Origin: Candidatus Zhuqueibacterota bacterium
Lineage (GTDB): Bacteria; Zhuqueibacterota; Zhuqueibacteria; Thermofontimicrobiales; Thermofontimicrobiaceae
Assembly: GCA_049322915.1 (NCBI GenBank)
Contig: JBMOPW010000014.1
Coordinates: 922,774 to 986,773 of the forward strand
Direction of reading: 5' to 3'
DNA length: 64,000 nucleotides
Positions within the stretch are counted from its first letter, which is position 1; each line of letters begins with the position of its first letter. The notes beneath the pieces are model-generated. The model made no database searches, was not told the DNA's origin, and saw only the letters and a list, made by a program, of their open reading frames with translations. The translations under genes were made by a program, and so were the position numbers. Below, piece after piece: positions 1 through 64,000 of this stretch.

Positions 1-319
1 ATTGACGGTTTCAATATACAATATTAAAAAATAAAAAGCAAACATTTTTTTTATTTTTATCACAAAATTGCCAACATTTTTTTTCTGAGTTGTTTACCTG
101 CAGCCCAGTCGCACCACGTTCCTCTGTCGACAGGACAGTTCATTTGCACAACATGAGGCAGGCATGGTAATTCTGCGTGTTTAGCTCCAGCATTCAGCGC
201 CTCACGCCCAACGTGCCTGTTGATTGGTGACTCATCGCGGGCAGATCGCAGGAGTTCCAGCATGGCGTCCGATGAGGCCGTATTTTTCAACCCGCGTGGA
301 AATTTGTAATCGAACCGGA

Positions 320-1351
320 TCATTGAGCATACAATTCTTTCATGGACTGTTCCATGTGTTCAATGAGATGGCATCGGACCGAACGATCGGCCATGAGGAT
401 GGCGTTTTTAATGGCTTTGGCTTTGGACCGGCCATGGGCTTTTATCACCAGTTTCTGAAAACCGAGGATGGGAGCGCCGCCGTATTCAGAATAATCCATT
501 CGCTTTTTGAGCTTTTTCAATACAGGAGCTAACATGGTCATGCCGAGCCGGGACAGGAGGCTCTTCTTCCATATCCTCTTGCCGGTTTTTATGGACATCT
601 CCGCCACCCCTTCGAGGGTTTTTAGCACAATATTTCCAACCAACCCTTCCGTGATGATGACGTCTGCAATACCCCGCATGATGTCCTTACCTTCAATATT
701 GCCAATGAATTCAATGCCTTTGATGTGTTTCAACGTCCGATTGGTCTCGACAAGGACTTCGTGGCCTTTGGTATCCTCCTCGCCAATATTGAGCAGGCCA
801 ACTCTGGGATGTTCGATGTTGATGACCTCTTTGGCGTATTGAACTCCCATGAACGCAAAACTGACGAGTTGATTCACCGTGCAGTTTAATGTGGCGCCGA
901 CATCCAGCATGATGGATATGCCTGGATCGCCGTGTTTCTTGCGCACGGACGGAAGGACGGCAGCCAGCACACCGCGTTCAATGCCCGGCATTCGCGGGAT
1001 GAATTTGGAGCAGGACAGAATGGTCGCTCCTGTGTTGCCCGCGCTGACTAAAGCGTCTCCTTTGTCATCGCGAATCAATTGCGCGGCGACATTGATGGAT
1101 GCATCGGTTTTTTCATTGACAGATTCTTTCGGCTTGTCATCCATCGTGATGATTTCGGATGCATGGACAATTTCCCATCGGTCGGCAGGGATTTTGGCAT
1201 TGATAATCAGAGGTTTTATGTCGTGTTCGCGACCAACAAACAGACAGTAAATATCATCGTTTTCGGTACAGGCGGTGGCTGCTCCATGAATAATTTCCAG
1301 AGGCGCGTTGTCTCCGCCCATCGCATCGATGACAATACGGTTATGAGGCAT
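320..1351 (-). CDS. plsX: Phosphate acyltransferase PlsX
   Basis: N-terminal 'IVIDAMGGDNAP', 'VSAGNTGA', 'LDVGA', 'GLLNIGEEDTKG', 'FIGNIEG', 'YGGAPILG..KAHGRS' motifs of PlsX; 343 aa. Confidence 0.96.
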   Translation of the reverse strand: MPHNRIVIDAMGGDNAPLEIIHGAATACTENDDIYCLFVGREHDIKPLIINAKIPADRWEIVHASEIITMDDKPKESVNEKTDASINVAAQLIRDDKGDALVSAGNTGATILSCSKFIPRMPGIERGVLAAVLPSVRKKHGDPGISIMLDVGATLNCTVNQLVSFAFMGVQYAKEVINIEHPRVGLLNIGEEDTKGHEVLVETNRTLKHIKGIEFIGNIEGKDIMRGIADVIITEGLVGNIVLKTLEGVAEMSIKTGKRIWKKSLLSRLGMTMLAPVLKKLKKRMDYSEYGGAPILGFQKLVIKAHGRSKAKAIKNAILMADRSVRCHLIEHMEQSMKELYAQ

Positions 1352-1456
1352 TTTTTTCCCTTATTGGTGAGTATCCATCTCGATAATTACGCGTTTTGAA
1401 ATACAATCGGTCTCGCGGTTTCTACGGGATCAAGGATACAGATGAATGCTACATGA

Positions 1457-1524
1457 TTCCGTTAGATTTTCATAAATGAATCTGACATACGCACGGAGTT
1501 TTTTAGAATGAAATTTTAACGGAA
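1457..1524. repeat. Short (68 bp) element with 17-bp imperfect terminal inverted repeats
   Basis: TTCCGTTAGATTTTCAT (1457-1473) vs ATGAAATTTTAACGGAA (1508-1524), 15/17 complementary. Confidence 0.5.
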
Positions 1525-1883
1525 CTGGTTCCATGATTTCCCAATCGCCTAAATCAACAGTCATCAGAACGCTTTTCTCCGTTGCTAAAGATAAGAAAAA
1601 TAATTTTGAGATTCAATAAATATTTCAGCGTAATAGTTGAACAGACGGTTTTCTATCACGATGTTTTAGATGATGGAGTAGAGGTGCAATCGTCTCCTTT
1701 CGTTGCAGGAAGAAGAATTCAAAAGGGCAAGCCGATGAGATAGATCGGGACGTGCACTGGCAACTCGTCCCATGTCCGGCAATGTCGAATGAACATGGTG
1801 TTTCGAGCTACAGTCCAGGATGTCGTTTAAAGTTCGCTGGTGAAAAACCATGAGATAGAGTTACAGGTTGCTTCCCGGATTCA

Positions 1884-3731
1884 TCATTTTTCATCATCGG
1901 GGTGCATCGGTCTCGGAGCCTTTTCACAATGGAGAATTTTTCTTGTTATTTCTTTATCTTCGATGAGTTCGGTAATCTGACTTACCGATAACCAGCGCGG
2001 TTGTCGGCTATAGTGTTTACCTGTGACATTATCGATGACGAGACTGACGAGCTGTTCGGTGACTCGTGATGATGCTTTAAATTTTTCAGGGAAAACAATA
2101 TGTTCGGAAAGCTGCTCCATGGTTGGATAGTGGGATAGCACAATCCGAAAATTGGCATTGGCCAGCAATGCAAAATTTTCATCATCCGCATCCTGATTTT
2201 GACGGGGCGCAACGCCGATGTTGACTGAAACCATATTGTGCACGATGAACAAATCTAACAGGGTGGGCAGAAACAAGGGCTCGGTTTTGAGCAAGGGGAA
2301 TCCGGTGCGAAGCTCAGCCGTGTTGTTGATCAGCACGGAGTTGAATGGCCTTTGCAACTCATTCACTTCGCCGATGATGGTCTCGATGACATTGAAACAT
2401 TCCTCAGGCGCTAATTGACCAATTTTAAACGAAGTGACTGTGACCAATGGCGTGTCAGGTGGATACTTATCCGGCATGTCGATTATACCGTAGCAGGTGT
2501 GCCAGAATTTGGTCTGACTGCCAGCGAGTTTTAGTTTGATTTCTTTCAGTGACATGAAATCTTTATTGAATTCAGTCCAGGCAATTCCCTTGAATCCCAG
2601 GTCGCTTGCGCCTCCGAAATTGATGACCAATAAATTGGGGAATTTTTCATCTGATAATTTGCCCATTGCCAGATTCAAACCCAGCGCTAATTTATGGGTG
2701 CCGTTCGGGCCAATGATCGCTATGCAGGAGTTCGGCTTTATCCGATCGCTATTGAGAATGAGGCCGAGATCCTTCTCGGTCTGATTGTCGATTTTATACA
2801 CAACGGAATCTGGCAATTGCGTTTGTCTAGCTGCCCGCACTTTAGATAAAACGTAGTGAATGGATGGGTAGACGACCAACCCTTTACGCAGGTTAGATTT
2901 AATGCCTACGGCAATGGGTTTGGTACGAATTTTGTAGAGATGGCGCCCTAACGCCTGACGGCATTTTCTGGATTTAATGATTTCCAGAAAGTATTGCAGA
3001 TAGCCGGTCTGACTGTCTTTCGTCAGGTCGATCACGACATCGGCTAAGAACTTAGTACATTCGAATGTGACCTCCTCTTCCTCGAGCGAATAATTGGGAT
3101 AGCGTTCCAGCGTGATGATCCCGGGAACATGGTAGTTTCTCAATAATGAAAAAAGATGATAAATTTCATGCCGCAACAGAGGGCGACCCGCAAAAGCGGT
3201 GAGACTGTCTATCACGAACAGGATGAAATTGTGCTCGTCAATTGAAGAGACCAGTTCGAGGACATGATTCAATTCGGAGATGCGCTGATCGTAAATGCTG
3301 CCTTCTTCTTTGCCCGAAAAGGGGCGAGGCGAGAAATGGCAGAAATAGATGGTGTTATCATTGGTAAATTCTAAATTTTCATCAAAAGTGGCAAGATCGA
3401 TGAAATCGATTTCGAGTTCATTCTTTTCATCGAAACAACTGAAGTGCTCTGATACGCTTTTTAACGATTGATAGGTCTGCTCCAGACTGTAGAAAAACAC
3501 AAACCATTTTGCATTGGCCGTGGCTGAATGGGCAATTTGCAGCGCCAGCGTCGTCTTGCCAGTCCCTGTAGTGCCTTCGATGACGAGGATGGGGGTTTCC
3601 AGATCGGTGCGAATTTCTCCTTCACCGATGTACAAGCCGCCGTTCTTTTCATCATCGCTGCGATCCTGGGAGAGGAGGTCGTCCAGATGAGGGATGCCAG
3701 TGGAAAGATAGATTTTTTTTGTTTTGTTCAT
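1884..3731 (-). CDS. KaiC/RAD55-like RecA-superfamily ATPase with two domains (second domain degenerate)
   Basis: 'STGIPHLDDLL' start, Walker A GTTGTGKT, 'FYSLEQ', Walker B 'LFVIDSL', 'ADVVIDL', 'EIIKSR', 'GLVVYP'; second P-loop remnant 'IIGPNGTHK'; 615 aa. Confidence 0.85.
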   Translation of the reverse strand: MNKTKKIYLSTGIPHLDDLLSQDRSDDEKNGGLYIGEGEIRTDLETPILVIEGTTGTGKTTLALQIAHSATANAKWFVFFYSLEQTYQSLKSVSEHFSCFDEKNELEIDFIDLATFDENLEFTNDNTIYFCHFSPRPFSGKEEGSIYDQRISELNHVLELVSSIDEHNFILFVIDSLTAFAGRPLLRHEIYHLFSLLRNYHVPGIITLERYPNYSLEEEEVTFECTKFLADVVIDLTKDSQTGYLQYFLEIIKSRKCRQALGRHLYKIRTKPIAVGIKSNLRKGLVVYPSIHYVLSKVRAARQTQLPDSVVYKIDNQTEKDLGLILNSDRIKPNSCIAIIGPNGTHKLALGLNLAMGKLSDEKFPNLLVINFGGASDLGFKGIAWTEFNKDFMSLKEIKLKLAGSQTKFWHTCYGIIDMPDKYPPDTPLVTVTSFKIGQLAPEECFNVIETIIGEVNELQRPFNSVLINNTAELRTGFPLLKTEPLFLPTLLDLFIVHNMVSVNIGVAPRQNQDADDENFALLANANFRIVLSHYPTMEQLSEHIVFPEKFKASSRVTEQLVSLVIDNVTGKHYSRQPRWLSVSQITELIEDKEITRKILHCEKAPRPMHPDDEK

Positions 3732-3769
3732 TTCGCTGCCCCTTTTTGATTGTGGGTTAAAACGTGTCA

Positions 3770-3855
3770 GGGCTAAAGCCCGGATCCCCTTGTCTTCCGG
3801 TTAGTGTCCGCCATGAATGTCGGAGCAATTCATGGAGAGAAACCATAGCCCGGGC
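3770..3855. repeat. Cluster of short REP-like palindromes
   Basis: GGGCTAAAGCCC (3770-3781), TCCGCCATGAATGTCGGA (3807-3824) and GCCCGGGC in the intergenic gap. Confidence 0.4.
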
Positions 3856-3928
3856 GCGGATGATGGCCTCAATTCTTTAAAACAGGGGATCTGTCATCTG
3901 CCAAATTTATCGGTTATCCGCCCGCACT

Positions 3929-5212
3929 TTATTTTTTGAAGCTCGAATAATCGCACCCAAATGCTTTGTAGATTGCATTAATTTTTTCCCGATTCAGCGT
4001 TATTTTCAGATGATCGTTGGGGTAGAAGGTGATGTAACATTCCGGAGTCACAAAATTCATCTGCTGGACAATCCATTTTTCCCGTTCAGTCAGAATGTAT
4101 CCGACTTTCGCTTCCAGGGACTTCCAATGGAAAACATCATGCCCCATACTGCCAAGAGACATTCTGACGATGGCATCCAACAATTCCTGAACGCCTGGAC
4201 GCTTATCCTTCTTACCTTTTTCAAAAATAGTATTCAGGGTGGTTGGCTTCGTTTTGTTTTCTGCCTTGCTATCGCTCAGCCTGACCAAAAGTTTATTACG
4301 GTGCATAAAAAAAACATGATTAAATGCGATGCCTTCCTCTTTCAGTAATTCTCCCCAGTTTGCCAGAACTACGTTGACACTTTCTTTCATCCTGTTCAAT
4401 TTTGCTATCTCAAAACTGTCCAAAGTTTTTGTCATGTTCAGTACCTGAGTTTCATCTTTATTTTCAGCAGTATCGGTAGTATCGGTCGCTGCAGCATCGG
4501 TTTGATAGAATGCCGGGATGTGAAGGATGATGCATTCGCCTTGCAGACAAAACTCGACATCTTCGACAAAGCGACGGACACCTTTGACCAACTGAATGCT
4601 GGAAAATTTTGTTATTCTATCGTAAAGGTATTCCTGTAATGAACGGGTCCAGACATTTTCAGTCTCGTCGGCAATACGTAAAATTGCAGAGATGAAAGGA
4701 ATTCTCAACCGGCCATAGGGCTCTAAAGAAAACATCTGATAGTTTCGAATATTTTTGTCGTGCGCAAATGGATTTTCAACGCCATGATACCAGGAGACGA
4801 GTGCGCAGTACTTGGCAATGCGCTCATCCGGCAAACCCAATTCCGCCCAGCATTCTTCGATGATGCGCCGACTCTCTTCCTGATGATGGACTACCGGGTA
4901 ATCCCGCTTTTCCCTGGGGGGAAGCAATAACAGCTTGCCGATGTCGTGCAGAAAGATTGAGCTGAGCAGAAGAAATATTTCGCCAGCACTGAAATCTTCC
5001 TTGATCTGGTCCGGGATCATTTTGTTGGCGTTGCGCTCGACGTTCAACAAATGAGGGTAGCCGGAATGGGAGCCCAGGTCGAAGCTTAACAACGGCACCC
5101 ATTCTTCAATGCCCTTTTGTTTAATGTCTCCCAGTTTTGAAAAAAGCTCGGGATCTTTTTCTTGCAAAATGGTTGCAAAGGTTCGCTTCGTTTCAAAACG
5201 CGTGTCCATCAT
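3929..5212 (-). CDS. HD-superfamily phosphohydrolase (HD-CE-like) with C-terminal extension
   Basis: 'HSGYPHLLNVE', 'LLLSSIFLHDIGK', 'HHQEES', 'WYHG', 'ILRIADE' give a full set of HD metal ligands; start placed at ATG 5212 (or 5209) after AAAGGA RBS rather than the ORF-track start 5269. Confidence 0.75.
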   Translation of the reverse strand: MMDTRFETKRTFATILQEKDPELFSKLGDIKQKGIEEWVPLLSFDLGSHSGYPHLLNVERNANKMIPDQIKEDFSAGEIFLLLSSIFLHDIGKLLLLPPREKRDYPVVHHQEESRRIIEECWAELGLPDERIAKYCALVSWYHGVENPFAHDKNIRNYQMFSLEPYGRLRIPFISAILRIADETENVWTRSLQEYLYDRITKFSSIQLVKGVRRFVEDVEFCLQGECIILHIPAFYQTDAAATDTTDTAENKDETQVLNMTKTLDSFEIAKLNRMKESVNVVLANWGELLKEEGIAFNHVFFMHRNKLLVRLSDSKAENKTKPTTLNTIFEKGKKDKRPGVQELLDAIVRMSLGSMGHDVFHWKSLEAKVGYILTEREKWIVQQMNFVTPECYITFYPNDHLKITLNREKINAIYKAFGCDYSSFKK

Positions 5213-5498
5213 GAGTTCCTTTCTTTTAATGGTGCGCGGTGAACTGAAGTCGCAATGCGAGAGGTCCAACTAAGAAGGCGAGTTGATTTGCCAGGACTCA
5301 TTCCGTAATAAAGCCGTCAGGGAAAAGAGGAGGATCGATGTGTGGACGAGTCAACAGATTGATTGATAATGGGAAATAACCAATGTTAATATAACTGAAG
5401 CGTCTGTAAAAGTCAACCATATTTTTTCGAACAAACGTAGTTTTAATGCGATTATATTGGGAGATTCAATGGGCATGGGACAAGTTTTTAGTTCCAAT

Positions 5499-5527
5499 AA
5501 AAAAGCCCACAGTTCGTGGGCTTTTTT
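5499..5527. terminator. Bidirectional intrinsic terminator downstream of tRNA-Thr
   Basis: AAAAAAGCCCAC-AGTTC-GTGGGCTTTTTT, a hairpin with A/T tails on both sides. Confidence 0.85.
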
Positions 5528-5538
5528 CGGCATTGCTG

Positions 5539-5611
<73 letters not shown>

Positions 5612-5642
5612 AAATATAACTATCCTGATTATAAAACTTTAT

Positions 5643-5700
5643 CCGCCGACCTATCCGCCATTTTCGAAACGGATTGCTCTACCAGCTGAGCTACGGTGGC
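5643..5700 (-). pseudogene. Partial tandem copy of tRNA-Thr with a replaced anticodon arm and no T-loop or 3' acceptor strand
   Basis: 33-bp exact repeat 5674-5706 = 5585-5617, plus CCGCCGACCTA (5643-5653 = 5559-5569); the segment between is a different hairpin, ATCCGCCATTTTCGAAACGGAT. Confidence 0.8.
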
Positions 5701-5803
5701 AAATATTAATGCTCTGATTTTCAATGTATCGGCCACGACCTTTTCGCCGGATACGATTGCGTTTGCATTCCGGCTTTGGGCTGTTGTCAAAATAACGGGC
5801 ACT

Positions 5804-5832
5804 AATATATGAAAAACGAAACTAAAAGTCAA
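5804..5832 (-). promoter_or_regulatory. Probable sigma70-type promoter for the tRNA transcript
   Basis: Minus strand TTGACT-17 bp-TATATT. Confidence 0.65.
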
Positions 5833-5964
5833 TAATTTTGTTGGCTGACAGCAGCCGATCCCTGAGCGGAACAACGGCTGAGACAATGAACCTGGCTCAG
5901 CCGAATGTCCGATGGATTGACCTGAAAAGGGGATGAAGTATTTAATGCATTCGTCATGCCCTTC

Positions 5965-8900
5965 TTAATGAAATGTCAGCTTCAACGTCTTTATCTCAAA
6001 CGGCCCGAATGTCAATGCCACCTGTCCTGCATTGCGTTCGAGCATCGTGTCTTTCTGCTCCATCAAATCGGTCTCAAATACGGTCGCATTCGAATGGAGC
6101 AACGTCAGTCGGGCAGTGACAGATCTGCCTCTGGGCTCGTAGCAGCGCAGGATCAGCGCATCCTCGCGCTCCGCCTTTTTGACGACTTCCACAATGATAT
6201 CCCTGTGCCCGATGGTGAATGGCAGGGTGATTCCGGCGCCGGCATAGCCCGGATAACAGGCCGGTGGCTGATTGAGTTGCAGGGCTTCAGCCCACACGCC
6301 GGATTCAATCGTGTCCTTCGCATGGGGGAAGAGACTGTAGGTGAACGAATGAAATCCCCTGTCCGCAACAGGGTCCGGCATAGTGGTCGCGCGCAGCAGG
6401 TTCAAATCAATGACATTGTCCAGAATATTGTATCCGTACTTGCAGTCGTTGAGCAGGGCCACGCCGTAGTCCCTGTCCGCCAGATCAGCGAAACGATGGC
6501 CCACCACTTCGAATTTGGCTCTGTCCCAACTGGTATTACGGTGCGTGCTCCGTTTCAATAAGCCGTATTGAATTTCAAAGACAGCGACGTCGGAAAAAAC
6601 ATTCACCGGAAAGGCGACGCGCAGCATCCGATGCGTTTCCTGCCAATTGACTTCAGTCTCAAAATCAAGGCGCTTGCTGTTGGCGGCAAGGTAAATGCGC
6701 TGGGTGATGTGCGAATGGCCAATTGTCAGTTTCTGGGCGAATCCCTGCCGAAGCGGTCCCTGACAGAGCCATTCCTGGCGCTCAACGCGGGCTTGTTCCA
6801 GCAGTTGGTTTTCATAAAAAATATCAATATCCCATGCATCCCAATTTGCCGGGCGGTCTTCGTACAGACACAACCGATTGCCGCTCGCTTTTGTCGCCAG
6901 AATTTCTCTCTGGCTCTCTTTGTCGTATGCGCGCTGGATGACGCCGGCGTCAGTGAATTCGTATCGAACCAATTCGTTCTCCAGAATGAATCGGTCGGAA
7001 TCGAGCCGCGATGGGCGATTGGCGTTTTGCCGGCCTTTGCGAACCGTGACGGAACGGAACGGGGGAATTTCGACGAGCATGATCGATCCCTGATTCTCAG
7101 CTTGCACCGGCATGGATTGGCCGGCGTCATCCACGATGTCGTAACCCTGCCAGGAATCAGGCAGGACAATGGGTCTGGAATAGATGCAGGAAAGCGAATT
7201 GAACACAGTCATGGCCTGATCATCGTTATCAAACAGAAGATCACCAGCGGCCCGGGCGAGTTGACTGGCCTCAGCGTGCAGCCAGGCGTAGTCTTCGCGA
7301 CATTGCTCGTAGACCGGGGTGATGCTCGATCCGGGAATGATGTCGTGGAATTGATTGAGCAGCACCTTTTTCCACATTGCGTCGAACTGCCGGGATGGAT
7401 AATTTTTCAATGGTAACAGGGCATAGAGGATTTCCAACTCGCGCAATTTCAATTCCATAAAACGGTTCATTTTCTTGTTGTACGCCTGAGTTGTCAGCGT
7501 GCCGCGATGCAGTTCAAAATACAATTCGCCCACCCATCGCGGCAGCAGGTCTTTGTTTTCAGCCAAATAATTGAGAAAGTCCTGTGCCGCGCCGAACTGC
7601 ACTTTCGGGCAATTCTCCAGTTCAGCCAGGCGGCGGCCGGTTTCCAGCATCTCTTCGGTTGGCCCGCAGCCGCCGTCGCCGATGCCGAAGAGGGTGAGGA
7701 ATTGATCCAGGTAATCATGCTCGGCAAAATTTTCCTGAGCATAGATGAGTTTGGATGGCCGCAACTCGCTGCCGTAGTTATCCTCCGGCGGAAAATGGGT
7801 GATGACCTCGCTACCATCGATGCCCCGCCAGATGAATGTGTGATTGGGCAATTTATTGAACTGGTTCCATGAAAGTTTCTGGGTGACGAAAAAATCAATG
7901 CCGGCCTTTTTCAAAATTTGAGGCAATGCCGCGCTGTAGCCAAACACATCCGGCAGCCACAGATTCTTCACGTCGATATTGAATTCGTCCTGATAAAAAT
8001 TCTTGCCGTGGAGAATTTGCCGCACCAGTGACTCGCCGCTGATGATATTGCAATCGGCTTCGACCCACATGCCGCCCTGGACTTCCCAGCGCCCCTCAGC
8101 GATTCGCGCTTTGATTTTTTCGTAAAGCGACGGGTAGTTCTCTTTGACGAAAAGATAGTGCTGCGGCATGGATGCGCCGAACACATAGCCTGGATATTTT
8201 TCAATCAGTTGCAGTTGCGAAGAAAATGTCCGGGCGCATTTGCGGATGGTCTCGTGAATCGGCCAGAGCCAGGCCGTGTCCAGATGGGCGTGCCCCACGG
8301 CGCGCGTGGTCAAATCCGAGGCGCAGCCGGGTTTTTCCAGTTCCGGCTTCAGGACATCCCGCGTCCGTTGCACAGACCCTTCGTCAGGCTGGAAGCAATC
8401 GATGGCGCGCATCAACGCCCGCAGGATTCGGGCGCGGCGAACGTTTTTCTCCGGCAACGCCCTCATCAGATCGTTCAGCACGAAACAATCCATGTACAAT
8501 TCCCAAATATCCTTTCGGAATACGGCCAGCCTGGCGTACTGAAACGCTGCCTCGTAATTGCCATAGGCGACCGGGCCCCTATCGCCCCGATCCTGTTCCA
8601 ATTGCAGCCCGAACAACTGGCCGGCAGAGCCTTCGATCCAATAGTCAATCGTCTCGCGGCCGGTCGCCCGCGCGGCAATGTCCAGCCGATCCCGACGGAA
8701 ATGATTCAGCCATAGCGAGTGAATGCTCAGCGCAGTCACAGGCGTCCCATCCTCGTCGAACACCAGACCTTCACCGCCGATATTTATCAGAGCCACGACC
8801 CGCTTTCCGCGCCAATTTTCCGGCGTTGCGCCAGTCACATGAAACCAGGCTCGCTCCCAATTTTTGCCCCAAGTTTCGCCCTGCTGAATGGGCCGATACG

Positions 8901-9051
8901 CGCCGCTCAACCGCTGTGAAAAAGGGACAATAGGCTGAAATGGGCAGACATCGGTTTGCATTTCCAACTCGTCTTCATAAAACAGGCCAGTCAATCGTTT
9001 CAAAAAAACTTCAATTCGCTGCTCGTACAATTTTCGTTCGTTGTCGATCAT
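5965..9051 (-). CDS. Alpha-mannosidase, glycoside hydrolase family 38
   Basis: 'GHAHLDTAWLWP', 'GGMWVEAD', 'WLPDVFGYS', 'GIGDGGCGPT', 'GELYFELHRGT', 'NQFHDIIPGSSI'; 1028 aa. Confidence 0.95.
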   Translation of the reverse strand: MIDNERKLYEQRIEVFLKRLTGLFYEDELEMQTDVCPFQPIVPFSQRLSGAYRPIQQGETWGKNWERAWFHVTGATPENWRGKRVVALINIGGEGLVFDEDGTPVTALSIHSLWLNHFRRDRLDIAARATGRETIDYWIEGSAGQLFGLQLEQDRGDRGPVAYGNYEAAFQYARLAVFRKDIWELYMDCFVLNDLMRALPEKNVRRARILRALMRAIDCFQPDEGSVQRTRDVLKPELEKPGCASDLTTRAVGHAHLDTAWLWPIHETIRKCARTFSSQLQLIEKYPGYVFGASMPQHYLFVKENYPSLYEKIKARIAEGRWEVQGGMWVEADCNIISGESLVRQILHGKNFYQDEFNIDVKNLWLPDVFGYSAALPQILKKAGIDFFVTQKLSWNQFNKLPNHTFIWRGIDGSEVITHFPPEDNYGSELRPSKLIYAQENFAEHDYLDQFLTLFGIGDGGCGPTEEMLETGRRLAELENCPKVQFGAAQDFLNYLAENKDLLPRWVGELYFELHRGTLTTQAYNKKMNRFMELKLRELEILYALLPLKNYPSRQFDAMWKKVLLNQFHDIIPGSSITPVYEQCREDYAWLHAEASQLARAAGDLLFDNDDQAMTVFNSLSCIYSRPIVLPDSWQGYDIVDDAGQSMPVQAENQGSIMLVEIPPFRSVTVRKGRQNANRPSRLDSDRFILENELVRYEFTDAGVIQRAYDKESQREILATKASGNRLCLYEDRPANWDAWDIDIFYENQLLEQARVERQEWLCQGPLRQGFAQKLTIGHSHITQRIYLAANSKRLDFETEVNWQETHRMLRVAFPVNVFSDVAVFEIQYGLLKRSTHRNTSWDRAKFEVVGHRFADLADRDYGVALLNDCKYGYNILDNVIDLNLLRATTMPDPVADRGFHSFTYSLFPHAKDTIESGVWAEALQLNQPPACYPGYAGAGITLPFTIGHRDIIVEVVKKAEREDALILRCYEPRGRSVTARLTLLHSNATVFETDLMEQKDTMLERNAGQVALTFGPFEIKTLKLTFH

Positions 9052-9147
9052 TTTATAACCTCCGGTTTCGATGGGACTGATTTATTTATGAATGGTGAAA
9101 GCCGCTTAACTTTCTCAGATTATAAAAATTTGCATGGTGCAATAAAG

Positions 9148-9276
9148 TGACCAGTTGAAAGCATGTGCCATAAATTTGAAACTTTTTTATATCTGTTGCG
9201 GACAGTCGCGACCGTCCACAACGTGTGTGTCCAATAATAATGGAGTCGCCAAAATTTTAACTGGTCATTCAGGTTA
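9148..9276. mobile_element. MITE-like element B, copy 1 (left end eroded), with central REP-like palindrome
   Basis: TGACCAGTT...AACTGGTCA inverted ends; aligns along its length with 29468-29598; hairpin GTTGCGGACAGTCGCGACCGTCCACAAC at 9195-9222. Confidence 0.7.
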
Positions 9277-9620
9277 ATGGTTGGTCTGACTGAAACAAGC
9301 CGCTGAATCGGCGAATAAAAATATTTTTCTTGTACCACTCCAACGCTTAAACGTGGGGATAGTATTTCTTCGTGGCGCAGAGGCCAAAATTCAGCCATGA
9401 CGCGGAACAGCCATCAATCGATGCCGCATAAAGGTAAAAAAGGTTTTCTTGAAACGACTCAGGTTCCAGGTTTAAAGGTTCCCTGTTCCGGGTAAAAGAG
9501 AATTTTCGTCGCTATCCAGGCATGTAGTCTCGCCGCGAAGTCACACGAAGATGTCATTTTATTCGTTCTTGTTTTATGCAATTCATTTTTTAAACCACGT
9601 TCAGCTTTTCAGAATCGATA

Positions 9621-9919
9621 ATTTAGCCTGCATTATTCATCGTATTTTTAAAGGAGGCTGGCTAACCTGAATGGTGCTCTTTTTAGAATAAATGTAAAAA
9701 AAACTGAGTTTCAAAATAACTTAGCCTTTAGCTAATTGAAAATCTGAATGTTGACTCAAATTCTGAGCAAGTTCATGAATAATTCAGGTTAGATGTATTT
9801 TTTGCTTCGCGCCTTTGGGACTTTGTGGCTGAGCAGTTCCGAATATTCAATTACCAAATAGACATCATGAGATGATTTTAACCTTAAGCTCTGAACGCTG
9901 TACCAGCCAACCTGAGTAG
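9621..9919. repeat. Left arm of ~300-bp composite inverted repeat (contains MITE-A copy 1, 9624-9791)
   Basis: Aligns as reverse complement with 12513-12802 from ATTTAGCCTGCATTATTCAT through ...CCAGCCAACCTGAGTAG; MITE-A TIRs TAGCCTGCATTATTCAT / ATGAATAATTCAGGTTA. Confidence 0.9.
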
Positions 9920-9921
9920 AG

Positions 9922-11025
9922 TCAGCGCGTGTATCGGCCAAATTTGTCCACCAACTCTCTCACCCGCCGGATGCGGTATTCCAGCCCATCCGGGGGCACC
10001 TGGTCGGCGACGCCCAGCACGTAGCGCGGTGCGCTTCGCTGCACATCGAGCGCATGTCTGATGAATCGCTCGAATTCATCATCGCTGATGAGCGGTGTGA
10101 AATAGCTGCCGGGAATGCCACCCCACAAAATGGTGCCGGGATTGTTCGCCAGCGCAGCCCAATCGTCAATGGGCGCATCGCCCACCGGGGCCGGCGTCAT
10201 GGCTTCGATGACGGAAACGCCGGTGGACGATTCCTGTCGCAGCAGCCCTTTGAGCGTGCCATCCATGTGGATGAAAGAAGATTTTCCGGCGGCATGGATT
10301 TTCTCAATCCATTCCTGTTGATAGGCGCGCATGAATTTTTCGAAGAAATTTGGCCCGACCATTTCTGCGGAGAGATTCTCCGGAATCATGAGCGCCTCGG
10401 CCGGGCTGTCCACGGCAATTTGCGCGGCCTGATCGAAGCTCTGTTTCATCACCGCTAATGTTTCGGCGAATTCATCAGGCGCATTCATCGCTGAAAAGGT
10501 GACAGATTCAATGCCGGCCTCCAGCGCCACAAGCTGCATGAATGGGCTTTTGGGCAGGTAGCAGAGCAGAATGCCCTGGTCGCCGATCTGCTCCATCCGT
10601 TGGTAACAGAAGTCATAATCGGCCTGCCATCGGGTATGTTCATACACAAAACGAAGGGCGGCGAGGTCGCGCTCCGATTTGACGAGATGCTCCACCGGCG
10701 CCTCGGTGTACGATGTGGGAATGTATGCCCAGCATTCCTGCAGTGAGCCGACCGGAGTGATGATCGTGCGATACTTGCGATTGCCCACCTGCCAAATTTT
10801 CTCTTCGAAATCGAACAGCGGTCGGAATGGGAAATGCCCCTGTAAATAAAAACCGACGCCTAATTCGGTGTGCCACTTAATGTAGTCCGGCGACTGCTTG
10901 AAGTCCGCCGGCCGTTCCTTTTTCGTGATCAAAGCGGTGGCCAGATAATCCAGGTCGCCGAACCACGGGACGCGGTCCGGTTGCTGTCCGTTCAAAATAG
11001 TGAGTATTTGTTCCCGAGGGGTCAT
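9922..11025 (-). CDS. Uroporphyrinogen decarboxylase/MtaA-CmuA superfamily protein
   Basis: 'MTPREQI...GQQPDRVPW' N-terminus, 'TPVGSL', 'IHMDG', 'LWGGIP', 'LGVADQVPP'; 367 aa. Confidence 0.85.
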   Translation of the reverse strand: MTPREQILTILNGQQPDRVPWFGDLDYLATALITKKERPADFKQSPDYIKWHTELGVGFYLQGHFPFRPLFDFEEKIWQVGNRKYRTIITPVGSLQECWAYIPTSYTEAPVEHLVKSERDLAALRFVYEHTRWQADYDFCYQRMEQIGDQGILLCYLPKSPFMQLVALEAGIESVTFSAMNAPDEFAETLAVMKQSFDQAAQIAVDSPAEALMIPENLSAEMVGPNFFEKFMRAYQQEWIEKIHAAGKSSFIHMDGTLKGLLRQESSTGVSVIEAMTPAPVGDAPIDDWAALANNPGTILWGGIPGSYFTPLISDDEFERFIRHALDVQRSAPRYVLGVADQVPPDGLEYRIRRVRELVDKFGRYTR

Positions 11026-11121
11026 TCGATTTTTCCCTTTCAGATGGGATTGAACCGCCCACCTTTTAGTATCTGACGCATATTATTCAGACTATTTTTT
11101 GGCAGAAAATTCTATCGAAAA

Positions 11122-11279
11122 CTGATGACGCTGATGATCCGCCAAAAGGGTGGCGGAAGTTCCGCAGAGATCATGACAAAGGCAGATGCGTCCTTCGGCG
11201 CATTTACACTGATTAAGAATCCGTGAAGATCAGCGCGGAACGTCCGCCGATTTTTTAGGAGGATCATCCGCGTAATCAG
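11122..11279. repeat. Nested intergenic palindromic element
   Basis: CTGATGACGCTGATGATCC (11122-11140) pairs with GGATCATCCGCGTAATCAG (11261-11279) at 17/19; inner hairpin TCCGCCA-AAAGGG-TGGCGGA (11138-11157). Confidence 0.6.
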
Positions 11280-11399
11280 CGTTCTATTTCTTTTTTAGTT
11301 CCGGCGTGTCCAGGTCAGGGTTTGAATGAAGATTTTTCACAATGTCGTGCGTGAATGCCGGCTTCAACGACCATTACTTTCGCGCATGGAAATGACCGA

Positions 11400-12470
11400 C
11401 TATCGACCTGCGCTGCCGGCAGCGTCAGTCTCACGAATTTTCTGCGCAGCCTCGATCATGGCTAAATAGCCCTGTACCGGGACATAGTCCGGGATGGAGT
11501 TGCCGGAGCCCAGCGCGAATCCTTTCGCCATGTTCCGAAATTTCCGTCCCTGGCTAACGACCTTTTCGAACACGACCTCGGGTTTGTCGAGGCAGAGCAC
11601 ATCCAGGTCGATACCGCCGAGGAAACCGATACTGTCGTTGTAGCGATTGATCCAGACATCGAATGGCGCGATGGCGTCTTCGTTGGAATGCTTGGCATCG
11701 ATGCCGATGGCGATGACATCGTCCATGATTTCAAAGATGTTCCCGCACGAGTGCCAGAGAAACGGGAAACCGGCGCGATGTACGAGGTTCACAACGCGGC
11801 GGTACTGGGGGATGATGTGCCCGCGAATCGTGGCCGGCGCCAGCAGCGTGCTGGTCTTGAATCCCAGGTCGTCTCCAAAGCGGCAGGCGACGAACCCATC
11901 GCAGTGGCGGGCTAAAAATTCCTCCCAGATAGTCGTCATCAAATCCCCGGTCTTTTTGTAAATGTCGCCAAACAGGAGGGGATCCTCCGCCATCATGTAG
12001 GCCAGATATTCGAATCCGACCAGGTCTTCGCTGATTTCAAAGACGCCGTTTCCGATGCCGCCGACCGCTTTCATGCCGGGAGGCAAGGCCTCGACGAGCG
12101 CGCGAAATTGCTTCTCCGCAACGGCCCAGAAACGCCGGGGAATTTCATCCCAGGGGTATTTTTCAAAGTCGGCGCGCGACTGAATTGGCCCGGGCTTCCC
12201 GCCCATGATGGCGCCGTTGTCCGGCAGAAATGAGGTGATGCAGATTTCGAACGATACGACGTCGTAGGTCATGTCCCTGAAGAAGCGGCAATACTGGCGG
12301 AAGAATTCGTTGACATCGGCATCATCGCCCCCGGCTAAATCGGCAAACCGAATATTCAAAATTTTTTCCATGATGCCCGGGCTGATGAGGTGCTCGTAGA
12401 TTGGCAGCCGCGCCGGCCGTTTGTTGGTGACTACATCCAGAAAATGCTGATAGTTCGGGGTGAATTCCAT
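11400..12470 (-). CDS. Uroporphyrinogen decarboxylase/MtaA-CmuA superfamily protein
   Basis: 'GPIQSRADFEKYPW', 'GDDLGFKTS', 'LWHSCGN', 'GGIDLDVL', 'LGSGNSIPDYVP'; 356 aa; GGAGAGG RBS. Confidence 0.88.
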   Translation of the reverse strand: MEFTPNYQHFLDVVTNKRPARLPIYEHLISPGIMEKILNIRFADLAGGDDADVNEFFRQYCRFFRDMTYDVVSFEICITSFLPDNGAIMGGKPGPIQSRADFEKYPWDEIPRRFWAVAEKQFRALVEALPPGMKAVGGIGNGVFEISEDLVGFEYLAYMMAEDPLLFGDIYKKTGDLMTTIWEEFLARHCDGFVACRFGDDLGFKTSTLLAPATIRGHIIPQYRRVVNLVHRAGFPFLWHSCGNIFEIMDDVIAIGIDAKHSNEDAIAPFDVWINRYNDSIGFLGGIDLDVLCLDKPEVVFEKVVSQGRKFRNMAKGFALGSGNSIPDYVPVQGYLAMIEAAQKIRETDAAGSAGR

Positions 12471-12512
12471 GAACGTCGCTCCTCTCCGGGAAAATTATTG
12501 AGGTCTCTTATC

Positions 12513-12802
12513 CTACTCAGGTTGGCTGGTTCAGAGTTCAGGGTTAGAATCATTTCATTTGTATATTTTGTAAATGAATATTCGTAACTGTTCTGCCACC
12601 AAGTCTCAAAGGCACGAAGAAAAAGATACATCTAACCTGAATCATTCATGAACTTGCTCAGAATTTGAGTCAACATTCAGATTTTCAATTAGCTAAAGGC
12701 TAAGCTATTTTGAAACTCAGTTTTTATACGGTTATTCTAAAAAGAGCACCATTCAGGTTAGCCAGCCTCCTCTAAAAATACTATGAATAATGCAGGCTAA
12801 AT
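12513..12802. repeat. Right arm of ~300-bp composite inverted repeat (contains MITE-A copy 2, 12633-12799)
   Basis: Reverse complement of 9621-9919 with scattered substitutions and small indels. Confidence 0.9.
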
Positions 12803-12927
12803 CACAAATAATGAGTCATTCGGCATTTGAAGAATGGTACTTAACAAATTCATTTTAGAATCATAGGCGATATATCTGTAGCCGATCGCTGGCAACTCTC
12901 CTCCGGTCGGACGCCTTTATGGACATT

Positions 12928-12967
12928 AAAAAAGCCTCCTGGTGATTGGGAAATTCACAAGGAGGCT
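12928..12967 (-). terminator. Intrinsic terminator of the redoxin gene
   Basis: Minus strand AGCCTCCT...AGGAGGCT stem followed by TTTTTT. Confidence 0.7.
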
Positions 12968-13009
12968 GATATGTTTTGTTACACGTAAGCCATGTTCACG
13001 TTGCAGTCC

Positions 13010-14896
13010 TTATTTCACCATCTCGATCATCAGGCTCAGTTCTTCCACGAGTTTGTTGGCGTCGCCGCCGAATCCGACACTCTTGAATCGGATGTTGCCA
13101 TTTTTATCGACGACGAACTTGGTGGGAATTCCATCCACGCCGTAGGCAGTGACCACTTCGCTTTTCAGGTCCATCACAACGCGGAACGAGTATTTTTTAT
13201 CCTGGATGAATTTGGCCACATTCTGTTTCACGTTGTCGCCGCGTTCCCAGGTATTGACGAACAGGAATTGGACGGTGTCGTCGCCTTTGAATTTATCCAC
13301 AGCGGTTTGCATCCCGGGGAATGAAGACACGCAGGGTCCGCACCACGTAGCCCAGAAATCGAGGATCACGGTTTTGCCTTTCAAATCCTGCAGCGATACG
13401 GTCTGGCCGTTCAGGTCTTCCAGCGAGAATTGCGGCGCCGGCTTGCTCATCATCTCTTTTTCCAGATCGTTCTTCAGTTTGTTGACGCCCTCTTCGTTCA
13501 CCGCTGAAAAAGCCTGATCCAATCCCTCTTCTGAGCCTTTCCATCCGGTGTACGCCTTTTTGAACATCGCTTCCAGAGCCGCTGATCCTTTGCCTTCTTT
13601 CAGCAAGCCTTCGACAAAATGGAACGCATTTTCATGGTGGCCAAGATCCATCAATGCGGAGGTATAGCGTTCGTTCACATCGGAGTTGGTCTTCTCGGTC
13701 ATCTGAATTGCTTCTTCGAAAAGTGGGATCGATTCTTTCACCTGTCCCAGTTTGTAGAGCGCTGTGGCATAGGTGTCGAGAATAAAACCCAGAGGCATTT
13801 TGGCATCTTGCTGCCATTCGCGTTCAGTATAATATTTGGGCCGCGGCTCGGTGGGGGAAGCCAGTTCAGCGCGGGCCAACTCTGTCCCTGTCCTGGCAAA
13901 ATTCGCGGCAGTTTCCAGGTTGATCCCGTTCTCAACCAATTCCCAGGCAACGGTATTATATTGCATCGAGGTCGGTTTGGCGACCGAGGTTTTGAGGAAT
14001 TCCACAGCCTCGTCATACTTCTTCTCGCGGATATAGGCCGCGATGACATAGGACCCCATCGAACCGATTCGTTCGTGCTGCGGGAAATCCCGCTGGAAAT
14101 TCTGGAAGAGCTGCAGGGTGGTATTCAACGGATTGCTGCGATTGTAAAATTCCATCATCCTTTCGGATTGCGCAAATTCACCCGCAGGCTCCTGCTTCAG
14201 AATCTCGTCTTTGATCTGTTTCGCTTTATCGGCCGCCTGAAGTCGGGTGTACCACGTCGCCAGCAGGGCTTTGTCCTTCATGGTCAGATCCGGTGTTGCG
14301 GCCAGAGCGTCTAACTCCGCCAGCACTTTGGCATTGCCATTTTCTTTATCGTTCCGAAGCAGCAGATTCCAGCCCAGGTCCCGATACTTTTCTTTCGATT
14401 CCGGATAGGATTTGAGCTCGTTATCAAATTCTTCGGCGGCGCGCATCACATCGCGCTTCAGGCGCAGCACGTAACCGCCGTAAAGGAACAGGTTCGACAA
14501 GGCAGCCTGGCTGCCCTGAACGTATGTGCCATCGCTTGTGTACAGCATTATTTTGTAGCCCTGACCATCGTTGTCGTCGGCAGTTTCGCCGGAGACAAAT
14601 TTGGCAACAACCAGACGGGCGCTGCTGTCCGGCGTAAACGAACCGATCCACCCCATGCCTTTTTTCGTCATGGGAATTTCAGTGACAGCGGGCACCACGT
14701 CATCGCTGAAAGAGTAGGCCAGCAACGTCACGTCAGCGGATTGTTCCAGCGGGGTCGCGGTTGGATTGTAACGAACAGTCAGTTCTTTCGCTGGCTGAGG
14801 ATTTATTGGCGAGGTGCTGAATTTTTCTTTGAATTCATTCGAACATCCAGCGACAAAGATAAATAGGGTAGCCAGATAAATAATTGCCTTTTTCAA
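13010..14896 (-). CDS. Lipoprotein with TPR region and C-terminal TlpA/ResA-like thioredoxin (redoxin) domain
   Basis: Lipobox 'VAGC', helical TPR-like repeats, 'APQFSLEDLNG..LDFWATWCGPC', 'GIPTKFVVD'; TTG start after GGAGG. Confidence 0.88.
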   Translation of the reverse strand: MKKAIIYLATLFIFVAGCSNEFKEKFSTSPINPQPAKELTVRYNPTATPLEQSADVTLLAYSFSDDVVPAVTEIPMTKKGMGWIGSFTPDSSARLVVAKFVSGETADDNDGQGYKIMLYTSDGTYVQGSQAALSNLFLYGGYVLRLKRDVMRAAEEFDNELKSYPESKEKYRDLGWNLLLRNDKENGNAKVLAELDALAATPDLTMKDKALLATWYTRLQAADKAKQIKDEILKQEPAGEFAQSERMMEFYNRSNPLNTTLQLFQNFQRDFPQHERIGSMGSYVIAAYIREKKYDEAVEFLKTSVAKPTSMQYNTVAWELVENGINLETAANFARTGTELARAELASPTEPRPKYYTEREWQQDAKMPLGFILDTYATALYKLGQVKESIPLFEEAIQMTEKTNSDVNERYTSALMDLGHHENAFHFVEGLLKEGKGSAALEAMFKKAYTGWKGSEEGLDQAFSAVNEEGVNKLKNDLEKEMMSKPAPQFSLEDLNGQTVSLQDLKGKTVILDFWATWCGPCVSSFPGMQTAVDKFKGDDTVQFLFVNTWERGDNVKQNVAKFIQDKKYSFRVVMDLKSEVVTAYGVDGIPTKFVVDKNGNIRFKSVGFGGDANKLVEELSLMIEMVK

Positions 14897-15303
14897 ATTA
14901 ACCTCCTTAATTGGTTAAGTAACAGTTTTTTAATCGACGAAATATACGTCATTCGCGATAACAATGCAACTCTTTTTTTGACGGGCAAATAAAAAGATTG
15001 ATTTTTTATTTTGAATTCGATATTTTCTTTCTGTGTCAGTTTCACTGAATTTCTTCCAGCGTTTCACACGATAGCTACCCATTCGAATGGGTGAAAAAGG
15101 GCGATCCGGGCTCACTGGTGTTGGCTAATATCGATGATGCAATCCGTTGAAGGAAACGATTGCCTCATCTTTGAACTAATGCACGATTCCCCTGCTGATG
15201 GAACAGCCCGTCATTCAAAGCGGCAAGCGTCGAAAATGCGGCCCGGGTGAGTGATCGGTCGCAGCACGCGTTTCACGCCCCGGCGAGGGGTCAGAAAAAA
15301 AAT

Positions 15304-17112
15304 ATGAACACGAATATCCCCAAAGATAAAATCGCTCAGGTGCGCGAAGCATCCAACATCGTCGATGTGATTTCCAATTATTTGACGTTGAAGAGATCCG
15401 GGAAAAGCTTTGTGGGACTGTGCCCGTTTCACACCGATTCCGCGCCGTCGTTCAATGTCAATCCCAATACCCAGATGTTCTATTGTTTTGGCTGCCATAA
15501 AGGCGGGGATGTGTTCAATTTTCTCATGGAGATTGAGAAGATATCCTTCGTGGAAGCCGTGGAAGTTTTGGCGCAGAAGGCCGGCATCTCCCTGCCGCGG
15601 ACCGATTCCGACGACCATCTCGAAAAAGAGAAAGAGGCGCTGTATTATGTCAATCGCTGGGCGGCCAATCTGTTTTACAAAAATCTGCTGTCCCCGGCCG
15701 GCAAGGAGGCGCAGCGCTACATCGAGCACCGCGGCATCAATCGCGAGATGATCAAAACGTTCGGGCTGGGCTATTCCCTGCCACTGTGGGACGGGCTGCT
15801 CCGGCAGGCAAAAGTGGATTCTGTCTCTCCGGACGTGCTGTTCAAAGCCGGGCTGGTGATAAAAAGACCGAACGGCGGTTATTACGACCGCTTCCGCGGC
15901 CGCTTCATGATTCCCATCCTGAACCTGTATAAAAAAGTGATCGGCTTCGGCGGCAGGAAAATGATCGACGACGATACGCCGAAATATATCAATTCACCGG
16001 AGACGGCGATTTATCAGAAGGGACAGATTTTATTCGGGCTGTACCAGAGCCGGGAGGAAATCCGCAAGCGCGATCAGGTCATTTTTGTGGAAGGCTACAC
16101 CGACCTGATCAGTCTGTACCAGGCCGGCGTTCGGAACGTGGTGGCCACATCCGGCACGGCGCTGACGCCCAATCAGGTCCGGCTCATTCGCCGCTTCACC
16201 CAGAATGCAGTGCTCTTTTTCGATGCGGACGCTGCCGGCATTATGGCCGCCATTCGCGGGGCCGAGATTTTCCTCGACGAGAACGTGGAAATCAAAATCG
16301 CCACGCTGCCTGCCGGCGAAGACCCGGATAGCTTCATTCGGAAGCACGATGCGGATAGTTTTTACAAAATTCTGGCAGCGGCCCAGTCGCTCATCTTCTT
16401 CAAACAAAAAATACTGGAGCAGCGTACAGAGCATTCGACTACTGCCGGCAAAACCCAGATCATCAATTCGCTGCTGGAATCGGCAGTGCGGATTAAGGAC
16501 AGCATCAAACAGAATCTGGCCATCAAAGAAATTGCCGAAGCCTATGGCGTGGACGAACGCGCCATCATGAACCGGGTGCCCTCGATCCGGACCAGCAGCG
16601 CGCCATCCGCGACATCAGTCGCCCAGGAGAAAGCCAAAAAACCGTCCACCCCGACAAAGCCCAAGGATCGCTATGACCGCGCCGAAGAGGACCTGGTGCG
16701 GTTGATCCTGGAAAATGCGGCTCTTTTTCCTGCCGTCATGGGATCGCTGGAAGATGATGACATGGTCGATCCCCAGCTCAGGCAGATTTTGAAAATAGCC
16801 GACCAGGTGCATCAGGCGCACTCCGGCGTGAATCGCCGGAAAATAATGGATCGGGTGACCGACCCGGATTTGTCCGCGCGGCTCGCCCAGCTTTTATCGA
16901 CGCAATTCAGCGAGACCACGGACAGGGACAAGCTGTTATCGGATTGCATTGTCTCGGTGAAGAAGCGAAAGTTGAAATCGCGCCTCTCCAATCTCTCCCG
17001 CGAAATCAAACTGGCGCAGGAAAGAGGTCTGGATGTGACCGACTATATCCAAAAATACCGGGAATGCCAGCAGGAGCTTTTGCAGATAGAATCAAAGACG
17101 TTCGGGGAATGA
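15304..17112 (+). CDS. dnaG: DNA primase
   Basis: Zinc finger 'CPFH...YCFGC', 'YDRFRGR', 'KYINSPET', TOPRIM 'VEGYTD' and 'FDADAAG', 'DPD'; start placed at ATG 15304. Confidence 0.97.
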   Translation: MNTNIPKDKIAQVREASNIVDVISNYLTLKRSGKSFVGLCPFHTDSAPSFNVNPNTQMFYCFGCHKGGDVFNFLMEIEKISFVEAVEVLAQKAGISLPRTDSDDHLEKEKEALYYVNRWAANLFYKNLLSPAGKEAQRYIEHRGINREMIKTFGLGYSLPLWDGLLRQAKVDSVSPDVLFKAGLVIKRPNGGYYDRFRGRFMIPILNLYKKVIGFGGRKMIDDDTPKYINSPETAIYQKGQILFGLYQSREEIRKRDQVIFVEGYTDLISLYQAGVRNVVATSGTALTPNQVRLIRRFTQNAVLFFDADAAGIMAAIRGAEIFLDENVEIKIATLPAGEDPDSFIRKHDADSFYKILAAAQSLIFFKQKILEQRTEHSTTAGKTQIINSLLESAVRIKDSIKQNLAIKEIAEAYGVDERAIMNRVPSIRTSSAPSATSVAQEKAKKPSTPTKPKDRYDRAEEDLVRLILENAALFPAVMGSLEDDDMVDPQLRQILKIADQVHQAHSGVNRRKIMDRVTDPDLSARLAQLLSTQFSETTDRDKLLSDCIVSVKKRKLKSRLSNLSREIKLAQERGLDVTDYIQKYRECQQELLQIESKTFGE

Positions 17113-17407
17113 GGCGAATGCCTGTTTCACAGAGGGGCTTTCAATTTTTTTGGAGAATGGATCGCACAGGATATTCACCCACCGCAGGCAACGGCCGGGA
17201 CGCATGTCCCGGAATGGGCGCACCGCTCGGGATGAATAACAGGAACGTTCGGGATAACTTTAGAGAAACAACGTGAACGCGATAATTTCTTGCTGCTGCT
17301 CATGTCTTTTTCCTTAACTTTAAGAATTCTATCCTCTCCTGAAAGCCAATTAAAACCCCACTGCCGCCCCGGGCCGGCGCTTCCAGCCCGGGGCTTGGCG
17401 TTCTTGC

Positions 17408-18601
17408 TCAGGATATTTTATTCAGTGCGCTGTCCAGTTCTTCAATTAAATCGCGGTAGTCTTCGCAGCCCACGGAGAGCCGCACCAGTTCATCGGTGAT
17501 GTGGGCTTTGTCCTTTTCCTCGCGGGACATGGCCGAATGGGTCATGGACGCCGGATGCTGGATGAGCGATTCGATCCCGCCGAGGGACACGGCCAGCGTG
17601 ATTAAATGGGTGTTATTCATGACGACCTTTCCGCCTTCAAATCCGCCTTTCACGCCGAAGCTGATCATGGAACCAAAGCCGTCCATCTGCTTTTTGGCCA
17701 GTTCGTGCTGGGGATGATCCGGCAGGCCGGGGTAGTTGATCCATTCCACCTTGGGGTGATCGTGCAGGAATTGAGCGATCTTCATGGCGTTCTCCTGGCT
17801 TTTTTCAACGCGCAGCGCCAGGGTGCGAACGCCTCGCAGGACAAGCCACGCCTGATGGGGATCCATGGTCCCGCCCATATAGAACAACACCTTTTGGATG
17901 CGTTTGAACAGGTCCTCATTGCCGGGGATGATGATGCCGCCGACAATATCGGAATGGCCGTTGAGGAATTTGGTCAGACTGTGAAACACAACGTCCGCGC
18001 CCAATTGCAGCGGGCGCTGCAGGTAGGGACTGCAGAACGTGTTGTCCACAACAAACGTGATATTGTGCTTTTTGGCCAACGCCGAACAGGCGCGTATGTC
18101 GGTCAGGGCGATGGTCGGATTGGCCGGGGATTCGACCATCAGTAATTTGGTGTTGGGCTGAATCGCTCGTTCGATATTGGAGATATCCGACGTATTGACG
18201 AAACTGGCCTGAACCCCGAATCGGGAGAAGTCGCGTTCCAGCACCACGCGCGAAGGCCCGTACACGGCGTCCGAGCTGATGACGTGGGCGTCTTTGCCGA
18301 GGAAGGTCATGTACAGGGTGGTCACTGCGGCCATGCCCGATGCGGTGCCCAGCCCGCCGAATCCATTTTCCAATTCCGCGATGCAATCCTCCATCGCTCG
18401 AATGGTGGGATTGCCCATGCGGGTGTAAATATAGCCTTTGGATTTGCCGGAAAATCGATCGGCGCCATCATCCGCGCTCTTGAAAGAAAAAGTGGACGAC
18501 TGATAGATGGGGACAGAGACCTCTCCAAATAAATTCAATTCGTCATTCAGACCACCGTGAATTGCTTTTGTCGCTAAACGATACCCATTTTTTTTATGCA
18601 T
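17408..18601 (-). CDS. Methionine gamma-lyase-like PLP enzyme (Cys/Met metabolism family)
   Basis: 'PIYQSSTF', 'YTRMGNPT', 'ASGMAA', 'DNTF', 'HSLTKFLNGHSD', 'AVSLGGIESL', 'RLSVGCED'. Confidence 0.9.
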   Translation of the reverse strand: MHKKNGYRLATKAIHGGLNDELNLFGEVSVPIYQSSTFSFKSADDGADRFSGKSKGYIYTRMGNPTIRAMEDCIAELENGFGGLGTASGMAAVTTLYMTFLGKDAHVISSDAVYGPSRVVLERDFSRFGVQASFVNTSDISNIERAIQPNTKLLMVESPANPTIALTDIRACSALAKKHNITFVVDNTFCSPYLQRPLQLGADVVFHSLTKFLNGHSDIVGGIIIPGNEDLFKRIQKVLFYMGGTMDPHQAWLVLRGVRTLALRVEKSQENAMKIAQFLHDHPKVEWINYPGLPDHPQHELAKKQMDGFGSMISFGVKGGFEGGKVVMNNTHLITLAVSLGGIESLIQHPASMTHSAMSREEKDKAHITDELVRLSVGCEDYRDLIEELDSALNKIS

Positions 18602-18884
18602 AATTTTGACCTCAACTTTGGTGCGTTCGTAACTGCAACTGATTGGCTGACGTTTGTGTATCTATCGCTAACTGTTCCTTGACAGGGATAAACTTTTCCC
18701 GTGCGACCTGCTGTGAAAAAAGCGGTCTCAGTTTCATTCAAATGAAAAGCCGCGCCGCTCCCTCCCGGGCGACTTGCAGCCGGCCGGAAGAGCGATGATC
18801 GCGGAGAAGCGCAGCAGCTTCAAGGCGGTTCATCGGTGCGCAATGCGGCTGAGCGAAAAATCGGTTCGAATCGGCCGGGCTAAA

Positions 18885-19205
18885 TTAATCGCCGCGCGTC
18901 ACAATATCTTTGGGCTCGACCAGCATGACAACGGTCTCGCCTTTGGACTCTGTCTGATGCACGATCCCTTTTTTGACGACATAGCCTTCGCCTTCTTCCA
19001 GAGTGATGCGCGTGTCTTCCAGGTTGATGATCAGTTGGCCTTTCAGGATGATGAACAATTCATCCTGATTTTGATGTTTATGCCAGTGGTATTTTCCTTT
19101 GATTTTCACCAGCCGCACGATGGTGCTGTTGACTTTGAAAATGTCGAGTGGCAACCAGGGTTCTTTAAGCAGGGAAATCATTTTGTCAATGACGACTTTG
19201 TCCAT
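18885..19205 (-). CDS. Cupin-domain protein
   Basis: 'WHKHQNQDELF', 'GEGYVVKKGIVH' cupin motifs; GAGGAGG RBS. Confidence 0.88.
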   Translation of the reverse strand: MDKVVIDKMISLLKEPWLPLDIFKVNSTIVRLVKIKGKYHWHKHQNQDELFIILKGQLIINLEDTRITLEEGEGYVVKKGIVHQTESKGETVVMLVEPKDIVTRGD

Positions 19206-19220
19206 ACATGCCTCCTCTTT

Positions 19221-20483
19221 TTATTCTGCCTCGGTTTCGGTTTCGCTGAGCAATGGAAGCAGGATCGGATTGACATCGTACCAGATGTCATCGGCTGCCC
19301 CATATTCGCTGATGCTGAGGTGATTTAATAATTTGATGCCGGTTTCGTTCCGGTCAAAATCTTTCGTCTCCCGAATTTGCGCCAGGTATCTCAATTCGTC
19401 GGTGGTATAGACTGACTTGTAAAATCGACGGATTTTTTCTTCCGCAGAAACCACGGTCTCTTCATCGATGTATTCGTATTTTTCTTTCAAAGATTGAATG
19501 CAGCAATGCCGGACCAGATTGATCAATTCAAACGTTATGCCGCCGCTCAGCTCGATGATCCGCGATAACGCTTCGTCGTAGATCAACCTGTCGTTGAGGC
19601 GCTTTGTTATTATCTCCCGCAATTTCTTCTGCCCGTTATCATCCGGCTCGCCGTACTGGTCGAACGCCGTGAAATTTGGCAGATAATACACCGCGCTGAA
19701 ATTCAAAGCAGCCCGAATGAAATTCGGTTCGTATTTCAAGGCCAGGGGAAAAGTGAATACGGCTGAACACTGCAATTTCGTGAGCAGTAAAAATTTCTCG
19801 ATGAAAATCTCTTTGGCATTGTTCAATGAAATTTTATCCATGTCCGAAACGAGCAGCAGCACGTCTTTTCCGGTCTTTCCTTCCAGTTCCCACACCGTGC
19901 CATTGATATATTCCAGAAGCTCGCTGTTCCCCGGCTTGGACGTCTTTTTGAAAATGTGTTTCAGCGCCCCTTCAAAATCAAGGCCCTTCTTCACAAATTT
20001 TTCGATGAACACCGGATCAATGGTGAGGTCTTTGCCTTTGGCCGAGGTTGTCTGTTCGATGTTCATTTCCCAGCCATACCCGTATTGCATGAATTTTTCG
20101 AGCTTCTCCGTGTAAATCGGGAGCTTGGCGTCTTTGGCGAATTTCGTGATCTGGGTGAGAACGAAAAATAGCAATGCGCCGATATCGACATTGAAATCAG
20201 TGGTGATATCTTTTGCCGAGCAGGAGATGATGTGGAATTGTTTTTTTAAATTCTCCCGCAGCTTGGCCAATTCGGTGCGCTTGCCGCAGCCAGGGGACCC
20301 GGAGAAAAGAAGTTTTGGGAGGTCGTGCGCGTTGGCTAAAAACGCTGTCATCTCATCGATGGGACTGTTCTCGCGCGCCACATAATAATCTTTAATCTCC
20401 TGCTCTTCATTGAGCGACTGAAGCGGATCGAACAGGTTTAACGCATCCTTCATTGTTTTTGCTATCATGTTTTCCTCCGGCAT
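19221..20483 (-). CDS. P-loop NTPase (AAA+/STAND-like) of unknown function
   Basis: Walker A 'GSPGCGKRTE', Walker B-like 'LLLVSDMDK', 'SGG...ELI', C-terminal 'WYDVNPIL'; start may be a few codons downstream. Confidence 0.75.
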   Translation of the reverse strand: MPEENMIAKTMKDALNLFDPLQSLNEEQEIKDYYVARENSPIDEMTAFLANAHDLPKLLFSGSPGCGKRTELAKLRENLKKQFHIISCSAKDITTDFNVDIGALLFFVLTQITKFAKDAKLPIYTEKLEKFMQYGYGWEMNIEQTTSAKGKDLTIDPVFIEKFVKKGLDFEGALKHIFKKTSKPGNSELLEYINGTVWELEGKTGKDVLLLVSDMDKISLNNAKEIFIEKFLLLTKLQCSAVFTFPLALKYEPNFIRAALNFSAVYYLPNFTAFDQYGEPDDNGQKKLREIITKRLNDRLIYDEALSRIIELSGGITFELINLVRHCCIQSLKEKYEYIDEETVVSAEEKIRRFYKSVYTTDELRYLAQIRETKDFDRNETGIKLLNHLSISEYGAADDIWYDVNPILLPLLSETETEAE

Positions 20484-20634
20484 GAAAGGAAATGATTGTA
20501 ATGTGTCGATGGATTGCCACGATGTCGCGCCGCTTCATCGTCCGTGAATGGCCTGTGCCCTCCGGGCTGAACTTTCGAAAAGCAGGGACCGGCGCTGATT
20601 TCACCAACGAGCCGCATGGCGCCGGGGAGGTGCG

Positions 20635-21399
20635 CTACTTCATCATGGAAATCCATTCCAATGGCCAGCGCCAGGTTTTACCGTCTTCAGTTCGGATCAC
20701 AATCCGTCGGGAATTCTTTCGGATCGGCCTCATGACAACGGCGATTTTGCCCTGGTAGCGACCGCCGGAATCGAAGCGGATGATCAGGCTATCTCCGGTG
20801 GCCAGCGACCGGTATTTTTTGTATGGATCAATATATAATCGAGCGGACAGGAACTTTGAGAATCCCGATTTCGATTTTGATCGGACAATTTTTGCGCCCT
20901 GAATTCGGTAGCCCAACTCCGCCGCTCGCCGTAATGCCCAGAGATTAGCGGCATTTTCGCCTTCGCGCGGATGTAAATTCAAATGATACCGGCGAAAATG
21001 ATGGAGCTCGTGTGCGAACAAAAACGCGACATGATCTTCGAGCGAATCGTAACGAAGCTGCCAGCCATAGCTATCAATCTGCTCGATCGGGTAATTCGAA
21101 CGGGCCGTACCCAGATGAAGGCGGATGAGTTTGTACGATTCCGGCAGGTCAGTCGGAGTCATGAATTGCCGGGTGAATTTCCAGCGACCCCGATAGCTCT
21201 GAAATTGGTCTCGTCTCAGCCAGCTTCGTGTAAATGCAATGCCGCCCGTCCATGCCGGGCGTTGTGTAAAATAGGCCGCAACTACAAGATCGTCTGTGGG
21301 CGTGTCACCTGCTATTTGTGCTAAAATATCGGATAACGAATATTTGGTGAATTGAAGTTGGTGTTCCCGGTTTTTATCTGAAAAATAATAAATGTTCAT
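20635..21399 (-). CDS. Hypothetical protein with zincin HExxH motif and C-terminal SH3/KOW-like domain
   Basis: 'FLFAHELHHF...EGENAAN'; C-terminal beta-rich segment 'GDSLIIR...GKIAVV...RIVIRTEDGKTWRWP'. Confidence 0.6.
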   Translation of the reverse strand: MNIYYFSDKNREHQLQFTKYSLSDILAQIAGDTPTDDLVVAAYFTQRPAWTGGIAFTRSWLRRDQFQSYRGRWKFTRQFMTPTDLPESYKLIRLHLGTARSNYPIEQIDSYGWQLRYDSLEDHVAFLFAHELHHFRRYHLNLHPREGENAANLWALRRAAELGYRIQGAKIVRSKSKSGFSKFLSARLYIDPYKKYRSLATGDSLIIRFDSGGRYQGKIAVVMRPIRKNSRRIVIRTEDGKTWRWPLEWISMMK

Positions 21400-21655
21400 A
21401 ACGTCGTGAAGTCGGTATAAAAATATTTTTCAGGTATTTCGTGAAGGCTGCAGATAAGGTTTCAACATAATAAAAATAAATATGAATTGCAAATAGTTTA
21501 TTGCTGCTTTGAAAATTTTATGAAAAAAGTCGGATTGTTGTTGAACAAAACTGAGAGACAATCATGCCATGCCAATTCATCAGGGGAATCGGGCCGCGTC
21601 TTCACCGGCGCAAGCCAGTCCGGGTAAAAAAAATCTGAATCACAAAAAATTATAC

Positions 21656-21684
21656 TTGACAATATGTAAATAATAATTTACATT
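21656..21684 (+). promoter_or_regulatory. Sigma70-type promoter with overlapping palindromic operator
   Basis: TTGACA(21656)-17 bp-TACATT; ATGTAAA-TAATAA-TTTACAT palindrome at 21664-21683. Confidence 0.6.
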
Positions 21685-21900
21685 ATGGCTGTGACATCTC
21701 AGAAAAAGCTGCATCGCTGAAAAGCTGGCGGAAAGGAATCCTCGGGTATTTGCGCATGAAAAAATCCGCTGGTGAAGGACGCTGCGGCCCGCGCCCGGTT
21801 GAGCCGGAGGTGGTGTTGGCCCATTCGCGTCATCCCCGCGCGTAATAAATTCGTTCATCATAAACAAAGGATACATTGTAATCGGGAGGAACAAGCCGTT

Positions 21901-22830
21901 ATGATTTCGAGCAGTATACTAAAAAGCCTCTGGTTGTTGCTGGTCGTGTTGCTTATCATGTTGGGAAATGGGATGCCCTTATTCTGTATTGTCTTTCTGG
22001 CTCTGATTGTGCTGGCAGCGCCGCTGGTTCGGGAGTTTAGCAAGTCAACCAACCTGGATGAGCGGCAGGTCCAGATCAGTCATTTATCCAGCCATATCGC
22101 CTATTTCAGTTATAGCACGCTGGTGGCGTTCGTCCTCTGTTACGAGTGGTTCGTTAAAGCGCAGGGGCCGGTAGTTGAATGGTTCGTCCTGCTCTTTTTG
22201 CCCATGGTTGTTAAAATAATTATTTGCCTGTATCAGAGTTACGGCTTCGTCTCCGGGTTACGCGGATTGATTCACCTGTTTTTCAGAGGCATCATTCCGT
22301 CGAAGCAAGTGGATGAACGCCAGAATCTCATCGGCAATTTCTCGAGCCATATTGCATTTTACGTTTACACGGCAATGGTCGTTTTTTATATCATTTTCAA
22401 ATTCATCGCAGTAAAGACGGAGCCGACCACTGTGTGGCATTTTCTGCTGGTTGTGCCGCTATTGGTCAAATTTTATTCCAGCTTTTTCATGTATTACGGC
22501 GCTGCCCGCGGCGCGCGATACGTCTGTTATTTCATCGCCGGGATTTTTCTGCTGTTCGTGATGCTTTCTCACGGCGCAAGTCTCGGCGCGTTGATCGAGG
22601 CGGCGCCCTTTGCCCTCATGCTGGGCGTGGCCATTCTCTCCCGGCGATACCCCCGGATTGCTGGCATTGTTTTGATCGTGCTGGGAGTGGGTTCTCTGAT
22701 CCTTTTCTCCGGATGGAATCGGTTTGATATCTATTTAAGAATGACGATGTACTCACTGATACCGCTGCCGCTCTTCATCAGTGGAGGCGGCCTTCTTTTT
22801 GTAAGACGAAAATTGAAGGAAGAAGAGTGA
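21901..22830 (+). CDS. Integral membrane protein with internal tandem duplication (DUF2178-like 'DER' motif twice)
   Basis: 'DERQVQISHLSSHIAY' and 'DERQNLIGNFSSHIAF', each followed by 'W..LL..P..VK'; many hydrophobic helices; ATG 21901 after GGGAGG. Confidence 0.75.
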   Translation: MISSSILKSLWLLLVVLLIMLGNGMPLFCIVFLALIVLAAPLVREFSKSTNLDERQVQISHLSSHIAYFSYSTLVAFVLCYEWFVKAQGPVVEWFVLLFLPMVVKIIICLYQSYGFVSGLRGLIHLFFRGIIPSKQVDERQNLIGNFSSHIAFYVYTAMVVFYIIFKFIAVKTEPTTVWHFLLVVPLLVKFYSSFFMYYGAARGARYVCYFIAGIFLLFVMLSHGASLGALIEAAPFALMLGVAILSRRYPRIAGIVLIVLGVGSLILFSGWNRFDIYLRMTMYSLIPLPLFISGGGLLFVRRKLKEEE

Positions 22831-23085
22831 CGCGAATTCATGTGTCGTTAAAAAAACCGGTGATCCAATCGCCCCGGTGAAATGAGTCGCCCGGTCGTCT
22901 TTTTTCGAGCAGGGAACAACACGTGTAGAAATCATTGAATCGGCAAGAACCCATTTCGGGCTGGGAAAAGCAGCATCAAAAAATGCAATCGCTGACTCGG
23001 AGGAGTATATTGTGGGACACAGCCAGATGAAACAATCAGCCATTCAACGGCAGCTTTCATTAACAAAATGTGAGAGGAGAATCAA

Positions 23086-23583
23086 ATGATGAGGCTAAAA
23101 CAGAGTGCGGTGCAGTGTCTCTGTGTGGTTTTACTGGCGAGCGCTGTGGCTGCATCAGGGCCAGCGGCTGGTTCGGACGATACGCATCAGATCAACCTGT
23201 CGTTCACTTTGAGCGGCCATCTCTTATTTGGCATTGGCTATTCGTACGGATTCGAAGCCCACCATTTTGTCCAGGCGACCTGGTTCATCGTGCCTGAAAA
23301 AGGTCTGCCGTTTGCAGTCAATGGCGGTTATAACTATTTTTTCAAAGGCGGCGCGTGGCAACCCAATCTGGGATTGGAAACCGTCATCATCGCAAGCCCG
23401 TCCGGTAGGGTAAAGCGAAAATATTTACCCCTGATCACCCTGGTTCCGGGCATTGGCTATCAGTTTAATGACACCCACGCTGTTAATACCCGTCTCTGGC
23501 TGGCGTATTTCCCGATAAAAGCCCGGAAAAAAGTGGCGCCCATCGGACTCGAATTCAAATATGGTAACTTTATCTCCCGATGA
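23086..23583 (+). CDS. Exported hypothetical protein, probable small outer-membrane beta-barrel
   Basis: Signal peptide, alternating aromatic/Gly beta-strands (GIGYSY, GGYNYFF, GIGYQF, GLEFKY); AGGAG RBS. Confidence 0.6.
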   Translation: MMRLKQSAVQCLCVVLLASAVAASGPAAGSDDTHQINLSFTLSGHLLFGIGYSYGFEAHHFVQATWFIVPEKGLPFAVNGGYNYFFKGGAWQPNLGLETVIIASPSGRVKRKYLPLITLVPGIGYQFNDTHAVNTRLWLAYFPIKARKKVAPIGLEFKYGNFISR

Positions 23584-24022
23584 TGACTTATACCATTTAA
23601 ACTTTTATGTGGCATTGATAGCTATCTGTTCCGTATCATCGCTGAATATCAGCCACTAAGACGCGAAGCCGCTAAGAGAGTAAAATACAAACAACGTGTA
23701 CCGAATAATTCTTCTTGTTGAATTCATTTTCAGTCATGAATTACTTACTGCTCGAGGCAGGCTTGGTGTCCTGGCGCCATTGAGGCAAATAAATGATGCA
23801 ATGAAGATTTCCAGATGCAAAATTCATCGGTATGCCATTCAAAAGTTAACATGATAATATAATTCCAGTAGAATTGAGTGAATGAAGTCGAACGGCTGCA
23901 AGGCCTGGCGACGAACACATCGCAGCGGGATTTGCTGTGCCTGTCCCGACGTTGGATTGCCCTCGCTCCGTCGGCCATTCATTTTGAAATTCGCGGCGCG
24001 ATTCATAACGTGTGAGGCAGTC

Positions 24023-25309
24023 ATGACGAAACGATTAAAATTTCCTCCTGTATTCTGGGTGGCCAATCTCATTGAAGTGCTGGAGCGCTTCGCGTATTAC
24101 GGCATCTATTTCGGCTTCGGCATTTACATGGAATATCTGGGATATTCGAAAGCTCAGTTAGGGATTATCCAGAGCCTGTTCCTTTTTCTTTCCTACACCA
24201 TTCCCATCATTTCAGGCACGCTGGCAGATCGGTACGGGTTTAAACGGGCGCTGATTGTCTCCTACCTGGCCTACTTGCCTTCGATCCTGTTTTTGATTTT
24301 CACCCGATCATTTTCAGGAATTGCGCTGACGATGTTGAGCATCGGATTCGCCGCAGGGATTTTTAAGCCGCTCATCTCTGGGACGGTCCGCACGGTGACG
24401 GACAAAACCAATAAAACACTCGGCTACGGAATATTCTATGCCATGGTCAATGTGGGCGCGTCGTTCGGGCCTGTCATTGCCGGCAAGCTGCGCGCCATTT
24501 CCTGGAATTACGCCTTTCTGGCCGCGGCTATTTCCATCGGATTGATGCTGGTGATCACTATTCTGTTTTACCGGGAGCCGAAGCGGGAGATCGAAGGATT
24601 GACGCTCACGCAGAAATTCAAAGATATCGGCGCTGTCCTCTCCGATGCAAGGTTCACTGTTTTTCTTGTCATCCTCGGCGTGTGTTTCTGGTTCCCCTTC
24701 TGGGCGTTCTTCAATTTACTGGCCATCTACATTGACAGAAACCTTGATACGGCCCAGTTGTATCTCGCGTTGAAGTCCGTATTGGGGACGTCGTTCGCCA
24801 ATTTCTTCTCTCGCGTGGATGAATCGCAAACCCATCGGATTCTGGGAGAGACAATCGCCCACACCGGCTATATCATCATGGTCTTTCAGGTTTTCGTGTC
24901 CCGGATCGCCGAGAAATTCAAAGCCATTCCGATATTTCTTTCCGGTCTAGGCCTTGTCGCTACCGGCTTTTTACTGATCGGTTACGCGCACACCGCTCCG
25001 GCCGCATGGGTGTTTCTGGGCATTTTCCTGTTCGCCATTGGTGAAATGGTTTCGTCTCCGCGAATTCAGGAATATATCATGTGGCTCGCGCCCAAAGAAA
25101 AGGCTGGGCTGTACATGGGCACCAACTTCCTGGCGATGGGCATTGGCGGCGGACTCAGTGGCCTTTACACCACGCTGTACGGTCATTTTCGGAATGCGGA
25201 TCATCCCGAATACATCTGGTTCGTGCTGGCTGCGAATATGTTGATAGGGGCGCTGGTCATTCATTTTTACACCAGAAGCGTGGGACATTTCGTAGAATTG
25301 GATGAATAA
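24023..25309 (+). CDS. MFS transporter, POT/peptide-transporter-like
   Basis: 'EVLERFAYYG' (ExxER-type motif), 'GTLADRYGFKR', 'YAMVNVG', 'GEMVSSP'; start placed at ATG 24023. Confidence 0.88.
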   Translation: MTKRLKFPPVFWVANLIEVLERFAYYGIYFGFGIYMEYLGYSKAQLGIIQSLFLFLSYTIPIISGTLADRYGFKRALIVSYLAYLPSILFLIFTRSFSGIALTMLSIGFAAGIFKPLISGTVRTVTDKTNKTLGYGIFYAMVNVGASFGPVIAGKLRAISWNYAFLAAAISIGLMLVITILFYREPKREIEGLTLTQKFKDIGAVLSDARFTVFLVILGVCFWFPFWAFFNLLAIYIDRNLDTAQLYLALKSVLGTSFANFFSRVDESQTHRILGETIAHTGYIIMVFQVFVSRIAEKFKAIPIFLSGLGLVATGFLLIGYAHTAPAAWVFLGIFLFAIGEMVSSPRIQEYIMWLAPKEKAGLYMGTNFLAMGIGGGLSGLYTTLYGHFRNADHPEYIWFVLAANMLIGALVIHFYTRSVGHFVELDE

Positions 25310-25336
25310 TCCGTACCTTCACATCATGCTCATTTT

Positions 25337-25370
25337 AAAGACTCCCTTGTTACCGGGAGTCTTTTTTTTT
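25337..25370 (+). terminator. Intrinsic terminator after MFS gene
   Basis: AAAGACTCCC-TTGTTACC-GGGAGTCTTTTTTTTT. Confidence 0.85.
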
Positions 25371-25536
25371 CAGGCGAATTCCAAATGCCTGGAAGCCCAT
25401 GACAGTGCATCGCGGATGTCGGTTCGCGTGGCTGAACAGTCCTGTATTATGCGCAGTTCATGGCGCTCCCAGTCCGCTGATTATTATTTCGAAACTGTTT
25501 AATCATTTGTAGTACGCAGGGCTTGACAACCGATCG

Positions 25537-25646
25537 TTCGGGATATTCATCCCGAATTTGGACTTTGGATATTTTAAAGGGTTCGGGATATTCATCCCGA
25601 ATTTGGACTTTGGACATTTTAAAGGATTCGGGATATTCATCTCGAA
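25537..25646. repeat. 45-bp tandem repeat (about 2.4 units), each carrying a 20-bp hairpin
   Basis: TTCGGGAT-ATTC-ATCCCGAA at 25537, 25582 and 25627 (third copy has one mismatch), separated by near-identical 25-bp linkers. Confidence 0.9.
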
Positions 25647-25965
25647 CGATTAACAATCTATCTCCCGCGCTGGACAGCTATCCGGCGCGATCATGCTATT
25701 CAAGTTTCTTGAAAGTCACATAATTTCGTGTGTAACATTTTCAGAATTACGCTGTAAAATAATTTAGCTCACTCGAAAAACCAACGCCCTTTATTTTCAG
25801 GCCGAAGTTCTGGTGAGCGAAATCAGCACGAGAATGATGTGGATTTCCGACGCGGCGATACAAAGCAGCGAGCCCTGAACAGGTCTCATGCCGGGTTCGA
25901 AATCCTTCGTGTTCACCAAATGTAATTTACGGGCGAGCGAACACCTTTAAATTTTCGGAGGAGTT

Positions 25966-28900
25966 ATGAAACGATTGATTTTTCAGAGCATTGTCTGGGG
26001 GCTGTGCCTGTTTTCATCGGTGTATCTTTTCGCTCAGGAGGTGAAAATTCTGGTGGTGATGCCGCAGAACTTCGGAGCGAATTATAATTTCAACATTGAA
26101 GATTTTGATGAATACGGCTGGAGCATCACGCTGACGGGCGTTGCGCCGGTGATTCAGCCCTGTCAGGCATTCGGGACAATATTTGCAGGCTGTACAGCGG
26201 TGACGGTGGATACGCTGATTTCAGAAATTGCCGATGTCACTGATTTTGATTGCGTCGCCATTATGCCAGCGGAATGGCGCAGCGGCAATCCCTACTCGGA
26301 TTTGCTCGCAAGTCCCGATGCGATCCATCTGATCAAAACCGCTGCGGATTCCGGCGTGGTGGTCTGGACGACCTGCGCCGGTGCGCGCGTACTGGCAGCG
26401 GCGGACGTGATACGCGGGAAACGCGTGGTCACTCAGGATGCGTTTCGCAGCGAAATCGAAGCGGCCGGAGGTATATTTGTGAGCAGCGACCATGCCCCGG
26501 TCACGGAGGGAAACATCATCACAACGGTGCGGGGCCAGTATTATCATGTCCATAATAATCAGGCCATTGCCACGGCGCTTGAGGAGAGACTTCGCGTCAA
26601 CGGCCCGGCGAGCAAAAAATTCACTGCCGCTGCGAACACCATCAGTTCCGATGTGCAACTGCGCGGCGCTCTCTGGGCTAAAACCTACGGCGGCGTTAAC
26701 GCCGATGCCGGCCGGGCTATCTGCGAGACTACGGACGGCGGATTTGTCATCGCCGGCTTCACGTATTCATTGGGACAGGGCTACGCAGATGCGTACGTAC
26801 TCAAAGTGGACGCGCAAGGAAATCGGCAATGGGAGAAGACGTTCGGAGGATCCAGTTGGGAATATGCTTACAGCGTCGTTCAAACCCGGGATCGCGGATT
26901 CGTGATTGCCGGATATACCGCCTCGTTCGGGGCCGGTTCCAAGGATGTGTTTGTGATAAAACTCAGCGAAACCGGCGAAATGCAATGGGAAAAGACATTC
27001 GGCGGCGCCGACAGCGATGTCGGAAAAGCGGTCTGCGAACTGCCCGATGGATCGCTGCTGGTCGCCGGGTACACTGAGTCCGCAGGGGCCGGAGAAGAAG
27101 ATGTCTACGCGATCAAATTGAATTCGGCCGGGGACGAGTTGTGGTCAAAAACATTTGGCCGAAATCGGTCTGAAATGGGCGCTGCCTGTTGCTGCACGGC
27201 CGATGGCAACATCGTGATCGCCGGGTCCACGGGCACAGAACCATTCAGCAGCGGCAATATGGATTACTATCTTTTCAAAATAGATCCGGCTGGAAATGTG
27301 CTCTGGGAGAAGGCGTTTGGGAATACCATTTCAGCGCATCCCTATGACTGGGCAAATGCCGTTGCCGAAACCCGGGACGGCAGTTTCGTCATGGCCGGCA
27401 ATAGCGACATCCGCTCGCCCCTCGATGCCTACGCAGTCAGCGCCGATGGGGATGGCGCGATGCTCTGGCAGCAACATTACGGGGAACGATTTTATGATTA
27501 TGCAAATTCGATTGAGCAGACGACAGACGGCGGCTTTCTGATCTGCGGCGCGCAGAAAGATAATCAGACTGAAGATAAAAATATGTCCGTCATTAAAACC
27601 GATTCCAGCGGCAATGAAATCTGGCGCAAGACGTTTGGCGGCGATGGAGCGGATTGGGCGAGCGATTTTTGCCAGACATCGGATGGCTGCTACGTGATTG
27701 TCGGTCATACAAAATCGTTCGGCGCCGGCAATTTTGATGTGTTCCTGATAAAAATTTCCAGCCTGTTCCCACGGTTTAATGCTGCGCCGACATCAGGTCA
27801 TGCCCCTTTGTCCGTAGATTTCGGGGATATGTCGCTGGGTGAAATCACGGGCTGGCAGTGGGACTTTGACAGCGATGGCATCACGGATTCCGAAGCGCCG
27901 GGCCCGTCGTGGATTTACAACGCGCCGGGCAATTACGATGTCACGCTCCTGATTCGCAATGCCACCCAGGCGGATACAGTCGTCAGTAAAAATCTGATTC
28001 AGGTTTTTGATGGCCACAGCGCGCTGGTATTCAATGGCAGCAGTTCGAAAATCGTCTGTCCGGCCTCGGCATCTCTCAATATCACCGAAAATCTTACCGC
28101 CGAAGCCTGGATTTATCCAGAAAATTGGGGGCCAAATTCCATGATTGGATTTGGGCGAATTGTGGAAAAGCAGCAGTTTTCACTGTACCTGATCGATTCC
28201 AGTCCGGCGTTCAATGACCATTGCCTGGCGTTGCAGCTCCTTCATGCCGGCGGCGCGCGCAGTATTTCCATGACCCCGGATAGTTCCATTCAGCTTAATA
28301 CGTGGCAGCACATTGCCGTGACGTACGCCGGCAATGGCAGCGAAGTGAAAATGTACATCAATGGCATTGAGCAGCCGATCAAATTTACCTCGGCCCCGGC
28401 CGGACTCATTGCGGACAATAGCGGGTATGATTTGATCATCGGCAATAACGCTGCCAATGGCTACGGCTTCAAAGGGACGATTGATGAAGTGCGGCTTTGG
28501 AATGCGGCGCTCTCCACGCAGCAGATTTTTGAAGCGATGGACGGCCACTACTGCGCCGGCAAAGCCGGCATGGTCGGTTGCTGGGGAATGGATGAGGGCA
28601 GCGGCGCTGTGGTGCTTGATGTTTCGAATTGCCGGAATGATGGCGCCATTGCGGACGCTGTCTGGTGTCAGGGACTGTCCCTGGTTCCCACGTCTGCCAG
28701 GGCAGGGACCACAGCCGCGACTCCGGATCATTTCCTGCTCTATGATAATTACCCCAATCCATTCAATCCGGAGACGATGATCCGCTTTTTTCTGCCGGAA
28801 GCATCGCCGGTGAAAATTGTCATCTACAGCGTGACCGGGGCCCGCGTCAGTACGCTGATGGATGCTCGCTGCGAAGCCGGTTTTCATGAATTGACCTGGA

Positions 28901-29007
28901 ATGGCACGGACGCCCGCGGCAATTCAATGAGCAGTGGCGTGTATTTTTACAAACTCACGGGTCATGCCGGCGCATCGTCTGTGAAAAAAATGTTGCTCCT
29001 CAAATAA
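25966..29007 (+). CDS. Secreted multidomain protein: DJ-1/PfpI + beta-propeller repeats + PKD + LamG + FlgD-Ig/T9SS-like CTD
   Basis: Signal peptide; 'TCAGARVLAAAD..GKRV' DJ-1 nucleophile region; repeated 'W.KTFGG...D.G..V..T.DGGF.IAG'; 'WQWDFDSDG' PKD; 'WQHIAVTY...IDEVRLWN' LamG; 'NYPNPFN'. Confidence 0.85.
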   Translation: MKRLIFQSIVWGLCLFSSVYLFAQEVKILVVMPQNFGANYNFNIEDFDEYGWSITLTGVAPVIQPCQAFGTIFAGCTAVTVDTLISEIADVTDFDCVAIMPAEWRSGNPYSDLLASPDAIHLIKTAADSGVVVWTTCAGARVLAAADVIRGKRVVTQDAFRSEIEAAGGIFVSSDHAPVTEGNIITTVRGQYYHVHNNQAIATALEERLRVNGPASKKFTAAANTISSDVQLRGALWAKTYGGVNADAGRAICETTDGGFVIAGFTYSLGQGYADAYVLKVDAQGNRQWEKTFGGSSWEYAYSVVQTRDRGFVIAGYTASFGAGSKDVFVIKLSETGEMQWEKTFGGADSDVGKAVCELPDGSLLVAGYTESAGAGEEDVYAIKLNSAGDELWSKTFGRNRSEMGAACCCTADGNIVIAGSTGTEPFSSGNMDYYLFKIDPAGNVLWEKAFGNTISAHPYDWANAVAETRDGSFVMAGNSDIRSPLDAYAVSADGDGAMLWQQHYGERFYDYANSIEQTTDGGFLICGAQKDNQTEDKNMSVIKTDSSGNEIWRKTFGGDGADWASDFCQTSDGCYVIVGHTKSFGAGNFDVFLIKISSLFPRFNAAPTSGHAPLSVDFGDMSLGEITGWQWDFDSDGITDSEAPGPSWIYNAPGNYDVTLLIRNATQADTVVSKNLIQVFDGHSALVFNGSSSKIVCPASASLNITENLTAEAWIYPENWGPNSMIGFGRIVEKQQFSLYLIDSSPAFNDHCLALQLLHAGGARSISMTPDSSIQLNTWQHIAVTYAGNGSEVKMYINGIEQPIKFTSAPAGLIADNSGYDLIIGNNAANGYGFKGTIDEVRLWNAALSTQQIFEAMDGHYCAGKAGMVGCWGMDEGSGAVVLDVSNCRNDGAIADAVWCQGLSLVPTSARAGTTAATPDHFLLYDNYPNPFNPETMIRFFLPEASPVKIVIYSVTGARVSTLMDARCEAGFHELTWNGTDARGNSMSSGVYFYKLTGHAGASSVKKMLLLK

Positions 29008-29316
29008 TCCGAACGTCCCCCGGATGCAATCTTCCAACCGAAACACAGAGGTCGTTTGGCGCAGCAATTCAAACGAAAGTCCCTGGCGTCACGACTGAAA
29101 TTCAGGCGTGTTTGTTTTGCTGCCACGGATTCTGAGCCTGGCCAATGACGCGAATCCGCACGCATCGGCGATGGCAAAAGTCACCGGCGGAAATCCTTTT
29201 CCAACTTTTACACTATTATTCCCGCAAGCATTCAACGTTTTCACCCACATTGCCCGGTCGCTGCCTCCCTGAGGGAAAAGCGATCCCGGGGTCATTGCAG
29301 AGAAAAAAATTTTTCC

Positions 29317-29619
29317 TATCCTGAATTATTCATGAACTTGCTCAGAATTTGAGTCAACATTGAGATTTTCAATTAGCTAAAGGCTAAGCTATTTTGAAAC
29401 TCAGTTTTTATACGTTTATTCCAAAAAGAGCACCATTCAGGTTAGCCAGCCTCCTTTAAAAATACTAATATGAATGACCAGTTAAAAGCATGTGCAATAA
29501 ATTCGATAGTTTTGTATCTGTAGAGGACGGTCGCGACCGTCCTCTACGCGAATGTCCAATGATAATGTAGGCGCCAAAATCTAACAGGTCATTCATATTA
29601 CTATGAATAATGCAGGCTA
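29317..29619. mobile_element. MITE-A copy 3, interrupted by MITE-B copy 2 (29468-29598)
   Basis: Near-identical to 12633-12799 except for a 131-bp insert with 17-bp TIRs, flanked by a duplicated TACTA. Confidence 0.85.
29520..29547. repeat. Perfect 28-bp GTAG-type REP-like palindrome
   Basis: GTAGAGGACGGTCG|CGACCGTCCTCTAC. Confidence 0.85.
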
Positions 29620-29629
29620 AAAAAAAGTC

Positions 29630-29685
29630 TTGACTTTGTGAAACAAATTTTGTATACTTCCCGTAAACGAGTTTGCAATACAAAC
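29630..29685 (+). promoter_or_regulatory. Sigma70-type promoter with two TTTG-N5-CAAA operator-like palindromes
   Basis: TTGACT(29630)-17 bp-TATACT(29653); TTTG-TGAAA-CAAA (29635-29647) and GTTTG-CAATA-CAAAC (29671-29685). Confidence 0.7.
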
Positions 29686-29725
29686 CGATATGCAGTTCAG
29701 ATTAATTTGTAAAAGGAGAAATGAA

Positions 29726-30382
29726 ATGAACGAGAAAATCAATCTCAAAGAAATGGAGAGGAGGGCATTTGTCTCCTATCATCGCGACGGGCTGATCGAT
29801 CTGTTCCTGGGCTTTCTGCTCATGGTTTCCGTCCTGAGCGCTACGTTGAGCGCAAACGGCGTCGCCGATTCTGTACGCATTGCCATTTATGTGCCGCTCA
29901 TGGTTGTGATAGGACCTGTCCTGTACATGGTGGGGAAGAGGTATATCACCATTCCCCGGCTGGGATATGTGAAATTTGGGCCGGAGCGCCGCAGCCAGCG
30001 GAAGCTCATGACGATCATTCTTGTGCACGTTGTGTTATTGACCCTGGTGATCTGGACATATACGTCAAGAAAAACACTGGGATACTTTGGTTCGATCATG
30101 GGAACCTATGGCATGTCGCTTATCATTGTTCTGATTATCATGGCGTTTTTTAGCTTTGCCGTGTATCTGACAGATTACAAGCGATTGTATATATTGGGAC
30201 TCATTGTGGCAGGCATCGAACCGTTGCATATTATAGCTGAGCGCAATTTTGACCCGAAGTATGTCGGACTGATTTCTTCCGGAATTCCCGGCCTCATCCT
30301 GCTCGTCATGGGCGGAGTGACGTTGATTCAGTTCTTGCATAAATATGAGAAAATCGATTCGGAGGTGGAATATGGTAAATAG
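29726..30382 (+). CDS. Integral membrane protein (paralog of the next gene)
   Basis: About 6 TM helices; 'INLKEMERRAF.S...DGL.DL', 'IPRLGYV'; ATG 29726 after AGGAG. Confidence 0.8.
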   Translation: MNEKINLKEMERRAFVSYHRDGLIDLFLGFLLMVSVLSATLSANGVADSVRIAIYVPLMVVIGPVLYMVGKRYITIPRLGYVKFGPERRSQRKLMTIILVHVVLLTLVIWTYTSRKTLGYFGSIMGTYGMSLIIVLIIMAFFSFAVYLTDYKRLYILGLIVAGIEPLHIIAERNFDPKYVGLISSGIPGLILLVMGGVTLIQFLHKYEKIDSEVEYGK

Positions 30383-31019
30383 TATCAATTTGTCGGACAT
30401 GGAACGCAAGGCATTTCGTTCTACATTTGAAGATGGACTTTTGGAATTGTTGATCATGTGCTTCACGCTGCAATTTGCACTGGCCCCCTATTTGAGCCAA
30501 TGGGGCATGGGTGATTTTTGGAGTTCAGCAATTTTTATGCCGCTTTATCTGATAGCGCTGGTCGGCTACGTTCAGGGAAAAAAACATATGACAGCTCCGC
30601 GAGTTGGCCTGGCGACTTACAGCGAGAAGCGCAGGACGAAAATCCGCAAGCTCAATTTTTATTTGGCCTTCATGGTATTAGCTGGTATTTTCATGGGCGT
30701 CATTGCGTTGCAATTCACCGGCACGACGCTCGCGACATGGCTTTTCCCGGCCGTGATGAGTTTTCTGCTGCTGTTCGCATTCAGCATGGCAGGATATTAT
30801 CTGGATGTCCCACGGCTGTTTTATTACGGTGTGCTGCTTTCTCTTCTGGTCCCTCTGGGTGAAGTCCTGTTCTGGAGAGGGTATGTTTCCCATCACGGCT
30901 ACCCGCTGGTATTCGGCATTGGGACCGTGGTGTTGTTTTTCAATGGAATTTTTCACCTGGTCAGATTCATGACAAAATATAAAATACCGGAACAGGAGTC
31001 CGCACATGGCAAAAGCTGA
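30372..31019 (+). CDS. Integral membrane protein (paralog of the previous gene)
   Basis: 'INLSDMERKAF.S...DGL.EL', 'APRVGLA'; ATG 30372 after GGAGG, overlapping the upstream stop. Confidence 0.8.
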   Translation: MVNSINLSDMERKAFRSTFEDGLLELLIMCFTLQFALAPYLSQWGMGDFWSSAIFMPLYLIALVGYVQGKKHMTAPRVGLATYSEKRRTKIRKLNFYLAFMVLAGIFMGVIALQFTGTTLATWLFPAVMSFLLLFAFSMAGYYLDVPRLFYYGVLLSLLVPLGEVLFWRGYVSHHGYPLVFGIGTVVLFFNGIFHLVRFMTKYKIPEQESAHGKS

Positions 31020-31335
31020 CAGGGAAAAAGAACTGCCGCAGCAAGTCCCGGACATTGATCGCGTCATTCACGAACCGGCGCGACTGATAATCATGGCCTA
31101 TCTGTACGTGGTGGAAAGCGCAGACTTCCTTTTTCTGATGCGGCAAACCGGTCTCACCCGGGGCAATTTATCGTCACACATGAGCAAGCTGGAGGCCGCA
31201 GGATACGTGCTCGTGGAAAAAGAATTTGTCGCCAAAATCCCTCGGACCATGCTCAAACTGACGCAAGCAGGCCGAGACGCGTTTCAAATGTACCGGCAAC
31301 GGATGAAGGAGCTATTCGAAGAGTTGCCGGAGTAG
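31006..31335 (+). CDS. Winged-helix transcriptional regulator (MarR/ArsR-like, HTH_34 type)
   Basis: 'IDRVIHEPARLIIM', 'LTRGNLSSHMSKLEAAGYV', 'PRT...LT..GR.AF'. Confidence 0.92.
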   Translation: MAKADREKELPQQVPDIDRVIHEPARLIIMAYLYVVESADFLFLMRQTGLTRGNLSSHMSKLEAAGYVLVEKEFVAKIPRTMLKLTQAGRDAFQMYRQRMKELFEELPE

Positions 31336-31462
31336 TGGTAGACTGCCTGCCTTCCGCGGATTGAAGCTGCGGCTTTTTCGCGGAAGGCCTGAATTGAACG
31401 AATGGCTCATCTGCATTGTGAATAAGCCAGGCCAATGGGTCGCGATTTGACGATTGGATTTT

Positions 31463-31666
31463 ATGATGAAAGAAATTTCCCGGCGAGAGGTTCAAAACCT
31501 GCTCGCAAAATCGACGGTGGTTCGAACGAGTACCGCACGTAAAAACGGTGAATTGGAAGTGGCGTTTTTCCTCTCCGACAACGGCTGCTTCATTGTTCGC
31601 TACAGCAGCAAACATCAGCGGAAACGATATTTTCTGAAAATGCAGTCGCAATCCTGGCGGCAATAA
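31463..31666 (+). CDS. Small hypothetical protein
   Basis: About 67-aa basic ORF with a plausible alpha/beta pattern; weak RBS. Confidence 0.4.
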   Translation: MMKEISRREVQNLLAKSTVVRTSTARKNGELEVAFFLSDNGCFIVRYSSKHQRKRYFLKMQSQSWRQ

Positions 31667-31830
31667 CAGAGGAACGCCGGCCGGTTTGTTTTTGAAAGAC
31701 GGCCGGACGCCAGAAGTCCGGAGACAACGCTGAAACGCCATTTCCATAGATCGAATTGTTCTCTGCAACATCAATTCCATAACGGCGTAGTAGTTAGACA
31801 GATATCCAAATCACTGATTATCTATACTCA

Positions 31831-31976
31831 TTAAGGGTTAGTTTTTCATGTTGATCATAATAAAATTGGAGTGAAATCCCTATATGGATTTCACTTTTCG
31901 CTGTGCATAAAGGCATGGCACTCTATATTTTAGGGTGAAATCCAATTGATTGAAAAAGAGAAATTTTAACCCTTAA
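31831..31976. repeat. Possible degenerate MITE with internal palindrome
   Basis: TTAAGGGTTA (31831) / TAACCCTTAA (31967) inverted ends; AGTGAAATCC-CTATAT-GGATTTCACT (31870-31895); extra GTGAAATCC at 31935. Confidence 0.45.
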
Positions 31977-32006
31977 AGAATATAACTCGTGCAAGGAGAA
32001 TAAGGG

Positions 32007-33932
32007 ATGAGAACTCCTGTCGATCAATTTTTCCGGCTCATGATCCTGCTCGGACTTTTCGTTTTCCCGACAATGGGTCTGTCTCAACAATTTATCGAAT
32101 TTAATTCCGGGCGATGGGACCTGTCAAACGCCACGCTGGTCGATTTCCTGGGTCGAAAAGCGATGATGGGGACAGCGGTTCTGACCGATGTTGTCTTTGG
32201 CGATGGCGTGATTGAGGTGGACATGGCGGTGACTGGCGGTCGCTCTTATCCGGCCATCAATTTCCGAATAGTGGATGACGATAACTGCGAGCGTTTTTAC
32301 ATTCGACCCCATCGCGCCGGGCTGTACCCTGATGCGCTTCAGTACACGCCGGTGTTCAACAAAGTGGCAGGCTGGCAATTGTATTCCGGCGAGGGATTCA
32401 CCGCGGCCGGCAACATCCCGGTCAACCAGTGGCTTCATGTGAAGATCGACGTGAAAGGCAGTCAGGCCCGCGTATTTTTGAATGGCGCTTCGGAGCCCGC
32501 TCTTGTCATTCATGACTTGAAGCACGGTGTCGCCACCGGGAAACTCGGATTGTCCGGCCCGAGGGATGGTTCTGCCTATTTTTCGAACTTCTGCGTGACG
32601 ACGGAGGAGTCGCTGAAATTTGAGCAACCCGTCGCGGATGCAACGCCGGCCGGCATGATGATGGATTGGGAAATTTCGAAGGTCTTCAACGCCGAAAAAA
32701 TTGACATTGAAGTGATTGATTACCCCGGTTTTTACCAGATTTTTTATGCCGGCTGGCAACCGGTGAAGGCTGCATCATCTGGATTGGTGGACATTGCCCG
32801 ATTCGTGAAAAGAAATCCGCAGCGCCCGGAGTGTTTACTCGCGCGGACCATTGTGAATTCGGATGAAATGCTCGACGTTAAACTGACCTTCGGGTACAGC
32901 GACGAGGTCACGTTGTTTCACAATGGTAAAAAATTGTTCTACGGCATGAGCGCGTATCAGTGGCGCGATCCATCGTTCCTGGGCATTGTCGGATTGAATG
33001 ACGTCGCTTTTCTGACGTTGGAAAAGGGACTGAACGAAATAATGCTGGTTGTGAAAGAGAGTTTTGGCGGCTGGGGATTCATGATGAAGGCGGACACCAC
33101 ATTGACGCCGCCGAAGAAACAGCACGACCGCGTGGCAAAGGCCTGGGAGACCGAGGCTGTATTTCTGACGCCGGAATCGGTGGTGTACGATCCGGGCCAG
33201 GATGCGCTGTTCGTGAGCAGCTTTGACAATCGATACAAGAAAGACGCCGGGCCGGAAGAGTACACCGGCTTCATCTCGAAGTTGAAGATCACGGGTGAAA
33301 TTGAGGCGCTGAAATGGGCGGCTCCGCTCCATGGTCCTTGTGGATTGGCGATTTATAAGAAGAAACTGTACACTGTGGAGCGCTGCAATCTCACGGAGAT
33401 CGACCTGAAGACCGGTAAAATTTTAAAGCGCTACCCAATTCCCGGGTGCGATTTTCCCAACGATCTGATTGTCGATTCGGACGGTTCGGTGTACATTTCC
33501 GACACCTCGCCGACCGACCATCGCGCCAGCCGCATTTATAAATTCAAAGGTGGTACATTCGAAGTCTGGGAACGCGGAGGTGAAATTCGCCGCGCCAATG
33601 GCCTTTTCATTCACGAGGGTAAACTGCTCATTGGCAACACCGGCGATGGGTGTTTTAAATCCGCTGATTTGGCCACTAAAAAAATCGGGACCATTGCCTG
33701 TCTTGGAGCCGGAGTCGTCGACGGCATTCGCGTTGATGATCGCGGCGATTATCTCGTTTCCCACTGGGAGGGCCAACTGTATCGGATTTCTCCGGCCGGT
33801 CGCGTCACCGAACTGCTGGACACCATCGGCGACATCAACCTGGCTGATTTTGAATACATCAAAGAGAAGAAATTGCTGATCGTCCCCACATTTGTCGGGA
33901 ATAAAGTTGTTGCCTACAAACTGATTGACTGA
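32007..33932 (+). CDS. Secreted protein: concanavalin/DUF1080-like N-terminal domain plus SMP-30/gluconolactonase-like beta-propeller
   Basis: Signal peptide; 'DGVIEVDM..WLHVKIDV..AYFSNF'; 'TPESVVYD', 'PNDLIVDSDGSVYISD', 'ANGL', 'DGIRVD', 'ADFEY'. Confidence 0.75.
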   Translation: MRTPVDQFFRLMILLGLFVFPTMGLSQQFIEFNSGRWDLSNATLVDFLGRKAMMGTAVLTDVVFGDGVIEVDMAVTGGRSYPAINFRIVDDDNCERFYIRPHRAGLYPDALQYTPVFNKVAGWQLYSGEGFTAAGNIPVNQWLHVKIDVKGSQARVFLNGASEPALVIHDLKHGVATGKLGLSGPRDGSAYFSNFCVTTEESLKFEQPVADATPAGMMMDWEISKVFNAEKIDIEVIDYPGFYQIFYAGWQPVKAASSGLVDIARFVKRNPQRPECLLARTIVNSDEMLDVKLTFGYSDEVTLFHNGKKLFYGMSAYQWRDPSFLGIVGLNDVAFLTLEKGLNEIMLVVKESFGGWGFMMKADTTLTPPKKQHDRVAKAWETEAVFLTPESVVYDPGQDALFVSSFDNRYKKDAGPEEYTGFISKLKITGEIEALKWAAPLHGPCGLAIYKKKLYTVERCNLTEIDLKTGKILKRYPIPGCDFPNDLIVDSDGSVYISDTSPTDHRASRIYKFKGGTFEVWERGGEIRRANGLFIHEGKLLIGNTGDGCFKSADLATKKIGTIACLGAGVVDGIRVDDRGDYLVSHWEGQLYRISPAGRVTELLDTIGDINLADFEYIKEKKLLIVPTFVGNKVVAYKLID

Positions 33933-33973
33933 AAACCGGAGGTTCACGGAACCGCCATTCACACGAGGAAGCT

Positions 33974-34582
33974 ATGACGAGGACGAGATTTTTTATTGCC
34001 CTGTGCCTGATTCTTTTCGCGGCGCTGCCGGAATCACTGATCGCCCAGAATGAATACCGCGATCGAATGCAACGGCCGGAAGCCATTATGGATACGGTCG
34101 GAATAAAGCCGGGCATGGTGATTGGCGAAGCCGGCGCAGGCGATGGGTACCTGACTTTCTGGCTGGCCCGGCGCGTGGGAGAAACCGGAAAAATCTACGC
34201 CAATGATATAAACGAAAAATCGCTCCGGAAAATTGAGGATCGCAGTAAAAGGGAACGAATCTCCAACATCCGGACGGTGGTTGGCGACGTCGATGATCCT
34301 TTATTTCCCGTGAAAGACCTGGATCTGGTCATTATGCTGATGGCGTTTCATGACTTTGAACAGCCGGTTCAATGGTTGAACAACCTGACCCATTATTTGA
34401 AATCCGGGGCCAGGCTCGTCATTGTGGATAAAGACCCGGATCGATGGGGACAGGGGCATGGCCATTTCATGACGAAAAATAGGCTGCTGGAGACAGTTCA
34501 AAAATCGGATTTTGCGATTGAGCGAATTGAGACCTTCCTGGAGCAGGACAATATTTATATCTTCTCGCGCAAAAATAAATGA
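33974..34582 (+). CDS. Class I SAM-dependent methyltransferase with N-terminal signal peptide
   Basis: 'IGEAGAGDGY' motif I, 'KIYANDI', 'DLVIM..FHD', 'LKSGARLVIVD'. Confidence 0.88.
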   Translation: MTRTRFFIALCLILFAALPESLIAQNEYRDRMQRPEAIMDTVGIKPGMVIGEAGAGDGYLTFWLARRVGETGKIYANDINEKSLRKIEDRSKRERISNIRTVVGDVDDPLFPVKDLDLVIMLMAFHDFEQPVQWLNNLTHYLKSGARLVIVDKDPDRWGQGHGHFMTKNRLLETVQKSDFAIERIETFLEQDNIYIFSRKNK

Positions 34583-34759
34583 GGCAGTGGGACTTTTCAC
34601 CGGCAAAAGAAGCTGAATATCAGCAAGGCTCTCTCGTTGCACCGGAGGCGTTTTATTAACTGACGAAGGCATATTCGAAGCAACAGCCATCGGGTGATTT
34701 GTTGCAGGCGCTGACTTCTTTTCAGGTCGATCAAATCCAACGCGCAGTTAGCATGCCCC

Positions 34760-36469
34760 TTATTTTAAAAGCAGCATTTTTTTTGAATGCTGCCGGGCAT
34801 CGACAATGAGGCTGACAAAATAGACGCCGGAGGCGACATTCTCCTGAGATTGATTTTTCCCATCCCATGTCAGCGTGTGTTGCCCGGCGGAAAATCGGCC
34901 CGAGCCAATCGTCCTGACAAATGCTCCGTCGAGATTGAAGATCGTGACGTGCGCATACTTCGGAGCGTTCAGGATAAAACAGATCGACGTGGAGGCGTTG
35001 AAGGGATTGGGATAGTTGGGTAGCAGGCGAATATCCTGTTCCGGGTGAGGTGATTCTGAAGAGACGTCCGAACTGCTGATTTTCAAATCCACGGCATCGC
35101 CCTCCTTCAAAAAGGAAAGCCGCGCGTTCACAAATCCCCGGTAGTTCGTGGCGCGATTTGCAGAGCGGACATAGGCTGGCGCAAAGTGAGTGATGCTGTT
35201 GGTCTTCAAAACGTAAGCGACGCCGTGCGCAACCGTTAAAATTCCCCCGGCGGAGATGTTGACATCGCTGTTAAATTCGCTGTTATCCCGATCCCCGTTG
35301 AGATAGAGAACGCGATAGCCGGGATGAGCTGCGCAGGCCCACATGCCTCCGATCCAGCGATTTTCGAAATAATAGCTTTCACGGGCTGGGTCTTCCCACA
35401 TGAGTTTGTGGATGATCACGGTATTGGGCACAACATTCGACCCTGCGGATTTTGAAAGGGTCCCGCGCCAGGCAGCGCTTTCGCTGGATGTGAGATAATT
35501 GACGACATCACTGCCGGCGTTTGGCGCATCATCGTCGACGCCGCTCAGGTTGACGGCAGTGAAATTATTGTCCACGAATATCGTTGAAATCGGGTTCAGA
35601 TAAGGGCCGGGATCGATCAGTTCGCGGTGAGCCAGATCAAAGACAGCGCCCCGGGGCAGATGATGAAACACAATGTCGGTGAACGTCAGCGGTTTTCCCG
35701 GCTGGCAATCGATCGTGGATGTTTCGCTCTGATAAAGGATGGAGACAGTGGCGTCGCCGAAGACAGTGGCCAGTCGGGATTCATCCACGCATAAAGCGGT
35801 ATTCTCGCAGATGCCGATGCCCATGATATTTTTCTGACCGTTGTCCACGATGCGGCGGGCTAACATGGGAACGAGCCGGGTCAGCCGGCCCCGCGGGAAA
35901 AAGTGAGAATCGGTCAGAACATCGGGAAGGAGATTTAAAAAATCATCGGTGAGGTGAATGTCCGGCGTGTAGGAATTGTACGCCGACTCGTCCGGGTACA
36001 GATAGCCGCCGGTGGCATCGTAGACAACCTGTCCCAGGACTGCCAGTCCGGCGCTCGTTCCACCGATGACGCCGCCGTGGTTGAAGACGTGGTGAATAGC
36101 ATCTTCCACCAATGTCCCTTTCCACGTCAGCACATACTCGCTCTGGTCGCCGCCCTCCAGGAAGATGCCTTTGGCCGAGATCAATGTGTAGAAGGTAGCC
36201 GAGTCATTTGCCGCAGTTTTGCTGCTGATTCGGAGTGCTTCGCTAGAGCTATCCGCGCCCAGCGAGATGAAGTATTCAGGGTATTCCGGACTCGCCTGGT
36301 CCACATCGATATTGATGATCTTTCCGAAATCCGCTTTTTCAATGAACCAGGTGAAGGGCGCGTCAGCCCAGGAACTGTATTCGCTGCCGCCGCCAACCAT
36401 GAGCAATGATCCCTGGGCGTGCAAAATGAACGGCGCGAACATACACAGAATGAACAATGTCAATTTCAT
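34760..36469 (-). CDS. Secreted cyanophycinase-like serine peptidase (S51) with FlgD-Ig/T9SS-like CTD
   Basis: 'LLMVGGG', 'GIFLEGGDQ', nucleophile 'GGTSAG', 'DSHF..RGR..RL', 'GIGICENTA'; 'NYPNPFN'. Confidence 0.85.
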   Translation of the reverse strand: MKLTLFILCMFAPFILHAQGSLLMVGGGSEYSSWADAPFTWFIEKADFGKIINIDVDQASPEYPEYFISLGADSSSEALRISSKTAANDSATFYTLISAKGIFLEGGDQSEYVLTWKGTLVEDAIHHVFNHGGVIGGTSAGLAVLGQVVYDATGGYLYPDESAYNSYTPDIHLTDDFLNLLPDVLTDSHFFPRGRLTRLVPMLARRIVDNGQKNIMGIGICENTALCVDESRLATVFGDATVSILYQSETSTIDCQPGKPLTFTDIVFHHLPRGAVFDLAHRELIDPGPYLNPISTIFVDNNFTAVNLSGVDDDAPNAGSDVVNYLTSSESAAWRGTLSKSAGSNVVPNTVIIHKLMWEDPARESYYFENRWIGGMWACAAHPGYRVLYLNGDRDNSEFNSDVNISAGGILTVAHGVAYVLKTNSITHFAPAYVRSANRATNYRGFVNARLSFLKEGDAVDLKISSSDVSSESPHPEQDIRLLPNYPNPFNASTSICFILNAPKYAHVTIFNLDGAFVRTIGSGRFSAGQHTLTWDGKNQSQENVASGVYFVSLIVDARQHSKKMLLLK

Positions 36470-36985
36470 CGCATTGGCTTTCAGTTTATTTCGTCAATGA
36501 ATCGTTATTTGGTTGGGATTTATAAGAACGACCATAATGAAAATTTTGACTTCATCATTAGTGCGTTAGCGTCAGGTATTCACACGTGGCTATCAAATTA
36601 TCCCGGCATTGTTCCGATATATACAAAAATCATGTAGGTAGCAACTCAACGCACGTATTCCAGAAGCAGCTGGTTGATTTTTGGAGACCACGATAAATTG
36701 TGGTGCTGGTACAATTTTGAACCAGCGACATGCTTCAGCATAGCCACCTGATGAGTTACTCATGTTGATTAAATTAATTGATGTTCGTTGTTAAAGCAAT
36801 GCCTGAATGTACAACCATGATTTCAATTAAGCAACAATATTATGAAACGTGAGCGAATATTTCCCGTACTAAAATCACCAATTTAAAAAGTGACATTCCA
36901 AGAACTTACTGACGTAAAAAATATTTCGGCACTTCTCAAGTCTTTGAAAATTTTCCACTCAATCATTCATTATGGAGGTTGACAC

Positions 36986-39900
36986 ATGACCAATAAATTA
37001 AAGGCGCTGGCATTTTTTATGTATTTCGTCTGCTTTCCAAGCCTTGGCACCGGCCAAACAGTGCACGATCAAATTCGTGAATTCGAGGCAGCCCGTTTTG
37101 CAAGAAACCAGGGCGCTTTCTCCATGCGCGCAATGAAGGGAGAGCCATCTGATATTGATGTGAGTTACTATCGCATCGACCTGAAAATCAATCCTTACGA
37201 GGAAAATATTTCAGGCAGCGTCTACATGGAGGCCATTTCTCAAATCGCCGGCTTGAATGAAATTTCCCTGGACTTTTTCGACAACATGATCGTGGATTCG
37301 GTGGTTTCCCAGGGAGATACGTTAGGTTGGACTCACTCGGAGAATTCTCTGAATATCACGCTGCCGCAGACGATAGAAATCGATGATTATATCGGACTGC
37401 ACGTTTACTACCACGGTCGCCCTTCGGCAGCCGGCGGATTCAAGTCGTTCGATTTTGGCAGCCACCTGGAATTCCCGATTGTCGCGACCTTATCGCAGCC
37501 ATTCGGCGCCCCGGCCTGGTGGCCCTGCAAAGACGATCCGGCGGACAAAGCAGATTCGGTGGATATCGCGATCACTGTGCCGGACACATTCATCGTTGCC
37601 TCCAATGGCGTGCTTGTCAGCAAGACCGAAAATGAGGACACCACCACAACCTATTTCTGGTCCGAGCGCTATCCCATCAGTACGTATCTGGTGTCTTTGG
37701 CGATCACCAATTACGAGGTGTTTTCGGATTATTATTATTCGGGGACAGACTCCATGGAGGTTCTCTACTTCGTGTACCCGGAAAATGAGGCAGCGGCCCG
37801 CGAGGACTTCACCATCACGGTGGAAGCAATTACGCATTTCTCCTCGCTATTTGGCCAGTATCCTTTCATCGATGAAAAATACGGCATGGCGGAATTTCAG
37901 TGGGGCGGCGCCATGGAGCACCAAACCTGCACCAGCTATGGCCGGGGACTCATTCAGGGGAATCACAGGTATGACAGCTATCTGGTTCACGAATTGGCTC
38001 ACCAGTGGTTCGGCGATCTCATCACCATGAAGCGCTGGTCTCATATCTGGCTGAACGAAGGATTTGCCTCGTATGCCGAAGCCCTGTGGGCCGAGCACCG
38101 GGGAGGGCAGGATTCGTTATTCAATTATATGGACGAATTCGATCAGGGTCTGTTCCCGACATCTGTGTTTGTGTACGACTCCACCAACATCGCAGAACTG
38201 TTCAGTCGAACCGTGTACGATAAAGGCGCGTGGGTGCTGCACATGCTGCGTCACGTGTTGGGCGACAGTTCATTCTTTGAATCGCTGGCAGCGTACCGCG
38301 AGGCGTTTGCGTTCGGGAACGCGACGACCGAAGATTTTCGGGATGTTTGCGAGTCTGTTTACGGCGCGGATTTAGACTGGTTTTTCGAACAGTGGGTGTA
38401 TGGTTTTTTCCGCCCAAGTTATGAATATGCGTGGTCAGATTCTGAGGCTGGTGAGAATCACATTGTCACTCTGAAACTCGACCAGGTTCAGGTGTATACC
38501 GGGCTTTTCAAAATGCCGCTGGATGTGCAGTTGACAACGCTTTCCGGAGATACGACATGTGTCGTCTGGGACAGTCTGGCTTCTCAGACCTTTCAATTTG
38601 TCATGGATGAAGAAGTCATTAAGCTTCAGATCGACCCGGATAATTGGGTGCTCAAGGAATTGCTGATAAAAGACCGGCACAATGTGAGCGGTACAATTTT
38701 CACAGGGGATAAATCGACGCCATTACCGGACGCACTGGTATATTTTTCGAGAATTGATTTGGCCACCTACATGGCGCTTTCTGTGGATACAGTTCACAGT
38801 AAATCGTCGGGACACTATGACATTTCAGTGATACCCGGATTCTATGTTGTCGAAGTTGTAAAACCGGAAGATGGTTATTTGCCGGCTGAGCCCGAATACA
38901 TCGAAATCGACAGAAATATTTCCGGACTCGATTTTGTGCTCACGGCGCCACGAATTTCAACAGGGTACGATTCGCTCCTCGTGTTCCTGGATCAGGGCGA
39001 GAATTTCACCGATACACTGGTGATAGAAAATGCCGGCAATGGTCAATTATTATTCAGCGTTGCGCCAATCCTGAGCGGCGGTATGCTGAAAAGCCCGGCG
39101 AGTTATGCAACGCTTTCTCCTCTCGCGCCGGGATTGAAGATTCCTTTGGGTGAATTGCCTGATATGTCCGGATTGAGGCAAGGAGCAGCGTCCGCTCCGA
39201 CAGGCTCGTGGCAGCTTGTTTACAAAGACCCGGAAGACAATCCAGCCGGAGTTATGGACTTAAGCGAAACCTGGATGCAAATTTCCGGCGGGAAGTTGTA
39301 TTTCAAGGTCAGTTCATTTTATCAATACGCACAGCTCAATCAGTTGGAGTACGATTTGCTGATTGACACGGACGGAAATCCAGATACCGGTATTTTTGCC
39401 GGCTGGCTCGGTGGAGATTACGTGGTTGTGGTGACTGATTTTGGCGGCGTGTTCTCCGCCCTTGCCCGATACACCGGCAGCGGATTCGAGCTTGTAACGC
39501 TGGCAAGTTATGAAAATATGGACGCTGCGAACAACGAGTTTACCACAGCATTTCCATTGACGTCGTTCGGAAGCGCGAAAGTCCTGTCCATGATTTCGGT
39601 GGTGCAGAGTCTTACCAATCCGCTGCTGGATCAGGATGTTGCCCCGAACAACAATTTCGGCTATTTCATTTTCAGCCTGGAGGAAATTCCCTGGCTTCAT
39701 ATTGAGCCGAATTTTGGATTGGTGGAGGCCTCCCAACCAGGCTCAGTCATCATCACCATTCTGCCGGGTGCATTATCCGCCGGTCACTATCATGCGAATC
39801 TGGTGATTGCCAATAATGAAGCGACCAACATGAAAAAAATCGTGCCGATCCGGCTCGATTATATCACCAGTGTGGCGGACCAGGAGACTGTACCCGGATC

Positions 39901-40177
39901 ATTTGCCCTGTTCCAGAATTATCCCAATCCGTTCAATTCGAAAACGCAAATTCGGTATGATTTACCGGCCAAGGGATTTGTGACGTTGGATATCTATAAC
40001 CTGCTGGGCCAAAAGGTTCGGCGGCTTGTTGAGAAAAGCCAGCCGGCCGGAATTTATACGGTGAGTTGGGATGGCCTGGATCATTTGGGCAGGCCTGCCG
40101 GCAATGGCGTTTATTTTTATGTCATAGCTATGGATGATAAAACGTTGCCGGCCCGGAAGATGGTTGTTTTGAAATGA
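36986..40177 (+). CDS. Secreted M1-family zinc aminopeptidase with C-terminal Ig-like domains and FlgD-Ig/T9SS-like CTD
   Basis: 'GGAMEHQT', 'HELAHQWFGD', 'WLNEGFASY', 'YDKGAWVLHMLR'; 'NYPNPFN'. Confidence 0.93.
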   Translation: MTNKLKALAFFMYFVCFPSLGTGQTVHDQIREFEAARFARNQGAFSMRAMKGEPSDIDVSYYRIDLKINPYEENISGSVYMEAISQIAGLNEISLDFFDNMIVDSVVSQGDTLGWTHSENSLNITLPQTIEIDDYIGLHVYYHGRPSAAGGFKSFDFGSHLEFPIVATLSQPFGAPAWWPCKDDPADKADSVDIAITVPDTFIVASNGVLVSKTENEDTTTTYFWSERYPISTYLVSLAITNYEVFSDYYYSGTDSMEVLYFVYPENEAAAREDFTITVEAITHFSSLFGQYPFIDEKYGMAEFQWGGAMEHQTCTSYGRGLIQGNHRYDSYLVHELAHQWFGDLITMKRWSHIWLNEGFASYAEALWAEHRGGQDSLFNYMDEFDQGLFPTSVFVYDSTNIAELFSRTVYDKGAWVLHMLRHVLGDSSFFESLAAYREAFAFGNATTEDFRDVCESVYGADLDWFFEQWVYGFFRPSYEYAWSDSEAGENHIVTLKLDQVQVYTGLFKMPLDVQLTTLSGDTTCVVWDSLASQTFQFVMDEEVIKLQIDPDNWVLKELLIKDRHNVSGTIFTGDKSTPLPDALVYFSRIDLATYMALSVDTVHSKSSGHYDISVIPGFYVVEVVKPEDGYLPAEPEYIEIDRNISGLDFVLTAPRISTGYDSLLVFLDQGENFTDTLVIENAGNGQLLFSVAPILSGGMLKSPASYATLSPLAPGLKIPLGELPDMSGLRQGAASAPTGSWQLVYKDPEDNPAGVMDLSETWMQISGGKLYFKVSSFYQYAQLNQLEYDLLIDTDGNPDTGIFAGWLGGDYVVVVTDFGGVFSALARYTGSGFELVTLASYENMDAANNEFTTAFPLTSFGSAKVLSMISVVQSLTNPLLDQDVAPNNNFGYFIFSLEEIPWLHIEPNFGLVEASQPGSVIITILPGALSAGHYHANLVIANNEATNMKKIVPIRLDYITSVADQETVPGSFALFQNYPNPFNSKTQIRYDLPAKGFVTLDIYNLLGQKVRRLVEKSQPAGIYTVSWDGLDHLGRPAGNGVYFYVIAMDDKTLPARKMVVLK

Positions 40178-40231
40178 CATTGGTTTTTTTTAATTACGAC
40201 TCGCATTCATTTATCAGAGGAGAATCGGCTG

Positions 40232-43200
40232 ATGAAAAATAAAAGCATGCAAATCGCTGTAGCGATCATTATGGGCGCCATTTTGTTACCTATGCTGGCC
40301 GTATATTTGGATTTCAAATCCAGGCAACATTCGGGAAACGATCAGCCACGAATGTCCGGCGCAATGGAAGCGCTGAACTTCTGGACGCGCTCCCGCGCTT
40401 ATCCCGGAAAGGACATTTCTGTGGATAAGCATTTAAAGGCGTACGAAAAAGTGAAGATGCAATTGAAAAAAGGCGCTGTGGACGATTCGGAATGGAAGCC
40501 ATTTGGTCCGCACAATGTACCCGGGCGAATGATCGCACTGGCTGTGAATCCCCAAAACGGGAATACGCTCTATGCTGGAAGCGCAAGCGGCGGCCTCTGG
40601 CGGACATTTTCGGCAGCGACAGGTGGAAATTGGGAACGGGTCACCACCGGTTTTCCAACGCTGGGCGTGATGGCCATTGCGATCGATCCGTCGGATTCAA
40701 ACAACATCTTTATCGGCACCGGCGAAGTGTATGGCTTCGATCAATCCATTGGCAGCACGGCAGTTCGTACGATGCGCGGCAGTTACGGCATTGGAATCCT
40801 GAAAACAGAGGACGGCGGTGATACGTGGGAAGCAAGCCTGGACTGGAAATATCATCAGCAGCGGGGCGTGCAGTGCATCCGCATCAATCCGCTCAACCCG
40901 AAAACCGTTTTCGCGGCGACGAGCGAGGGAATTTATCGATCGTTGGACGCCGGCGAAACATGGCACAATGTGCTTGAAGTGCTGATGGGGGAAGATATCA
41001 TCATCAATCCGGCGGATACGAATTTAGTGATAGTGTCCTGTGGAAATTTAGGCAGCCCCGGCGCCGGCTTGTATCGCTCCACCGACGCCGGCACAAACTG
41101 GGATGCCGTCACAGGAATCCCATCGTACACAGGCAAAACATTGATGGATAGGTATGGTTCGGATCCCAATATTATTTTTGCCAGTGTCGCGGACAGCCTC
41201 AATGGGATCGGGTTGTTTCGAACCAATAATTTCGGCGTTTCGTGGACTCAGGTTTACAATTGTTTTACTAATAGCGATATCCCGACCTACCAGGGCTGGT
41301 TCTCGCACTGGGTGGCTGTTCATCCCAATGATGTGTCCCAGGTTATTTACGCCGGCGTGCCCATCAACAAGTCCAACAACGGCGGAATTTCATTTCAGGA
41401 AATCGGCGGTCCCCATGTGGATCATCATAACTATGCGCACGATCCCTACGACCCCAATGTGATTTACATTGCCTGCGACGGCGGCGTTTATCGCAGCAAC
41501 AATTTTGGTGAAAGCTATCAGGACCTCGGTTCCGGACTTCAAACCGGTCAATTTTACAATGGATTTTCAAGCTCGTCCAGCGATTCCAATTTGGCCATTG
41601 GTGGATTCCAGGACAACGGCGTGAATCTTTATTCCGGTGAAATAGACGGCTGGACTACTGTTATCGGCGGCGACGGCTGCTGGACGGCGATTAATCCGCT
41701 GAATGACAACATTATTTATGGTGAGTGGCAATACAATAACCTGATGAAATCTGAAAATCGTGGTCAGTCGTTTGCTTCAGCAGCGACAGGATTGATTGAT
41801 GGGAATGTGGCATTCGTCGCGCCATTCATCATTTCGCCATCCAATCCATCCATTCTGTATTCCGGCAGGAGCAGAATTTATAAAACGACAAATGGAGCGA
41901 GTCAGTGGTTCGCCACGAACAGAAATGTACCGCTGGATGGGAATCCGGCGCTCTCCATGGCCATTTCCGCAACCAACCCTGATGTTGTTTATGTGGGAAC
42001 TGCTCCGGTCTACAACTCCCCGCACATTTTTCGAACGAGTGACGGAGGCGATACCTGGGTGAATGTCACTCGCTTTTTGCCGGATCGCTATCCCATGGAT
42101 ATCGCGGTGGACCCCAATGATGATAAAACTGTGTATGTCGCCTTTGGCGGTTTCGATTCCGGTCACGTTTTTAAAACCACGAATTCGGGCGAGTACTGGA
42201 TGGACATCACCGGCACCTTGCCGGACATCCCAACATCTTCCGTGGCAATCGATCCGCTGAATTCGAACCATGTCTATGTTGGAAACGACCTCGGCGTGTA
42301 CGTATCCACAGATGGAGGAATGACGTGGGAGGATTTCAGCAGTGGCTTGCCGGAAGCAGTCATGGCCATGGACCTGAATATTTCTGCTTCAAACCGGAGT
42401 CTCCGCGTGGCTACACACGGCAATGGCGTTTATCAAAAACCGCTTGTCTATAAACCTGAAATCTATTTGCTGTTCAGTCTGGACCCGTTTCCCAGTGTCG
42501 TGTTAGAAGGAGCGGAAATTGAGTTTGCAGCCTACGTGACAAACATGGGAACCGGAAGGTTGACCGAAACGTCCGCAGCCCAGGTTCGGGTGGTGGATCA
42601 CTCCGAAAATGAAGTCTTCACTGACACGAAATCATTTGAAAATTTGGGACCCAAGGAAACCCAGCGAATTCAGTTCGACAACAATTTTGTGGCGCAGAAC
42701 CTTGGCATTTACACGGTGCAATTTATTTATACCGGCGCTGCGCCCTCGTCCGTTGCCGACACGATTGAACAGGTGGTTTCAGTTGTGACAGCGCCGACGA
42801 TCGCCAGGGCGGGTGTGGAGAAGGAATATCGCGCTTACGATGAAATCTCCGGGGGAACAGTCCTGCCATTTGGCGACGATAGCTACGCACAATTATATCT
42901 GCCATTTGTTTTTTCTTTTGACCAATGGGATTATAATAAAATTCAAATCTGTTCCAACGGCTGGTGCGAATTTGGCGTTGGCCAGGACGGATCGGAGCGG
43001 GGGCTCTCCACGGCTCAACAAATCGGCACAATCGGGGCAAATGAAAACGGCAGGCTTGCCGGGACAGCGCGGCCGTCCAAATCACTGGGCCCGTGGTGGG
43101 AGGACTTAAATCCTGAAGATTCCAGGAATCCGGGACAGGTGAGCTACAGAACAATAGGCATAGCGCCACATCGGATTTTTATCATTCAATGGAAAAATAT

Positions 43201-43801
43201 GAGAGCCTATTACGATCAGTCCGTCACCACGCGCGTGAATTTCCAGGTGCGATTGTACGAGACGTCGGATTTGATCGAATTCCATTACGGGCCGGTTGTT
43301 CGGGGCACATTCGGTGGCGGAGATGCCGGCGCCATGATTGGCTTTAAAGATCATATTGGCGGCGACTACCATTTTTACGATATCGCTGCAGGTGGAATGG
43401 GTTTAGCCGGCGAAATTGTCACACATTTAAGTCCGCTCACAGATTGGCCCGGGCCGGATAGCTGCTATGTCATTCAAACCATCACGACAGATACGGTTCT
43501 GGATGACGATTCATCGCTGCCAACGACAATCGCCCTGCACCAGAATTATCCCAACCCATTCAACCTATCGACCACTATTCAGTTCGATTTGCCCGGAACA
43601 ATGCGCGTCACGCTGAAAATTTATAACACGCTGGGACAGGAAGTGAAGACGCTGACGGACGACGTCTTGCATGCCGGCAGAAAATCCATCGTGTGGAATG
43701 GGAAAGATCAGACCGGAAGAGTGGTCGGCTCCGGAGTATATCTGGTGCAACTACGCGCCGGCCACGAGACCATCACCCGCAAGATGATGGTCGTGAAATA
43801 G
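40232..43801 (+). CDS. Secreted BNR/Asp-box (VPS10/GH74-like) beta-propeller protein with FlgD-Ig/T9SS-like CTD
   Basis: Many S/T-x-D/N-G-G-x-T/S-W Asp boxes, 'HVDHH', 'GGFQDNG', 'ATHGNG'; 'NYPNPFN'; 1189 aa. Confidence 0.85.
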   Translation: MKNKSMQIAVAIIMGAILLPMLAVYLDFKSRQHSGNDQPRMSGAMEALNFWTRSRAYPGKDISVDKHLKAYEKVKMQLKKGAVDDSEWKPFGPHNVPGRMIALAVNPQNGNTLYAGSASGGLWRTFSAATGGNWERVTTGFPTLGVMAIAIDPSDSNNIFIGTGEVYGFDQSIGSTAVRTMRGSYGIGILKTEDGGDTWEASLDWKYHQQRGVQCIRINPLNPKTVFAATSEGIYRSLDAGETWHNVLEVLMGEDIIINPADTNLVIVSCGNLGSPGAGLYRSTDAGTNWDAVTGIPSYTGKTLMDRYGSDPNIIFASVADSLNGIGLFRTNNFGVSWTQVYNCFTNSDIPTYQGWFSHWVAVHPNDVSQVIYAGVPINKSNNGGISFQEIGGPHVDHHNYAHDPYDPNVIYIACDGGVYRSNNFGESYQDLGSGLQTGQFYNGFSSSSSDSNLAIGGFQDNGVNLYSGEIDGWTTVIGGDGCWTAINPLNDNIIYGEWQYNNLMKSENRGQSFASAATGLIDGNVAFVAPFIISPSNPSILYSGRSRIYKTTNGASQWFATNRNVPLDGNPALSMAISATNPDVVYVGTAPVYNSPHIFRTSDGGDTWVNVTRFLPDRYPMDIAVDPNDDKTVYVAFGGFDSGHVFKTTNSGEYWMDITGTLPDIPTSSVAIDPLNSNHVYVGNDLGVYVSTDGGMTWEDFSSGLPEAVMAMDLNISASNRSLRVATHGNGVYQKPLVYKPEIYLLFSLDPFPSVVLEGAEIEFAAYVTNMGTGRLTETSAAQVRVVDHSENEVFTDTKSFENLGPKETQRIQFDNNFVAQNLGIYTVQFIYTGAAPSSVADTIEQVVSVVTAPTIARAGVEKEYRAYDEISGGTVLPFGDDSYAQLYLPFVFSFDQWDYNKIQICSNGWCEFGVGQDGSERGLSTAQQIGTIGANENGRLAGTARPSKSLGPWWEDLNPEDSRNPGQVSYRTIGIAPHRIFIIQWKNMRAYYDQSVTTRVNFQVRLYETSDLIEFHYGPVVRGTFGGGDAGAMIGFKDHIGGDYHFYDIAAGGMGLAGEIVTHLSPLTDWPGPDSCYVIQTITTDTVLDDDSSLPTTIALHQNYPNPFNLSTTIQFDLPGTMRVTLKIYNTLGQEVKTLTDDVLHAGRKSIVWNGKDQTGRVVGSGVYLVQLRAGHETITRKMMVVK

Positions 43802-43995
43802 CAGTTAATGATTCAATCGACGATGCCAATTCCTGAAAATCGGACAGGCGCCGGGGTGTTTCATGCCTTTATACCAATTTATTCAAGCAGCATAGAGGCA
43901 TGGAATTCCTTCCGATGACGCTGCCGCAGTTGAAAGTCAAAAAAATAGTCGCCGGTAAAATTGTGGAGAGCGATTGGCAGGCGATAAGGTCGCGC

Positions 43996-45930
43996 TTAAT
44001 CCCAGAATTCCCAGCGCAGGCCATAGTGCAGGGTTCTGCCGCTCATGGGATAGCCATAGACCATTTGATAGTCTGTATCGATGAGATTTTCGAGCGTGAA
44101 ATACATTTTCAGGTTGCCGAAATCCACGAGGGCGTTGGCATTCAGGAGAAAGACAGACGCCAGCGTTTGATTGGAAGATACAAAATAATAGGGATGGGAC
44201 ATGGCGCTGGTCCGCTCGCTGTAATAGCGCGCTTCGAGACGGAGCGTTGGCTGCAAATCATTTTCGAAAAAGCTGTCCGAATATTGCAGGTAGCTTATGG
44301 CTGAAAATTGTGGGTAATTGCCGGGCGCCGAGCCACGGACGCCGGAGAGATAACAGGACATCTGCAATTTTTTCGAGAACATCCAGTTGGCCTGAATGTC
44401 CGCGCCAATAAATTTCCGGTCCCCTGAATTCGTGCAGATCGCTTTCACAGAGTCGATGGATTCGAAAGCGATTGGATTGTGAATGGTCTTCAGATAGGCT
44501 TCCGCGAGAATTTCCAGCTCAGGGGTCGGCTGCCACCTGACGCCGGTTGAGATCGCGCGATGTATTTCCTGGCTCAGATTGCTGTTGCCGGTAAAGTTGG
44601 TTTGCCCATACAATTGAAACAGCGTGGGGTAATTGATGGAACTGTTGATCGCCCCGATCCATTTCAGTTTGCCGAATTTCAGAAAGCCAGACGCGCCGCC
44701 AGCCACGGATGAACCCTGGCCGCTGCGGAAGGTGTACGTCCCCAGCAGCCGCAATCCACGGGTTTCCCTCTGTAGCAAATCATCCATCAGGTAGATGGAA
44801 CCCTGATCCGCCCGACGTTTCCCCACATCATCGCTCGTGACCCATTCATGGCAAAAATTCGCTCCGGCTGTCCATGCCTGTCCGAACAGGGAGTCGCTGA
44901 TTTGCGTCGTCATGCCGGCATAGTTGCCGTCATTTTGAGCGTCCATGTTCGCATCGGAATCGGTGCGGGTCTGGTTCTGATCGCTGTAATAAAACGTGCT
45001 GACAAAATTTGGAACAGTGGAATCAAGGACATGCCCTTTCACGGTCAATGTCTGATCCAACCGGCCAATTTTTTCCACCGCATTCGGGGTCGCCAGCGTG
45101 TCGTTGGCCATCAGAGGCCCTGGCGCACGACGCGCCAATTTATTATGGAGCCAGGAATATTCGATCGCCCAGGTGGCCGAAGGGAAATAGAACACTTTGC
45201 CGCGGAAATTCTGCAAGTCCGAATTGTAGGCTGCGCTCTCCCCATCGTATGACCGGAAAATTCCGCCCAACAAAAAATTCGCAGTCCGGGTCGCGCGCTG
45301 ACCAAACGTGATGTCCACGTCGCTGAAGCCAAGCCCGGCTTTGTGATACCCGACTCGCGAGTAGGGATTATTTTCAGTGAAGACATCGCTGGTGAGGGAG
45401 ACCATCTCGCCGTGAACGGAGGAAAGGGGCGAAGAAATGCCCTGCTCAATGGTCGCCGTGCGGATGAATTGAGCCGGAATGAAATTCAGATCCATGCCGC
45501 CGTAAATGGGATCGTAGAGGGGACGGCCGTCCAGGAACAGATGGGTCTGGACGGGTAGACTGCCATGCCTGCCAATTCCTAAGTGTTGGCCGGAGTTCCC
45601 CCGATCGAACAGGAATAATCCCGGGGCGTATTCAAAATAGGTTCCCAGGTCCTCTTCGAAGTGATGGCGAATGTGAGATTTTGATTTTTCCCAGAACGAA
45701 GAGAAGGCGCTTTTTACCGTGGTGTCCTTGAACGCGATCGCTGCGGCCGGATGTCCCTTCAGTTTGAGCAGAGAATCCGGTTTGACCACAAAGGTGTCCT
45801 GCCGGGCAACGCACAAGCGCCGTCCTGATGCATCTTTGGCAAACGAGCCGTTGCCGGGCAACAAGAATGCAGCAGAGACGAAAATGGCCAGCACTGTGCC
45901 CGGTAATGTGTATCGGTTCCTGGAATTCAC
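43996..45930 (-). CDS. TonB-dependent receptor-like outer-membrane protein
   Basis: Plug-like 'LFLDGRPL.DP..G.MDLNFIP', beta-barrel strands, C-terminal 'ENLID..Y....GYPMSGRT...GLRWEFWD'. Confidence 0.8.
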   Translation of the reverse strand: MNSRNRYTLPGTVLAIFVSAAFLLPGNGSFAKDASGRRLCVARQDTFVVKPDSLLKLKGHPAAAIAFKDTTVKSAFSSFWEKSKSHIRHHFEEDLGTYFEYAPGLFLFDRGNSGQHLGIGRHGSLPVQTHLFLDGRPLYDPIYGGMDLNFIPAQFIRTATIEQGISSPLSSVHGEMVSLTSDVFTENNPYSRVGYHKAGLGFSDVDITFGQRATRTANFLLGGIFRSYDGESAAYNSDLQNFRGKVFYFPSATWAIEYSWLHNKLARRAPGPLMANDTLATPNAVEKIGRLDQTLTVKGHVLDSTVPNFVSTFYYSDQNQTRTDSDANMDAQNDGNYAGMTTQISDSLFGQAWTAGANFCHEWVTSDDVGKRRADQGSIYLMDDLLQRETRGLRLLGTYTFRSGQGSSVAGGASGFLKFGKLKWIGAINSSINYPTLFQLYGQTNFTGNSNLSQEIHRAISTGVRWQPTPELEILAEAYLKTIHNPIAFESIDSVKAICTNSGDRKFIGADIQANWMFSKKLQMSCYLSGVRGSAPGNYPQFSAISYLQYSDSFFENDLQPTLRLEARYYSERTSAMSHPYYFVSSNQTLASVFLLNANALVDFGNLKMYFTLENLIDTDYQMVYGYPMSGRTLHYGLRWEFWD

Positions 45931-46021
45931 GATAAATTTCTCTTTTCATGTCCGAATGGGTGAATGCGCCGAACGGGACGCAGTGACGCTTCGCTATCAA
46001 GCCCGGCAAGCGATGGATGCC

Positions 46022-46061
46022 GCCGTTCAACCAATGTCCTGTTCCGGCCTGGTTGAACGGC
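46022..46061. terminator. Strong hairpin just downstream of the proline dehydrogenase stop
   Basis: GCCGTTCAACCA...TGGTTGAACGGC 12-bp stem; no clear U-tract. Confidence 0.4.
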
Positions 46062-46072
46062 TTCCCCTCCGG

Positions 46073-46990
46073 TTACTGATTTTTACCAGACATTCGGTGA
46101 ATTGTATTCTTGATGATATAATTTACCATTTTGGGATTTTCGCGCAAGCGTCGCACGGAATAGGCGAACCACTCTTTGCCGAACGGCACGTACACGCGGA
46201 GTCGGTGTCCTGAATTGACGATAATCCTCCGCAATTCCGGATCAACGCCCAGCAGCATCTGAAATTCGTACTGATTGGGTTTTAACTTCAATCGGTCAAT
46301 GAGCTTCAAACCTTCAAACACAAGTTTTTCATCATGCGTGGCAATGGCGACATAGCATTTATTGGACAGCAATTTCTCCATCATGTAGCGATAGCTTTCA
46401 GTCACAATCTCCGGGTCTTTGTACACCACGTCGCGTTTTTCCCAATAGTACGCGCCTTTGCACAGCCGGAGATTGGCTTTATGAGGGATGAGGTCATTCA
46501 CATCCCCGATTAAACGCCGCAGGTACGATTGAATGGCGGTTCCCACATTATCAAAATCTTTGTGTAATTTCAAAAAAACTTCCAGAGTATCATCCACGCA
46601 GGAAGAGTCTTCAATATCGATGCGGACAAAATTGTTCAGTTTTTTGGCTTCCTCGACCAGAGTTCTGATGTTATTGTAGCAGAATTCTTTATCGATCTTC
46701 AAACCCATGTGCGTCGGTTTCACGGAGACATTGGAGTCCAATTTTTCGTCATGGATGGTGTGTAAAATATTCTTGTAAGTCTCCATAGCTTTCAACGCAT
46801 CTTCTTTATTCTTCACTTCTTCACCCAATAAATCCAGCGTCGCACAGATACCCTGAGCATTCAATTCCTTGATTTTACGAATGGCATCTTCCAATTTTTC
46901 TCCGGCAATGTACTGTCGGGAAACGATTCCAACAAGCGGTTTCGGGACAAAAGGCAGTATAGCGGCAATTAAATTGTTGAACCAGATCAT
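46073..46990 (-). CDS. Monofunctional proline dehydrogenase
   Basis: 'YIAGE', 'LDLLGE', 'SVKPT', 'RIDIED', 'RLCKGAY', 'ATHD', 'EFQMLLG', 'YVPFG..W.AY..RRL.ENP'; ATG 46990 after GGAGGG. Confidence 0.94.
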   Translation of the reverse strand: MIWFNNLIAAILPFVPKPLVGIVSRQYIAGEKLEDAIRKIKELNAQGICATLDLLGEEVKNKEDALKAMETYKNILHTIHDEKLDSNVSVKPTHMGLKIDKEFCYNNIRTLVEEAKKLNNFVRIDIEDSSCVDDTLEVFLKLHKDFDNVGTAIQSYLRRLIGDVNDLIPHKANLRLCKGAYYWEKRDVVYKDPEIVTESYRYMMEKLLSNKCYVAIATHDEKLVFEGLKLIDRLKLKPNQYEFQMLLGVDPELRRIIVNSGHRLRVYVPFGKEWFAYSVRRLRENPKMVNYIIKNTIHRMSGKNQ

Positions 46991-47339
46991 CGAACCCTCC
47001 ATTTTAATTAGGATCTGAAATTCTGAACAGAACATTTGGCATCACGGATTGGGCGGATGCACTGACAGCATGCAATGCCTCGGAGATATTTGGCAGGTTG
47101 ATCCAAAAAAACCGTTATCGTTGCATGCATCTCCATTGACCCAATTCGAAAACAAATCATGAAGAATGAAGCATATCCAACCAGGATGGAAATTCATAAC
47201 ACGGAAAATAAAAATTTATTTCAAATAAAGCAAGAGATTTTCTTGAGGCGCCGGTCTCATCCCGGTCTGGTGGTAAAATGCGGTGTTACAGCGGCGGAGT
47301 TTGGCCGAGAGGAGAGTCTCTGATCGGTTCGGAGTCTGT

Positions 47340-49085
47340 TTAATATTTTTTGTGATAGCGATTGGTGATGGGCATGCGACGATCCCGGCCAAATGCCCGC
47401 GGTGTAATTTTAATGCCCGGGGGGCCCTGTCGGCGTTTGTACTCGCTCATATCCACCAGATGAATCACTTTGCGCACGGTTCGTTCGTCGAACCCAGCCG
47501 CGACAACCTGTTCGACCGTGGCGTTATTCTCGACGTACTCGACCAAAATGGGATCGAGAATGTCGTAGGGGGGCAGGCTATCTTCATCCTTCTGGTTCGG
47601 CCGCAGCTCGGCTGATGGCGGTTTGGCAATTGTATTTTGTGGGATGACTTCTCTGCCGCGCGTCTCGTTCAACAACTGAGAAAGCTGATACACCACTGTT
47701 TTTGGCACATCCTTGATCACAGCCAGGCCGCCGGCCATGTCGCCATAAAGTGTGCAATAGCCCACGCTCACCTCGCTTTTGTTGCCGGTTGTGAGAGCCA
47801 GCCAGCCAAATTTATTTGACAGCGCCATGATGATATTGCCACGGATTCGGGCCTGAATATTCTCTTCAGCAATGTCAAAGGGTCGGTTGGCGAACGGTTC
47901 CCTGAGCATCGACTGGTACTGCTCAAAGGTTTCCTGGATGGGGATTGTCAGGAAGGTGATGTTGAGGTTTCTGGCAAGCGCCTCGGCGTCGGTTTTGCTC
48001 GATTCGCTGGAAAAGATGGACGGCATACTCACGCCGATGACGTTCTCCGCTCCCAGCGCATCGACGGAAATGGCCGCGGTGAGCGCGGAATCGATGCCGC
48101 CGCTGAGTCCCAGCACGACCTTGCTGAAGCCGTTCTTGCGGACATAATCCCGGGTACCCAGCACCAGCGCGCGATAAATTTCTTCCACCGGATCGAGTTT
48201 GGCCACCGAGGTTGCCGGAACAGGGGGGCGCTCAGAGCCGGTCGTCGGCGTCTGAATAGCGAGGAAGTCGTGTTTGAACGGCGGGATGAACTGGCTTTTC
48301 CTTTGTTGAAAGGACCGATCGGACGCGCGGGCATTTCGGATCCTCTCCACATCGATATCGCACACAACCAGGTCCGGCTCGAATTGTTTTCCGCGCAAAA
48401 CGATGGCGCCGTTCTCGTCGAGAATCAGGCTGTTCCCGTCGAAGACCAATTCGTCCTGGCCTCCCACGATGTTCACGTAGCAGATGGCCGCCCGATTGTG
48501 CATGGCGCGATGTTTGAGCAATTGTTCCCGTTCGGCCACCTTGCCGTAGTGAAACGGAGATGCTGAAATGTTGAGGATCACCTCGGCATTGGCTGTGAGC
48601 GCCTGAGTCTCGGTCACGCTGTCTTTGATCCAGATATCCTCGCAGATGTTCAACCCGATCGCGACCCCGGCCACTTCAAATACCAGCGGCCGATTGCCGG
48701 GCTCGAAGTACCGCTTTTCATCGAACACGCTGTAGTTGGGCAGAAAAATTTTATGATAAACGCCAGCCACCCGGCCATCTGAGAGAACGGCAGCGGCATT
48801 GTAAATTTTTTCGTGAATGGAATCGGCAAATCCGATAATAGCCGTGATTCCAGAGGCGTCGCGCGCAATCTGCTGGAGACAATCAACATTATCACGAATG
48901 AACTGCGGTCGAAGCAGCAGGTCCTCCGGCGGATAGCCGGTGATCGCCAATTCCGGAAAGGCGACGATGTCGGCGCGCTGCGCTTTTGCTGATTCAATCG
49001 TGCGTCGGATGATCGCGGCATTGCCCTGAAAATCGCCCACAGTGACATTCACCTGGGCTAATGCAATTCGAAGAGGTTGTGGCAT
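47340..49085 (-). CDS. nadE: Glutamine-dependent NAD+ synthetase
   Basis: Nitrilase-like N-domain ('FPEL', 'K..LPNY.VFDEKRYF', 'ICEDIW') plus synthetase domain ('GLSGGIDS', 'ENIQARIRG', 'TGNKSE', 'PPSAELRP'). Confidence 0.96.
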   Translation of the reverse strand: MPQPLRIALAQVNVTVGDFQGNAAIIRRTIESAKAQRADIVAFPELAITGYPPEDLLLRPQFIRDNVDCLQQIARDASGITAIIGFADSIHEKIYNAAAVLSDGRVAGVYHKIFLPNYSVFDEKRYFEPGNRPLVFEVAGVAIGLNICEDIWIKDSVTETQALTANAEVILNISASPFHYGKVAEREQLLKHRAMHNRAAICYVNIVGGQDELVFDGNSLILDENGAIVLRGKQFEPDLVVCDIDVERIRNARASDRSFQQRKSQFIPPFKHDFLAIQTPTTGSERPPVPATSVAKLDPVEEIYRALVLGTRDYVRKNGFSKVVLGLSGGIDSALTAAISVDALGAENVIGVSMPSIFSSESSKTDAEALARNLNITFLTIPIQETFEQYQSMLREPFANRPFDIAEENIQARIRGNIIMALSNKFGWLALTTGNKSEVSVGYCTLYGDMAGGLAVIKDVPKTVVYQLSQLLNETRGREVIPQNTIAKPPSAELRPNQKDEDSLPPYDILDPILVEYVENNATVEQVVAAGFDERTVRKVIHLVDMSEYKRRQGPPGIKITPRAFGRDRRMPITNRYHKKY

Positions 49086-49100
49086 AATAATCCCTGAACG

Positions 49101-49514
49101 TTATTCGCCCATGGCTTTGATGATGACGCGCTTGCGTCGCATGCCATCAAATTCAGCGTAGTAAATTTGCTGCCACGGTCCCAGGTCCAACGCGCCGTTG
49201 GTAACCGGCACAATCACTTCGTGACCGATGAGCAGGTTCTTTAAGTGAGCATCGCCGTTGTCCTCGCCGGTGCGATGGTGGCGATACGGCAGACCCTCCG
49301 GAGCGAGCTTCTGCAGCCAGTCTTCGATGTCCTGAATCAGCCCGGATTCCGCGTCATTGATGTAGACGCCGGCAGTAATGTGCATGGCCGAGACCAGGAT
49401 CATCCCGTCCTGAATGCCGCTCTGGCTCAGTGCGTGTTCGACCTCGTGCGTGATATTGACGAAATCACGTCTATGCGGCGTGTTGAACCAAAGGTAATGA
49501 GTGAAAAATTTCAT
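49101..49514 (-). CDS. yjbQ: YjbQ/UPF0047 family protein
   Basis: '[10 protein letters not shown]', 'NGDAHLK', '[16 protein letters not shown]'. Confidence 0.92.
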
Positions 49515-49656
49515 GTCCGTTGACCTTTAAGTCAGTGATGCGGGGAAATAGTTGCCCAAAAGGAGATATGATTGAACCCTTGTTTTTGCAAATCGCTGAA
49601 CCACAGGTGTGGAGAATCAATCGTTAAAACAGGCATGAACCGCATGGGCAGGATGC

Positions 49657-50160
49657 TCAATTCATTTCGCCCAGAATGAGCAACTCACGCTCGGATAGCG
49701 TCTGATTGATCCCATCGATGAGATCGAATAAGTGATTCATGAAATCGCAGCCTTCGGATTCCAGATCGACTTTGCCCATTTCCTGGACTTCTTCGGAAAA
49801 AATTTGAACCTGTTTTTTGAGTTGAATTTCATACTCATAAAGTCGTTGCAGAGTTCCGGGGAAAATTTTTGCGGGAACCGAGATTTGGTACACAGGGTTC
49901 TGAAGAGACCGCAATACTGTTTTCAGTGTTGTGGAAACCTTGGTAAACGTTTCGCGGCACACAGCACTTTTGTTCTGTTCAATTTTTTGATTGTAGGAAG
50001 CGATTTGTTTTTCAACGTTTTTCAATTGCTCTGAAAAAAACTCTCTCAATCGACGGTCGGTTTGTTGGCGGGATTTGGCAACCTGGTACCCGCTGTAACC
50101 GCGAATGGTCTTCATAAGATCGTTCTCTAACGTTTCGGCAGATTGAAAATTGCTCTTCAT
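49657..50160 (-). CDS. Hypothetical helical protein
   Basis: About 167-aa ORF, 'IRGYSGY...RQQTDRRLR'; ATG 50160 after AAGGAG. Confidence 0.65.
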   Translation of the reverse strand: MKSNFQSAETLENDLMKTIRGYSGYQVAKSRQQTDRRLREFFSEQLKNVEKQIASYNQKIEQNKSAVCRETFTKVSTTLKTVLRSLQNPVYQISVPAKIFPGTLQRLYEYEIQLKKQVQIFSEEVQEMGKVDLESEGCDFMNHLFDLIDGINQTLSERELLILGEMN

Positions 50161-50370
50161 GAAAAACTCCTTGATAGTTGTATATTTAAAACACGAATGA
50201 GTCCAACCTGGACAATCCCTCAAAGGCTGGAAAAGGCACAGTCCCCGGGGCTGAAAAACCTATGGCACGCGCTCTGTCGAAAGAAAACTTACAGGACGGG
50301 TCGCGTCCATCGTTCAGCTAATTTAAATTCAGATTACAGTAGCATAATGTGCAGTTCGCCTACAATCGCT

Positions 50371-50537
50371 TAACCCGCATTATTCATTGTTTTTCTGAAG
50401 GAAGCGGGATAACCTGAATGGTACATGATTTTCAATTAAGCAGATAAAACTGAGTTTGATTTTGTATATCCACTGAACAATTAGAAAGAAAAAAACTTAA
50501 CGACAGTTTTATCTAATTTTATGAATAATTCAGGTTA
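50371..50537. mobile_element. MITE-A copy 4 (diverged)
   Basis: TAACCCGCATTATTCAT...TAACCTGAATGGT...AAAACTGAGTTT...ATGAATAATTCAGGTTA; same length (167 bp) and layout as 9624-9791. Confidence 0.75.
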
Positions 50538-51118
50538 AATTGAACAGTATGATTTCAGAATGAGATGAGCCTATAAAATAAACCGTGACGCATTTTCGTT
50601 GGTCAGCAATGCACTGTGAGGATAAATAAAACTGACCCATGGTTCAAAGTCAAACGGCGCCTATCAAGGTATTCTTTATATTCATCGTATTCGTTTTATA
50701 GAACTTTAATAAAAATAATCGAGAACTCAGCTCAGAGCGTTTTTAGATTGAATTGTTGAAGGTGGGAACGGTTGTGTTTGAAGACCAACAACACAAAAGT
50801 AACAATCGATCTGCATTTATCCACAAGCAAATGAAGCAATTTTGGTGTTCCCTCATTGGTGGATTTTGTTCGTATATGATAACCACATGACGATATCAAT
50901 GAACACTATCTATTTGAATCACTGATAGATTAAATTTAAAATGCAACACCGATTGAAACGTACCGGGGATTTATGTAAACTATGTGCCAGAATCTGTTCA
51001 TGGTTTTTTCAAGCGAAAAAAGTTAAAGAAATTAATATTAAAAATCAAGGGTTTTTTTAGATTTTAAAATTTAAGTTCCAAGGCGCAGCATAACATACAG
51101 GCAGGATTTAAAAAGAGC

Positions 51119-51147
51119 TTGACTTTGTTTCTGAATATGTTTACAAT
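51119..51147 (+). promoter_or_regulatory. Probable sigma70-type promoter
   Basis: TTGACT-17 bp-TACAAT upstream of the serine hydrolase gene. Confidence 0.65.
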
Positions 51148-51202
51148 AGCCAGGGATACCCTGAGATGATAGTAAAACCAGTCATAAAAAGAGGATAGGT
51201 TC

Positions 51203-52093
51203 ATGAAAAAGATCAATGGAGTCCTGGTTCTGGGAGTGACGCTTATGATGTCTGCCTGTGTTAACAAAACTGCGGATTGGGGGGAACTGAAAAATTATAT
51301 CACCAAAGAAATGGAGAAATATAGCGCGGTGGTTGCTGTGGCCTTTGAAGATTTGCAGACCGGTGAGACATTCTTTTTTAATGAGACCAGACAGATGCAC
51401 GCTGCAAGCACCATGAAGACGCCTGTGATGATCGAGGTGTTCAGGCAGATGGAACTGGGCAAATTCAGTCTGACTGATTCACTGCTAGTAAAAAATGAGT
51501 TCCGCAGTATTGTCGATAGCAGCGTCTATTCCCTGGACTTTGGAGAGGACAGCGATGATGCGGTGTATAAAAATCAGGGCAAAAAAATGAGCATCAACGA
51601 TCTGGTTTATCAGATGATCACCGTGAGCAGTAACTTTGCGACCAATTTGCTGGTGGATCTGGTATCCGCGAAAAATATCATGCAGACCATGAGCGAAATC
51701 GGGGCGAAGAATATTCAGGTGCTGCGCGGAGTCGAAGACCCAAAAGCGTACGAGCAGGGGTTGAATAACACCACGGATGCCTACGATATGATGCTGGTGA
51801 TGAAAGCCATTGCACTGAAGCAGGTAGCGACACCGGCGGCCTGCGAAAAGATGACCGCCGTTTTATTGGATCAAAAATTCAACAATAAAATACCGGCCCT
51901 TTTGCCCAAAGAGGTGAAAGTCGCGCACAAAACCGGCTCCATCACGCGCATCGACCATGATGCGGCCATTGTCTTTGTGAAGCCGGATCATGCCTGCGTG
52001 CTGGTCGTTCTCACGAGCGGTTTTGATCAGCACAAAGACGCGGAGCAGGTCATTGCTCAGATTTCAAAAATGATCTATGATAAAGTATCCTGA
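51203..52093 (+). CDS. Class A beta-lactamase-like serine hydrolase (lipoprotein)
   Basis: Lipobox 'MSAC', SxxK 'STMK', 'SSN', 'HKTG'. Confidence 0.88.
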   Translation: MKKINGVLVLGVTLMMSACVNKTADWGELKNYITKEMEKYSAVVAVAFEDLQTGETFFFNETRQMHAASTMKTPVMIEVFRQMELGKFSLTDSLLVKNEFRSIVDSSVYSLDFGEDSDDAVYKNQGKKMSINDLVYQMITVSSNFATNLLVDLVSAKNIMQTMSEIGAKNIQVLRGVEDPKAYEQGLNNTTDAYDMMLVMKAIALKQVATPAACEKMTAVLLDQKFNNKIPALLPKEVKVAHKTGSITRIDHDAAIVFVKPDHACVLVVLTSGFDQHKDAEQVIAQISKMIYDKVS

Positions 52094-52140
52094 GCCCAAC
52101 ATCTGAATTTGCACTGACGGCGAAGACAGATTTCAGCCGA

Positions 52141-53445
52141 TTATTTGGGCAGACCTTTGCGGGCGACTTGTTCCACGACCTCGACGAAATAGTCCAGCTC
52201 TTCGATGGTGGTGTACACGCTCGGCGTCACCCGCACCCCTTTGAATTCATCGTGGACGATGGGCACGGTGAAAATTTTATGATTGTTGAACAGGTAGTCG
52301 CACAAGGCGCTCGGTTCAATTCCGTGAATATGAAAATTCGCCAATCCGCACGATTGCTCCGGATCAAGGGATGTATTGAAACCTGTTCCGGGGAAGGAAA
52401 CGACTTGCCTGGCCCAGTAATTTTTCAGGTACCGCAAGCGTTCCTCCTTTCGTTTCGGGCCGATCCCGTTATGAAAATGAATTGCCTGGGCAATTGCGAT
52501 TTCGATGGGAAATGACCTCGTGCCGAGCGCTTCGAACTTGCGGATATCGTTGCTGTTTGGCTCGGCCGGCGCGAATAGCGGCCAGAGTTTCTCGATTTTC
52601 TCCCGCTTCACCCAGAGCATACCGGTGCCGAACGGGGCGCAGAGCCATTTGTGCAGGCTGGTCCCGAAATAATCGCAATGCAGATCTGAGATGTTGTATT
52701 CGATATGGGCGAACGAGTGCGCAGCATCGACAATCACTTCAATGCCGTGGGTGTGCGCCATGTCGCAAATTTCCTGCACCGGGGTGATCTGGCCGGTTAA
52801 AAAGATGACGTGGCTGATCAGAATGACTTTCGTTTTTTTCGTGATAGCAGCTTCCAGAATCTTCGTGATTTCGTGGATGTCTTTCGGCGGCGTGGGCAGC
52901 GATACTGTTTTGAGGACGACTCCCCGCCGTTTTTCCAACTGGCGCAAGGCATTCATCATGTTGGGATAATCCTGGTTGGTGGTGAGAATCTCATCGCCGG
53001 CGTTCAACGTCAGTCCGAATATCACCGTTTCCAGCGCCTCTGTCGTATTTCTGCAAATGGCCACCTCTTCGGACTCGCAACCTGCCAGTTGCGCCAATCG
53101 CGTCCGAACTGTTTCCCTCATGGGCCCGAGGACGGTCCACATGGTGTATGCCGGCGCTTCATTGGCAAATTCGTTGTGTCGGACGAGCGCGTCCTGAACA
53201 ACTTTTGGCGAGGGACTGACACCGCCGTTGTTCAGATTGATGATTCCTCTGGCGTTGGTGAATGCCCGTTGAATTTCAAACCAGAAATCTTCATCGGATG
53301 CCACCTCGCCCGGCGACAGATGGGCGACCCGCGCCGAAGCAGCCTCTATTTCCGAAGTGAGTGCGGGGTTAAAATAGGATCTCGTCACCATGGCGCCGGT
53401 GAAAATTCCCATCTGCTTTATGAATTCTCGTCGTGAATTTTGCAT
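52141..53445 (-). CDS. Tat-exported class V PLP aminotransferase (isopenicillin-N-epimerase/PvdN-like)
   Basis: 'SRREFIK' twin-arginine signal; 'NLNNGG', 'NTTEAL', 'VDAAH', 'SLHKWLCAP.GTG'. Confidence 0.9.
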   Translation of the reverse strand: MQNSRREFIKQMGIFTGAMVTRSYFNPALTSEIEAASARVAHLSPGEVASDEDFWFEIQRAFTNARGIINLNNGGVSPSPKVVQDALVRHNEFANEAPAYTMWTVLGPMRETVRTRLAQLAGCESEEVAICRNTTEALETVIFGLTLNAGDEILTTNQDYPNMMNALRQLEKRRGVVLKTVSLPTPPKDIHEITKILEAAITKKTKVILISHVIFLTGQITPVQEICDMAHTHGIEVIVDAAHSFAHIEYNISDLHCDYFGTSLHKWLCAPFGTGMLWVKREKIEKLWPLFAPAEPNSNDIRKFEALGTRSFPIEIAIAQAIHFHNGIGPKRKEERLRYLKNYWARQVVSFPGTGFNTSLDPEQSCGLANFHIHGIEPSALCDYLFNNHKIFTVPIVHDEFKGVRVTPSVYTTIEELDYFVEVVEQVARKGLPK

Positions 53446-53675
53446 GCCAAATTCCTTTGTTTTATCGATAGGGGTGAATGAAAAAGGGGAATTATGTCGT
53501 TCATCGATACGATGGATTGCCTAAATAAATAAATTAAACCCAGAATGTCAAGCTAAAAATTTCTAGTGACGCAAAGAAAAAATTTTAAAGGATGGGCGAT
53601 GAGAAATCGGGAACCTGACTGGGTGGTTTTCGGTAAGACAATAAAATCAATTATCGAATTGAGAAAGGGATCGTC

Positions 53676-54302
53676 ATGGAAATAGTTAATTCACAGATCG
53701 AAGCATACATTCGGGAACTGGTGCCGATCGGGAATCCGGTTTTAAAGGAGATGGAAGCCTATGGTATGGAAAGGAAATTTCCAATTATCGGTCCGCTGTG
53801 CGGACAATTTTTACGACAAATGGCAGCCGTGAGTCAGGCAAATGCGATCTTTGAGATGGGCTCCGGATTTGGGTATTCAGCCGTCTGGTTTGCCATGGGT
53901 ATGGCCCGGCGCGGGAAAATCATCTGCACCGATGGCGATGAAAAAAATAGGGACAGGGCGCTTGCATATTTCGACCGATTGGGCATTCGTGACAGCGTGG
54001 AATTCCATGTCGGGCACGCCCAGGATATTCTCAGGAAATACGATGGACCGTTCGATATCATTTTCAATGATGTCGATAAGGAGCAATACCCGGATACCAT
54101 CGACCTGGCGCTGTCGCGATTGCGTAAAGGCGGATTGTTCATCACGGATAATGCGCTGTGGGACGGTGAAGTGCTAAGAGCGAGCGGCGATAAGTATACG
54201 GAAGGTGTGAAGGAATTCAACCGACTGTTGTTCGCGCGAAACGACTGCGTTACTCTCATTGTACCGTTACGCGACGGACTCGCTGTGAGCGTGAAGCTGT
54301 AG
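53676..54302 (+). CDS. O-methyltransferase (COMT/CCoAOMT-like)
   Basis: 'FEMGSGFGYSA', 'FDIIFNDVDKEQY', 'GGLFITDNALW', 'PLRDGL'. Confidence 0.92.
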   Translation: MEIVNSQIEAYIRELVPIGNPVLKEMEAYGMERKFPIIGPLCGQFLRQMAAVSQANAIFEMGSGFGYSAVWFAMGMARRGKIICTDGDEKNRDRALAYFDRLGIRDSVEFHVGHAQDILRKYDGPFDIIFNDVDKEQYPDTIDLALSRLRKGGLFITDNALWDGEVLRASGDKYTEGVKEFNRLLFARNDCVTLIVPLRDGLAVSVKL

Positions 54303-54448
54303 ACCAGGCAGTTATATTCAATCAACAGAAAAGCCCGAAGGATTCGCACAGCCAGAAAGGGCAAAAAAAAAGAGACTTCATCGATGTGAAGTCTCTTCTT
54401 CCATTCGTTGCACAGCACGTTTCATTTACAGATAAAGATTGGGATCAC

Positions 54449-54643
54449 TCAGTTGTGATCAAATGTTTCCAGCGTTCCCTGCAGCACAATCCGATATTCA
54501 CCTGTTTCTCTGTTCAGACTTTCGACAATGGCTCTGCAATCATCAGAGCTCTGAAGCATATTTCCAATCTGTCTCTTCAATGTTGAGGAGGATATATTCG
54601 CGTTACGAATGATTTCCAAATCACGGACATTAAATTTAGTCAT
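54449..54643 (-). CDS. Small hypothetical protein (64 aa), paralog of 54776-54976
   Basis: GGAGGTG RBS; 28 of 58 ungapped identities with the neighbour. Confidence 0.8.
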   Translation of the reverse strand: MTKFNVRDLEIIRNANISSSTLKRQIGNMLQSSDDCRAIVESLNRETGEYRIVLQGTLETFDHN

Positions 54644-54775
54644 AAATCACACCTCCATCAAAGATTAATCTTACCCTGTCATTTTGTTTAACATAAAATC
54701 ATGAAGATAATTTGACGAGTCAATGGAACAAGAGAAAATTGATGATTGATTTTATATGAAGTTAAAAGTCATTTC

Positions 54776-54976
54776 CTACTGTAACATGGGCTCATTCTGT
54801 TTCAGAGTTCCTCGAAGTATGATGCGATAATTTCCGGTACTTTTATCAATTCGACTCACATCGGCACGCCAGTCTTTTGATGAACGCAAAATATTTCCGA
54901 TTTTTTCGCGCAGTGCGTTGGATGAGGGCGGAATCAACTCGATCAAATCAAAATCTCTGGTGTAAAATTTTTCCAT
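54776..54976 (-). CDS. Small hypothetical protein (66 aa), paralog of 54449-54643
   Basis: AAAGGAGGTG RBS; shared 'KF..RD', 'IGN.L.SS.D.RA.V', 'TG.YRI.L.GTL'. Confidence 0.8.
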   Translation of the reverse strand: MEKFYTRDFDLIELIPPSSNALREKIGNILRSSKDWRADVSRIDKSTGNYRIILRGTLKQNEPMLQ

Positions 54977-55525
54977 CGAAACCTTTCACCTCCTTTCATA
55001 TTTTTATTGTATGCCATAAAAGTTTAAACTTTCTTACCCCTGCCCGGAGACTTGAGTTCGGGGTAAGCACTACGAATATACTACTATTATGGGTTAAAAG
55101 TCAACTGTTGTGACAGTAAATTAATTTAAGAAATATTAACAACGTAGGCTGAGTTTTACCTCTTAAAAAATATATCGTAATGAGCTGAGAAAAGTTTAAT
55201 TTTTTTTGATGAATTTATTGTCATGTAATTCTCCTGTTGTCTCCCTTCTGCTCATTCAGTCATTCGGGACTCCTTTCAATACTACCTTGACCCACGAAGA
55301 TGAAGGATGTCGCAGCGCTTTCAAATGACGCATCACCAGAACAGTGCAGAGATAGGAAATCGGGCGATACTTGCAACATAACAATTGCAGCCCGGGGGAG
55401 TTGTGTTGTCAATGTAGTGGGCCGGCAAAACTACGTCATCAGAAAGCAACCAGAAAATGAATGAAAACGAACAGAATCTCTGTCGGCCTGCGGGGAAATG
55501 ACTTCACTGCGCCTGAGATTCAAAC

Positions 55526-56140
55526 TCAGACTTTCACCATTTTATCGAATGGCAGCCGATGAATCAGAAAATTGACATGGATGTCTTTGGCAAGATAGTG
55601 ATCGACCTTATGAAGCATGCCCATAAATAGCAGCCCGGTTTCAGATTGCTGAAGCGTCGCATCGATTCGATTGGCAATGAATCGATCCCGTTGCTGCAGT
55701 AATGTTGCACTATGCTGTTTGTATTCCTCCGACCTTTTTCTCTTAATGAACGGATTTTCAGCGGTCATTATTTTTTGAATGAAATGGTATTCCTTGAGTA
55801 GCAACTCTTTATCCTCAGTTCCCTCAAGCATGGCCCCGTTTTGAATGAGCGACCGGAGAAGGAGATGGTTCTTGCTGCCGCTGTTGGCTAATTCAGTCAC
55901 AATCTCCAATTCCCGACCGCAGACCGGCAATCCATCCTGGTACAGACGCGTGCTGGTCCAGATGACATTCAATTCCTGGACAGTGCGCGTGAGCCCTTCC
56001 CACATGTGGTCGATGGAAGTCACGTGGGCGTTGTAATGGGACTCCGAAAATTGGTGCGTATACGCCTGCCTGAACGAACTGGCCATTGAACCCAGGTCCG
56101 CTTCTGTATGAATGATGGGAACATAGATCAGGTCACGCAT
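55526..56140 (-). CDS. Hypothetical protein, last gene of the gvp operon (possible TraB/TIKI-like fold)
   Basis: 'LIYVPIIH', 'RLYQDGLP', 'EGTE', 'RDRFIA.RI', 'LLFMGMLH'; ATG 56140 overlaps the upstream gene end. Confidence 0.7.
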   Translation of the reverse strand: MRDLIYVPIIHTEADLGSMASSFRQAYTHQFSESHYNAHVTSIDHMWEGLTRTVQELNVIWTSTRLYQDGLPVCGRELEIVTELANSGSKNHLLLRSLIQNGAMLEGTEDKELLLKEYHFIQKIMTAENPFIKRKRSEEYKQHSATLLQQRDRFIANRIDATLQQSETGLLFMGMLHKVDHYLAKDIHVNFLIHRLPFDKMVKV

Positions 56141-56522
56141 GGGCCATGACCTTTTCTTCAACAGCTTCCCGGCAGATGGATTCGATAAGGTTCAATTGTA
56201 TCGGCTTGGTGATGTAATCATAGGCGCCAAGTTGCATGGCCTGCCGCGCTGTGGTGATGTCGCCGTAGCCGGTCAGAATAATCACCACCGTTCTGCCCCA
56301 GCCTTCCAGTCGCGTCAGCCGTCTCAGCGTTTCGATGCCGTCCATTTCCGGCATGTTGATATCTAAAAAAATGATATCGGGTTTTTCAATGCCAAACATG
56401 GTAATCGCCTCGAAACCGTTCTGCGCATACGTCACGTGATAGCCCGATGTCTCCAATGTCCGGCGCAGAAGCAGAAAAATTTCTTCATTGTCGTCGACAA
56501 TCAATACGTTAATTTTATCCAT
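56133..56522 (-). CDS. Single-domain response regulator receiver (CheY-like)
   Basis: 'VLIVDDN', phosphoacceptor 'FLDINMPEMDG', 'LTGYG', 'YITKP'. Confidence 0.93.
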   Translation of the reverse strand: MDKINVLIVDDNEEIFLLLRRTLETSGYHVTYAQNGFEAITMFGIEKPDIIFLDINMPEMDGIETLRRLTRLEGWGRTVVIILTGYGDITTARQAMQLGAYDYITKPIQLNLIESICREAVEEKVMAHA

Positions 56523-57003
56523 GACGATTTCCTTTCAATGGATGAAGGCATGCTTCCACAATCCCGTTTTTTAATGTGGCCGAAATGTTAGACGGATCAA
56601 TCAAAAATGGGAGCACAATTTCTGTGGCGTATTTTCGCTTGATGCCGTCCATGCCTCCAATTGCTTCGAAGATGAGGATATCCCCTTCAACGGACAGATG
56701 AATATCTTGTTCGCTGACGAGACCGGGACAATCCACAATCAGAATGACCGATTCCGCTTCGGTGAAAATTTCCGTGTTCGGCGACTGGTATCGGTCGATG
56801 AGCATGCTTTTATGGAGCCGCGAAAATTTTGGCTCATTGATGAAGACCCAGGTTTTGGGCGTATGGCATGTCTCTTCTTCCCGGCGGGTCCGCTGTTGAA
56901 CTGCTGCAAGCGAGCTGATTTTCCGAATGTCAAAGGTCACAGCTCGCGCAGGGCGACGCGTCGATGTCTTGATATCCCTAAGCCCTTTTAGCCGCATCTT
57001 CAA
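56515..57003 (-). CDS. Hsp20/alpha-crystallin-domain protein (GvpH-like) with basic N-terminal extension
   Basis: 'EIF.E...VILIVDCPG...[11 protein letters not shown]', 'LP...DP...[10 protein letters not shown]'. Confidence 0.78.
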
Positions 57004-59113
57004 TCGCTTGAGTTAAATGCGCTTTCGTTATTTTTAACTTCGCGTAATCGAATGGACCCTCCCGGTGAGACTCGACAATGTCGCGGATCGCCGCCATGGA
57101 TGCAGAACGGCAGACGGATTCAATTTCTGCTCCGGACATGCCTTCCGTATCCTGCGCCAGGATTTTAATATCCACATTGCGCGCGAGGGGTTTGTTCTTC
57201 AAATGGACTTGAAAAATGGCCTGCCGTGTGTCTAAATCCGGCAGGGGAAGCTCGATCAAATAATCGAATCGTCCGGGACGAAGCACAGCCGGATCGATGA
57301 TATCCAGCCGGTTTGTCGCTGCAATGATGACGACATTTTTCAAGCCCTCGATGCCGTCGAGTTCAGTCAGCAATTGGCTGATGACCCGCTCGGTCACATG
57401 CGAATCGCCGGTACCACTGCCGCGCACCGGGGCGATGGCATCCATTTCGTCGAAGAACAGAATACACGGCGACGCCTGTCTTGCTTTTTTAAACAGCTCG
57501 CGCACGCCTTTTTCGCTCTCGCCAACCCATTTCGACAATAATTCCGGCCCCTTGATGGAGATGAAATTCACCTCACTCTCCGTGGCGACGGCCCTGGCTA
57601 GCAGCGTCTTGCCGGTGCCGGGGGAACCGTACAGCAGGATACCTTTCGGTGGAATGGTGTTCGAGACTTCAAATAACTCAGCGTATTTCAGCGGCCATTC
57701 GATGGCTTCAATGAGCCTGCGTTTCACTTGCTCCAGTCCGCCAACCTGATCCCATTTGACATTGGGCACTTCGATGGAAACCTCGCGGGTGGCTGATGGC
57801 TCCACTTCCTTCAGCGCTTCACGGAAATGCGACATAGTCACTTCCAATTCCAGGAGCGTCTCGATTGGGATAGAATCCATGTCAAATTCAATTTTTGGGA
57901 ATATGGTGCGAAGCGCGATCATTGCTGATTCGCGACAGAGCGCTGCCAGATCGGCGCCCACAAAACCATGCGTGATTTCTGCCAGGCGGTTGAGGTCCAC
58001 GTCTTCGGCTAACGGCATACCGCGCGTGTGAATTTGCAGAATTTGTTCGCGACCTTTCTTATCCGGGACGCCAATCGTGATTTCCCGATCGAACCGTCCC
58101 GGGCGTCGCAACGCCGGATCAATGGCGTTGGGGATATTGGTCGCGCCGATGACAATCACCTGGCCGCGTCCGGCAAGCCCATCCATCAACGCCAGCAGTT
58201 GGGCGACAACCCGTTTTTCCACATCGCCAACAGCGGATTCGCGCTTCGGTGAAATTGCGTCGATCTCATCCAGGAAAATAATGCTCGGCGCCTGCTTGCT
58301 GGCCTGCTCAAAAATGCCGCGTAGTTTAGCCTCGCTTTCCCCATAGAATTTGTGAATCACCTCCGGGCCGTTGATGGCAAAAAAGGAGGCATCGGTTTCA
58401 TTGGCCACGGCGCGGGCGATCAACGTCTTTCCCGTTCCCGGCGGCCCCAAAAGTAACACCCCTTTGGGCGGTTCAATGCCGAGTCGCTGAAAAATTTGCG
58501 GGTATTTGAGCGGCAGCTCAATCATCTCGCGAATGCGCTGTATCTCCTTGTGCAGACCACCAATATCTTCGTAGGAAATTTTATGCGATGGTTTTTTTTC
58601 ACCCTCCCGGGATTTTATCTGAATCGCTGTGGTTGGCTGTACAATCACGACGCCGTCAGGATGGGTCTCCAGCACAGTGAAATCCTGTGACCGGGAGCCG
58701 ATCAAATTCGCCCGGATGCGGTCGTTTTTCATCAGCGGCAGGCCTTCGATCAAACGACCGATATAGCGGCTCTCGCGCGAGCTGTCGGTGATCAGCGTGA
58801 GCGGATCCAAAATTAATTTCTCGGCGTTTTGCGATGCAACTTTTTTAATTTTCACGCGCTCATCAATGCCCACTTTGGCATTCTCCCGGATCAGGCCATC
58901 GATTTGCACGAGCTGCTTGCCCCGGTTTTCAGGATAGGTCGGCATGAGTTTCGCGACAGTGGTCTGTTTGCCAACGACTTCCACAATATCGCCGACGCCG
59001 GCGCCAATGGTCTGCATATCTGCCGGATCGATTCGGGCGATGCCGCGGCCCACATCTTTGGAGAATGATTCAGTAACGCGCAAGGTCAACACGGGATGTT
59101 CATTCGATTTCAT
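56978..59113 (-). CDS. Cdc48/VCP-family AAA+ ATPase
   Basis: N-domain '[11 protein letters not shown]', D1 'YEDIGGL...GPPGTGKT...DEID...RRPGRFD', D2 'WDQVGGL...GSPGTGKT...DEMD...RPGRFD'; ATG 59113 after AGGAG. Confidence 0.95.
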
Positions 59114-59160
59114 AGCTGTAAACTCCTGCAAGCGTGGGAAAAGACATCCATCGGATTATC

Positions 59161-59685
59161 TTATTTGTTGATTTTAATTTCCAGAATGCCATTTTTGAAC
59201 ACATAGGATAGCGACTCCACCTTCACTTTGGCAGGCAGCAAGAGCTCCTTGTGATATTTTCGTTTTGCATGGTTGGCATCAATGGTCAACACATCCTCGT
59301 TCAAATCCAGCTTCACATCCTTTTCCTCGATGCCGGGCATCTCGGCGATCACCTGAATTTCGTGCGCTTCTTCGAAAATGTCCGTCATCGGCTCGCGCAC
59401 TTCATCGACGATGGGGCCGTGGTCGCTTTTTTTAACATTGCCAAATGACTGAACTTCGGGTTTGCCGCCAGTGCCCATTTTAATCGAGAAACCATACACG
59501 CCTTTTAAATCCTTTAACGGACCTTCGCCGTTGAATTCCTGAGTGCGCTCCTTGATGATTTGGCCTTTTTCAGACAATTCACTCACCAGGTCCACCAGAT
59601 TGCCAAGGCCCTTGAACAATCCGCCTAAGCCCAGATCAATATTGATCTGATGCTCGTCATCTTTCTTTTTCTTAGTCTGTTCCAT
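59161..59685 (-). CDS. Hsp20 small heat-shock protein, archaeal type
   Basis: 'VYGFSIKMG..GKPEVQSFGNV', 'VREPMTDIFEE', 'AEMPGI', 'FKNGILEI'; ATG 59685. Confidence 0.88.
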   Translation of the reverse strand: MEQTKKKKDDEHQINIDLGLGGLFKGLGNLVDLVSELSEKGQIIKERTQEFNGEGPLKDLKGVYGFSIKMGTGGKPEVQSFGNVKKSDHGPIVDEVREPMTDIFEEAHEIQVIAEMPGIEEKDVKLDLNEDVLTIDANHAKRKYHKELLLPAKVKVESLSYVFKNGILEIKINK

Positions 59686-59986
59686 TGAAGGTTCCTTTAT
59701 TCTGAGGTTGTTCCAATTGCGTGATTCGCTCTTTGAGCTGTTTATTTTCTTCTTCCAACTGTTTTGCATTCCGGCTCAAATAGGAATCCGTCTCCCACCA
59801 GTTGATGCCCATTTCAATCGCCTTATCCACAGAAGCGATCATCAGCCGGATTTTAATGGTGAGCAATTCAATATCTGCAATCTTGATCTGGATGTCCCCT
59901 GCGATGACAATCCCTTTGTCCAATACCCGTTCCAGAATATCCGCGAGATTCGTGGAATATATTCCGTGGGTGATCTCTTCCGACAT
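59672..59986 (-). CDS. gvpJ: Gas vesicle protein GvpJ (GvpA/J family)
   Basis: 'NLADILERVLDKGIVIAGDI..ADIELL..KIRL..ASVDKA..MGINWWETD'; ATG 59986 after AAGGAG. Confidence 0.85.
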   Translation of the reverse strand: MSEEITHGIYSTNLADILERVLDKGIVIAGDIQIKIADIELLTIKIRLMIASVDKAIEMGINWWETDSYLSRNAKQLEEENKQLKERITQLEQPQNKGTFNGTD

Positions 59987-60025
59987 GTTGTTCTCCTTGA
60001 TCATTTATCCGATGCGGACAGCAGC

Positions 60026-60565
60026 CTACATCAGATTTCCCAGCGGCCCAAGTTCAATATTCAGTTCTTCTTGCTGCAGCCCGAAGACCAGTTTTAATTC
60101 TTCTACTTTCTTATCGAGCGCCAAAAAAGTCAGTCCCAATTTCTGAATTTCGACGGACGCCAGCGCACCTGCCTGAATGCGGCGCATGGCTTCGCGTTCC
60201 ATGAGCCGTTTGATCAACACAACCAGCGTCAGCACTAATTTGGCGAGCCCCTGTTCTGCCTCCTGCGGTTTTGGGAATTGCAAGTAGTGCGAAATATTGC
60301 TCTCTGCTTTGGCTATTTCCTGCTCAAGTTTTTGGATGTATTCGCACTCCTCCAGCGTCGGCTCACGGTCGGGATTCATCCCTGAGCGACCATGCGCCGC
60401 ATCCAATTTGGAAATCGATGTAGCAATCAGCCGAATTCCAATATAGATCAGATCAATATCGGCTACGCGTACGGTCAGGTCGCCTGTCACAACAGCGCCT
60501 GTCTCGATCACCCTGTCCAGCGCATCCAACAGCGTCACATGAGTCTGTTCGCTTCTTTGCTGCAT
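60026..60565 (-). CDS. gvpK: Gas vesicle protein: GvpJ/S-like N-domain fused to GvpK
   Basis: N-term 'LLDALDRVIETGAVVTGDL..VADIDL'; C-term 'GLAKLVLTLV.LI..LMEREA.RR...LG...LNIELGPLG.L'. Confidence 0.88.
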   Translation of the reverse strand: MQQRSEQTHVTLLDALDRVIETGAVVTGDLTVRVADIDLIYIGIRLIATSISKLDAAHGRSGMNPDREPTLEECEYIQKLEQEIAKAESNISHYLQFPKPQEAEQGLAKLVLTLVVLIKRLMEREAMRRIQAGALASVEIQKLGLTFLALDKKVEELKLVFGLQQEELNIELGPLGNLM

Positions 60566-60567
60566 GA

Positions 60568-61371
60568 TTAAACCTTCGCAAAATGATAGGGCGGCCAGGG
60601 ACCACTGAATTCAATCTGCAGTCCGTTATCGTTTAAAGATGCCCGGGATTTTTCCACCTCCTGCTTGAAAGCGGACACAGCGTCTTCGGGAATCAGGAAA
60701 ATGGCGTTCAAAATCATCGGTTCCTGTCTGCCGGTCAATTCCTTCTCCAGCAATTTCCCGCGAACGCTCTGACAGGCGTGGTGCGCCAGCGCGTCAAAGA
60801 CGGATGTGGCATAGGCCTCAGTACGTTGCGCCGCAGCAACCAACATCTGCTCATTCAATTCCGATTGAAAAAAATAAGCCATACCTCGTGGCATGGCCTG
60901 GATTTGCTTCTTCTTGAGCAGAAGCACCGGGTTGTTTTCCAGCACTTCCGATTGAATTGGATTCGGGTCCGCGACGTAGAGCTTGGCGCTCCATTCCTGC
61001 CTGTGATGCAATGAAGCCAGGCATTGGGAATATTTCCCGGATTCATGCGTGATGGTCTGTTCCACCGTTTCCTGATTCAGGAAAACAGTGCCAAATCGCA
61101 TGGGAATGACCGGGCAAATGCATCCATCCGCGTTCATGGCGGATTCAATGACAGCTTCGTGCCGTTGCGCCATGCCCTTGATCCAGTTCAGGTCGTCCTG
61201 CGCTTTTTGCTGGATTCGTTCCCGGTCCATTTGCTCCATGGGAACCTGGCTCACGATGGCCTCGAGATTTTGCACCGGCAGTGCGAATGCCCTGTTCTGC
61301 TCAAACAATCCCGGCGCTGAAAAAGCCGCATCTCCTTTTTCGCGGATGCAATACAGATAAAAACCGTTCAT
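60568..61371 (-). CDS. GvpL/GvpF family gas vesicle protein
   Basis: 'YLYCI', 'HEAVIE', 'VIPMRFGTVF', 'EWSAK', 'LNAIFLI', 'SGPWPPYHF'. Confidence 0.92.
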   Translation of the reverse strand: MNGFYLYCIREKGDAAFSAPGLFEQNRAFALPVQNLEAIVSQVPMEQMDRERIQQKAQDDLNWIKGMAQRHEAVIESAMNADGCICPVIPMRFGTVFLNQETVEQTITHESGKYSQCLASLHHRQEWSAKLYVADPNPIQSEVLENNPVLLLKKKQIQAMPRGMAYFFQSELNEQMLVAAAQRTEAYATSVFDALAHHACQSVRGKLLEKELTGRQEPMILNAIFLIPEDAVSAFKQEVEKSRASLNDNGLQIEFSGPWPPYHFAKV

Positions 61372-61601
61372 GAATGTCGTCCCTGAATTTCGGAGATTCG
61401 CGAGACAATCTGCTCTTCGAGAATGACGTATTGTTCCATGTCGATCTCGTTGGTCTCCAGTTGAATTTGCGCTTCCAGCAGTTTTCGCTGCCAGTAGGTT
61501 ACATTATTCAATTCCTGATCCACAGCCTTGTGAATTTCTTTGAAGATGCCGAATAAGCCCTTGACAGGCAGAGCTAATAAATCGTCTATGAAAATGGCCA
61601 T
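61368..61601 (-). CDS. gvpG: Gas vesicle protein GvpG
   Basis: 'IDDLLALPVKGL..IF.EI...V.QEL...L.E.Q..LE..EI..E.Y...E..I..RI'. Confidence 0.8.
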   Translation of the reverse strand: MAIFIDDLLALPVKGLFGIFKEIHKAVDQELNNVTYWQRKLLEAQIQLETNEIDMEQYVILEEQIVSRISEIQGRHS

Positions 61602-61694
61602 AACAGTCACTCATGCGTTGCGATGATCACCAAAGAATTTCCCAACAGCATGGGCCGCGCTGTTGGGATGAATTCCATGAAGGGATTGCAGGTC

Positions 61695-62465
61695 TCAATT
61701 GAGACCCAATTCCAGAATGTTGATGTCTATTTCCACGAAATTGTACGGTGGTATGGGCCCGACATATTTGATAATGAATCGCTTCAGATTCTCTTCATTG
61801 AGCGCGCCAACCCAGGCATCGAACAATTTCTCCTGGTCGCTGTCGACTAAAAAGGAAGCATTGACCACCATCTTGTCCCCGATGATGTTGCCCAGACGAT
61901 AATCGATGCAGAGTTCGCGCAGCGGGGAGAGGATCCGTTCGCTCTCTCGCTTTCGTTTTTCGATGAGTGCGTTCTCGACCAGCTTGCCGACCTCGATTCG
62001 CTGAAAGTAGGACTTTTCCTGCGGCAGGGTCAAAAGGGAATCACGCAGCTTTTTGATCTGATTGTTTTCATTCAGAATTTCGTTGTAGGCAATGTCACTG
62101 TCCCAGAAGACTTTCAAACCCAATTCTCTTTTTCCGCGCAGCCGGTCAAGATAGTCCTGAAATTCATCGTACCGCTTTTCCAGAATGGCCATGATGTTCT
62201 GTTCATTCCTGGCAATGGTGGCAAATCGAACTGGCAGCGGGTTTAAATTCCTGGACAGCGCTTCTTCAATGACTTTTTGATGCGCAAGATAATTTTTACT
62301 GAGCAAGGGGTAGTTCACAATGGGCGTGTCGCTGATGACAGCGCCGATATGATTGAAATGAATGCTGTGAACCGGCGCCGGAGTCTCTCCAATATTTCGC
62401 GATCCAAATGTTTGACTTTTTTCTTCTTCAATAATGCAATAAATGTATTTCCCGTTTTCAGACAT
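61695..62465 (-). CDS. GvpF/GvpL family gas vesicle protein
   Basis: 'GKYIYCII', 'AHQKVIE', 'LPVRF', 'GKRELGLKVFW', 'NASFLVD', 'YVGPIPPYNFV'; start placed at ATG 62465. Confidence 0.92.
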   Translation of the reverse strand: MSENGKYIYCIIEEEKSQTFGSRNIGETPAPVHSIHFNHIGAVISDTPIVNYPLLSKNYLAHQKVIEEALSRNLNPLPVRFATIARNEQNIMAILEKRYDEFQDYLDRLRGKRELGLKVFWDSDIAYNEILNENNQIKKLRDSLLTLPQEKSYFQRIEVGKLVENALIEKRKRESERILSPLRELCIDYRLGNIIGDKMVVNASFLVDSDQEKLFDAWVGALNEENLKRFIIKYVGPIPPYNFVEIDINILELGLN

Positions 62466-62482
62466 GACAGTCCCCGTATAAT

Positions 62483-63513
62483 TTAAAATTCGGCTGAATG
62501 GATGAGCACCGTTTCCTCGATAGCATGCTTGTCGAATGAGTAGCGATAATTCTGACAATAGGTTTCCAGAACACGTACCGCATCGGTTATCTCCCTGAAT
62601 TGCCGCTCGGCGTGCGTCATATCGGAATTTTTATCAGGATGACACCTGGCGGCCAGGCAGTGATAGGCGGATTTAATTTCGAACATTGTAGCGGATTCGG
62701 ACAGGCCCAGAGTCCGTCGGGCATGATCGATGAGAGCGTGGTCTGTGAGTTCCAGCTTCAAATTGGCAAAACTGACAGGAGGCATGGGGCCAATGTATTT
62801 GAACGTCAATTCAGATTCATATTTTTTGGCCAGATCATTGACTTTCTGGTCGAAGCTGGTTTCCGCTTCTCTCTCAACCAGAAAGGAGCCATTGAAAATC
62901 ATCCCTTCATTAGACAGCGGCCCGCAGACACACTGTTGCTCCCCGTTGCACAGCGCCCGTAGAATATCCTCGACCAGCTCTTTTTCTTTTTTTGCCATTG
63001 TATCAAAAATCATTTTACCAATGTCGATGCGGGCGCACTGCTTGTCCACCTCGGAGAGCGAATTCATCGCATTCACCCTGGCGAGGATGCCCGGATCAGT
63101 CCGGGAGATTGAATTGATCCATTCCAGCTTGTTGGCCGATGCCTGAACAACCGCTCGACCTTGCCACGAATGCGTTGGAACAGCGTTTTGAATTGGATAT
63201 AGGCTTGCCCCAGGATTTTCTGAACAGAAGTTTCGTCATCAGCGACATTGCCGAACTGGAGCGGAATAATCGTATGCAGCCGTGACACATGTTCAATGGC
63301 CAGTTGATGGCCCCGGACAAGCTCAGTCAGAAGCGCTTTATCAAGACGGTCGAAGGTTATCAGGGGATGGTCGCTCACAACAGCGGCAATGTCTTTATAA
63401 CCGATAGTGTAGACGTTATTTTGGGTTCCAATTCCAATAGGTCCAAAACTGCAGGGCTGGTCTGACTCAATAAATCCATAAATGTAATGGCTCATTCCTG
63501 TGCCCATCTTCAA
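62483..63513 (-). pseudogene. GvpL/GvpF-DnaJ(J-domain) fusion split by a 1-bp frameshift near 63152-63154 (pseudogene or sequence error)
   Basis: 5' ORF 'YIYGFI...HQLAIE...IPLQFG...GKVE' continues in the shifted frame as 'VVQASANKLEW...FNGSFLVE...YIGPMPPVSF', then J-domain 'LGL...EIKSAY..LA..CHPDKN'; start codon uncertain (63495-63513). Confidence 0.85.
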
Positions 63514-63529
63514 TTGTTTTAATCAGAAA

Positions 63530-63838
63530 TCAAACTTTAAATTCACGGGTTTGCCAGCGGTTCTTCACCACTTTGGTTTGCTTTTTCAGGTCGGGTTGAT
63601 TCTCATTTGAATTGAACTCATTTTCAATGGATTTTGCAATTTCCGAGTCGATGGCCCCGATCCGTTCTGCATTTCTGGAATGCCGTTGCGCTAAAACCTG
63701 GTTATCTTTTTGAAGCAGTTGACGTTCGTTATCCAGCATGAAAAGGGATAAGAATTTGGAACGTCGTCTTTTGGATATAGAACGAATATGTATTTTCTGG
63801 CTCGTTCGAATGTCATTAATGCCAGCAAGTCGTGACAT
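63530..63838 (-). CDS. Hypothetical coiled-coil protein in gvp operon
   Basis: 102 aa, GAGGTG RBS, basic N-terminus followed by a heptad-like helix. Confidence 0.7.
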   Translation of the reverse strand: MSRLAGINDIRTSQKIHIRSISKRRRSKFLSLFMLDNERQLLQKDNQVLAQRHSRNAERIGAIDSEIAKSIENEFNSNENQPDLKKQTKVVKNRWQTREFKV

Positions 63839-63871
63839 GGTTCACCTCTTGAATTTTTCACTGCATGAAAT

Positions 63872-64000
63872 TTACGTCGACTCTTTTCGCGGGCGCATGC
63901 TTTTTCTGCTATAGCCGACAACTTCGTAATTGGAATCTATCTGAACATCATAAACCGCTACCATATCGTCCTGGGCTATTTTTCGCATATACTCTGTTTC
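63872..64000 (-). CDS. gvpO: Gas vesicle protein GvpO-like, C-terminal part (truncated by window edge)
   Basis: Manual translation ETEYMRKIAQDDMVAVYDVQIDSNYEVVGYSRKSMRPRKEST*, matching the GvpO/R pattern D..A.Y.V..D....V.GY.R. Confidence 0.6.
   Translation of the reverse strand, partial: ETEYMRKIAQDDMVAVYDVQIDSNYEVVGYSRKSMRPRKEST

Follow-up and report, generated by a model that had tools for sequence, protein, structure and literature searches.

Two neighbouring genes, one coding for an HD phosphohydrolase of the HD-CE family and the other for a tandem KaiC-fold ATPase, are by sequence comparison a real functional unit, because their homologues co-occur elsewhere, have diverged together, and often are fused. 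The unit lies in a window of 64,000 nucleotides (the whole stretch of DNA that was analysed) and is, as far as its sequence allows us to judge, a good candidate antiviral defence system of a new type.

Gene layout and neighbours

Both genes are on the minus strand, flanked by tRNA-Thr and plsX as the first-pass annotation had placed them (Table 1). The HD reading frame spans positions 3929-5269, with the likeliest start at ATG 5212 (427 aa) or 5209 (426 aa). No promoter-like or terminator-like sites were called within the spacer between the two genes, which probably are carried on one transcript. A promoter-like site, which is a consensus match only and no indication of function, precedes the HD gene and follows the hairpin and T-run that come after the tRNA. 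The neighbours in the window are of the housekeeping kind: a GH38 mannosidase; a URO-D-like protein; a peroxiredoxin; DnaG; and PlsX. Neither an integrase nor defence genes were found among the scanned window ORFs, and the neighbourhood of the pair holds no cas genes or CRISPR. KaiA, KaiB, and archaellum families are absent among the 33 window ORFs of at least 150 aa that were scanned and also among six small ORFs flanking the pair, in agreement with the first reading of this DNA. An Rfam scan of positions 1-9000 returned the tRNA alone above threshold. The third-position GC content (GC3) of the two genes, 0.51 and 0.53, is the lowest of 24 window genes, one further gene also having 0.53, and the range in the window reaches 0.72.

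The position next to a tRNA gene had suggested an accessory island. We reject a tRNA-integrated island because a search allowing 3 mismatches found the tRNA 3' end just once (no att repeat), and direct repeats flanking the pair were not found either; an integrase and a neighbouring defence gene also are missing from the scanned ORFs. A tie to the gas-vesicle genes of the window was considered too (GvpD is a KaiC-family protein) and was rejected: they are ca. 55 kb distant, and the architecture of the ATPase is not GvpD-like.

Table 1. Features of the HD-ATPase locus (positions in the window)
Feature	Position	Strand	Details
plsX	320-1351	-	Pfam FA_synthesis, E 7e-98
KaiC-fold ATPase gene, tandem two-domain	1884..3731	-	615 aa; stop codon 1884-1886
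C-terminal degenerate RecA/KaiC domain	1887..2831	-	atypical P-loop GPNGTHKL (G341-L348)
N-terminal RecA/KaiC domain	2832..3731	-	Walker A GTTGTGKT (G53-T60), E84, D175, K253/R255
Intergenic spacer HD/ATPase	3732..3928	-	197 nt
HD-CE phosphohydrolase gene	3929..5212	-	426/427 aa; stop codon 3929-3931
Family-specific C-terminal region of HD protein	3932..4447	-	residues ~255-426
HD catalytic domain	4505..5209	-	residues ~1-235; H53, H88-D89, H109, H142, D181(E182)
Promoter-like site	5388..5416	-	TTGACT-17-TATATT; 10/12 consensus match
tRNA-Thr(CGT)	5538-5611	-	

The HD-CE protein

With Pfam HD-CE (PF24391) the HD protein scores 53.7 bits, the cut-off being 27 (E 3e-14 over residues 54-184), and the gathering threshold is passed by the window protein and by 54 of 54 relatives; the HD-CE assignment, suspected from the letters alone, thus holds. 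The definition of the family goes back to Nicastro et al. 2023 (NAR 51:11479, as cited in 10.64898/2026.01.15.699771), and in the portion of the latter source used here 'CE' stands for conflict effector, such domains being predicted to act on nucleotide pools. Pfam HD (PF01966) also matches 43 of the 54 members. All of the metal ligands that the first-pass annotation had read in the protein are present, and these residues, E182 included, are invariant in the 54 aligned relatives (Table 1). The pattern H..HD..H..H..D is what we take to be that of two-metal HD phosphodiesterases. In the AlphaFold2 model (pLDDT 88.9) the N-terminal half is helical, which sets the HD-superfamily metal-ligand motif on an all-helical fold. 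In Foldseek searches with the whole model nothing reached E <= 0.001, the matches being weak and to HD folds of a generic kind (E 0.049 at best in PDB and 0.047 in BFVD), and a PDB profile search gave no significant match (best E 0.11). Matches to Cas3-HD are weak as well (E 0.012-0.027 in PADLOC; Pfam Cas3_HD in 4 of the 54 members, best E 0.014).

The C-terminal region of the protein, described before as uncharacterised, is indeed without a Pfam match throughout the 54 members, and an ESM Atlas search with it gave no usable match. The region is specific to the KaiC-linked group, since HD-CE proteins of 489-688 aa match the HD profile just to about position 250. Within it W285 and L289 are conserved, and E366, G370, and W379 nearly so. 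In the model, a long helix is followed by a helix-strand-helix-helix-strand-strand unit at residues 340-405; inspection of this secondary-structure order suggests that the unit is possibly winged-helix-like, and small HTH/winged-helix matches to the HD model in BFVD are non-significant (E 0.4-1.1).

The tandem KaiC-fold ATPase

Against Pfam KaiC (PF06745) the ATPase scores 63.6 bits (cut-off 26.6), over residues 10-276 only. The second domain was not detected by sequence profiles but was revealed by structure: the AlphaFold2 model (pLDDT 87.3) aligns in Foldseek with the full two-domain KaiC at E 8.9e-24 over ca. 610-620 columns (TM by target 0.66), and its C-terminal half retrieves KaiC-domain clusters among the ESM Atlas structures (TM by query 0.58-0.65). 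By this model, two tandem RecA-like domains are superposable on KaiC CI and CII, which bears out the two-domain RecA/KaiC-type ATPase of the first-pass annotation. The motif set of the N-terminal domain is complete at the level of sequence: Walker A; the catalytic E84; the Walker B D175; and a trans-acting Arg/Lys pair, which is typical of ring ATPases. Residues G53, G56, G58, K59, T60, E84, Q85, D175, and K253 are found in 62 of 62 sequences and R255 in 59, and in the alignment to KaiC CI the K253/R255 pair is opposite the KaiC 'K.R' arginine-finger position. The C-terminal domain has F372-G373-G374 at the place of the catalytic Glu. In its P-loop G341, G344, H346, and K347 occur in all 62 sequences and L348 in 57, while Walker-B position 470 is Asp in 38 and Asn in 24, the window protein among the latter. 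The alignment of the C-half with the N-half by hhalign is weak (prob 12%, E 0.0025), yet in register at the Walker-B strand.

Identity with a clock or archaellum KaiC is ruled out by scores far below the cut-offs (clock models TIGR02655, 19.1 versus 546 bits, and PRK09302, 45.9 versus 408 bits; ArlH, 15.4 versus 215 bits; FlaH, 26.5 versus 194 bits) and by the absence of partner genes in the window.

The wider kinship of the ATPase raises an unlikely alternative, namely that a RecA-superfamily ring of the RadA/Sms or DnaB type would move along DNA that the HD enzyme cuts and a winged-helix-like C-terminus binds, in repair or in the degradation of foreign DNA. DnaB and RadA do appear among the weaker profile matches (E 0.003-0.006), an HD enzyme split from or fused to a P-loop motor would parallel Cas3''/Cas3', and the weak Cas3-HD matches and possible winged-helix order of the last HD-protein domain could be read in the same sense. 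However, KaiC is by far the nearest relative of the ATPase, by sequence profile (E 6.5e-17) as by fold, and is no DNA motor; the Cas3 HD nuclease model (TIGR01596, cas3_HD) is far under its cut-off (12.7 versus 43.45 bits); the winged helix is a reading by inspection, and no HTH family was matched in the 54 members; and HD-CE domains are predicted, in the portion of 10.64898/2026.01.15.699771 on which we draw, to target nucleotides.

Linkage of the two genes

Homologous clusters, sought among 5.8 billion, number 59 for the HD protein and, for the ATPase, ca. 79 close full-family members of 92 matches. In 21 of the 58 non-self HD clusters the longest contig has exactly the same number of nucleotides as that of an ATPase cluster; the other 37 matched no ATPase contig, which is not to be read as absence. 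Four of the shared contigs measure 3872, 5178, 5349, and 5518 nt, and as the two genes take up ca. 3.1 kb, they must adjoin there. The background rate may be gauged from 119 PlsX relatives, which gave two such size coincidences. The two proteins also diverge together: the distance matrices of 22 HD/ATPase pairs correlate at r = 0.949, and none of 2000 Mantel permutations gave a value as high. Finally, 31 of 33 long relatives are HD-ATPase fusions that match both profiles, with the HD part always ahead of the ATPase part and, in most, with both ATPase domains covered; 30 of these 31 rank within the top 150 representatives for the HD profile. In a negative control, an HD-profile match within 10 kb was found at none of 80 loci around generic KaiC-like ATPases. 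These loci came from a genome-contig search with three back-translated ATPase patterns, one being the generic Walker A, and 79 of them are ordinary KaiC-like genes; the sole true family member (L001) is truncated within its ATPase gene and has no defence genes among those downstream.

The gap between the two genes and the lack of a third shared feature would suit two unrelated genes that are adjacent in this genome by accident, but the recurrent pairing, the co-divergence, and the same-order fusions refute such chance adjacency, and we give it next to no credence. Evidently, the conserved HD and KaiC linkage that had been set beforehand as a test is there.

Accessory or core character

The pair looks accessory rather than core, because it is rare, is named from several phyla, and has no convincing contig in common with PlsX. 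The source names comprise KSB1, Phycisphaerae, Paludibacter, Terracidiphilus, and Terriglobales, as well as MAGs labelled Lokiarchaeota and Nitrososphaerales, a patchy distribution of the sort that the first reading had proposed to look for. No convincing contig common to the pair and PlsX was met among the 119 PlsX relatives: one of the two size coincidences is physically impossible, and the other (HD P0020 and PlsX P0336) concerns a contig of 2561 nt, long enough to carry the two genes together. Moreover, Calditrichia/KSB1-like relatives have PlsX contigs 3.42, 3.54, and 4.06 Mb long that are absent from the HD and ATPase lists. A core set syntenic with plsX, the outcome that would have told against the first-pass annotation, thus is unsupported. 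Both proteins were also compared by tblastn with 72,556 plasmids and 50,697 phage records, and neither was matched.

Physiological signalling has to be weighed here, and we regard it as improbable: a KaiC-like switch would control an HD phosphohydrolase whose substrate, broken down by it, is a second messenger or alarmone, in stress or growth control and not in defence. KaiC relatives are slow ATPase switches, which speaks for such a role, and in 2017 Makarova et al. reportedly proposed archaeal KaiC-like ATPases as 'signal hubs'. The ligand set of two-metal HD phosphodiesterases points the same way, as do weak fold matches that include HD-GYP, PgpH, PDE, and GppA/PPX, and a housekeeping context in the window that lacks defence neighbours. 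Candidate messengers would be a cyclic di-nucleotide, (p)ppGpp, or a 2',3'-cyclic nucleotide. However, HD-CE is the family that the protein matches best, rather than HD-GYP or another HD family of signalling proteins; members of the present family are very rare, scattered across phyla, and missing from large related contigs, unlike a core regulator; and the window has no sensor, receiver, cyclase, or synthetase gene alongside the pair.

A possible conflict module

That the pair is a self-contained, horizontally mobile module of an NTPase and an effector of the 'biological conflict' type, directed against phages or mobile elements, has in our judgement an even chance of being right. The ATPase would assemble as a KaiC-like double ring, in which the N-ring would hydrolyse ATP and the C-ring would act as a non-catalytic sensor of a ligand or partner. 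The ring would restrain the HD enzyme until an infection cue alters its nucleotide state; the freed or activated enzyme would then degrade either free nucleotides, which are the predicted target of HD-CE domains, or nucleic acid, and would so halt replication of the invader and perhaps also cell growth. Docking would probably fall to the C-terminal region of the HD protein, because it sets the KaiC-linked HD-CE proteins apart from others. In weighing the conflict module we counted for it the HD-CE and KaiC family assignments, the linkage, the co-divergence, the fusions, the negative control at generic KaiC-like loci, the intact active sites in every member, and the accessory character, to which the low GC3 of the two genes contributes; counted against it were the housekeeping neighbours without a defence gene, integrase, or att repeat, the lack of plasmid or phage matches, the P-loop-level noise in PADLOC, the weak fold matches of the HD protein, the downstream genes of L001, the 37 HD clusters that were not paired with an ATPase contig, and the contig size shared by P0020 and P0336. 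A bolder proposition, which we hold to be rather doubtful, is that here a KaiC-type double-ring ATPase would for the first time form the basis of an immune system. A slow, clock-like ATPase cycle of the N-ring, together with a degenerate C-ring that senses a ligand, would serve as a timer or threshold device, and the device would license the HD-CE enzyme to destroy the nucleotide pool of the cell on infection. Such an NTPase sensor class would be distinct from STAND, HSP90/HSP70, SMC/ABC, and helicase sensors and would come in two-gene and single-protein forms.

If the pair is a defence system, a new class of sensor or switch, the KaiC-fold double ring, would join the NTPases that gate immune effectors. 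The HD-CE family, so far computationally defined, would gain a compact two- or one-gene model for its substrate and silencing, and the uses of the KaiC fold would be widened past clocks, motility, and signalling. Should the pair be a physiological regulator instead, it would represent an unusual phosphohydrolase switch under KaiC control. Under either reading, the tight split or fused pairing makes the interaction experimentally tractable.

Comparison with known systems

PADLOC-DB v2.0.0 holds no system that was matched, which agrees with the earlier remark that the pairing was not recognised as a named system: the window proteins gave local P-loop or HD matches only (E 2e-6 or worse), three fused members and one HD homologue gave nothing at E <= 1e-5, and for one split ATPase homologue (P0063) the match, to mad8, was local. 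With the KaiC clock protein and KaiC-like proteins (ArlH, GvpD, archaeal signalling ATPases) the window ATPase shares two tandem KaiC-fold RecA-like domains and, in the N-domain, the Walker A and B motifs, the catalytic Glu, and the K/R pair at the arginine-finger position. It differs in the C-domain, where the family has GPxGTHK[L] in place of GxxGxGKT, no catalytic Glu pair, and frequently a Walker-B Asn, and in its coupling to an HD enzyme without kaiA or kaiB. With Cas3 the likeness is an HD metal enzyme coupled, split (Cas3''/Cas3') or fused, to a P-loop motor; however, the window motor is of the RecA/KaiC type whereas Cas3 is an SF2 helicase.

HD-CE domains reportedly have HSP90-, HSP70-, STAND-, and GTPase-type modules as partners, as the 2023 abstract of Nicastro, Burroughs, Iyer and Aravind is said to state. 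The window pair resembles such effector systems in an HD domain above the curated threshold and in an NTPase placed beside, or fused to, a predicted nucleotide-targeting effector; by the recurrent pairing and the 31 fusions, the HD protein occupies an effector position next to a regulatory NTPase or sensor, in multi-gene as in fused form. Compared with the partners that the abstract reportedly names, the difference is that the partner here is a tandem KaiC-fold ATPase of the RecA superfamily. Searches of the literature turned up no paper that connects KaiC either to HD-CE or to defence against phages, and a term search of Kaur et al. 2020 and 2021 gave no mention of KaiC; the paper defining HD-CE may list such an architecture. 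The novelty of the KaiC and HD-CE pairing therefore is uncertain.

Nucleotide-depletion defences include dGTPase/SAMHD1-like HD dNTPases. Their likeness to the window pair would be by analogy and in the proposed mode only, an infection-activated metal phosphoesterase that drains nucleotides. In the Calcineurin-CE system PUA-Calcineurin-CE-HAD, according to the portion of 10.64898/2026.01.15.699771 used here, dNTPs are depleted by an oligomeric assembly. These systems (PUA-Cal-HAD and others) differ from the HD-ATPase pair in the fold or family of the effector and in the sensor.

Organization of the locus

The gene for an HD-CE hydrolase and that for a two-domain KaiC-fold ATPase (hereafter the pair) lie on a contig of 1,092,223 nt, and the first-pass annotation had described their locus accurately: gene order, strand, and the Pfam matches to HD-CE (PF24391) and KaiC (PF06745) all agree (see the table). 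Inspection of the sequence revealed a hairpin with a T-run after tRNA-Thr. The HD and ATPase genes are separated by 197 nt, and a site scan of this spacer gave no terminator-like site. An rpmF-like gene ahead of plsX, a frequent arrangement in many bacteria, is absent here. Just upstream of tRNA-Thr, on the side opposite to the pair, is found a degenerate second copy of the 5' half of the tRNA with its upstream flank (initial 33 nt identical; 77% identity over 75 nt; spacing 89 nt). It was not called as a tRNA by ARAGORN or Rfam, and resembles either a tRNA pseudogene that has been truncated or a relic of tandem duplication.

Features of the window, with positions in nucleotides
Feature	Position	Strand	Remarks
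plsX	320-1351	minus	
Gap, ATPase stop to plsX start	1352-1883		532 nt without recognised gene
ORF within this gap	1666-1851	minus	61 aa; no Pfam match
ATPase ORF	1884-3731	minus	615 aa
HD-CE ORF	3929-5212	minus	427 aa; relatives begin one codon later (426 aa)
Promoter-like site	5416-5388	minus	Consensus match only
tRNA-Thr(CGT)	5538-5611	minus	
Degenerate tRNA copy	5674-5748	minus	
URO-D-like genes	9922-11025; 11400-12470	minus	Two paralogues beside GH38 alpha-mannosidase
FlgD_ig proteins	25966-29007; 34760-36469; 36986-40177; 40232-43801		Large, predicted secreted; FlgD_ig C-terminal
Beta-lactamase2 ORF	51203-52093	plus	Strong class-A-type match, E 1e-53
Gas-vesicle gene cluster	56978-62558	minus	Two GvpL/GvpF; Gas_vesicle (GvpA-like)+GvpK gene; Hsp20-like; CDC48-type double AAA ATPase

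Elsewhere in the window, the gas-vesicle cluster is unusual for a Calditrichia/KSB1-like bacterium and is unrelated to the pair; archaeal GvpD is a member of the KaiC family. The four FlgD_ig proteins are consistent with an FCB-group host; one also matches Por_Secre_tail, the type IX secretion sorting domain, and their other domains are DJ-1/PfpI with Laminin_G_3, peptidase S51, peptidase M1, and sortilin/BNR. The surroundings of the Beta-lactamase2 ORF are low in GC (0.41 for 50-52 kb). Both URO-D-like genes are weak members of the uroporphyrinogen decarboxylase family (E ~1e-11), possibly methyltransferase-type relatives of MtaA/CmuA.

Linkage of the HD and ATPase genes

Four indirect lines of evidence agree that the HD and ATPase genes are one unit, and the conserved HD and KaiC linkage that the first-pass annotation had named as a check is borne out. 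According to the homologue tables, at least 21 of 58 non-self HD clusters have a longest contig equal to the nucleotide with that of an ATPase cluster. Four of these common contigs measure only 3.9-5.5 kb; here the two genes must be adjacent, because their coding sequence of ~3.1 kb leaves no other room. For the other 37 clusters there is no equal ATPase contig among the matches listed, possibly owing to short contigs or masking at the cluster level. As background, 119 PlsX relatives yielded two such coincidences in length: one at 2280 nt, which is physically impossible, and one at 2561 nt (HD homologue P0020 and PlsX homologue P0336), which is physically possible. Secondly, HD and ATPase distances correlate at r = 0.949 across 22 pairs, a value that partly reflects shared species history and that was reached in none of 2000 permutations. 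Thirdly, the HD profile retrieves 1112 representatives at E <= 1e-3 (90 at E <= 1e-30), and 31 of the 33 long proteins examined are hit by the HD as well as the ATPase profile, invariably with HD ahead of ATPase and in most cases over both ATPase domains; the two exceptions (P0160 and P0166) are HD proteins carrying large inserts. Some 48 representatives of the split form score at E < 1e-60, beside at least 31 fused ones. Lastly, 80 loci surrounding KaiC-like genes of the generic type contain no match to the HD profile.

Core genes or accessory module

Several observations, none of them decisive, point to an accessory module that moves laterally, and away from core genes tied to plsX. Judged by its PlsX relatives, the host falls within the Calditrichia/KSB1-like bacteria. 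For PlsX, at least 352 clusters reach E <= 1e-90; for the pair, only two clusters reach >=80% identity, and the next ones are already at ~50%. Source names assign members of the pair to several phyla of bacteria and, under two labels, to archaea, with the caveat that some of the contigs are very short and hence poorly binned. Related genomes contribute PlsX contigs of 3.4-4.1 Mb, none of which appears in the lists for the pair; conversely, the 23,958-nt contig that carries the closest relative of the pair is missing from the PlsX contigs listed. The pair is also low in GC (0.44 and 0.46), and its GC3 values (0.51 and 0.53) are at the bottom of the 24 window genes. Core synteny with plsX, the outcome that would have spoken against an accessory system, is unsupported, the size coincidence of P0020 and P0336 being the one possible shared contig among the 119 PlsX relatives. 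The idea of a tRNA-adjacent accessory island found no support: the window contains neither a repeat of the tRNA 3' end nor an integrase, and the neighbours are all housekeeping genes. Neither protein is present in the plasmid and phage collections.

The ATPase

Pfam places KaiC on residues 10-276 only of the window ATPase (63.6 bits versus a cut-off of 26.6). Within this N-domain, none of the 62 sequences departs from Walker A (GTTGTGKT), E84, Walker B D175, or K253, and R255 is kept in 59 of 62; the predicted catalytic set is full. Because K253 and R255 align, in the profile alignment, opposite the 'K.R' arginine-finger segment of KaiC, they point to a ring-shaped oligomer whose active sites lie at subunit interfaces. 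Sequence profiles did not detect the C-half. The structural model (pLDDT 87.3) aligns end to end with two-domain KaiC (E 8.9e-24), the C-half by itself retrieves KaiC-domain clusters in a structure search, and hhalign matches it to the N-half weakly, yet in register; as modelled, both halves share the KaiC fold. In the C-domain 'P-loop' (GPNGTHKL), G341, G344, H346, and K347 are invariant (n=62), and 57 of the 62 sequences have Leu where Ser/Thr is usual; the position of the catalytic Glu is Phe-Gly-Gly, and that of Walker B holds Asp in 38 sequences and Asn in the other 24, the window protein among the latter. On account of these departures the C-domain is probably non-catalytic; its ~20 invariant residues suggest that it binds something.

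The HD protein

The HD-CE match of the window HD protein scores 53.7 bits (Pfam cut-off 27). Across the 54 aligned relatives, H53, H88, D89, H109, H142, D181, and E182 are invariant; a ligand set of the form H..HD..H..H..D characterises HD phosphodiesterases of the two-metal type. In 33 of the 54 relatives, the stretch from the HD motif to H109 contains an insert of 40-100 residues with 3-5 Cys, possibly a metal-binding knuckle, which the window protein lacks, as do the relatives nearer to it. For residues ~255-426, no member (n=54) gave a Pfam match, and searches of the Atlas clusters and of PDB sequences gave none either. HD-CE proteins of intermediate length (489-688 aa) match the HD profile only up to about position 250, so this C-terminal region is peculiar to the KaiC-linked group, and for that reason we propose it as a docking piece. 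Two long homologues, P0160 (899 aa) and P0166 (1663 aa), match the HD profile in two pieces, with inserts of ~480 and ~1240 residues, respectively, separating the catalytic part from the last ~90 residues; they have no ATPase domain, and the inserts have no Pfam match at E <= 1e-6.

With the AlphaFold2 model (pLDDT 88.9), Foldseek returned only weak, generic HD folds (GppA/PPX, PDE5, a tRNA-processing enzyme, HD-GYP; best E 0.049), and the BFVD structure search gave no significant match. Modelled residues 340-405 follow the order helix-strand-helix-helix-strand-strand, possibly that of a winged helix, with which small, non-significant HTH matches in BFVD agree. These weak fold matches and the possible winged helix leave room for two other readings of the pair: a physiological second-messenger switch, which we consider unlikely, and a Cas3-like motor-nuclease, which appears just as improbable; the window HD protein failed the Cas3 HD model by a wide margin.

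Proposed function

'CE' denotes conflict effector, and the HD-CE family was reportedly defined by Nicastro et al. in 2023. Given the anatomy observed (domain identities, intact active sites, and linkage), the most likely model for the pair is an NTPase-gated effector, a model that we derive from combining this anatomy with a prediction for CE-type effectors. A preprint citing the family's definition (10.64898/2026.01.15.699771) gives nucleotide pools as the predicted target of these effectors and demonstrates such targeting experimentally for a Calcineurin-CE system. As to gating, the KaiC-like double ring would hold or license the HD enzyme; as to the trigger, infection would alter the nucleotide or ligand state of the ring; and the altered ring would unleash HD hydrolysis of its putative substrate, nucleotides or nucleic acid.

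Comparison with known systems

The window ATPase failed the models of both clock KaiC and ArlH by a wide margin, and the pair, which the first-pass annotation had not recognised as a named system, matches no PADLOC v2 system. Among the papers covered by full-text search, none links KaiC with HD-CE or anti-phage defence; since fused HD-CE-KaiC proteins are fairly common among HD-CE relatives, the authors who defined the HD-CE family may have noted them. On these grounds we rate the pair as being of a known kind, a putative NTPase plus HD-CE conflict module, whose distinctive part is its unusual NTPase.
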